Below are positions 1 through 20,000 of a stretch of DNA of 20,000 nt, piece after piece. Origin of the DNA: an uncultured virus (IMG/VR IMGVR_UViG_3300009151_000055). Taxonomy: Duplodnaviria; Heunggongvirae; Uroviricota; Caudoviricetes. Position numbers and translations under genes: made by a program. Where the stretch lies: positions 58,123 through 78,122 of IMG/VR virus record IMGVR_UViG_3300009151_000055. The stretch is one strand, 5' to 3'. Numbering within the stretch: position 1 is the stretch's first letter; each line of letters opens with the position of its first letter. The notes beneath the pieces were generated by a model. The model ran no database searches. It was given only the letters and a program-made list of their open reading frames with translations, and was not told the DNA's origin.

Positions 1-40
1 AGTTTCTGATCAATCTTGTATAATAAACTATCTACTGGTA

Positions 41-1009
41 TCATGTTGATGCTAGTTTTTTCATTTTTAATTTCTGTTCAAGCGTAAGAAGCTCATCTTG
101 ATTATTATCATCTACAAGAAACTTAATCAAATCATCTTCGTCTTTTGCTATCTCAAATTCACCTTCATAAACTTTACCATTTGGTTTCAATCTATAGATG
201 GAATGTTGAACTGCTTGTTTTACTAAGTCTCTAACGTGTAAAAGATTTTCTTTCATGTCAGCAAATCTTGTAAAAACTTCTATTGTTGAAAGTCCTTGAT
301 ATTTTCCTGTTTTAAATTCTACATCTTTAAGAAGATTATCTACTAAATTGTAAACCACTTCTTCTTTTGTGTCAGATGTTACGGGAAGTCCTAAAAGTCT
401 TGCAACTTTTTGTTTCTTATCTGGACCCATCGCATCAAACTTACTAATTGCTTTGTTTACAATTTGTTTCTTCTTAAACAATATTGTACTTTCTAATTCA
501 TCATCAACAACATAAAATTGTGTATCAGCAGGAAATTCACCTCTTTCCCAAGCTTGATAGGAGCTGGCAATTGTAGGATGTACTCTCAGCCAAGAAAAAG
601 CGAGTTCTAACATAGGGTTTGAAAAATCAAAATAGTTGTCACCATCTAGAAGTTTTACAGGTTGAACATGTGTAGTGTCATATTCTGATGCACTAAGACC
701 GCTGTTCCAGAATGTAGAACGAGGACCTAAGTCCACTCCTCCTAATGCATCTTCTAGTTTTGTTTTTAGGTTGGTAACTCTTTCAATTTCTAATTCTCTC
801 TCAAGAGGATCGCTGATGCGTTTAATATATGAAGCATTTGGATTCAATCCTGTTCTATATTGACCATCGATTTCTCTATATGGATACTTGAACACTCCTG
901 TTCCAGGAACTCTTGTCATACCTTTTTGAGAAAGTCCTCCTTGCATTGTTTGCAATTGACTATTGTTATACTCTTTCTTTAACGTAGAGATTTTTCCTAT
1001 CTTTGCCAT
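41..1009 (-). CDS. Conserved protein encoded directly downstream of the major capsid gene (crAssphage gene 75-like position); probable virion protein
   Basis: 322 aa ORF following the MCP gene in the TerL-portal-X-MCP-X order typical of crAss-like phages; function inferred from position only. Confidence 0.6.
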   Translation of the reverse strand: MAKIGKISTLKKEYNNSQLQTMQGGLSQKGMTRVPGTGVFKYPYREIDGQYRTGLNPNASYIKRISDPLERELEIERVTNLKTKLEDALGGVDLGPRSTFWNSGLSASEYDTTHVQPVKLLDGDNYFDFSNPMLELAFSWLRVHPTIASSYQAWERGEFPADTQFYVVDDELESTILFKKKQIVNKAISKFDAMGPDKKQKVARLLGLPVTSDTKEEVVYNLVDNLLKDVEFKTGKYQGLSTIEVFTRFADMKENLLHVRDLVKQAVQHSIYRLKPNGKVYEGEFEIAKDEDDLIKFLVDDNNQDELLTLEQKLKMKKLAST

Positions 1010-1109
1010 TATTTAGTTGTTTTGGTTTTTTTTATTTTGTTTTTGCAGAATGATCCTCATCGAAGAGATAGCAATTAAGTTATCACCTTAATTCTTCATT
1101 CTGTATGTA

Positions 1110-1148
1110 AGAAGACTCCCCCACTTGGAGGTGGGGGGAGATTCTTCT
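1110..1148 (-). terminator. GC-rich hairpin (putative terminator/attenuator) between MCP and the downstream gene
   Basis: CTCCCCCAC-TTGGAG-GTGGGGG(G)AG inverted repeat in the MCP 3' intergenic region. Confidence 0.55.
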
Positions 1149-1214
1149 TGGTAGGATGTATAAACACTATTGCTAGTGTGTGTAGGTCTAGAAATACTAT
1201 TCCTAGGGGGATTA

Positions 1215-2768
1215 TTAGAACTGTGGTATTTCTTCGATCAAAACTGTGCGAGATAAATCTTCGATGAATACATCGCATCTATCTTTCATCCAAATTTCAT
1301 AACCAGGGAACTTGTTAGCAGAACTCATACCTTGAGATTTTGCAAAACCTAAGTGGTGACGAGTACCATCAATATATCCCCAAGTCATAGAAGGAGCACC
1401 TTTCATTCTCACTTCTCTGATGTTGTTCACCATTGAACCATCGCTCATTGGAGACACATCAAATACCATGAATACAGGAGTGGATTTTTTGTTTTGACCA
1501 AATTCTAAATTTGATTGTGGAAGATCAAGTTCTTTCAAGTGAATCAACTCTACACGACCAGTTTCACGAGTGACCATTGAGTCAAACGCAAAGTTGTAAG
1601 TGATGTGCTGACCTTCACCTTGCATGTAACGATTACCGCTATCTGCCATGAAAGTAAGTCCTGAATTTAAAGCATCTGTTTTCAAAGCTTGTTGGAAAAC
1701 GTCAAATCCTGCTTCATTGGTGTACATTTTCACCTTACGGTCTTTAACGTCCACCCTTCTGTAGAAAAGATCACCAAATACACTTCTGATTAAGTTTGCA
1801 GTGAATTCACCACGATTGTATTGTACTAAGTTACCGTTGTTTCTCATTCTGTGGTAAACACCAGCAGATGTACGCTTTAATTCTGGCTTAGAACCATTAG
1901 TTTTCACTGTACCTGGTTTAGCCCAAATCATACGCTTCACTTTCAATTCTAACATAGACTTACGCATCCAGAACTCAATGAATGGTTCCCATTTAACATC
2001 GTTACGAGTTAAAGGAAGTTGGTTTCTGCGTTGAGGAGCATACACCAAAATATCCAAAGCTTTACCAGAAGCATCTTTCATCATCTTGTCATCAGCCCAC
2101 TCAGTGATTTTGTGCTCATAACCATATGCTGATCCTAAAGATTCAAACATAGTGATTTTCTCACCCAAACGAGGAAGTCCTAACAAGTCTTGATCAAATT
2201 CGCCAATTGCAGCGTCAATCAATTCAAGTTCAATACCTGTCTGAAGGAATGTAGAACTAACAAAATCCACTGTAGGGTTATCAGACACAAGAGTGAATGA
2301 ATACAAATATCCAGCATTCCAAGGAAGAGGATCTTTAACTACGTAGAAACGAGGACCATACTGACGAGTGCCTACAGATACAATTGCATTCTTAGAGAAC
2401 TCATTAGTATCAAGAACAAGAGAAAATTCTTGACCATCGATACCAGGTTTTGTAAGATTGGAAGTTGCTGTAGGAATATCGATAATTTTAGGAAACTTGT
2501 AAGGAACTTGAATGTCCCATTTCCAAGCATCACTGTTATTATCAATATAAAAAGGAGTGGACTTGTTAATCATGTCCAAGAAATCGTTAGAATACAAAGA
2601 ACTCTGTGTGTAAAGACTGATGATTTTCTTATCATAGTCTGCAGGTTCTGTAGAGTGAAAACTTTCTAAGTGGTTAGCATCAGTAAGCTTGCCCACCGCT
2701 CTTTTGTCCATTGAAGCCACTCTGGCATATGTAAAGCCAGTAACTCCAGGAATTGTTGAAATTGCCAT
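1215..2768 (-). CDS. Major capsid protein (crAss-like, HK97-fold expected)
   Basis: 517 aa ORF with strongly biased codons, downstream of portal and an acidic scaffold-like gene; size and order match crAss-like MCPs; tandem TAATAA stop. Confidence 0.8.
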   Translation of the reverse strand: MAISTIPGVTGFTYARVASMDKRAVGKLTDANHLESFHSTEPADYDKKIISLYTQSSLYSNDFLDMINKSTPFYIDNNSDAWKWDIQVPYKFPKIIDIPTATSNLTKPGIDGQEFSLVLDTNEFSKNAIVSVGTRQYGPRFYVVKDPLPWNAGYLYSFTLVSDNPTVDFVSSTFLQTGIELELIDAAIGEFDQDLLGLPRLGEKITMFESLGSAYGYEHKITEWADDKMMKDASGKALDILVYAPQRRNQLPLTRNDVKWEPFIEFWMRKSMLELKVKRMIWAKPGTVKTNGSKPELKRTSAGVYHRMRNNGNLVQYNRGEFTANLIRSVFGDLFYRRVDVKDRKVKMYTNEAGFDVFQQALKTDALNSGLTFMADSGNRYMQGEGQHITYNFAFDSMVTRETGRVELIHLKELDLPQSNLEFGQNKKSTPVFMVFDVSPMSDGSMVNNIREVRMKGAPSMTWGYIDGTRHHLGFAKSQGMSSANKFPGYEIWMKDRCDVFIEDLSRTVLIEEIPQF

Positions 2769-2793
2769 TTTTATTATCTTTTATTATTATTTG

Positions 2794-4041
2794 TTACAGA
2801 AACCAAGATGATGGTTTTGATGAGCTTAGTGATTTGCCACTTTTTGAAGTTTGTCTTGCCACTTCACTAAACAACTCATCTGATTTTTTACTCACTGCCC
2901 TTTTTTGTATTGTTGAAAGTGTAGGGTCAGTTTCTAGAATTTTTAAAAGCAGTCCCACTTTCACTTTCATCTCATGATTCTCTGGTCTTTTTAATTCAAG
3001 AATTTGTCTATCAAACTCTGTAAGTTTTTCTCCTGATGGAGTTTGATATTTTTCTGTCACTAAGAAGTCCTGTAGATCACCAGCAAGTTTGGGATTGATG
3101 GGAATACCATCAAATTCTTTTGTTTTTAGTTTTGACTGTAGAACATTTTGTACGTTGTTTACGTATTGTTGTCTAAAGGCATATTGCTTTTGTAATCTTT
3201 CTTCGTTTTGTCTTTCTAACTGTTGGAGTTTTGCTGCTTCTTTTTTCACTAACACCTTGTGGTGTTTTTGTGCTACAGTTTCTAAATCTCCATAATTTTT
3301 TAGTCTTTCAATTTCTGAATCAACATCTTCTGGATCAAATCCTTGATCAGCAAGAGCTTGTTTCAAAACTGCTTCCTGATTTCTTTCTTCAGAAAGATCA
3401 AGGTTTGCAAAACTTTCTATGTTATTATATACACCAAAGTATTCTTTAGGATCTACACCTTTTACAAAGATTGCATCGAATGCTTGTTGATAATCTTCAC
3501 CAAACTGTCCTATGAAGTTTTGCACTATTTCTATAGATCCTTTCTTCTTTTCTAGATTGAATCTTTCAAGGAAGTCTTCTGCTGATTCAATGTTAACATC
3601 CTCTTCATCTTCGTCTTTATTAAAAACTCCAAGTTTGAATAAATCATTAGAAAGGGCTGTAAATCTATTTGATACATCATCATTGTCATCATCATCAGAT
3701 TCTTCATTTGAAGGAGCTGTTTTAGATTTTGCAGATGGTTTTGCAGGAATATCGTCATCATCATCTTCTTCTTCTGTTTCTCCAAGAAGAAAATCTTGAA
3801 TCGATTTGCTTGCGTCAGATTCTTCCTTTTTAGGAGCATCGCTTTCTGTAGTTTTTGGGGATGATGATTTTGTGGAGGGTTTTGGAGCTTCTTCTTTTAT
3901 TTCAGTCACTTCTTCTGGAGAAGCAGTGGATGTTTCTGCGGACATTAGGTCTTTAAGCAATTCTTGATTGCCCATTCCCATTTCCATTGTATTTTGTATA
4001 CTGAAATCTCCAAATGATGGGGTTTCTAAATTATCAGACAT
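2794..4041 (-). CDS. Acidic scaffold-like / capsid assembly protein (crAssphage gene 77-like position)
   Basis: 415 aa with a D/E-rich low-complexity N-terminus and helical, coiled-coil-like C-terminus, located between portal and MCP. Confidence 0.6.
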   Translation of the reverse strand: MSDNLETPSFGDFSIQNTMEMGMGNQELLKDLMSAETSTASPEEVTEIKEEAPKPSTKSSSPKTTESDAPKKEESDASKSIQDFLLGETEEEDDDDDIPAKPSAKSKTAPSNEESDDDDNDDVSNRFTALSNDLFKLGVFNKDEDEEDVNIESAEDFLERFNLEKKKGSIEIVQNFIGQFGEDYQQAFDAIFVKGVDPKEYFGVYNNIESFANLDLSEERNQEAVLKQALADQGFDPEDVDSEIERLKNYGDLETVAQKHHKVLVKKEAAKLQQLERQNEERLQKQYAFRQQYVNNVQNVLQSKLKTKEFDGIPINPKLAGDLQDFLVTEKYQTPSGEKLTEFDRQILELKRPENHEMKVKVGLLLKILETDPTLSTIQKRAVSKKSDELFSEVARQTSKSGKSLSSSKPSSWFL

Positions 4042-4062
4042 ATGTAGTTTTGGTTTATAGTG

Positions 4063-4093
4063 TAAAAATATGTATTAAATGTATTCTAACAAA
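4063..4093 (-). promoter_or_regulatory. Bacteroidota-type sigma70 promoter for scaffold/MCP
   Basis: Minus strand TTTG-N19-TATTTTTA, near the TTTG(-33)/TAnnTTTG(-7) consensus, about 20 nt upstream of the ATG at 4041. Confidence 0.5.
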
Positions 4094-4139
4094 CACATTA
4101 GGTTTGAAAACAGTGAATTTTGAATTTAATATGGCATTA

Positions 4140-6728
4140 CTATTTCTTACTCTTTGATGCTCTGTTCTTTGCATTTGTTCTAGCAATCTCTAAATCATTC
4201 TTTTGATTTTCTCTTGCCACTTGAAGCTTCTCTCTTTCTAAAGCCATCTTATCGTTTGATTGTTTATTCTTTAATTGAATGTCTTGCATTTTCAACTGAT
4301 AATCTTTTGCAGCCTTTTCCTGCTCGTGAGAAAGCTTACTCATTTCTAATACGTCTGGAACAGCGTTCTGGTCAACATCTTCTGCTGCAACATTACCATA
4401 TCCTGTTGCTGAAATAATTGCAATCTTCTCTTTAGAAAGTCTATCAAGTTGTTTTTGATAGTCATCATGAGCTATTTGCTCTTCATGTTGTTGTTGTTGT
4501 TGTGCCAATTGAGCTTGAGCTTGTTCTTGTTGAGCTTGTTGCTGCTGTTGTTGCATTTGTTGTTGTTGGTCTTGCATTTGCTCTTGTCTATCTTTCAATG
4601 TCTTAAACACCTTCTTCATTTGACGTACAGAATCTGTAGAATACAATTCTATAATGTCGTACAATGATCCACCATTCTGTATAACAGCTTGAGACAATTG
4701 TCTAATCTCTTCAAACATCTTCTTATCTTCAGGTCTATTTGTAGCAAACACTTTCAAATCTCTAAATCTCAAATCTGTACCATTCACTTCTACAAATGCT
4801 GATTCTCCTTTAGATGTAATGTATGAAATTGTTGATTGAGGCTTTTTGCTTTCTACATAGAGAGAAGCATCAATAACAGCTTGATAGAGTTGTCCTAATA
4901 CATATTCATGAGCTACAAAAAGAGGTTCTGTTTGAGAATAACTTTGTGTAAGAGCAGCATTTGTTCCTGTAGCAGATTCTGATGCAGAAATACTTCCCAT
5001 TCTCTGTTTAGACATACCTATCAATTCCCAACACTCATTCTTCATTTGTTGTGCAAGAGTGTAACGAGATTGTATTTCTTGTGTTCTTGTTAAATCAATG
5101 TCTCTGAACTGGTTGAAAGAAGATGGTGCTTTTAGATTTTCTGGAGAGTCATCAATAAATACCACTCCTCGATTTCTTGCTTCCAACTCCCACATATCAA
5201 GAGCATCTTGTGCATCTCCGTCTTTTGGAACAGGAATGTGTCTAATTGATGTTAAATAAACCTTTCCTATTTCTTTCTCAAGAAGTTTGAACAGTTGATT
5301 CATACAAACATTGTATATCACCTGAAAAGGTTTCATTAAGTCTACTAAAGACTTCGCTTCTGTGTTCTTCACTTCATGTGTAAGTCCTATAATAGGACAG
5401 TATGGAAGAAGCTTGTAAGGTTTGATGTGATAGATGTCTGGTCCTATCTTCACTCCTTCATACCATTGATTCACCCATCCCCATTCTAAAGACTGTTGTG
5501 TAGGAATGGTGTTACTTTTGTAACTCTCATCAACTAATATTGATTGTTCATTTCCCATTTCATCTAAGAATATAAGCTTCCCTATTTTCTTTTTTGAAAT
5601 CCAATAAGCTCTTACAACAACATATTTGTATCCAAATGAGGAAACATTTGATGTGAGTCCTAAAAAGTCTTTTAGTCCATCATTGTTCTCTTTCATTTCT
5701 GATTCAATAATCATTCTTGTACGAAGCACAAGAGGATCATAGGTGTCGTATTGTACAGAGTCTGTTCCAGGAGTGGCATTAGGGTTTCCCAAATTAGACT
5801 CTCTCACATTTATAAGTCCGTAGTCTTGTAAAGAACTTCTTAAATGATCTATCTCTTCTTTAGTGATGAATGGGAATGTTTCTATAATTTCAGACAATTC
5901 CATCACCATCACTGTTCCAGCAGCATACGCTCCTTGTGCTCTACCTGTTACATCTGAAATATACTTCCTATCAGGCGTAGTGAGAAACCATGTATTCTTA
6001 GGATTGCACACTTCTATATTATATCCTGTTTTAGAATTATCTTCATAGATGTGATAGAATTCTCTAGCAGTGATCATCATGTCTCTAAATGCATCCTCAC
6101 TCTTTTCTTTGAGATTGAATTCAGCTTTTGTAGCTGTAAGTATGTGATTTGCCCATTTCTCTGCAACAGATGTGTAAGAATCTAAATCTTCTTTCACCTG
6201 CTCCATTGTCATTTGATTCAACTGCTCCTCGTCTATTTCTTCTCCTCTCATTGCTGCTTTCTGCAGAATGTCTTGTTTCACTTGATTCATTACGTAGTCC
6301 TGAAGAAGCTGTGTTTTGTATTCCAACTCTTCTGCCTTGCTATCATCATCAAATGCTTTTATAGAATATGTGTTAGGTCTTTTTGAAATCTCTCCCACAA
6401 GCTCATTAACAGGTGTTGTAATAATTGAATAATGTTTAACATATGCAGGAAGTTCCAAATCACTTTGTAACATTTCTGTAAATGACTTTACATCTTGTTC
6501 TTGATAAAAATCTTCAGGACGAAGAATCCCTTTAATAAGATCATAGTTTTTAACAAATGTATCTCTATTCTTTACATATTCAGAATATGCTTTGTTTGCA
6601 AAATAGTCCATTGTGTTCTTCACCCAACTCTCATCTTGCTTCTCTTTGTCTGTTTTAAATTGGTCAGGGAATATATTAAGATAGGCATATCTAATCGTAG
6701 CATCTTTTGTATATCTAATTATAGGCAT
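4140..6728 (-). CDS. Portal protein
   Basis: 862 aa, shares one base with the TerL stop codon (TAATG coupling); long C-terminal coiled coil with a Q-rich tract, like the barrel of podophage portals. Confidence 0.85.
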   Translation of the reverse strand: MPIIRYTKDATIRYAYLNIFPDQFKTDKEKQDESWVKNTMDYFANKAYSEYVKNRDTFVKNYDLIKGILRPEDFYQEQDVKSFTEMLQSDLELPAYVKHYSIITTPVNELVGEISKRPNTYSIKAFDDDSKAEELEYKTQLLQDYVMNQVKQDILQKAAMRGEEIDEEQLNQMTMEQVKEDLDSYTSVAEKWANHILTATKAEFNLKEKSEDAFRDMMITAREFYHIYEDNSKTGYNIEVCNPKNTWFLTTPDRKYISDVTGRAQGAYAAGTVMVMELSEIIETFPFITKEEIDHLRSSLQDYGLINVRESNLGNPNATPGTDSVQYDTYDPLVLRTRMIIESEMKENNDGLKDFLGLTSNVSSFGYKYVVVRAYWISKKKIGKLIFLDEMGNEQSILVDESYKSNTIPTQQSLEWGWVNQWYEGVKIGPDIYHIKPYKLLPYCPIIGLTHEVKNTEAKSLVDLMKPFQVIYNVCMNQLFKLLEKEIGKVYLTSIRHIPVPKDGDAQDALDMWELEARNRGVVFIDDSPENLKAPSSFNQFRDIDLTRTQEIQSRYTLAQQMKNECWELIGMSKQRMGSISASESATGTNAALTQSYSQTEPLFVAHEYVLGQLYQAVIDASLYVESKKPQSTISYITSKGESAFVEVNGTDLRFRDLKVFATNRPEDKKMFEEIRQLSQAVIQNGGSLYDIIELYSTDSVRQMKKVFKTLKDRQEQMQDQQQQMQQQQQQAQQEQAQAQLAQQQQQHEEQIAHDDYQKQLDRLSKEKIAIISATGYGNVAAEDVDQNAVPDVLEMSKLSHEQEKAAKDYQLKMQDIQLKNKQSNDKMALEREKLQVARENQKNDLEIARTNAKNRASKSKK

Positions 6729-8755
6729 TATGTAAACAGTTTTTGTTTTTGTTTATTGTAAAAAAGAGAACTTGATTCAGAAAATAATTTATTGTTTCTT
6801 TTTCCTGAATACAAAGATTTCACTCTATCATCTCCACTTCCTCCAATTCTTCCAAATATAGGATCCATTTTGAGTGCTTGTGCTATTGCTAATTCCGCAG
6901 CAATGATTCTATCAAAGTTACCATTATCGTTATATTGAATAATCTCTTCTAGAAGAACGGGATCAAGTATTTTATTCACCCCAAACACCTCTCTAATCAC
7001 AGAGCCATTCTCATCAGTTTCTTTAACAATAGATTCTTCCATATATTTCTTCAGACATGCATGTAAATAATCAATAATCTTTTGACTACTTCTATGTATT
7101 CCATATTCTCGCTTCACTGTTGTGTTAGGAACAATCTCCATGAGCCATTGAGGCTGCTTTTCTAGATATTGTGCATCTCCTTTTGACTTCATGTATTCTA
7201 TAAAAGAAATATCATCATTCTCACAAAGGGTGCGAGCATTGTAATATTTAATTAGCATTCTAGCTTGTTCTTCCCATGTTTCTTTCTTATCAGGACGTGC
7301 ACAATAAGAAGCTACAAACATGTCTTGGTATTTTTCATCCATCAAGCTGTGCATTCTCTTATATATGTACACACTACCTAGAGAAGAACTGTATGCTGAT
7401 TGTCCCTGTCTGTAGGGATCCACTCCTGCTACATACAATCCGTATGGAGGATTTTCTATAGGAAATTCATATATAACTACAGGAGCATCTTTTAAATCAG
7501 AATTCTTTAGAGGAAAGTTTGAAATAGGTAGTTTGTCTGTAAACTCGTGTGATATTTTACCCTCATCTTGGAAAAGAATAACAGGAGTGCCTGTTCTCAA
7601 TTGTTGTAACAATCTACTCTTTTGTCTCTTGGCAGATTCAATATCAAATATGTTTGTATCCTCATTTAAAAATATATCATCCACTTCTTGAGGATAGTAC
7701 ATCTTTTCTTTTAGATAGGCAATTCTATCTCCAGCTTTCTTCAGACGTTCAAGATTACTTACAGTGAGAGCATTTGCTTTTTCTTCATTGCTTACAAGCA
7801 TTTTAACTTGGTGTAGTTCTGAAGAAAGAGGAACGTTTAGGAAAGCACCAAGAGAAGAGTCTTCTTTGGCTTCCATTCTATACTTGTTAGAAATAAATAG
7901 CCCATGTATTCTAGACGTGTCTTTTGAATTATTGTACGTAAGGAAGTTAAAATTGTCTACATCAAACATAAGACTCTTGGCATCCATAAATCTTTTCATG
8001 TCACCACCTGTTCCTGTAAGAATTGGACTACATCCCCAACCAAAGGGTGTTGTAAATCCTGGAATAGCAGCTTGAAGTCCTCTAAGAAAGGATCCTTTTC
8101 CTATCTCATCTATAATAAGCTTTCTGGGTTTTGTACCTGCAATAGCTTCCTCATTATTACCTTCATCAAGGTTACGAATAAGAATAGAGGAATAAGGAAT
8201 CCTTTCTCCTGATTTAGTTTTAATTCCTAGCGTCACTTGATTCTTCCAATTATCTTCTATTCTTTGCCACCTCCAAGCTTCAGGAATGAAATTCAATCCC
8301 TTGTCTATCTTATCTGTAATAAGCTTTATATCAGGGCTATTTAAGCCTGCAATTACGTTCTGTGAGTTTTCATCAAACGTTGCTCCCCAAGCTATGTAGC
8401 TTGATTCTAAAACTGATTTTGCCAAACGTCTTATGCCTAAAATAACAAGTCCTTTTCTTTCGTTCTGTGCCCTATCAATTTCATTTGTTATCACCCATTC
8501 ATTATCTCTCAAATAGGGATTGGCATATTTTTGTGAAATTCTACCACGTTCATCTATTATATCCACCTCTGTGTTCCAGAAGTTGAGGTGCCAATATAAA
8601 AATGGGTTTATGTACACACCATCCATCATTGCTCCGTTCAGACACAATTCTTTGTGATGGTTGAAAAACTCTCTATGTTCTTCAGAGGATTTATCTGGAA
8701 TTCTTTTTTGATTGATGTACCAATCTTTATAATCTATATTTTTGAGATTGATCAT
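6728..8755 (-). CDS. terL: Terminase large subunit
   Basis: Walker A-like GIRRLAKS, Walker B LIIDEIG, motif III-like TGTGG, RNase H-like nuclease YVAGVDP and C-terminal NFDRIIA. Confidence 0.92.
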   Translation of the reverse strand: MINLKNIDYKDWYINQKRIPDKSSEEHREFFNHHKELCLNGAMMDGVYINPFLYWHLNFWNTEVDIIDERGRISQKYANPYLRDNEWVITNEIDRAQNERKGLVILGIRRLAKSVLESSYIAWGATFDENSQNVIAGLNSPDIKLITDKIDKGLNFIPEAWRWQRIEDNWKNQVTLGIKTKSGERIPYSSILIRNLDEGNNEEAIAGTKPRKLIIDEIGKGSFLRGLQAAIPGFTTPFGWGCSPILTGTGGDMKRFMDAKSLMFDVDNFNFLTYNNSKDTSRIHGLFISNKYRMEAKEDSSLGAFLNVPLSSELHQVKMLVSNEEKANALTVSNLERLKKAGDRIAYLKEKMYYPQEVDDIFLNEDTNIFDIESAKRQKSRLLQQLRTGTPVILFQDEGKISHEFTDKLPISNFPLKNSDLKDAPVVIYEFPIENPPYGLYVAGVDPYRQGQSAYSSSLGSVYIYKRMHSLMDEKYQDMFVASYCARPDKKETWEEQARMLIKYYNARTLCENDDISFIEYMKSKGDAQYLEKQPQWLMEIVPNTTVKREYGIHRSSQKIIDYLHACLKKYMEESIVKETDENGSVIREVFGVNKILDPVLLEEIIQYNDNGNFDRIIAAELAIAQALKMDPIFGRIGGSGDDRVKSLYSGKRNNKLFSESSSLFYNKQKQKLFT

Positions 8756-9084
8756 TTTCTATTTTTAAGAAAGTCTTCAGCCATAGAAGACAATTCTCCC
8801 TTACCTCTCACTTCCACTTTTGCTTCTTCTTTTTCTCTAAGTTTATCCACCACTTCTAATAAAGCTAAATAGTTCTTCATTGTCTCTTGAACAAACTTCC
8901 CCTGAGCCTCTATAGAAGCAATCACCATTGGGAGCATTCCTCCTTTTGATGTTGGTTTCCATTCAATCCTGTCCTTCAACTCGTGAAGAGGATTGGCATT
9001 AACATATGCTTTCCATGACGTAAGTTGTTCCTCCGCCCACAGAAGTTCTGTATTAATGTATGTAGTTTTTTTAATAGTCGCCAT
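8752..9084 (-). CDS. Hypothetical helical protein, candidate terminase small subunit
   Basis: 110 aa ORF overlapping the TerL start (ATGA coupling); function inferred from position only. Confidence 0.45.
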   Translation of the reverse strand: MATIKKTTYINTELLWAEEQLTSWKAYVNANPLHELKDRIEWKPTSKGGMLPMVIASIEAQGKFVQETMKNYLALLEVVDKLREKEEAKVEVRGKGELSSMAEDFLKNRK

Positions 9085-9340
9085 AGTCTTCTTGGTTAAA
9101 TAAATTCAATCCATCCTTTACAATATTGTCAAGGGCATCATCTGAGACAATGTTCATATCTAATTCACTCTTGTATTTCTGTAGAGCAAAAAGCATTTCA
9201 CTGTCTCTCATTCCCCACACGTCTCCACAATCATCTAAAGCTGTTGCTATGTGTCTTCCCATGCCATAAGAGGGATGGAGAGTTTTTAGCTCTTTCAGCA
9301 CATCAATGATTTCACTATATTCGTTCTTCTTCTTTGCCAT
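9071..9340 (-). CDS. Hypothetical protein
   Basis: 89 aa ORF overlapping the next gene in a tightly packed operon. Confidence 0.7.
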   Translation of the reverse strand: MAKKKNEYSEIIDVLKELKTLHPSYGMGRHIATALDDCGDVWGMRDSEMLFALQKYKSELDMNIVSDDALDNIVKDGLNLFNQEDYGDY

Positions 9341-9342
9341 TT

Positions 9343-9519
9343 CTAAATTATTATTCCACTGCTTTGTGCTGTTATCTTCTTCACTTCCTGTTCCACCACA
9401 CCCAACAATCTCTGTATTTGATTATTTGCAATGTCTTGTGTTGTCACATTAATTCCTGGCGTAGCACATATTGCTGCCAACTTCTCTATAAAATAAAATG
9501 CGTCTTGTATTGTGTTCAT
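9343..9519 (-). CDS. Small hypothetical protein (58 aa, not in ORF track)
   Basis: Manual translation MNTIQDAFYFIEKLAAICATPGINVTTQDIANNQIQRLLGVVEQEVKKITAQSSGIII*; fills the gap between 9516..9716 (ATGA overlap) and 9071..9340. Confidence 0.7.
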   Translation of the reverse strand: MNTIQDAFYFIEKLAAICATPGINVTTQDIANNQIQRLLGVVEQEVKKITAQSSGIII

Positions 9520-9716
9520 GCTAAATCTGTTATATCAATTTCAATTATTTCTTCGTCATCATCATCGTCTTCAGAAGGTGTTATCATCAATGTATCCTCA
9601 TCGTCATGAAGCGTTGCTGTAATATCAATATACCTAACCTCTGTTGTTTCATACACTTCTTTCAAAGCTGTTAGCAATGCCAACAATTCCACTTTCCTTA
9701 TTGTCATATTGTTCAT
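9516..9716 (-). CDS. Small acidic hypothetical protein
   Basis: 66 aa ORF with ATGA overlaps on both sides. Confidence 0.65.
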   Translation of the reverse strand: MNNMTIRKVELLALLTALKEVYETTEVRYIDITATLHDDEDTLMITPSEDDDDDEEIIEIDITDLA

Positions 9717-10015
9717 TTCAAATCATTTAATTCGTCATCAATACTTTCATCTGTTGTAACAGCATCCCATAGAGACAAAGGACAGCTACAAGAAAGACAT
9801 TTTGTTTTAGCAGAAAGCGTACATCCACAATTTGTACAATGTTCATCAGGACGCAACGTGTTATATTCCCCTGTCTTCTTTCTGTTCTCAGAAAACCATT
9901 CACACTTGTTACATATATTCATTCTTTCTATAGAAGTGTTATTAATCACTTCTTTCATTTCATGTGGAGGAATAATGTGATTTCTCCATCCTTCTAAAAT
10001 TTGTTTAAAGCTCAT
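9713..10015 (-). CDS. Cys-rich putative zinc-binding protein (DUF6171-like)
   Basis: ERMNICNKC...CTNCGCTLSAKTKCLSCSCPLSLW fits the R..IC..C / C..CGC....K / CP...W pattern common in phages. Confidence 0.65.
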   Translation of the reverse strand: MSFKQILEGWRNHIIPPHEMKEVINNTSIERMNICNKCEWFSENRKKTGEYNTLRPDEHCTNCGCTLSAKTKCLSCSCPLSLWDAVTTDESIDDELNDLK

Positions 10016-10361
10016 TGGTTTTATTATTTAATCTGTCTAATTCTTCCTGTAGAAAAACAATTCTTGCTTCTATTCTTTTTATGAGAATTTCTGAAGGACT
10101 GTCTTCTATTAACGCTCTCTTATAATTCCTTATTTTATTATTAAGAGCTTCTATCCTTTTCTTAGCCTTTGGCAAATTAAAATAAAACTTCCCAAAGCCA
10201 GAAATCTCTATGCTATTGTTTGTTTTCATAGCATCGTTAGCACTCTGAAACTGATGTGTAATAACACTGTTAATAACACTCTCACTTCTTAGAGAAGACA
10301 TAGCTTGTAAACGTACAAGGTATTCCTTAATCGACATAGAAGAGGGTCTATTCATGTACAA
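10005..10361 (-). CDS. HU/IHF-like DNA-binding protein
   Basis: SIEISGFGKF matches the HU/IHF (I)xGFGxF signature after a helix; crAss-like phages are known to encode IHF homologues. Confidence 0.65.
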   Translation of the reverse strand: MYMNRPSSMSIKEYLVRLQAMSSLRSESVINSVITHQFQSANDAMKTNNSIEISGFGKFYFNLPKAKKRIEALNNKIRNYKRALIEDSPSEILIKRIEARIVFLQEELDRLNNKTNEL

Positions 10362-10701
10362 GATTTATGTTCAAAGAAATGTTTTTATTAAAATCCAAAA
10401 GAATGGCAGAATGTAATTTTATCCTATTTCCTTCCTTATACAAAATCTTCATCTTCTTAAGCTTAGAAATAATATTATTCATCGTAGCCTCTGAACTGTT
10501 ATACTTCTTACAAAACTCCTCCTTATTCACTGTATAGGAAATATTCCCTTTAACAGCAAAAAATGATATCAATTGTATTTCTCTCTCAGACAACTTAATG
10601 TCATTCATAACAGAAATGAATGTATAATACTTTTCTGCTATTGAATAAACATCAGGAAGTGTTTTCCTCAATGTCTGTAATATCGTTTTCCTATTTTCCA
10701 T
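10348..10701 (-). CDS. Winged helix-turn-helix DNA-binding protein
   Basis: LSEREIQL...EEFCKKYNSSEATMNNIISKLKKMKILYKEG has a wHTH pattern; first gene of the minus-strand operon. Confidence 0.55.
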   Translation of the reverse strand: MENRKTILQTLRKTLPDVYSIAEKYYTFISVMNDIKLSEREIQLISFFAVKGNISYTVNKEEFCKKYNSSEATMNNIISKLKKMKILYKEGNRIKLHSAILLDFNKNISLNINLVHE

Positions 10702-10713
10702 ATTTAATTCCTA

Positions 10714-10744
10714 CAAAGATAGAAACATTTTCGTGTAAACTAAA
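10714..10744 (-). promoter_or_regulatory. Bacteroidota-type promoter driving the morphogenesis operon
   Basis: Minus strand TTTA-N19-TATCTTTG (exact TAnnTTTG -7 box) 12 nt upstream of the ATG at 10701. Confidence 0.6.
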
Positions 10745-10971
10745 AACTCCTCTAAACCACATAAGCTATAAAATCCTAAAAATTCTATGGTTTCTATAGA
10801 TCTATTCCCGCCCTCCCCCCTTCAAAGGTAAGGGGAAATATAAATACAAAAAAAAAAATTTTTTTTTCTAGCCCCCCCCCCTCCTTTATGTAGATGGGAG
10901 AGGAGAGTACTTCCAATATCAACCCCTCCTTTGATTGACGGGGTGCAACATACCTCCCTGTGATTTGTTTT

Positions 10972-11334
10972 ATGATTACATTAGAAGGACTTGAAATCGA
11001 ACAGGTACAATACCGTGCTACACTCATTCACCAGGAACTACGAAAGGACGGTAAGCCAAATAGCAAAGCAGGACAAGCATATCACTTGTTCAACCTTGCT
11101 AATGGTACAAAGTTTAACAGTGACAGTCAGGCGTTCTTGGATGCCTACAACGATGGCTCACTGTTCACACTGACATTGAAACCCACCGCTGAAGGACTTG
11201 CAGAAGTCAGCGTGTGGAAGACCAGAAAGCAAATCGAAGCATTGTACTCCAACGAAGAGTACAAGCGGAAGGTGCGTAAGCCAGCGGCTGAGACGGTAAC
11301 AGTACCGTTGAACACATTAGTGGCAGGTTCTTAA
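10972..11334 (+). CDS. Hypothetical protein, first gene of the plus-strand block
   Basis: ORF track 10960..11334; ATG at 10972 is the likely start; visibly more GC-rich than its neighbours. Confidence 0.7.
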   Translation: MITLEGLEIEQVQYRATLIHQELRKDGKPNSKAGQAYHLFNLANGTKFNSDSQAFLDAYNDGSLFTLTLKPTAEGLAEVSVWKTRKQIEALYSNEEYKRKVRKPAAETVTVPLNTLVAGS

Positions 11335-11342
11335 GCCACTGC

Positions 11343-11830
11343 CCCTTTGGGGTATATATTATATTCATCACGAATGTGTGTTGAATAATTAATTATATAT
11401 ATACTCCAAAGGGTTTTATATTGTTCTATAGAAAGAATATATTTAATGCATCAATCTCATTTCCCAAGGATGAGCAATTGTAATATATTATCCTAAAGAC
11501 CATAAATGGAACGAGGAATAATTTAATGTCTTGTACAAGACGTATTACAATTGAATGCAGAGGGGATATATACGTTTTGTTTAACGTTTGAAAAGAAAAG
11601 GCGGCTTTTTTCAACTTATCGTTAAACAAAACATGTATTTATATAGGAGAAAGGGATGTATAGGGTGACCAATAACCCTTAACACATCACATTCTCTTAT
11701 ATACATTATGTACAATTGCCGTACATAATGAATATTTTAATGGCAATAGCACACAAACGGTAGATACGTTGATGGTTAATTGTGTGTACGTATAAGAACA
11801 ACATCGCTTATACATTCTTTTGTAACCTCT
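11343..11830 (+). ncRNA. Putative structured non-coding region (series of long stems)
   Basis: 17-bp stem 11343-59/11397-413, 11-bp 11475-85/11543-53, 13-bp 11574-86/11620-32, 10-bp 11642-51/11692-701 and 10-bp 11704-13/11721-30. Confidence 0.45.
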
Positions 11831-11846
11831 TTAATTTATATATATC

Positions 11847-12104
11847 ATGAGTTTTAACAACGTAGTGTCTGTAAGAGTAAGCAATTTCATAGCAGAAGAT
11901 GGTGCTACAGGAAGTTTTAGTGTATTCTTTATGAACGGGCTAGAGATAGCTCGTGAATTTGTTAACCACTACGAGTTCGAGGTGGTTGACAAAACTGTAA
12001 GAGAAGCTACTCCTGAAGATATGGCTCTCATGAATTCCATTCTTGAAAAGAATGAGAATTTTAGATGGAGGGACTTTATGTCCCACTTTGGAGACCAGTG
12101 GTAA
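11847..12104 (+). CDS. Hypothetical protein
   Basis: 85 aa ORF with AT-rich leader, followed by a long hairpin. Confidence 0.7.
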   Translation: MSFNNVVSVRVSNFIAEDGATGSFSVFFMNGLEIAREFVNHYEFEVVDKTVREATPEDMALMNSILEKNENFRWRDFMSHFGDQW

Positions 12105-12110
12105 ATTATT

Positions 12111-12155
12111 CCTGTTCTCATAGAGATTCGTTTCTCTATGGGAATGGGTTGTTGT
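12111..12155 (+). terminator. 16-bp hairpin (terminator or processing stem)
   Basis: CCTGTTCTCATAGAGA/TCTCTATGGGAATGGG with G-U pairs on the + strand, followed by TTGTTGTT. Confidence 0.5.
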
Positions 12156-12158
12156 TAT

Positions 12159-12345
12159 ATGTTCTTCTGAAGAATGAACATTTTGATGTCTAATACATTT
12201 AGGCTATTGTAGGTGGAAACCTTCTTAGATGGATATTTGCGTTCACAAAAGCGTACGCCCAGAGAGATATACCCTCTCGCAAGTGTAAGATTTCCTAGCA
12301 AATATTCATTGAAATCAGTCTCTGTAGCTTAAAGGAGGAACAGAG
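12159..12345 (+). ncRNA. Putative multi-stem structured RNA
   Basis: AGGT-GGAA-ACCT hairpin; 11-bp TGGATATTTGC/GCAAATATTCA enclosing GAGAG/CTCTC; CTCTGT/ACAGAG. Confidence 0.45.
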
Positions 12346-12379
12346 CAAACTTTTAGTAACCAATTAAATCAATATAGTT

Positions 12380-12748
12380 ATGTCTAAGATTTTTAATGGC
12401 ACACCACATGCCATAAATGTGGTTTCAGGTTCTGTTTTCACTCCAGCAATACGCAAGTATGTTGGAGGTGACGTAGTGCTAAGTATTCCTTCTACAGGAG
12501 TGCTTAGTGCTAAAATATCTACAATAGATTTGCCATCTATTGCTGATATCCCTGTATTTGGCAAGAGTTTCTCAGGAGTAGACTCATTACCAGACGGTTT
12601 TGATGTTTACATTGTTTCTGCTCTATACGCTTCAGCTGCTAAGGCTGCAGGTGTAGATTGCAGCAAATTGTATACAGTGGCTGATCCTGTATACACTCCT
12701 GATGGCAATAGTTTTATAGGATGTAGAGGCATTTGCCCTGCATTCTAA
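12380..12748 (+). CDS. Conserved phage hypothetical protein (N.TPH...YIVS...G..IGC family)
   Basis: NGTPHAINV, YIVSALYA and DPVYTPDGNSFIGCRG match a widespread phage protein family of unknown function. Confidence 0.75.
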   Translation: MSKIFNGTPHAINVVSGSVFTPAIRKYVGGDVVLSIPSTGVLSAKISTIDLPSIADIPVFGKSFSGVDSLPDGFDVYIVSALYASAAKAAGVDCSKLYTVADPVYTPDGNSFIGCRGICPAF

Positions 12749-12785
12749 TCAGCCTGTCCTAAGCATGACATAAAACTGCTTATTC

Positions 12786-13085
12786 TCCTTAGGGCACAGG
12801 TCGACGGGAATTAAAACTACGCCCCAGTTTATACGTTCTGAAATACAAAAACGTATTTGATTTGTAAAGATGAGATATGATAGGGACATTCAGCTCATCA
12901 ACAATACAGGGTTTAGGTCCATTACATCGTAATTTAGCTTTTACCTGTATTAAACTAAATAGGCGGCTCATAGCGTGGTGCTGAGCTGTACAACAACAAG
13001 AATACCGCTTGAAAAGAGGAAACTCACTTGTTGGTGAAGGATAAAAAACGTTAGATGCATTGATATATCATGCTAAAACTAACGT
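12786..13085 (+). ncRNA. Putative large multibranched RNA
   Basis: No credible ORF; nested stems closed by TCCTT/AAGGA, a GAAA tetraloop hairpin and potential pseudoknots (see findings). Confidence 0.5.
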
Positions 13086-13178
13086 ATAAAAAACCTTTAT
13101 AAATCCTATTTTTTATTATTTTTTCATTTTTTTTTTGTGAAAGATCTTCACAACACAAACCATTATGTTATAAAAAAA

Positions 13179-13481
13179 CAACTTCCTCTGCAAGATTTGA
13201 CCGTCTTGTGGAGATGAATAATTAAGAAGTTGCTGCAATTTACATATCCTTAATTGGATGTGTGTATTATCAGGCTAAATGAATCTTGGTCAATAAACAG
13301 ATAATTGTTTATTAGATTTATGATGCCTATTGCAGCCAGTTGAGTAAAAAACTGTAAAATTTACTACTGTTTAAATCTGTTCAGTTACCACAGATTAGTT
13401 GATTGATTGAGATTATCCTCTTGATATTAGCGATATGCAAAGATTGGAATGTTCTATAGAGTTCGATTCTCTCACTTTGCA
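13179..13481 (+). ncRNA. Putative pseudoknot-rich RNA ending in a tRNA-like acceptor/T-arm module
   Basis: Multiple stems, two to three pseudoknots, and a 3' AGAG-TTCGATT-CTCT T-arm inside TGCAAAG/CTTTGCA. Confidence 0.5.
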
Positions 13482-13530
13482 CTTATTTTAATTAAAACCT
13501 TTAGGTGTATAGGTTAACCTTACCATTAGT

Positions 13531-13755
13531 ATGAACACAGATAAGAAATATTTTGTAAAAAATGCTGATGCAGCAGCATCGTTTGGAAACGCGAAGCCTG
13601 CAATAAAGGATATATTTATTTGCTGTTCACAGTGTGATGGAGCACCGCTCTACACACAACACGGCTTCACTGTTGTTACGAGCTTGTCTCGTACACAACT
13701 TAAAAAAATGGGTATTTTGGTGTCAAGTTCTAACGACACCTACACCTTGCAATAA
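13531..13755 (+). CDS. Hypothetical protein
   Basis: 74 aa ORF with ATG start, CxxC and TAATAA stop. Confidence 0.6.
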   Translation: MNTDKKYFVKNADAAASFGNAKPAIKDIFICCSQCDGAPLYTQHGFTVVTSLSRTQLKKMGILVSSSNDTYTLQ

Positions 13756-14052
13756 TATTTATACGCATGGAGAGTGGCGTGCTGATGTGTACAGCCTAAA
13801 CAAACATAAATTAAGGTTGCTCTGTCTCCATTTCCTATAACAAAATCTTAAAGATGAATTGAAAAGACATTCATAATGAGACTAGGTTTGTAATAATAAT
13901 GGAGAAAGTTTGTATACAAAAGCAAACGACATGCGTATATATTATTTTTCAACTGATTTTGAGGTTTCCCTGAACGCACAGAAATGTGTTAGTAGGGGAC
14001 TTCTATTTTCTTTTTTTAAATTATTTTTTATTCATCCTCAAATATATATTTT

Positions 14053-14409
14053 ATGGCAGCTTACGGGTATAGTTCAGCGTTGAAAGCAGCAGGTGCTACG
14101 GTAATAGATTTCAAAGCCTCAGGTGATTATCAAGGCACTTGGGGTGCTGTTGTTGACTATAATGGTCAACGCAGCGTGGTGATAGGAGCTTATGGCTCTT
14201 GTGACCATTGTGATCCATTTCAGGCAAGATTTGGCTACGATGGTGGTAGTCCAGAAGAAATGAAAGCATTTGGAGAATCATATCTCCACAATCCTTATTC
14301 AAAGGAAGATGTGGAGAGGCAAATCGCATTCTTGTCTGAGGACGAGGATGATTGGTTTGATAGAGAAACATTGGAGCTCTATAAATGGGCATTAACATTT
14401 TTCAATTAA
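14053..14409 (+). CDS. Hypothetical phage protein
   Basis: 118 aa; GDYQGTW...YGSCDHCD motif seen in phage hypothetical proteins. Confidence 0.75.
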   Translation: MAAYGYSSALKAAGATVIDFKASGDYQGTWGAVVDYNGQRSVVIGAYGSCDHCDPFQARFGYDGGSPEEMKAFGESYLHNPYSKEDVERQIAFLSEDEDDWFDRETLELYKWALTFFN

Positions 14410-14420
14410 TTCTCTCTTAT

Positions 14421-14485
14421 AGAGAAAATGTTTGCGAAAGGTGCTGAATAACACCACTTATTGCAAATGTTTTCTCTTTTTTATT
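14421..14485 (+). terminator. Long hairpin plus T-run (putative terminator)
   Basis: AGAGAAAATGTTTGCGA...TTGCAAATGTTTTCTCT followed by T-rich sequence. Confidence 0.55.
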
Positions 14486-14516
14486 TTGTATTTTAAACCT
14501 TCACATATTAATTAAA

Positions 14517-14708
14517 ATGAAAAAAGCAGCATTGTTTTTGTTAGCAATCATCACACCGTTCTTGTTGGTGTGGATAGCGTTTGTATGCACAGGATGTGCA
14601 TTTGTTCCCAAAGAAGTGTTCAACGCAGGACAGTTTTGGGGAATGTCCATTATTTATTGGGTGATAGTTTGCCCTATATTGTTAATTGTGATAAATGATA
14701 CAATATGA
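14517..14708 (+). CDS. Small membrane protein (2 predicted TM segments)
   Basis: 63 aa with two hydrophobic stretches. Confidence 0.65.
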   Translation: MKKAALFLLAIITPFLLVWIAFVCTGCAFVPKEVFNAGQFWGMSIIYWVIVCPILLIVINDTI

Positions 14709-14911
14709 AAAATTATTATTTAATATCTGCTATAGTGATGTTGATGGCATCTATAGCGTGGATATTTTTAGGCATTTATTTGCTCACACCATCAAAAGTA
14801 AACCTCGCTATCATTAGCTTAGTGTTCACAGGAGGACTGATGACCTCTTATTCTTTGTATACAAGTTATCAAGACTGTAAAAAGTCTTATGATGACTTAT
14901 TTAAAAAGTAA
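14705..14911 (+). CDS. Small membrane protein (2 predicted TM segments)
   Basis: 68 aa, ATGA overlap, two hydrophobic stretches. Confidence 0.65.
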   Translation: MKNYYLISAIVMLMASIAWIFLGIYLLTPSKVNLAIISLVFTGGLMTSYSLYTSYQDCKKSYDDLFKK

Positions 14912-14927
14912 CCATCAAACCAATAAT

Positions 14928-15065
14928 ATGAAGACAATTACATTGTCAGCCAAGGAGTTCTACAACTTCAAAAAGTTAGCCAATTTCTATTTTGATTTCT
15001 GGATTTTGTCTGGAAATATAATAGTGACAGCTTCTATAGAAGAACTAGAGCTCTTAGGCTATTAA
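14928..15065 (+). CDS. Small hypothetical protein (45 aa, not in ORF track)
   Basis: MKTITLSAKEFYNFKKLANFYFDFWILSGNIIVTASIEELELLGY*, preceded by an A-rich AAACCAATAAT leader. Confidence 0.6.
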   Translation: MKTITLSAKEFYNFKKLANFYFDFWILSGNIIVTASIEELELLGY

Positions 15066-15158
15066 CCTCTCACAATATATGTATCTAGACTTTATATCTA
15101 TATACATATATTTTCCTTTGGTTAGTTCATTTTATATTTAAAAACGTATAATATTTTT

Positions 15159-15362
15159 ATGAAAGAAGTAAAGATGACAATGGAATTTGTAATCGATGTA
15201 GACGATAACATTGTAGACATCGAAGAGTTATGTGATAGAGTGGTAGTTTGTTTTCGTAATGAAGACAAATTAGGAATAGAAACCTTTCTGCCTCAAGACG
15301 ATGGTTTGATGGTAATAGGATATATATCCACTACAATTGACAACATAACTGAATTAGAATGA
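15159..15362 (+). CDS. Hypothetical protein
   Basis: 67 aa acidic ORF coupled to the next gene. Confidence 0.65.
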   Translation: MKEVKMTMEFVIDVDDNIVDIEELCDRVVVCFRNEDKLGIETFLPQDDGLMVIGYISTTIDNITELE

Positions 15363-15739
15363 CAAACAAATTAGTTTACACCATTGTGCCTGAGAGTACA
15401 TATAATGGTGGGTATTTAGCAGGCTATTATAATGATGACGAAGTGGTTAGACCTTCGTATTGTTATTTACATGGTAAGTTGGAAACCTTAATTGGATATG
15501 ATATATTTAGCATGCTTCGTTCTGAATTAGAAGCTGATCAAATAGTTGACAATAGAGTGTCTGATAAATTTGAAGAAGGCATACACTCCTGTATATGTAT
15601 GGGTAAACCATGCACATTCTTTAGATGGAAAACTAATGAACATCATAAGAGTTTTGCAGGACTTGTTGTATTAAATTCAGACACACGTGCGTTGGAATAT
15701 GCACAAGAATGCTACGATAACAAAACAAGTAATATTTAA
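15359..15739 (+). CDS. Hypothetical protein
   Basis: 126 aa ORF with ATGA overlap. Confidence 0.7.
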   Translation: MTNKLVYTIVPESTYNGGYLAGYYNDDEVVRPSYCYLHGKLETLIGYDIFSMLRSELEADQIVDNRVSDKFEEGIHSCICMGKPCTFFRWKTNEHHKSFAGLVVLNSDTRALEYAQECYDNKTSNI

Positions 15740-15749
15740 ACCAAATACA

Positions 15750-16247
15750 ATGGAAGCAGTGTTAATATTTCAAAGCTATGAACTTCCTTCTTGGCAGGAA
15801 ATAGAGCCAGGGATGATGTTTACAAGTCTTGATAAATATTCTGATTACGTTAGAATCAGGACAATTTCTCAAGAACAGAGTCTTCGTCTTGATAAGGAAT
15901 TGTTCATTCGAGAGAATGGACATCCAGTAAAGCCATATATATGTGCAATGGATGGCACAATCCTTGCTCGACCAGAAGAAATAGGTTGGTGGGATTGTGG
16001 AGAAGATTGCGACTCCTATACAGAAATAGGAGAAAAGGAATTCAATCTGATTCTTGAGAACGAAGGACTCATTGATGTAGAAACAACATACGATGACGAA
16101 GAAGGTTATCAGTTGTTGTACATGGATGGCAAAGTGATAATTTCTGTTCTTCAGGAGTACGAAGAATCTGAAGAAGAATACAGTGATGAAATATCTAATC
16201 ATTTTAAAACTAACGACGATGATAATGACGAGTCAGAAGAGTGGTAA
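15750..16247 (+). CDS. Hypothetical acidic protein
   Basis: ORF track 15687..16247; ATG 15750 (MEAVLIF) after AAACCAAATACA is the likelier start. Confidence 0.7.
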   Translation: MEAVLIFQSYELPSWQEIEPGMMFTSLDKYSDYVRIRTISQEQSLRLDKELFIRENGHPVKPYICAMDGTILARPEEIGWWDCGEDCDSYTEIGEKEFNLILENEGLIDVETTYDDEEGYQLLYMDGKVIISVLQEYEESEEEYSDEISNHFKTNDDDNDESEEW

Positions 16248-16386
16248 TACACTTACACGTCCTCCAGTGATCAATTATGAACCTCTTACATTCCAAGAAT
16301 GGTGCGAGGAGTTTAATGTATCTCTATTGTTTAACAAAATACCAACACACATAGAACATGAGTACAGTATATTGGAAAATGCGTAA
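16225..16386 (+). CDS. Small hypothetical protein
   Basis: ORF track 16183..16386, probable start at ATG 16225; bridges two genes. Confidence 0.45.
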   Translation: MTSQKSGNTLTRPPVINYEPLTFQEWCEEFNVSLLFNKIPTHIEHEYSILENA

Positions 16387-16612
16387 TGGATCTTTGATTG
16401 ATGTTGACGAAATGGATATCAATCATCTGCGTAATACGCTAAAAATGATAATAAGGGCTTCACAAGCCCAAGTTCGCAATTCGCAAATTGCAAACAAACC
16501 TGCTCCTAAACTTGAGCTTAAAGGTGAAATGTCTCAATTGTTTAATGATGATTTTCCTGGAGATGATGATGAGTATAATCCTTACGAAGACTATAAAGCG
16601 TTTCTTTTATAA
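16358..16612 (+). CDS. Conserved phage hypothetical protein
   Basis: WKMRNGSLIDVDEMDINHLRNTLKMI matches the common phage motif W...G..I....M...HL.N. Confidence 0.7.
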   Translation: MSTVYWKMRNGSLIDVDEMDINHLRNTLKMIIRASQAQVRNSQIANKPAPKLELKGEMSQLFNDDFPGDDDEYNPYEDYKAFLL

Positions 16613-16627
16613 CCAAAAAATAGATAT

Positions 16628-16894
16628 ATGATACTTACGTACGGATTCCATCCTGTCACTAAGGATGAGACAAAAGAGAAAATTGTTAAATATCTAGAGG
16701 CTATTGATATCTCTTCTAAAATCATTGAAGGAGGAATCAATGGCTCTTTAGAACTAGAAGTGGAAGATGGCATTCATCCTGATAACATCCTAGAACTAGG
16801 GTCAATACTTGGGATGCATGAGACCATTTTCTCTTGGGAAGATGCTGAAAATGAAGACTTCCCATTCGAAGGAGATGACGATGCTGATGTATAA
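16628..16894 (+). CDS. Hypothetical acidic protein
   Basis: 88 aa ORF ending at a terminator. Confidence 0.65.
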   Translation: MILTYGFHPVTKDETKEKIVKYLEAIDISSKIIEGGINGSLELEVEDGIHPDNILELGSILGMHETIFSWEDAENEDFPFEGDDDADV

Positions 16895-16896
16895 AT

Positions 16897-16931
16897 AAAA
16901 AAAGGGAGAATAAATTAATATTCTCCCTTTT
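16897..16931. terminator. Bidirectional intrinsic terminator
   Basis: AAAAGGGAGAATA-AATTAA-TATTCTCCCTTTT, flanked by A and T runs, between convergent genes. Confidence 0.75.
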
Positions 16932-16946
16932 CATTAAGAGATTGAA

Positions 16947-17120
16947 TTAGGCTGTTTTCACCACTTTTGAAGCAACACTCCAAATAGCACCAATTAATGT
17001 GCTAATTGCACCAATTGCTTCTACAGAAGTTGCTTCATCAATTACACCTTTGGTGATGAGAAATCCACCAACGAATGTCAATACGTGTCTAACAAGTCCT
17101 AAAATTTGATCTTTGTTCAT
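16947..17120 (-). CDS. Putative holin (Pam3-gp28-like small 2-TM protein), not in ORF track
   Basis: MNKDQILGLVRHVLTFVGGFLITKGVIDEATSVEAIGAISTLIGAIWSVASKVVKTA*; RH.LT..GG.L...G and terminal WS motifs; has its own promoter and terminator. Confidence 0.7.
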   Translation of the reverse strand: MNKDQILGLVRHVLTFVGGFLITKGVIDEATSVEAIGAISTLIGAIWSVASKVVKTA

Positions 17121-17137
17121 AGTGAAAATATTTTAAA

Positions 17138-17168
17138 CAAATATACAAAAATATTTTATGTACACAAA
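17138..17168 (-). promoter_or_regulatory. Bacteroidota sigma70 promoter for the holin-like gene
   Basis: Minus strand TTTG-N19-TATATTTG, a perfect consensus. Confidence 0.7.
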
Positions 17169-17448
17169 TGGTGTAGAAGAAATAAAAATAGAATATGAGT
17201 TATTTCCTGAAAAATATGCAACAATTTACGTAGATGTAAATTGGATGCACCAAAGAGAAAAGATGTACACATCTAATGGAGACATTGGATGGGATGGAAC
17301 ATCATCTTGGGAAATTAGTCATATATCGTGGGGAGATATTCCTCACATGTTCAGAGATGAAAAAAAAGTGGAAGAAGCTCTGAAGAAGAAAATATCACAC
17401 ATTTCTTCTGATGGAATAGTCTTTAATCCCTTGTTAAAGAAACACTAA
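17158..17448 (+). CDS. Hypothetical protein
   Basis: 96 aa ORF. Confidence 0.65.
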   Translation: MYTNGVEEIKIEYELFPEKYATIYVDVNWMHQREKMYTSNGDIGWDGTSSWEISHISWGDIPHMFRDEKKVEEALKKKISHISSDGIVFNPLLKKH

Positions 17449-17461
17449 TTTTGTATATTTG
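17431..17461 (+). promoter_or_regulatory. Bacteroidota sigma70 promoter
   Basis: TTG-N20-TATATTTG; shares the 13-mer TTTTGTATATTTG with the holin promoter. Confidence 0.6.
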
Positions 17462-17475
17462 CATAAACCAAATAT

Positions 17476-17850
17476 ATGAATAAGTTTATATTAGTGAGAA
17501 TAGCCATCATAACAGCATTGATAACACAAGTGAGTCATGCTGCATTCGTGTTTAAGAGCATTTCTAAAACAAACGGATGGGTGGATGAGATTATTGCATA
17601 TGTATTCGCTGTTTCTCTAGAACTGTCAATATACATATTCACAATAGAACAAAAGAGAAGCGTAGCAACATTCTTTGCAATAATCTCATTTCTCATTAAT
17701 CTATTATACTATTGGAATTTCAATCAATTTGATTTTGCGTTTTATGCCAGCTTGTTGATTTCGTTCACAATTCCTACAACCATTTGGAATTACAGCGATC
17801 TTATAAACAATGAGCCAAGAAAACGTCCATACATTAGAAAAACAGAATAA
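17476..17850 (+). CDS. Multi-pass membrane protein (about 4 TM segments)
   Basis: 124 aa with four hydrophobic segments and a basic C-terminal tail. Confidence 0.7.
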   Translation: MNKFILVRIAIITALITQVSHAAFVFKSISKTNGWVDEIIAYVFAVSLELSIYIFTIEQKRSVATFFAIISFLINLLYYWNFNQFDFAFYASLLISFTIPTTIWNYSDLINNEPRKRPYIRKTE

Positions 17851-17972
17851 AAATATTGAGAGAGTGCATGAACACGAGGGCTATGTTAATTCTAGATGAA
17901 TGCATAGGTAGTAAGTAGACACTTTGGGAGGACTAGCTATCCTCCCCTCTCACTTTTTTAAAAAACAATAAA

Positions 17973-18110
17973 ATGAGAAAAACACCAAGTCTTATTAAGC
18001 AAATCATGGAGAAATCTAAAAAAGATCCATGGTATGTAAAACTAAAAAGAAGAATAAGATTAAAATTATTCATTTTTAAATGTTCTATAAAGCAATGGTG
18101 GTGGAAATAA
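17973..18110 (+). CDS. Small basic protein (45 aa, not in ORF track)
   Basis: MRKTPSLIKQIMEKSKKDPWYVKLKRRIRLKLFIFKCSIKQWWWK* with an A-rich leader. Confidence 0.45.
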   Translation: MRKTPSLIKQIMEKSKKDPWYVKLKRRIRLKLFIFKCSIKQWWWK

Positions 18111-18113
18111 ATT

Positions 18114-18258
18114 GATGGAGTGGCGGAAGGTGTTAGGGGTGTCCTCTAACGTGGTAGACGCTATTATCTGAGAGGGTGCTTGTGAGTAGTATGCAAAACT
18201 ACATAGATACAAGTGTTATAGAAGCACCACATTGTGGGTTCAAATCCCACCTCCATCA
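18114..18258 (+). tRNA. Aberrant, enlarged tRNA-like element (Leu-type D arm, expanded anticodon domain)
   Basis: Acceptor GATGGAG/CTCCATC+A, D arm TGGCGGAA...TGGTAGACGC, T arm GTGGG-TTCAAAT-CCCAC; 145 nt. Confidence 0.7.
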
Positions 18259-18348
18259 CATAGTTATTTGGGTGCTTATCCAGTAACTTTTGATAATGTG
18301 TCCCAGTCTGTTGTGGATCGCAACCACTCAGAACATCTCTTATCAAGT

Positions 18349-18447
18349 AATGTAGTGGCGGAATTGGTATACGCAGCTCTATAAACGGGTGGAAGTAATA
18401 ACATTGAAAACAGCTTCTAAATGCAGGTTCGAGTCCTGCCTACATTG
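18349..18447 (+). tRNA. tRNA-Leu-like element with a non-canonical anticodon arm (possibly TAA)
   Basis: Acceptor AATGTAG/CTACATT, D arm TGGCGGAATTGGTATACGC, long variable arm GAAGT/GCTTC, T arm GCAGG-TTCGAGT-CCTGC. Confidence 0.7.
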
Positions 18448-18547
18448 CAGACTTTCATCTAAGGCTACACTGAGAACTGATGAAACTTGTTGGTAGCTGT
18501 AGACTACACGAACAAGGGTGATATAAGAATCCCACTTACCTATCAAT

Positions 18548-18574
18548 GAGGAGTACCAAAGCTCCTCTCTTTTT
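18548..18574 (+). terminator. Intrinsic terminator closing the tRNA-like cluster
   Basis: GAGGAG-TACCAAAG-CTCCTC-TCTTTTT. Confidence 0.65.
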
Positions 18575-18593
18575 AAACTTTTAAAACAGAAAT

Positions 18594-18797
18594 ATGAAAA
18601 AAATGAAAATGTTAGTAGTTTTGTTATTAATTAGTGCATCGTTGTTTGCTGTGCCAATGACAATTAATGTGTGTAAGGTTTGTGGAAACACAGATGGTTA
18701 TCCACAATATGCTGCTCATAATCCACTTGTACATGGGTATAAAGCCTTTGTAAGGTGGTGGAACAGCACAGATTTTATGTTTGACTTTAATATGTAA
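18594..18797 (+). CDS. Small secreted protein with signal peptide
   Basis: MKKMKMLVVLLLISASLFA signal-peptide-like N-terminus followed by CKVC. Confidence 0.6.
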   Translation: MKKMKMLVVLLLISASLFAVPMTINVCKVCGNTDGYPQYAAHNPLVHGYKAFVRWWNSTDFMFDFNM

Positions 18798-18802
18798 AAA
18801 AT

Positions 18803-18828
18803 AAAGGGAGTGTAAAAGCTCCCTTTTT
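18803..18828 (+). terminator. Intrinsic terminator
   Basis: AAAGGGAG-TGTAAAAG-CTCCCTTTTT. Confidence 0.7.
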
Positions 18829-18841
18829 AAATTTTAAAATT

Positions 18842-19060
18842 ATGAATAGACCAATTAAGGAAACTTACACTGTATCGTTAACGTTTAATGACATTGATTC
18901 AGATAATCCATTAGAAGCTGTGAAAAAAATAATTGGATGGATTAAAGACGATGGGGTAGATTATATGATTTTTGATGTTATTGGTGAAACCAGTAATAAT
19001 AAATTCACGGTTGATATGTCAGAAGAAGAAGAAGATGCAGTATTACCAAACAATGAATAA
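18842..19060 (+). CDS. Hypothetical protein
   Basis: 72 aa ORF. Confidence 0.65.
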   Translation: MNRPIKETYTVSLTFNDIDSDNPLEAVKKIIGWIKDDGVDYMIFDVIGETSNNKFTVDMSEEEEDAVLPNNE

Positions 19061-19352
19061 ATTTAAAATTATGAGCATACCAACAGCAAAAGAATTTGTA
19101 CTAAATCAAAATGATGGATACTTAGCAGGAGATTACACTCCTAATGAAGTATATCGTATCATGATTGGATTTGCTAAATTACACGTAAAAGCAGCATTGA
19201 AATCAGCAAGTGAAAAAGCTTATGTAGAATATGTTGACTTAGAGACTAATGAAATATTTGATTATACAGATGTAATTACAGATGATAATGTAGGAGCTGA
19301 TGTAAATGTAAAATCAATATTAAAAGCTTACCCATTAAACAATATAAAATGA
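19053..19352 (+). CDS. Hypothetical protein
   Basis: ORF track 18972..19352, likely start 19053 or 19071; MIGFAKLHVKAALKSASEKA...SILKAYPL resembles Bacteroidota-phage hypotheticals. Confidence 0.65.
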   Translation: MNKFKIMSIPTAKEFVLNQNDGYLAGDYTPNEVYRIMIGFAKLHVKAALKSASEKAYVEYVDLETNEIFDYTDVITDDNVGADVNVKSILKAYPLNNIK

Positions 19353-19891
19353 AAAATATACATTTATTGCCCACAGATAAACCAAGTAGGTTAAGCTACT
19401 TTCAAGGTAAATTACTTTTTGATAAAGAAGAATTTTATAAAACATTTATAAGTCAAAACATCTACATCATTTCTTCAGAAGAAATTAAAAAAGGAGATTA
19501 TGTACTTAGTGGAACTAATACAATGATTAAATGCATGTATCCTAATAATGTAGTTGATAGAGATGTTAAAAAAATCATCCTAACAACAGACCAAGACTTA
19601 ATCAATGATGGTGTACAAGCCATTGATGATGAGTTCTTAGAATGGTTCATTAAAAACCCAACTTGTGAGGAAATAGAAATTAAATTAGTAGAATTTGAAG
19701 TTGATATGGAATTAGGTGAATCGTGTATAGAATATGGTAGTTATTATAAAATAATATTTCCAAGAGAACAACCTTATCAAGAGTTATTTGACTACTTAGC
19801 AAATGAATTAGGTGTTAATGCACTTTTAACTCAAATGCAAGAAATTGAAACAATAGTTATGTCAAAACAAAAACAAATAAGTTATGAATAA
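19349..19891 (+). CDS. Hypothetical protein (YI.S.EEIK.GD...KKII.TTD family)
   Basis: 180 aa; motifs recurrent in Bacteroidota phage accessory genes. Confidence 0.7.
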   Translation: MKNIHLLPTDKPSRLSYFQGKLLFDKEEFYKTFISQNIYIISSEEIKKGDYVLSGTNTMIKCMYPNNVVDRDVKKIILTTDQDLINDGVQAIDDEFLEWFIKNPTCEEIEIKLVEFEVDMELGESCIEYGSYYKIIFPREQPYQELFDYLANELGVNALLTQMQEIETIVMSKQKQISYE

Positions 19892-20000
19892 AGCAATGCA
19901 AGAATTAATTGATTGGGCAAAATCCTTACAATACAATCAGCAACAATGTATAGATTGGATAGTAATTAAAGATAAAGCAGAACAATTACTTGAAAAAGAA
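19884..20000 (+). CDS. Hypothetical protein, truncated by the window end
   Basis: MNKAMQELIDWAKSLQYNQQQCIDWIVIKDKAEQLLEKE... is open to the window edge. Confidence 0.55.
   Translation, partial: MNKAMQELIDWAKSLQYNQQQCIDWIVIKDKAEQLLEKE

Follow-up and report, generated by a model that had tools for sequence, protein, structure and literature searches.

A twister-like ribozyme candidate in the least coding island of a freshwater crAss-like phage genome

The genome of an uncultured crAss-like phage contains, next to a strand switch, 2.2 kb in which open reading frames (ORFs) are scarce, and this raises the question of what the region encodes. The window analyzed here is a 20,000-nucleotide stretch of that genome, numbered from its first letter, and the island occupies positions 11335 to 13530. 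An earlier note on this DNA had described the island as poor in ORFs. Our coding map, a greedy selection of ATG-initiated ORFs of at least 50 amino acids on the reconstructed 107,532-bp crAss-like phage genome, bears this out: the coding share of the island is 36.9%, compared with 93.7% genome-wide, and it ranks lowest among all 2,196-nt windows of the genome (percentile 0.0005). All six of the largest coding gaps in the genome fall within 10702 to 18593. On the + strand, the only ORFs of the island longer than 60 amino acids are 11847 to 12104 (85 amino acids) and 12380 to 12748 (122 amino acids), 627 nt in total, and alternative genetic codes reading TAG as glutamine or TGA as tryptophan (table 4) opened no new frames. 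The source is a freshwater crAss-like phage, and the island forms the leader and an intergenic part of the + arm, presumably the early arm. For comparison, two contigs (L003 and L004) were 100% identical to the window and hence uninformative, while the relative L336 shows a baseline identity to this phage of 95.6% over 9002 to 10946. Among freshwater DNA sequencing runs, two contain every sampled word of the stretch and are possibly its source; three RNA runs share 5 to 7% of sampled words with the stretch, shares that are no evidence on expression.

A blastn comparison revealed a motif shared between otherwise non-homologous regions, and in the window this motif is a conserved structured RNA of the + strand at 11437 to 11571, where our model R1 scores 105 bits (11435 to 11570). 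It is single-copy in this genome. Its outermost helix, P1, pairs 11437 to 11443 with 11565 to 11571 (7 pairs in the window) and is followed by U11444, A11445, and A11446. The helix P2, with the sequence UGCA, pairs 11447 to 11450 with 11556 to 11559; its 5′ strand leads into a UC dinucleotide (11451 to 11452) and the short L2 segment AAU. P4 comprises five base pairs (11456 to 11460 with 11470 to 11474) and carries the 9-nt loop L4, UUCCCAAGG (11461 to 11469), and P5 (11475 to 11483 with 11545 to 11553) encloses a variable insert. AA (11554 to 11555) precedes the 3′ strand of P2, and G11560, A11561, and GGG (11562 to 11564) follow it. A hidden peptide was considered and rejected. An AUG-led frame is present, but 1-nt junction indels (CAUU versus CACAA or CAUAA) break any reading frame in the motif, and there are changes that preserve pairing while being non-conservative for a protein.

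The helices are supported by covariation in two alignments, an independent MAFFT alignment of 19 distinct sequences (A2) and an alignment of 65 distinct sequences fitted to R1 (A3). In A2, 95% of cells were paired and 12 of 23 pairs had changed on both sides; none of 500 shuffles scored as high, and slid controls reached 30 to 55%. The model-fitted A3 gave 98% paired cells and 170 double-change cells, again with 0 of 500 shuffles as high. Three helices covary. In A3, P2 (4 pairs) was paired in 96.8% of cells, with double changes in 3 pairs, and P4 (5 pairs) in 98.1%, with double changes in all 5, while the independent A2 gave 85 to 96% for these stems. The long-range helix P5, of 9 bp, was paired in 98.8% with 4 doubly changed pairs, and it spans inserts of 3 to 177 nt. 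P1 paired in 51.8% of A3 cells in a fixed register; in a free register, it averaged 2.84 contiguous pairs, compared with 2.23 ± 0.13 in 200 re-pairings. The claim that G-U pairs favor the + strand as the RNA held for this motif (19 GU versus 6 AC cells in A3; 16 versus 7 in A2). The single-stranded parts are strongly conserved as well. In the family consensus, UGCA is preceded by U (55/65), A (62/65), and A (61/65) and followed by C (56) and C (60); L4 is invariant in all 63 sequences with letters there; P5 has a sequence-conserved base (CAGUUGUAA / UUACAACUG); and after the 3′ strands of P4 and P5 come A, UGCA, G (59), A (62), and GGG (61 to 62).

R1 matched 27 of 78 loci related through the terminase TerL. 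A 15-base pattern from the motif had at least 119 matches in IMG/VR; 80 further loci were fetched with it, and R1 found 67 matches in 61 of them. The phages that bear the motif have terminases only about 30% identical. Distribution is sporadic: three complete genomes carry the motif once, one 98%-complete genome and L336 do not carry it, and five loci have tandem copies. Bacterial homologues were looked for and dismissed, as the 120 matches of the pattern in 596 Gb were at the level of chance (a rough estimate for 15 bases gives about 1,000) and R1 matched none of 80 bacterial or archaeal genome loci fetched with it. A blastn search against GenBank phages gave no match for the motif and none for positions 10700 to 13900.

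We consider it likely that 11437 to 11571 belongs to the twister self-cleaving ribozymes as a variant of type P1, lacking P3 and carrying a P5 stem with a variable insert. In the available text of the published descriptors, twister requires P1, P2, and P4, with P0, P3, and P5 optional and P2 of 4 bp; cleavage occurs at N^A beside P1, which is itself reported as dispensable; an A acting as general acid and a G acting as general base flank P2; the pseudoknot strands read “NC” for one and “GRG” for the other; and the consensus for P4 and L4 is CCGGTCCCAAGCCCGG. For direct comparison, three matches to the Rfam twister model RF03160 in Clostridia (43 to 55 bits, E up to 3e-8, below the Rfam gathering score of 67.2 bits) read U-AA-UGCA-GC...CGG-UCACAAGC-CCG...UGCA-GA-GUG. 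The phage motif has the same N^AA followed by a 4-bp P2 UGCA as two of these (L350 and L352), which places the predicted cleavage site between U11444 and A11445, ahead of A11446, and the same letters, G-A, directly 3′ of P2. Its P4 loop reads U-CCC-AAG-N against the twister consensus U-CCC-AAG-C, a three-nucleotide strand complementary to the L4 triplet follows the G-A, and a stem sits where twister may carry its optional P5, after P4 and ahead of the second P2 strand. The weak P1 pairing would be in line with the reported dispensability of that helix, and the intergenic, phage-associated, and sporadic occurrence also resembles that of twister in the text available.

Both twister pseudoknots have possible counterparts in the motif, for which covariation offers no proof, as their strands are invariant or change on a single side. 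The L4 triplet would pair as CCC:GGG, which is complementary in 99.4% of cells with both sides invariant within the family; across families the triplet pairing changes, with CAC:GUG in L350 and L352 and CCG:CGG in L351. The “NC” strand, CC (or UC), is compatible with GG, the last two letters of L4, in 98.4% of cells with one-sided changes only, and the corresponding pairs are GC:GC in L350 and L352 and AC:GU in L351. The “N” of “NC” (column 17) covaries with the residue just ahead of the second P2 strand (CG 53, UA 7), which suits a P2 extended by a possible fifth pair better than one of the canonical 4 bp.

The motif also departs from most twisters. It lacks P3, which the accessible frequencies put at 78% of twisters, and has P5, which they put at about 1%. 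P4 is 5 bp long; L4 counts 9 nt rather than 8, with one extra U relative to CCGGTCCCAAGCCCGG and a final G; the pseudoknot dinucleotide is CC:GG rather than GC:GC; and P5 keeps a conserved sequence at its base, in contrast to auxiliary stems that the available text calls “highly variable”. The Rfam 15 ribozyme models, including twister and twister-sister, gave no match at E up to 1 to 10 in the window or in a 301-nt cut-out, nor in 20 other motif instances or 3 instances with a short P5, and RF03160 found nothing on the whole contig at E up to 10. The P5 insert and the missing P3 may be the cause of this miss. Beyond chance miRNA and snoRNA matches, Rfam yielded no known RNA family. R1 in turn found none of the Clostridial twisters, and because the models miss each other's families, the assignment rests on the manual element-by-element match. 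Twister-sister shares the multi-stem junction and is described, in the text available, as having a P4 loop resembling that of twister, but it is also described as having no pseudoknots and as being cut on the other strand of its internal loop; the motif retains N^AA as well as the strands for the twister pseudoknots, and no Rfam twister-sister match was found.

The motif always lies in the sense orientation, once per genome and near the start of the + arm. The host-type −7 motif, TANNTTTG, has no + strand match in the intergenic parts of the island; its only + strand match in 10830 to 13883 lies inside the ORF 12380 to 12748, and it is not enriched in the window (35 found versus 26.4 ± 5.1). 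We also rejected a repeated promoter, as the motif and the strand-switch blocks are single-copy and no fixed motif was found upstream of the RNA element. Because the island lacks host-type promoters, one long read-through transcript is probable, and the + arm would then yield a long early polycistronic RNA. In this transcript, 11437 to 11571 would fold into P2, P4, and P5; L4 would dock by two pseudoknots, its CCC with GGG at 11562 to 11564 and its GG with the “NC” that follows P2; and the RNA would probably cut itself between U11444 and A11445. We infer that cleavage would separate the upstream message (ORF 10960 to 11334, ending in a hairpin at 11339 to 11417) from a downstream RNA beginning with a 5′-OH and a compact ribozyme fold, and that the two halves would gain different stability or translation. 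The available part of a review mentions a proposal that bacterial twisters and hammerheads process polycistronic mRNAs, and places them near phage genes.

A precedent for RNA from such a region comes from the crAss-like phage phi14:2, for which the available text of a preprint reports long, ORF-free early intergenic RNAs whose transcription exceeds that of most genes as early as the first time point (bioRxiv 10.1101/2020.03.07.982082). An unannotated gap of 1.7 kb lies at 2905 to 4601 in the phi14:2 record. The present island, known from its sequence, is likewise an ORF-poor intergenic region at the start of a rightward, presumably early arm. R1 with filters off gave a best E of 0.5 on positions 1 to 9000 of phi14:2. 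If the predicted cleavage is real, the motif would add to the twister class a large clade that current models miss, with its at least 119 IMG/VR pattern matches; it would locate ribozyme self-cleavage at one defined position in the early transcript of crAss-like phages, offer a testable case for the role of genomic ribozymes in phages, and provide a concrete way into the abundant early non-coding RNAs that phi14:2 makes. P5 in place of P3, the conserved P5 base, and the altered pseudoknot letters would likewise inform ribozyme search descriptors. If it does not cleave, the motif remains a new family of structured RNA with good support.

Two other readings of the motif were weighed against a twister. 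It could be a non-catalytic structured RNA, excised from or stable within the early transcript, that binds a phage or host protein or acts as a decoy. An invariant 9-nt loop beside the conserved helix base is typical of protein-binding sites, no ribozyme model matches the motif, and the phi14:2 early intergenic RNAs stay abundant through infection according to the text available. This is nonetheless improbable, since the invariant nucleotides match the twister core and pseudoknot strands one for one, which would otherwise be a large coincidence; in addition, neither a promoter nor a terminator comes with the motif, close relatives can do without it, and R1 found no counterpart in the first 9 kb of phi14:2. 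The earlier note had thought of sponges or decoys for host defence or of a processing scaffold, and this gives way to the twister reading, in which the conserved RNA is best understood as a self-cleaving ribozyme that processes RNA. A cis-acting leader, riboswitch-like or a processive antitermination RNA for reading through the hairpins of the early arm, would suit the fixed sense position near the start of the + arm, the ATG-initiated ORF that in many instances begins 29 to 50 nt downstream after an A-rich spacer, and the excess of terminator-like hairpins at 10000 to 20000 (16 found versus 4.1 ± 1.6 expected). Yet the neighboring genes are not conserved, those downstream belong to many unrelated families, and the distance to the next ORF varies from 29 to 426 nt in the TerL-related set. 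An expression platform is missing as well: of 63 instances, 10 have a terminator-like site in the next 120 nt downstream, not above the 14 that have one upstream, which also speaks against a terminator of the motif itself. As a leader would moreover leave the twister-like core unexplained, we regard it as highly improbable.

Both ORFs of the island are real, swappable gene cassettes. The 85-amino-acid product of 11847 to 12104 (+) has three homologues of 84 to 87 amino acids with 75 to 81% identity and no Pfam or PHROG match; against L336, the gene is 82.9% identical at the nucleotide level, with mismatches by codon phase of 12/11/21. The 122-amino-acid product of 12380 to 12748 (+) matches phrog_30542 (E = 1.1e-6), and its gene is 74.8% identical to that of L336 (mismatch phases 27/17/49). 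Homologues on contigs L330 and L331 share 76 to 78% amino acid identity, and nucleotide similarity spans only 12362 to 12753. Because homology to other contigs stops at its start and stop codons, this gene behaves as a cassette. Searches of Pfam, PHROGs, and the ESM Atlas for the function of either ORF returned only viral hypothetical proteins.

The other stems of the island are terminator-like hairpins behind each small gene, together with a sequence-conserved inverted repeat. A long imperfect + strand hairpin followed by a T-run (11339 to 11417) directly follows the stop codon of ORF 10960 to 11334 and would become the 3′ terminus of the RNA upstream of the cut. Its arms (11343 to 11368 and 11388 to 11413, inverted repeat I1) are 81% complementary, and a terminator-like site lies at 11340 to 11354; the hairpin is 85.6% identical in L336, with changes mainly apical. 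Hairpin C, a long palindrome at 11568 to 11638, has sequence-conserved 12-nt arms (TTTTGTTTAACG / CGTTAAACAAAA) separated by some 33 nt and lies in inverted repeat I6 (19-nt arms, 89% complementary), with folding z-scores of −3.5 to −5.7 on both strands. Its arm pattern occurs in 13 IMG/VR stretches, 10 of them outside the three contigs of this phage and the relative L336, where the flanks differ and GGGTGGG repeats often adjoin it; hairpin C is either a protein-binding inverted repeat or a terminator. A third + strand hairpin (11699 to 11735, I11) has 15-nt arms that are 93% complementary, a 7-nt loop, and an AT-rich tail; it contains a terminator-like site at 11704 to 11730 and is identical in L336. 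The terminator-like + strand hairpin at 12111 to 12148 begins 7 nt after the stop codon of ORF 11847 to 12104 and has 16 pairs (6 GC), the tail TTGTTGTTAT, and a z-score of about −3.

Nearly every intergenic stretch had been said to form long stems. Sliding 120-nt windows, each compared with 40 dinucleotide shuffles on both strands, confirmed this at 11321 to 11440 (z of −4.3 / −7.9, the hairpin 11339 to 11417), at 11521 to 11760 (−3.5 to −6.8 on both strands), and at 12041 to 12200 and 13121 to 13360, and contradicted it at 12105 to 12379 (mean −1.4) and most of 12749 to 13530 (mean −1.5; 4 of 17 windows below −2.5). The strongest + strand z-scores, −5.9 and −8.1, sit inside the two ORFs. The mean + strand z was −2.12 for the island, where 17 of 52 windows fell below −2.5; elsewhere on the + arm it was −1.64, with 16 of 61 windows that low, and on the late arm −0.2, with 1 of 40. 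Structure is thus not special to the island; the whole + arm is similarly structured.

The two long intergenic stretches of the + strand, about 1.1 kb together, fold weakly and are conserved only to one 95%-identical relative. Where the stretch 12105 to 12379 aligns with L336, identity is 97.8%, apart from 87 gap columns, and the stretch has no homology in 78 TerL-related loci. The 782-nt stretch 12749 to 13530 is 95 to 98% identical to L336 up to 13483, and no Rfam match to it was found at E up to 10 beyond chance snoRNA hits; its last part, 13484 to 13530, belongs to an insertion (13484 to 13755, carrying ORF 13531 to 13755) that L336 lacks. A tRNA-like minihelix at about 13436 to 13482 was rejected (z of −0.47, no Rfam match). 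The suggested link between the island and a tRNA-like cluster failed, as an Rfam tRNA lies beside the motif in 1 of 20 motif-bearing loci and ARAGORN found 0 tRNAs in the window and 0 in 60 motif loci.

Could the whole island nevertheless consist of several more functional, highly transcribed non-coding RNAs, with the ribozyme as one module or processing device? The lowest coding density of the genome, the phi14:2 precedent as far as its available text goes, some windows with z below −3 at 13001 to 13360, and intergenic blocks 95 to 98% identical to L336 around ORFs that are only 75 to 83% identical would fit. The intergenic identity, however, shows no extra constraint because it equals the baseline between the two phages, and with weak folding, no Rfam matches, no homology in the 78 related loci or in GenBank phages, and flanks of ORF 12380 to 12748 that are not kept where the gene recurs on other contigs, we find this doubtful. 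Of the array of structured RNAs proposed for the start of the early region, one real RNA at 11437 to 11571 stands, and the array is not supported, as only this one has covariation support. More improbable still is an RNA-processing hub, in which a new and widespread twister branch, whose conserved P5 base and hypervariable P5 insert make up a second domain, would cut the read-through transcript and release long, stable RNAs (11445 to 11846, 12105 to 12379, and 12749 to 13530) that act on the host; this domain might then be, for example, a protein- or RNA-binding module, and the RNAs might accumulate like those of phi14:2. There is a modest possibility that the stems are DNA-level features without RNA function, such as protein-binding palindromes or recombination scaffolds of a hypervariable region near a genome end or strand switch. 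The arms of hairpin C are conserved in sequence without compensatory change and often lie beside strand-switch repeats in other phages, both strands score alike at 11521 to 11760, ORFs are replaced as cassettes with indels at their boundaries, and contig ends cluster at the strand switch. Against it, for 11437 to 11571, stand three covarying helices, one of them reaching across the variable insert, as well as the excess of GU over AC cells, the fixed orientation, and the asymmetric invariant single strands.

T4-type phages carry mobile regulatory cassettes, promoter-early stem-loops, in hyperplastic regions. The island resembles these in its small early genes, each followed by a stem-loop, in gene content that is hypervariable even among close relatives, and in exchange boundaries that coincide with gene ends. 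It differs from them in that it lacks a repeated promoter-stem-loop unit or host-type promoter motif and its intergenic stretches are far longer.

The window makes up the final 20 kb of an IMG/VR contig that is 78 kb long. A second contig, 107,671 bp in length, has the identical sequence across the region. Because both ends of this second contig overlap by ~140 bp, at window positions 10732-10871, the genome is either a circle or a terminally redundant molecule of ~107.5 kb. The sequencing runs that contain the sequence are freshwater metagenomes. The minus-strand arm (41-10701) encodes a crAss-like major head protein, portal and large terminase (PHROGs), and the plus-strand arm begins at 10960. 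The ORF poverty that the earlier note had ascribed to 11335-13530 (the island) is real and extreme: in a simple ORF map, coding sequence makes up 36.9% of the island, less than in any other 2.2-kb window of a genome that is 93.7% coding as a whole, and the genome's six largest gaps all lie between 10702 and 18593. Only two plus-strand ORFs of more than 60 aa were present, 11847-12104 and 12380-12748 (627 nt in total), and recoding TAG or TGA opened no further reading frames in the island. Both ORFs are real genes whose products have no assigned function; three homologues of 11847-12104 were found. The island is a true ORF desert.

We compared the region with 78 loci surrounding terminases that share 75-87% identity with that of this phage. 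Sensitive blastn revealed short conserved noncoding blocks in otherwise unrelated DNA, and the blocks around TTCCCAAGG and GCAGAGGG were always paired, 64-152 nt apart and in plus orientation. Nineteen distinct sequences aligned into three helices, in which compensatory changes were numerous; 95% of cells were paired and 12 of 23 pairs held double changes, while none of 500 shuffles scored as high and slid controls paired at 30-55%. R1, a covariance model made from this alignment, matched the element, located at 11437-11571 (+) in the window, in 27 of the 78 terminase-related loci. A 15-base pattern occurred in at least 119 IMG/VR stretches, and 61 of 80 fetched stretches carried the element (67 matches, tandem in five loci). 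In a 65-sequence alignment fitted to R1, 98% of cells were paired, with 170 double-change cells; in the 19-versus-6 comparison of noncanonical cells, G-U exceeded A-C. Three complete genomes carried a single copy of the element and a fourth had none, and the element also occurred in phages with terminases only 29-33% identical to that of this phage. Among bacterial and archaeal genomes, none of 80 matches to the 15-base pattern was confirmed, and matches occurred at about chance level. No fixed promoter, terminator or constant neighboring gene accompanied the element, and an encoded peptide was excluded by one-nucleotide indels. Some phages (L106, L157, L138, L114, L098 and L040) carried two copies of the motif within a few hundred bases, and second copies were degenerate in some loci, that at 140-270 of L114 lacking the P4 hairpin.

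No Rfam family matched the element, and we found no description of it in the literature on structured RNAs in crAss-like phages or on twisters in phages, metagenomes or crAss-like phages, although preprint supplements could list it. Its invariant letters and their order agree with the twister ribozyme. In published descriptions of twister, stems P1, P2 and P4 are given as essential and P0, P3 and P5 as optional, with P1 also described as dispensable and P5 occurring in ~1% of twisters; P2 has 4 bp, cleavage (N^A) lies beside P1, an A and a G act as general acid and general base, one pseudoknot strand is the two-nucleotide "NC" and the second is "GRG," and the P4/L4 consensus is CCGGTCCCAAGCCCGG. 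As references we searched 150 Clostridia genomes with RF03160, the Rfam twister-P1 family, and obtained three matches of 43-55 bits (E up to 3e-8), which fall under the gathering score of 67.2. Two of the three read U-AA-UGCA-GC-[P3]-CGG-UCACAAGC-CCG-...-UGCA-GA-GUG-[P1'], and the phage family reads U-AA-UGCA-CC-AUU-[P4, 5 bp]-UUCCCAAGG-[P4']-[P5 with insert]-A(G/A)-UGCA-GA-GGG-[P1']. Across families, the loop triplet covaries with its 3' partner (CAC:GUG, CCG:CGG and CCC:GGG), as does the "N" of "NC" with the final loop letter. By this correspondence, cleavage is predicted to fall between U11444 and A11445 on the plus strand, and in the window copy the flanks form a 7-bp P1.

The Rfam twister models did not detect the phage element, short-P5 instances included, and R1 did not detect the Clostridial twisters. 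In addition, P1 is weak in the phage family overall, the twister pseudoknots do not vary within it, a covarying extra pair adjoins P2, and P5 is unusually conserved at its base. For these reasons we classify 11437-11571 only as a twister-like variant, a candidate ribozyme rather than a proven member. This single well-supported RNA of the island is probably a new variant of twister.

A search of the island's intergenic parts with a host-type promoter consensus gave no plus-strand match. Since the twister-like element also has no promoter of its own, it most likely would belong to a read-through early transcript. Self-cleavage, as predicted, would split the message of ORF 10960-11334 from the downstream RNA, and the upstream product would end in a long hairpin (11339-11417). 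A review proposes that bacterial twisters and hammerheads serve to separate transcripts in this way and places them near phage genes. The earlier note's general idea of early structured RNAs has an experimental parallel in the crAss-like phage phi14:2, where two long early-arm intergenic regions are reported to outtranscribe the majority of genes from the first time point onward, yielding RNAs without assigned function (bioRxiv 10.1101/2020.03.07.982082). In the phi14:2 record, 1.7 kb of that early region is an unannotated gap, and we did not find the twister-like motif in the region.

Minus-arm genes up to 10701 were present in 72-75 of the 78 loci, whereas the first five plus-strand ORFs (10960 to 14409) had no homologue there, and thus the start of the plus arm is hypervariable. 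L336, a close relative, is 95.6% identical over 9002-10946. Its intergenic blocks within 10946-14494 remain at the genome baseline (95-98%), but identity drops to 75-83% in the intervening small ORFs, where the differences favor third codon positions. L336 has other sequence in place of ORF 10960-11334, and it lacks a 272-nt cassette (13484-13755) and segment 11449-11574, which covers most of the twister-like element. Elsewhere, ORF 12380-12748 has unrelated flanks, and homology stops at its start and stop codons. The mosaic seen against L336 points to exchange of alleles or cassettes at gene boundaries.

The claim that nearly every intergenic stretch forms long stems held for part of the island. 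Folding was significant against shuffles at 11321-11440, 11521-11760, 12041-12200 and 13121-13360, but it was weak in 12105-12379 and over most of 12749-13530; 12105-12379 and 12749-13530 also matched no RNA family and were not conserved beyond L336. Moreover, the whole plus arm was about as structured (mean z of -1.64 versus -2.12 for the island and -0.2 for the late arm). The proposed array of decoy RNAs is unsupported by the present evidence, which leaves one conserved structured RNA. The strongest plus-strand values lay inside genes, at 12401-12560 (z = -8.1; ORF 12380-12748) and 11881-12000 (z = -5.9; ORF 11847-12104). Hairpins at 12395-12570 were kept in five diverged homologues with few double changes and a covariation term of about zero. 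Over 9000-16000, the entire plus-strand arm beat shuffles on the sense strand (mean z of roughly -1.6 to -2.1); no such excess was seen in the late minus-strand arm.

Terminator-like hairpins follow small genes at 11340-11417 and 12111-12148, and a third, at 11699-11735, sits in the intergenic sequence ahead of ORF 11847-12104. Across 10000-20000 such hairpins were four times overrepresented (16 found, 4.1 expected). The 12-nt arms of hairpin C, a palindrome at 11568-11638, are conserved in sequence and not by compensation; they occurred in 13 IMG/VR stretches with differing flanks, often adjoining strand-switch-type GGGTGGG repeats, which points to either a terminator or an inverted repeat bound by protein. 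In several other phages (among the hairpin C loci L338-L349) the TTTTGTTTAACG...CGTTAAACAAAA repeat directly adjoins TATATA-GGGTGGG...GGGTGGG repeats, as at the strand switch; in the window the inverted repeat lies 700 bases off the strand-switch repeats and adjoins the ribozyme-like motif.

Rfam tRNA matches were found at 18114-18258 and 18349-18447 (+; 32 and 39 bits), with normal acceptor, D and T arms and insertions of ~26-70 nt around the anticodon region. A similar 100-nt match lies in locus L089 (207-306, minus strand), where 4 nt separate it from the ribozyme-like motif upstream. ARAGORN called none of the three, which may be phage tRNAs that carry introns or are unusual in some other way.

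At the strand switch (10798-10938), two blocks, CCCGCCCTCCCCCC...AAGGGGA and TATGTAGATGGGAGAGGAGAGTACTTCCAA...CCCCTCC, are kept in many relatives, with poly-A/T and poly-C runs between them. Many related contigs terminate within a few kilobases of this region, which may mark a genome end or act as an origin or divergent promoter region. The start of the plus arm had no match to the Bacteroidota -7 promoter motif (TATCTTTG); a match lies at 10714-10721 (-), immediately ahead of the first minus-strand gene, which starts at 10701.

Follow-up and report, generated by a model that had tools for sequence, protein, structure and literature searches.

A covarying, previously uncatalogued phage RNA with a tRNA-like minihelix in one of two lineages

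The stretch of DNA analysed here, which we call the window, comprises the final 20,000 nucleotides of a virus record of 78,122 bases that belongs to a large lake-water phage and is rated 67% complete. A 107,671-base record, rated 93% complete, is identical to it wherever the two were compared. The minus strand of the window carries the genes for the major head protein (1215-2768), the portal (4140-6728) and the large terminase (6728-8755), and small open reading frames (ORFs) on the plus strand follow from about 10,960 onward. The terminase shares 39.6% identity with that of Leptolyngbya phage Lbo-JY46, 32.7% with that of Cellulophaga phage phi4:1 and about 26% with those of crAss-like phages. 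Our subject is the gap between the plus-strand ORFs 12380-12748 and 13531-13755, which contains no ORF of at least 60 amino acids. The lack of such an ORF, together with indels of 1-2 nt and a compensatory pattern of substitutions, led us to reject a small protein encoded at 13179-13481, and a group I intron was dismissed because no split ORF is found on either side. Between 5 and 8% of the words sampled from 12300-14500 are present in three lake-water metatranscriptome runs, a figure that has no bearing on expression either way.

Within this gap we predict a structured RNA, read from the plus strand, whose core at 13180-13431 folds into five helical domains. A first-pass annotation made from the letters of the DNA alone had described the locus as a chain of pseudoknots, and every motif and pairing it listed is present where it was placed: CAACTTC/GAAGTTG flanks CTCTGCAAGA/TCTTGTGGAG, the loop GACCG lies at 13199-203 and the bulge TGGTC at 13287-91, GCTGCAAT/ATTGCAGC occupies 13232-39/13329-36, and AATCTGT/ACAGATT is found as claimed. 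Domain 1 (13180-13231) consists of helix P1 (13180-85/13226-31) and helix P1b (13186-96/13203-13), the latter with the loop UUGACC (13197-202). Domain 2 (13232-13336) is a three-way junction that is formed by P2 (13232-39/13329-36), the hairpin P2a (13241-49/13256-64) and a long arm made up of P2b-0 (13272-75/13325-28), P2b-i (13279-86/13314-21), the bulge UGGUC (13287-91) and P2b-ii (13292-99/13306-13) with its loop GAUAAU (13300-05). Domain 3 (13337-13365) is an H-type pseudoknot of stems S1 (CAGUU 13337-41/AACUG 13350-54) and S2 (AGUAAA 13343-48/UUUACU 13360-65). The next segment (13366-13396) holds the long-range pairing PK3 and the hairpin P4 (13374-80/13390-96), and domain 5 (13398-13431) is the hairpin P5 (13398-412/13419-31), which ends in the loop UUAUCC (13413-18).

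Diverged homologues were found by a two-anchor DNA scan that used both strands of P2 as anchors with 75-100 free bases between them. Eight loci were obtained, three from the lineage of the window itself, three new homologues (L103, L105 and L107) and two that matched G+C-rich coding DNA by chance. The covariance model R1, for which only the window and locus L006 were used, scored the new homologues at 124, 138 and 112 bits, respectively. L103 sits in a complete record of 126,979 bases, L107 is truncated by the end of its contig, and the terminases of the three phages are 29-32% identical to that of the window. Each homologue record contains one copy of the RNA, which sits in a non-coding interval of 0.8-1.4 kb and has the same orientation as the small ORFs beside it; in both lineages the RNA shares the strand of its flanking genes. 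The window, L006 and L094 are referred to below as lineage A and the three new homologues as lineage B. Since these six distinct sequences stand for effectively two lineages, a double change represents about one evolutionary event. As the search pattern, P2 biases which homologues could be found, and its invariance is uninformative. In the more distant pair of lineage-B phages similarity extends from P1 through domain 5, and a translated comparison of the window (10701-20000) with 23.5 kb around the homologues gave a match at the RNA alone; we therefore take 13180-13431 as the conserved unit, one that has no conserved protein neighbour.

Within lineage A the RNA is far more constant than its surroundings. 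L006 differs from the window in 7 of 305 aligned RNA columns, compared with surrounding blocks that are 82-89% identical, and in L094 the differences amount to 3.0% of positions in the RNA, 24.1% in the promoter stretch, 29.8% in ORF 13531-13755 and 9.8% in ORF 14053-14409. All three stem substitutions in this lineage keep the pair (G-U to A-U, G-U to G-C and A-U to G-U), and two deletions, in a (UG)n run and in an A run, shorten single strands. Homology to L006 breaks off right after 13483, at a gap of about 270 nt in L006 that takes in ORF 13531-13755, and this marks where the conserved unit ends on its 3' side in lineage A.

The main evidence that the fold is real comes from the comparison between lineages, as the three sequences of lineage A alone contain no double change. 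On an alignment fitted to the model, which leans towards nested helices, pairing is found in 97.4% of 539 cells and double changes in 29 of 104 pairs; the mean of shuffled alignments was 18.6, none of 500 reached 29, and sliding the partners by 1-3 columns left 0-4. A structure-blind MAFFT alignment gave 91.1% paired cells and 20 double-changed pairs among 93, again with 0 of 500 shuffles and with 0-5 for slid partners. In the MAFFT alignment the homologues are shifted by one column in domain 1, and pairing drops to 72.7% in P1b and to 75% in the loop-bulge pairing PK1. The minimum-energy fold of each homologue on its own contains a hairpin with the loop UUGGUC and so supports the model-fitted placement of this domain. 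On the model-fitted alignment, double changes affect 7 of 11 pairs in P1b (100% of cells paired), 2 of 6 in P1 (94.4% paired), 3 of 8 in P2b-i, 4 of 8 in P2b-ii and 6 of 13 in P5. P2a is a hairpin in all six sequences, with 9 bp and a hexaloop in the window and 6-7 bp capped by a GAAA or GCAA tetraloop in the homologues, which have also lost one whole base pair of P4. Taken together, these patterns indicate that the helices of domains 1-5 have been kept by compensatory change across the lineages. G-U pairs make up 10 of the 93 pairs in the window and alternate with G-C and A-U across the sequences, which fits an RNA of the plus strand rather than duplex DNA or the minus strand. Overall, the comparison identifies 13180-13431 as the core of a predicted structured non-coding RNA gene on the plus strand.

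Folding energies were of little help in comparison. The plus strand folds at -80.9 kcal/mol (z = -4.72) and the minus strand at -60 kcal/mol (z = -2.41), but two neighbouring coding stretches fold better (z = -6.87 and -5.90), and the RNA region is only 1.98 standard deviations below the G+C trend among 264 windows of 303 nt. Thermodynamics fails to single out the RNA, and the z-score is no discriminator here.

The long-range pairings PK1, S2/S1 and PK3 were absent from the model used to align the sequences. In PK1 the domain 1 loop (GACC, 13199-13202) pairs with the bulge of domain 2 (GGUC, 13288-91), as had been proposed at first pass. All three homologues carry the swapped combination of loop GGUC and bulge GACC; on the model-fitted alignment two of the four pairs are double-changed and all cells are paired, so that this contact is borne out by covariation. 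The H-type pseudoknot was likewise part of the earlier description. Its stem S2 covaries, with double changes in two of six pairs, but S1 is unchanged in two homologues, three of its five pairs are invariant and two fail in L103 (CAG/CUG). A nested pairing of the same CAGU with ACUG at 13366-69, which the energy minimum prefers, was rejected because the homologues read GGUG at the latter position and leave CAGU unchanged. The partner of ACUG 13366-69 is, rather, CAGU 13382-85 within the P4 loop. This interaction (PK3), absent from the first-pass list, becomes GGUG/CACC in the homologues, and two of its four pairs are double-changed with all cells paired on both alignments. The pairing suggested earlier between the loop of the AAUCUGU hairpin and TGATTGA finds no counterpart in the homologues, where the loop CACC pairs with the upstream GGUG, and we have abandoned it. 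No sequence that extends far enough shows a change in the loops GAUAAU (13300-05) and UUAUCC (13413-18), whose complementarity covers 5-7 bases, with duplex energies of -4.5 kcal/mol in the window and -7.8 kcal/mol in the homologues. We infer a kissing contact between them, within one molecule or between two; its invariance leaves it at this level, since a contact that does not vary cannot covary. The domains are thus tied together by at least two covarying long-range pairings, PK1 and, between a linker and the P4 loop, PK3; one H-type pseudoknot is present in addition.

In lineage A the core is followed after 4 nt by a 46-nt minihelix on the plus strand (13436-13481). It combines an acceptor stem of 7 bp (TGCAAAG/CTTTGCA, 13436-42/13475-81), a connector of 15 nt with GG at 13446-47, and a 4-bp T stem (AGAG/CUCU, 13458-61/13469-72) bearing the T loop UUCGAUU (13462-68). 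The stems can stack, and the loop follows the pattern UUCRANY and is closed by the pair G13461-C13469, as in the acceptor/T-arm half of a tRNA; at the junction of the two stems there is a 2-nt bulge or a pair of mismatches. In tRNA numbering, G13437 would be position +1, U13436 position -1 and A13481 the discriminator, with 12 stacked layers of which the two central ones are mismatched. Twelve layers, U at -1 and A at position 73 are typical features. CUU follows A13481 where CCA would be. All three variants of lineage A have the minihelix; L103 and L105, the two homologues whose sequence extends this far, lack it and carry unrelated hairpins in its place. Because the diverged homologues lack it, we consider the module a trait of one lineage that does not define the family. 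The tRNA-like 3' module of the first-pass annotation is accordingly present in the sequence, but as a feature of lineage A only.

Comparison with known RNA families returned no relative. At curated thresholds Rfam gave two matches in the whole window, both to tRNA near 18.1-18.4 kb, and none at the RNA, where no family of Rfam 15 (4227 models) reaches its threshold. At E <= 10, the region 12950-13700 yielded only three matches, whose E values lie between 2.2 and 7, and the homologues one, with an E value of 0.46; in seven related loci tRNA-like genes were the only matches. With no family match at the RNA (E at least 2.2) and strong covariation, the earlier proposal of a novel structured non-coding RNA is substantiated. 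The proposed length of about 300 nt compares with about 250 nt of conserved core, and the minihelix tail stands outside the family. ARAGORN reported neither a tRNA nor a tmRNA at the RNA, with or without the intron option, and the tRNA model RF00005 has no match at E <= 10 in the RNA region, minihelix included. A tRNA cloverleaf was rejected because the acceptor and T stems are separated by just 15 nt and the D and anticodon arms are lacking.

An architecture reminiscent of tmRNA, which had also been suggested, did not survive closer comparison. tmRNA (Rfam RF00023 and permuted forms) shares with the phage RNA the presence of pseudoknots and an acceptor/T-arm module with a D-loop-like GG and no D stem. 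In the phage RNA, however, both acceptor strands lie within 13436-13481, so that the acceptor stem is a local 3'-end hairpin and is not made by the two ends of the RNA; the third acceptor pair is C-G or A-U depending on the register, not G3-U70, and the module is wholly missing from the homologues. No Rfam tmRNA match was obtained at E <= 10. The sole tag-like frame that starts with Ala (from 13232, read by eye) crosses 13259-60, where L094 has a 2-nt deletion, and no tag frame is conserved. The likeness to tmRNA is superficial.

YrlA-type bacterial Y RNAs resemble the phage RNA as modular non-coding RNAs with a tRNA-like domain that occur in phages, and one of them, Mycobacterium smegmatis YrlA with its 7-bp acceptor stem, is described in PMC4201824 as being cleaved by RNase P and acquiring CCA. 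In contrast to them, we noticed no GNCGAA motif in the phage RNA, it has no D arm, and its tRNA-like part stands at the 3' end and is not nested. A Y RNA was rejected as the Ro60/TROVE domain (PF05731) was found in neither of two records (G000 and the 93%-complete G002) with positive control genomes, a result that leaves room for a host gene. GOLLD and ROOL, large ornate RNAs of unknown function from phages and bacteria, are similar in being stand-alone, complex-folded RNAs of phage genomes with tRNA-type genes nearby (bioRxiv 10.1101/2024.12.08.627333). A further parallel could lie in the complementary invariant loops of the phage RNA, which could join copies, multimers being a mere prospect here; however, at about 250 nt the RNA is far smaller, and the Rfam models of GOLLD and ROOL do not match it. 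The packaging RNA of phi29 is a phage RNA with mutually pairing loops; the phage of the window, which has a large terminase, falls into another group. We found no account of the RNA in the published literature. The motif catalogue derived from IMG/VR comprises about 8,500 motifs of 29-151 nt (PMC10690425); a 20-mer of the RNA is absent from six of its supplementary files, and files 1, 2 and 4, which lie outside this search, may list parts of the RNA. As far as these resources reach, the family appears to be absent from catalogues and previously undescribed.

Upstream of the core, a promoter-like region (13137-13174, plus strand) comprises TTCACA (13147-52) and TGtTATAAA (13166-74) with a spacing of 16 nt. 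An inverted repeat GTGAA/TTCAC (13137-41/13147-51) overlaps the first hexamer. TGtTATAAA is conserved in L006 and L094, and in both the repeat reads GTGGA/TCCAC, so that its symmetry has been kept by a double change. A promoter scan whose rule needs T at position 6 did not list this site, scans of the homologues found no clear promoter or terminator, and the stretch after the minihelix in L006 is not U-rich. Transcription would start near 13180 from this promoter-like site of the RNA's own, TTCACA-N16-TGtTATAAA.

On this basis we consider it probable that 13180-13431 of the plus strand is a stand-alone, compactly folded non-coding RNA gene of an uncatalogued family, which acts in trans and whose minihelix is processed by host tRNA enzymes in lineage A. 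Our best inference is an early, stand-alone RNA for which these enzymes, in this lineage, generate or protect the 3' end. Action in trans would agree with the finding that no neighbouring gene is conserved together with the RNA. Host tRNA-processing enzymes would recognise the acceptor/T-arm minihelix, RNase P would cut between U13436 and G13437, and the minihelix would be trimmed at its 3' end and receive CCA. After the cut, the 3' end of the core would lie directly behind domain 5, the point where conservation stops in lineage B. In mammals, mascRNA of MALAT1 represents a tRNA-like 3' processing module. Bacterial RNase P cleaves non-tRNA RNAs with such modules, among them pre-tmRNA, M3 RNA of a phage and C4 RNA of phages P1 and P7 (PMC11143913). 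By analogy with MALAT1-mascRNA and these bacterial substrates, a tRNA-shaped element behind a longer RNA could set its 3' end. The phage RNA has no sequence relation to these cases and would be a putative substrate. If it is processed, its tRNA-like tail would be a bacterial-virus counterpart of the tRNA-like 3'-end processing of eukaryotic long non-coding RNAs.

A less likely but tenable explanation is that the minihelix stays attached as the working part of the RNA, as a mimic of the tRNA top half that recruits or soaks up a host factor. Candidates for such a factor would be an aminoacyl-tRNA synthetase, EF-Tu, the CCA-adding enzyme or a toxin of a defence system directed at tRNA acceptor ends. 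The GG of the connector is kept in L006 despite two neighbouring changes. In addition, the 78 kb of the phage contain no ordinary tRNA gene, yet they hold three T-arm-bearing elements on the same strand, the minihelix and two more, and non-decoding tRNA-like genes occur in related phages. On the other hand, three diverged homologues keep the core without the minihelix, so that the core would work alone, and the stem shows neither G3-U70 nor any other synthetase identity set recognisable by eye. We regard as rather unlikely a bolder version of the preferred reading, according to which the core represents a new globular class of phage RNA with the intricacy of a ribozyme or a self-assembling particle. 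Three or four long-range pairings within about 250 nt would be in line with it, the complementary loops could join copies, and one lineage would have added a tRNA top half to hijack the tRNA-processing or tRNA-binding machinery of the host.

We consider it improbable that a tRNA gene or an attachment site has been decaying and has left the minihelix as a functionless remnant, adjacent to the RNA by accident. Its restriction to one lineage would agree with such an origin, as would the two mismatches at the stem junction, the missing match to the Rfam tRNA model at E <= 10, and the indel of about 270 nt right after it in L006, as seen at recombination hot spots. However, a perfect 7-nt complement precedes the T arm by 15 nt, and the 46 nt of the minihelix contain two changes in L006, both in the connector, and none in L094, compared with differences of 10-30% in the flanks. 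A 23-nt word spanning the T arm and acceptor occurs in none of 185,579 species genomes, so that no known host tRNA end has been copied; an attachment-site origin is therefore unsupported within this collection, outside which the host may lie. A descriptor of the minihelix gave seven matches in 1,403,938 bases of the phage group, compared with a mean of 1.0 over 20 shuffles. These matches are the elements of the window and L006, an element in L010 and L019 in two registers each, and one likely chance hit. The minihelix of L010 and L019 is similar but differs in sequence and lies behind a small ORF, which also speaks against an accidental leftover.

That the RNA is a cis-acting leader, a riboswitch or attenuator for the genes downstream, is highly improbable. 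It does lie on the coding strand upstream of small ORFs, and it has a complex fold of a size known from large riboswitches. However, the downstream gene differs in every case, with ORF 13531-13755 absent in L006 and no downstream gene in common with the homologues; G051 has about 670 nt between the RNA and the start of the next ORF, and no Rfam riboswitch matches. An element acting as DNA, for example an origin of replication or a site for packaging or attachment, is hardly credible: the surroundings are AT-rich, non-coding and full of hairpins, but G-U pairs swap with G-C and A-U on one strand only, as in RNA, the minus strand folds much worse, and on reading the sequence by eye we noticed no repeated binding-site motif.

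The distribution of the RNA is among the points that weigh against the preferred reading. A terminase search gave 386 relatives, the best 80 loci of which comprise two identical copies and 78 at 75-87% identity. Searches of 78-80 related loci with blastn, nhmmer and R1 found the RNA in none beyond near-identical copies; a weak match in L040 (16.6 bits) was judged to be chance, being AT-rich with mismatched closing pairs. Among 50 whole records R1 matched three, namely the record of L006, an identical record and one weak, chance-like case, and it matched none of 30 further records of close terminase relatives. The RNA is thus found in 0 of 47 and 0 of 30 other records whose terminases are 75-86% identical; missing from these related phages, it is therefore dispensable. 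Searches of GenBank phages by blastn with the window and L103 as queries returned near-identical copies only, those with neighbouring proteins led to the same three contigs, and scans for exact and near-exact words gave the same contigs or one new near-identical variant. A 21-mer match in the genome collection, inside a membrane-protein coding sequence of a Saprospiraceae assembly, was taken as chance and does not count as evidence of a host.

The RNA is common to two phage groups whose terminases are about 30% identical, has no conserved protein neighbour and is missing in closer relatives. This pattern points to an accessory RNA that is passed from phage to phage and has its effect on the host. 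In the past, complex, pseudoknot-rich RNAs of such size have proved to be ribozymes, riboswitches or components of large RNA-protein machines, and new complex RNAs with covariation support are uncommon, although the weight of the present case is limited by a very small known family that is rare in databases. The tail of lineage A belongs with other non-decoding tRNA look-alikes of the phage group. Both tRNA matches of Rfam 15 in the window at curated thresholds (18114-18258 and 18349-18447) are odd, and related phages carry tRNA-like genes with an anticodon arm that cannot decode, the anticodon region being either expanded or capped by a 4-nt loop, as in L016 with a 7-bp stem and a 4-nt loop. 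The D arm of these genes presumably resembles the tRNA-Leu type.

The tRNA-like module behind the core RNA is not the only tRNA top-half in this group of phages. Two related phages, at the loci L010 and L019, carry a 49-nt acceptor/T-arm minihelix preceded by a G+C-rich hairpin, which in turn lies behind a small ORF (regions 4231–4300 of L010 and 2876–2945 of L019, each on the minus strand of the locus). This minihelix is formed by UUCUAUU...AAUAGAA, carries the T loop UUCGAGU and contains an inner short hairpin with a different loop in each phage. The element represents another case, unrelated to the first, of a tRNA top-half located behind another unit.

More complete tRNA-like genes, all above the Rfam tRNA threshold with scores of 32–44 bits, are present on the plus strand of the window (18114–18258 and 18349–18447) and on the minus strand of the related-phage loci L016 (6071–6143), L032 (3333–3419 and 3911–4013) and L043 (5931–6088). 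Their acceptor stem, T arm and D arm are all normal and their anticodon region is enlarged or unable to decode; in L016 this region is a 7-bp stem capped by a loop of 4 nt. For the two genes of the window, ARAGORN makes a call only with introns permitted and assigns a CUA anticodon to one of the tRNAs; we find these intron models unconvincing. No ordinary tRNA gene was found in the 78 kb of the window's phage.

Just 5' of the core RNA lies a non-coding block (12958–13099) in which only 2.8% of positions differ from the close variant L094; the preceding stretch 12858–12957 is missing from L094. The block ends in a long hairpin (about 13046–13085) with A runs on both flanks, which on the minus strand reads as a hairpin with a U run, resembling a terminator for leftward transcription. 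An inverted repeat, GTGAA-N5-TTCAC (13137–13151), overlies the −35-like hexamer and could act as an operator or form a small hairpin; in L094 and the second close variant L006 it is changed to GTGGA-N5-TCCAC, a double change that retains the symmetry. On the other side, positions 13484–13760 are absent from L006, starting exactly at the end of the tRNA-like module, which marks a gene-swap boundary at the 3' end of the RNA. This segment comprises a plus-strand ORF (13531–13755, 74 aa) and its flanks; the encoded protein has no PHROG match and shares 70.6% identity with its L094 counterpart.

In the complete 127-kb phage G051 (locus L114), the diverged RNA homologue is surrounded by a 1.44-kb gap (1524–2967) without any ORF of at least 60 aa; about 500 nt of this gap precede the homologue and 670 nt follow it.

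The plus-strand gene region seems to be unusually structured as RNA. The best-folding 10 of 264 windows are all on this strand, between 11.2 and 16.7 kb. Two stretches with hairpins of up to 17 bp, 12451–12753 (z = −6.87) and 14101–14403 (z = −5.90), fold far better than shuffled sequences and lie inside ORFs with PHROG family matches (12380–12748 and 14053–14409, respectively).

What the first reader, a model, noticed from the sequence alone, without database searches (positions are those of the whole stretch)
18114..18258. Enlarged tRNA-like RNA with a hairpin grafted into the D-loop and a swollen anticodon domain
Seen: perfect 7-bp acceptor (18114-20/18251-57), canonical T arm (GTGGG-TTCAAAT-CCCAC) and Leu-type D arm (GCGGAA...TGGTAGACGC). 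The D-loop contains an extra 8-bp hairpin GTTAGGGG-TGT-CCTCTAAC (18132-50). About 70 nt replace the anticodon/variable arms: GGTGCTT/AAGCACC (18175-81/18222-28) encloses a 5-bp stem with a 7-nt loop, GTAGT-ATGCAAA-ACTAC, which has U33, GCA (Cys) and A37 in anticodon-like positions. Inference: keeping the elbow and acceptor while adding structured inserts suggests a functional tRNA mimic (decoy for host anticodon nucleases, ribosome or synthetase binder, or an RNA with a removable insert) rather than a decaying pseudogene.
Basis: partly seen in the sequence, partly recalled or inferred. Interest (0 to 1): 0.8.

Follow-up and report, generated by a model that had tools for sequence, protein, structure and literature searches.

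The report
Phage leucine-tRNA look-alike carrying RNA cargo
This is a real small-RNA gene of an uncultured freshwater phage: a leucine-tRNA body with an extra hairpin in its D-loop and a folded "cargo" domain where the anticodon arm should be, one member of a large, mostly unannotated phage family whose job is unknown.

Summary
Window 18114-18258 (+) has a 7-bp acceptor stem, A73, a T arm, a Leu-type D arm with an 8-bp hairpin in the D-loop, and 72 nt in place of the anticodon and variable arms. Rfam tRNA scores 32 bits; ARAGORN finds nothing.

It is not an orphan. The same D-arm-plus-hairpin pattern matches 74 places in 73 viral contigs, and 73 of the 74 have a full scaffold. Only 1 of 52 matches in bacterial genomes looks real. 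Acceptor, T stem and D-loop hairpin all covary.

The 72-nt middle is a conserved cargo class (15 distinct metagenome copies). GGTGCTT/AAGCACC covaries at 5 of 7 pairs and the inner hairpin covaries too. Its 7-nt "GCA" loop occurs in this copy only; relatives have 8-9-nt or T-loop-like loops. It is not an anticodon arm.

Close relatives carry the same cargo with no D-loop hairpin or with another insert, so the parts are modular. The closest known RNA is phage T5 RNA1, annotated "tRNA-like stable RNA with unknown functions".

Best reading: a processed, stable, non-decoding tRNA-Leu mimic. It may be charged with leucine. Its target is unknown. It is a new variant of a known but unexplained kind.

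The parts
18114..18120 (+). Acceptor stem, 5' strand (GATGGAG)
   Evidence: Pairs perfectly with 18251-57. In the family, 6 of 7 acceptor pairs show compensatory changes.
18123..18131 (+). D stem 5' strand (GCG, 18123-25) and 5' half of the D-loop (G, A14, A15, then GGT)
   Evidence: The D-arm letters were fixed by my search pattern, so their invariance in the family carries no information.
18132..18150 (+). Hairpin inserted in the D-loop, 5' of G18G19 (8 bp, loop TGT)
   Evidence: In the family alignment A1, 6 of its 8 pairs show compensatory changes, 95% of cells are paired, and one U.G is kept in 36 of 47 sequences. The window has U-A at that position. The hairpin is absent from close relatives with the same cargo.
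18152..18161 (+). 3' half of the D-loop (TGGTAGA, with G18G19) and D stem 3' strand (CGC)
   Evidence: This is the Leu-type D arm also seen in ordinary phage tRNA-Leu genes.
18162..18174 (+). 13-nt linker TATTATCTGAGAG. Read as tRNA positions 26-38 it looks like the 5' half of a tRNA-Leu(GAG) anticodon arm (loop CTGAGAG, 18168-74)
   Evidence: Its first 11 nt were part of my search pattern. The next base, A (position 37), was not in the pattern and is the same in 15 of 15. TTAT 18164-67 can pair with ATAG 18218-21.
18175..18181 (+). Long-range helix P-m, 5' strand (GGTGCTT)
   Evidence: Pairs with 18222-28. 5 of 7 pairs show compensatory changes and 96% of cells are paired across 15 distinct homologues.
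18186..18202 (+). Inner hairpin c (GTAGT-ATGCAAA-ACTAC)
   Evidence: A hairpin of 4 bp or more is kept in 14 of 15 homologues with five different stem sequences. The loop is 7 nt ATGCAAA in 1 of 15, 9 nt in 6, 8 nt in 2, 7 nt TTCGAGT/TTCGATT/TTCAATT (T-loop-like) in 5, and one copy has only a 3-bp stem with a 14-nt loop.
18218..18221 (+). ATAG, candidate partner of TTAT 18164-67. The pairing forms a pseudoknot with P-m and sits where a vestigial anticodon stem would be
   Evidence: 60 of 60 cells paired; TAG is the same in 15 of 15 and the fourth base is A or G. The 5' side was fixed by my search pattern, so this is consistent but not shown.
18222..18228 (+). P-m, 3' strand (AAGCACC)
18229..18233 (+). 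ACATT joiner ending in U48, the partner of A15
   Evidence: The last base before the T stem is T in 60 of 60 distinct family members, and it was not part of the search pattern.
18234..18250 (+). T arm (GTGGG-TTCAAAT-CCCAC)
   Evidence: 4 of 5 pairs show compensatory changes in A1 and 3 of 5 in A2.
18251..18258 (+). Acceptor stem 3' strand (CTCCATC) and discriminator A73. No CCA is encoded (next bases are CAT)
   Evidence: The discriminator is A in 43 of 60 distinct family members.
18349..18447 (+). Second Leu-type tRNA-like gene (element 2, 99 nt), 90 nt downstream. It has no D-loop hairpin, a 4-bp stem with loop TATAAAC, and an oversized variable arm
   Evidence: RF00005 39.2 bits; R1 52.5 bits; ARAGORN finds nothing. 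A relative's contig changes 18376-77 together with 18388-89 so that the 4-bp stem is kept (my reading of table 3).
18548..18575 (+). Terminator-like hairpin with a T run that closes the two-RNA unit

Best explanation
Element 1 is a gene for a stable, non-decoding RNA descended from a type-II tRNA-Leu, of the kind annotated in phage T5 as RNA1 ('tRNA-like stable RNA with unknown functions').

Shown:
- The tRNA 'top half' and core are kept under selection: acceptor stem, T arm, 3-bp D stem, G18G19, and A15 with U48.
- The anticodon arm is not kept.
- The 72-nt middle is a conserved cargo. It has a covarying long-range helix (18175-81/18222-28) that encloses a covarying hairpin (18186-18202).
- An optional covarying hairpin sits in the D-loop.
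- Scaffold, D-loop insert and cargo are found in different combinations in related phages.

Inferred mechanism:
1. The gene is transcribed together with element 2, ending at the terminator-like hairpin at 18548.
2. The tRNA-like half recruits host RNase P at 18114, 3' trimming and CCA addition after 18258. This gives an L-shaped RNA of about 148 nt that resists decay.
3. It cannot read codons.
4. It carries every E. coli-type LeuRS determinant (A73, A15-U48, G18G19, an intact D/T elbow). LeuRS does not need the anticodon arm, so the RNA may be leucylated or at least bind LeuRS.
5. It then acts as a tRNA mimic that occupies a host tRNA-binding factor. A tRNA-directed defence enzyme is my first guess. 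The cargo and the D-loop hairpin would act as specificity or protection modules.

My odds: processed stable RNA 0.8; non-decoding 0.8; leucylated 0.4; decoy or anti-defence role 0.3.
For: Family and selection:
- The pattern (D arm 5' half, 15-35 nt, D arm 3' half) matches 74 places in 73 viral contigs. 73 of the 74 have a matching acceptor stem and T arm.
- In 47 of the 60 distinct sequences, 98% of pair cells are paired. Compensatory changes occur in 6/7 acceptor, 6/8 D-loop hairpin and 4/5 T-stem pairs. 0 of 500 shuffles reach the observed score, and slid controls give 34-45% paired.
- U48 is present in 60 of 60 and A73 in 43 of 60.

Phage-restricted:
- Of 52 pattern matches in 185,579 species genomes, 4 pass my loose script and only 1 has a T-loop and hairpin insert (a Sphingobacterium MAG).

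Cargo class:
- 18 metagenome loci, 15 distinct.
- P-m has 5/7 compensatory pairs and 96% of cells paired.
- Hairpin c is kept with five different stems, but its loop is not anticodon-like.

Modularity:
- The same cargo occurs with no D-loop insert (10 of the 13 full-length distinct copies), with the window's 22-nt insert (1), or with a different insert of about 40 nt (2).
- A relative's contig shows the same thing.
- 3 of 59 hairpin-bearing cargoes have homologues on hairpin-less scaffolds in a sample of 121.

Link to a known stable RNA:
- The family model R1 scores T5 RNA1 at 34.4 bits, above T5's own tRNA-Leu at 27.9.
- T4 rnaC scores 21.7 bits.

No decoding tRNAs nearby:
- The only RF00005 matches in the 93%-complete twin genome and in two complete relatives are these expanded elements.

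LeuRS:
- The review PMC9976931 (passages read) states that E. coli tRNA-Leu needs A73, A15-U48, G18G19 and the D/T tertiary pairs. [quoted passage not shown] Variants lacking both arms are still charged.
Against: - There is no expression, processing or charging evidence for this RNA or for any hairpin-bearing member (no RNA data: see Tried and rejected).
- The D-arm letters were fixed by my search patterns, so part of the 'Leu identity' conservation is an effect of how I collected the sequences.
- The linker reads as a canonical Leu(GAG) anticodon loop. TTAT/ATAG is paired in 60 of 60 cells, so a vestigial or even usable anticodon stem cannot be excluded.
- The hairpin lies just 5' of G18G19, in a part of the D-loop that the review says matters for leucylation. 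It could abolish charging.
- No protein is shared by the family's neighbourhoods: the top cluster is present in 20 of 74 loci. So there is no partner to point to.
- The decoy role rests only on analogy with published phage tRNA counter-defence (search listings).
Confidence: 0.6

Rival explanations
1. It is a pre-tRNA-Leu(GAG) with removable inserts. The D-loop hairpin and about 43 nt after position 38 (18175-18217) are cut out. That leaves a decoding tRNA with stem TTAT/ATAG, loop CTGAGAG and a 12-nt variable region.
For: - The linker is a textbook Leu anticodon loop (C32, U33, GAG, A37). A37 was not part of my pattern and is the same in 15 of 15.
- TTAT/ATAG is paired in 60 of 60 cells.
- Other members show a Leu-type 7-nt loop followed by extra bases inside a 5-bp stem: L084, L090 and L231. 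This is my reading by eye.
- Lak phages of Prevotella were reported to carry tRNAs with 'enigmatic introns' (PMC6784885, passages read).
Against: - The best-covarying helix pairs the would-be intron (18175-81) with the would-be exon (18222-28).
- Two separate excisions would be needed.
- I see no bulge-helix-bulge shape. The D-loop hairpin is a plain 8-bp stem.
- No group I or other ribozyme family matches in Rfam.
- No RtcB, RNA ligase (PF09414) or CCA-adding enzyme was found in 3 of 3 near-complete related genomes.
- Most family cargoes have no Leu-type loop at that place (by eye).
- The insert itself is conserved and structured.
Confidence: 0.15
2. The conserved scaffold segments matter mainly at the DNA level. 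They serve as recombination sites through which phages exchange cassettes, and the RNA is a by-product.
For: - The locus is swapped among relatives. Contigs of three runs replace 17955/61-18288 or 17959-18152 with other tRNA-like sequence, and one joins 18233 to 18448 through a different T arm.
- Cargo, D-loop insert and acceptor occur in different combinations.
- The acceptor AGTCAGG is shared by 30 of 60 distinct members from many contigs.
Against: - Compensatory changes keep RNA pairing in four helices.
- A U.G kept in 36 of 47 sequences would be a mismatch in DNA and C.A on the other strand. That points to selection on this RNA strand.
- U48 in 60 of 60 fits a tRNA tertiary pair, not a DNA site.
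- Recombination between scaffolds does not exclude an RNA function.
Confidence: 0.1
3. It is a decaying tRNA-Leu pseudogene that has picked up junk insertions.
For: - ARAGORN rejects it.
- The RF00005 score is only just above the cut-off.
- The phage has no ordinary tRNAs alongside it.
Against: - Covariation is seen in every helix tested.
- Copies are identical in three viral contigs.
- The cargo class is conserved from AT-rich to GC-rich phages.
- The family is large.
Confidence: 0.03

Closest known systems
Phage T5 RNA1 (NC_005859 30501-30644, annotated 'tRNA-like stable RNA with unknown functions')
   Same: It has a Leu-type D arm, acceptor stem, T arm and an 80-nt middle in place of a normal anticodon arm. 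A hairpin ends 2 nt before the T stem. It lies among phage tRNA genes. The family model R1 scores it at 34.4 bits, above T5's real tRNA-Leu.
   Different: T5 RNA1 has no D-loop hairpin and a different cargo, which by eye is a long irregular anticodon-arm-like rod plus a plain variable arm. It sits in a tRNA cluster, whereas the window's phage has no ordinary tRNAs. Its function is also unknown, so the comparison names the kind and not the mechanism.
Phage T4 rnaC / rnaD (species 1 and 2 stable RNAs)
   Same: They are stable small RNAs in the phage tRNA region. The 3' 92 nt of rnaC form an acceptor-like stem and a T arm around an odd middle (R1 21.7 bits).
   Different: rnaC has no Leu-type D arm and carries a 5' extension of about 47 nt. 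The match is weak and rests on the T arm and acceptor only.
Canonical bacterial or phage type-II tRNA-Leu
   Same: The acceptor stem, A73, U8, the 3-bp D stem with the same loop letters, G18G19, A15 with U48, and the T arm all match. RF00005 scores above its cut-off.
   Different: The D-loop is enlarged by a 19-nt hairpin plus flanking bases (a 22-nt insert). There is no 5-bp anticodon stem with a 7-nt loop at positions 27-43. The middle is 72 nt, against 30-35 nt in 35 ordinary phage tRNA-Leu genes. Position 1 is mostly A in the family, against G in the ordinary ones.
tmRNA
   Same: The topology is the same: a tRNA-like acceptor and T domain with a large structured insert, including pseudoknots, where the anticodon arm would be. 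It uses a synthetase that ignores the anticodon (recalled knowledge).
   Different: ARAGORN finds no tmRNA. Positions 3 and 70 are U-A, not G.U. There is no tag reading frame, the length is 145 nt and not about 350 nt, and the D arm is a full one.
'Enigmatic introns' in tRNA genes of Lak megaphages (PMC6784885)
   Same: Phage tRNA genes interrupted by conserved inserts, in phages of Bacteroidota (passages read).
   Different: Those were predicted as anticodon-loop introns by tRNAscan in its eukaryote mode. No D-loop hairpin and no Leu scaffold family is described there, and splicing was not shown.
Engineered 'tRNA scaffold' for expressing recombinant RNA in E. coli
   Same: A foreign structured RNA replaces the anticodon arm of a tRNA so that the cell processes and stabilises it. 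The idea is recalled; PMC3753655 was seen only as a search listing and abstract start.
   Different: That is a laboratory design. Here the arrangement is natural and conserved, and it has an additional D-loop module.

Membership tests
Decoding tRNA (Rfam RF00005; ARAGORN criteria) | 7-bp acceptor stem, discriminator base, and a 5-bp T stem with a 7-nt T-loop | tested here: met
   RF00005 scores 32.0 bits against a cut-off of 29.
Decoding tRNA (Rfam RF00005; ARAGORN criteria) | 5-bp anticodon stem with a 7-nt loop directly after position 26 | tested here: not met
   ARAGORN finds no gene. In the Rfam alignment the anticodon stem is marked as non-pairing. Covariation supports a different fold for the middle.
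Decoding tRNA (Rfam RF00005; ARAGORN criteria) | D-loop of ordinary size (about 7-11 nt) | tested here: not met
   33 nt lie between the D-stem strands (18126-18158), including an 8-bp hairpin.
Phage Leu-type tRNA-like RNAs with a D-loop hairpin (family defined here; model R1) | Leu-type D arm interrupted 5' of G18G19 by a hairpin of about 7-8 bp, plus a paired acceptor stem and a T arm | tested here: met
   R1 scores 95.7 bits, but the window is a training sequence. 73 of 74 viral pattern matches share the layout. Covariation.
Phage Leu-type tRNA-like RNAs with a D-loop hairpin (family defined here; model R1) | U.G wobble at the third pair of the hairpin | tested here: not met
   The window has U-A there (18134 with 18148). 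36 of 47 family members have U.G. The window is an atypical member, with a 22-nt insert against the usual 19-21 nt.
T5 RNA1-type 'tRNA-like stable RNA' | Leu-type scaffold with an expanded, non-anticodon middle | tested here: met
   R1 scores T5 RNA1 at 34.4 bits. Sequence read; annotation.
T5 RNA1-type 'tRNA-like stable RNA' | Accumulates as a discrete stable RNA in infected cells | not testable with these tools
   No RNA run holds the locus.
Intron-bearing tRNA (archaeal bulge-helix-bulge type or bacterial group I type) | A splice motif (bulge-helix-bulge) or a self-splicing ribozyme core, and exons that rejoin to a normal cloverleaf | tested here: not met
   No ribozyme or intron family matches in Rfam. 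The D-loop hairpin is a plain stem. P-m pairs 'intron' with 'exon'. The bulge-helix-bulge check was done by eye only.
tmRNA | Alanine-type acceptor stem (G3.U70), tag reading frame, pseudoknot series | tested here: not met
   ARAGORN finds no tmRNA. Positions 3 and 70 are U-A.
LeuRS substrate (E. coli rules) | A73, A15-U48, G18G19 and an intact D/T elbow; the anticodon is not needed | tested here: inconclusive
   All the letters are present and the rules come from PMC9976931. The hairpin next to G18G19 may disturb recognition, and the host's LeuRS is unknown. Charging cannot be tested here.

The most novel reading that the evidence does not exclude
Phages use a tRNA-Leu chassis as a natural plug-in platform. 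The chassis ensures RNase P and CCA processing, stability and perhaps leucylation. Interchangeable cargo domains and D-loop hairpins, swapped by recombination, aim the resulting anticodon-less (leucyl-)tRNA mimic at different host tRNA-binding machines, such as tRNA-directed defence enzymes. This would make the long-unexplained T5/T4 'stable RNAs' the first seen members of a widespread RNA-based counter-defence toolkit.
Probability: 0.2. Interest if true: 0.9.

Novelty: new variant of a known kind. Interest (0 to 1): 0.68.

Why it matters
- tRNA-like stable RNAs of phages T4 and T5 carry 'unknown function' in their genome annotation. From memory, they have been known for decades without a function.
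- This window shows that they belong to a large class invisible to tRNA finders. ARAGORN calls none of the copies I tested, and Rfam has no family for the cargoes.
- In a capped sample of viral contigs, Leu-type scaffolds with expanded middles (31) were about as common as ordinary tRNA-Leu genes (35).
- The family gives a concrete, testable set of modules: chassis, D-loop hairpin with a kept U.G, and cargo classes with pseudoknots and T-loop-like hairpins.
- T5 RNA1 in E. coli is a tractable model in which to test processing, leucylation and interplay with tRNA-targeting defence systems.
- The family is also a natural counterpart of the engineered tRNA scaffold.
- My full-text searches found no description of the D-loop-hairpin family. 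A 2023 catalogue of about 10,000 candidate viral RNAs (PMC10690425, passages read) mentions unnamed 'tRNA-like' candidates. I did not open its supplements, and they may already contain this family.

Tried and rejected
- ARAGORN on the window and on two identical copies found no tRNA or tmRNA.
- blastn of 17900-18600, and of a typical family member, against 50,697 phage records found no match.
- The pattern of the inner hairpin (17 nt) in viral contigs gave 32 loci. 30 are an unrelated coding gene and 2 are the window's own copies. This was a wasted scan.
- I looked for synteny through the upstream 124-aa membrane protein. It has 30 relatives, but R1 finds no tRNA-like element beside any of the 28 non-identical ones.
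- tblastx and blastn of window 16000-20000 against the tRNA-like loci of terminase (TerL) relatives gave no hit.
- I looked for a protein shared by family neighbourhoods (3,162 ORFs from 74 loci). The best cluster is in 20 loci and none is universal.
- An Rfam E-value scan of 20 family loci found no family over the cargoes.
- No RNA holder is listed for the locus. The runs that were laid are DNA contigs only.
- An alternative pseudoknot, TATCTG 18165-70 with TAGATA 18204-09, has 84% of cells paired, four invariant pairs and two pairs broken in 6-8 of 15. I prefer TTAT/ATAG, but neither is proven.
- RNAalifold also proposed pairing between the D-loop GGTA and the linker. I rejected it because those Gs belong to the elbow.
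- By eye I considered hammerhead-like and T-box-like motifs in the linker (motifs recalled). I dropped them because the letters do not fit and Rfam gives nothing.
- In three hairpin-bearing members (L093, L101, L147) my hand pairing of the linker with the loop of the long-range helix shows 4 compensatory pairs. With only three sequences and no tool count, I treat this as a lead.
- RtcB, RNA ligase PF09414 and PolyA_pol PF01743 are absent from 3 of 3 near-complete related genomes.
- A 94-nt R1 hit in Leptolyngbya phage Lbo-JY46 proved to be a misalignment across two ordinary tRNA-Leu genes.
- Earlier-findings look-ups by place and by sequence returned nothing.
Full report
**What is there.** The window is the last 20 kb of a 78-kb uncultured viral contig. 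It carries a head-packaging module on the minus strand: major head protein, portal and large terminase. The terminase is most like those of Leptolyngbya phage Lbo-JY46 (39.6% identity), Cellulophaga and Flavobacterium phages, and crAss-like phages. The runs that hold the locus are freshwater metagenomes.

Rfam's tRNA model matches end to end at 32.0 bits against a cut-off of 29, but it marks the anticodon stem as unpaired and skips 27 nt in the D-loop. ARAGORN calls nothing. A second Leu-type tRNA-like gene of 99 nt lies 90 nt downstream at 18349-18447 (39.2 bits), and a terminator-like hairpin follows at 18548. In the 93%-complete twin genome and in two complete relatives, the only tRNA-model matches are such expanded elements. 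This phage lineage carries no ordinary tRNA genes.

**A large phage family shares the D-loop hairpin.**
- A pattern made of the two halves of the D arm separated by 15-35 free bases matches 74 places in 73 viral contigs.
- In 73 of the 74 places, a 7-bp acceptor partner and a T arm follow at the right spacing. Element lengths range from 103 to 208 nt.
- There are 60 distinct sequences. I aligned 47, leaving out the 12 longest and one near-duplicate.
- On that alignment 98% of pair cells are paired. Compensatory double changes occur in 6 of 7 acceptor pairs, 6 of 8 D-loop-hairpin pairs and 4 of 5 T-stem pairs. No shuffle out of 500 reaches the observed values, and sliding the partners drops pairing to 34-45%.
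- The three D-stem pairs never vary, but they were fixed by the pattern.
- One U.G in the hairpin is kept in 36 of 47 sequences. This argues for selection on this RNA strand. The window's copy has U-A there and a 22-nt insert where 19-21 nt is usual, so it is an atypical member.
- The base before the T stem is U in 60 of 60, which fits the partner of A15. The discriminator is A in 43 of 60. Position 1 is A in 38 of 60.
- As an empirical control, the same pattern in one genome of each of 185,579 prokaryote species gave 52 matches. Four pass my loose script, and only one, in a Sphingobacterium MAG, has a real T-loop and hairpin. The family is essentially confined to phages.
- In 39 of the 73 loci with 10-kb flanks, ARAGORN finds ordinary tRNA or tmRNA genes; in most of these some lie next to the element on the same strand.

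**The hairpin is optional and the middle is the variable part.**
- A covariance model of the family (R1) found elements in 8 of 50 records of terminase relatives, and in 6 of the 10 that are at least 90% complete. The best-scoring relatives' elements (L231-L233, L239) have Leu-type D arms without the hairpin but with expanded middles; the lowest-scoring hits are less clearly Leu-type.
- I scanned viral contigs for the hairpin-less Leu D arm. Of these, 35 are ordinary tRNA-Leu genes (middle 22-35 nt, mostly 30-35), 31 have expanded middles (43-206 nt) and typically the acceptor AGTCAGG, and 46 show no scaffold within 260 nt.
- Three of 59 hairpin-bearing cargoes have clear homologues on hairpin-less scaffolds in that sample.

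**The window's own cargo.**
- A 20-nt pattern spanning the end of the D arm and the linker found 18 metagenome loci, 15 of them distinct, from AT-rich to GC-rich contigs.
- GGTGCTT/AAGCACC (18175-81/18222-28) shows compensatory changes in 5 of 7 pairs and 96% pairing.
- The inner hairpin is kept with at least 4 bp in 14 of 15, using five different stem sequences.
- Its loop is the 7-nt ATGCAAA only in the window's copy. It is 9 nt in 6 relatives and 8 nt in 2. In 5 it is a 7-nt loop with the letters of a T-loop. One copy has only a weak 3-bp stem with a 14-nt loop. The 'Cys anticodon' is therefore an accident of this copy.
- The 13-nt linker does read like positions 26-38 of a tRNA-Leu(GAG). 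Its TTAT can pair with an invariant ATAG/GTAG next to the 3' strand of the long helix (60 of 60 cells). That would make an H-type pseudoknot, or a vestigial anticodon stem. Because my pattern fixed the 5' side, this is consistent but not demonstrated.
- Of the 13 full-length distinct copies, 10 have no D-loop insert, one (the window's) has the 22-nt insert, and two have a different insert of about 40 nt at the same site.
- Contigs of related phages in public runs show the same picture. One has the window's cargo with 11 differences, no hairpin and another acceptor stem. One joins the cargo to another T arm and lacks element 2. Others replace the whole of element 1 with other tRNA-like sequence.
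- Chassis, D-loop insert and cargo are therefore separable modules, and the locus is a swap site.

**What it is like.**
Its RNA1, annotated 'tRNA-like stable RNA with unknown functions', has a Leu-type D arm, an 80-nt middle and a T arm. R1 scores it at 34.4 bits, above T5's true tRNA-Leu at 27.9.
- T4 rnaC (species 1 RNA) gives a weaker match through its acceptor-like stem and T arm.
- So the broad kind is known and is seen as a stable RNA in classic phages, but it has no assigned function. The D-loop-hairpin branch and the modular cargo are what is new.
- My seven full-text searches found no description of it. A catalogue of candidate viral RNAs mentions unnamed tRNA-like candidates (PMC10690425, passages read). 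I did not read its supplements.

**How it most likely works.**
- Shown: a conserved L-shape core with no anticodon arm.
- Inferred: host RNase P, 3' trimming and CCA addition yield a stable RNA that cannot decode.
- The choice of a leucine chassis may matter. According to the identity review (PMC9976931, passages read), E. coli LeuRS needs A73, A15-U48, G18G19 and the D/T elbow. It does not need the anticodon or the variable arm, and it still charges variants lacking both arms. All these letters are present here.
- The RNA could therefore be leucylated or at least bind LeuRS, though the hairpin next to G18G19 might prevent this.
- Published work shows that phage tRNAs counter tRNA-cutting defence systems (search listings only). 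The swap-site behaviour and the absence of a conserved protein partner fit a fast-evolving accessory RNA aimed at host factors. That is as far as the evidence goes.
- The intron reading keeps about 15%. The Leu-type loop is conserved and Lak phages have unexplained tRNA 'introns'. Against it: the best-supported helix bridges 'intron' and 'exon', two excisions would be needed, no splice motif or ribozyme is seen, and no ligase genes were found.

**Limits.**
- There is no RNA evidence.
- D-arm and linker conservation is inflated by the patterns I used to collect the sequences.
- The cargo's tertiary fold is unresolved.
- The host is unknown. Bacteroidota is a guess from terminase relatives and the single bacterial-genome hit.

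Noticed in passing
window 18349-18447 (+): A second Leu-type tRNA-like gene (99 nt) with no D-loop hairpin. It has a 4-bp stem with loop TATAAAC (anticodon-like TAA, but A where U33 should be) and a variable arm with a 16-nt loop. In a relative's contig, 18376-77 and 18388-89 change together and keep the stem, while the middle differs at about 25 positions and the scaffold is conserved.
   Followed up: partly
window 17974-18111 (+): A 45-codon, lysine/arginine-rich reading frame ends 2 nt before the tRNA-like gene. The upstream sequence is not shared by the metagenome homologues of the element, so it is probably not a conserved partner.
   Followed up: no
window 17926-17959 (+): A GC-rich hairpin (GGGAGGA...TCCTCCC) is followed 7 nt later by a T run. 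It looks like the terminator of the upstream gene, but the scan did not call it.
   Followed up: no
window 18448-18547 (+): The 100-nt spacer after element 2 contains a nested hairpin (CTTGTT...AACAAG around GTAG...CTAC) and is partly conserved in relatives' contigs. It may be a third small RNA or a processing element.
   Followed up: no
L481 and L483 (metagenome contigs), D-loop of the element: Two copies of the window's cargo class carry a different insert of about 40 nt at the same D-loop site. By eye it looks like a hairpin. The D-loop 5' of G18G19 appears to be a general insertion point.
   Followed up: partly
L496 = Leptolyngbya phage Lbo-JY46 124040-124141 (minus strand): An unannotated 102-nt R1 hit (37 bits) has an acceptor stem, a T arm and a 49-nt middle ending in a helix 2 nt before the T stem. 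ARAGORN does not call it. It is a candidate family member in a cultured phage.
   Followed up: partly
L119 803-864 (minus strand): A freshwater-1 RNA (Rfam RF02979, 79.1 bits, above its cut-off) lies in the same phage tRNA array as a D-hairpin element.
   Followed up: no
L169 6642-7037: ARAGORN predicts a tmRNA with a tag ending in ...ALAA in a viral contig that also carries a D-hairpin element.
   Followed up: no
L102 and L107 cargoes; L404-L406; L095: Some cargoes contain internal T-arm-like hairpins (for example CGGG-TTCGAGT-CCCG in L102). Several contigs carry two or three of these elements in a row, each with a different cargo.
   Followed up: no
L355-L474 sample: Many viral contigs have a Leu-type D arm and the start of a normal anticodon arm, followed by unrelated sequence and no T arm within 260 nt (46 of 112 distinct). 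These could be prophage att-site half-tRNAs or tRNA genes with long introns.
   Followed up: no
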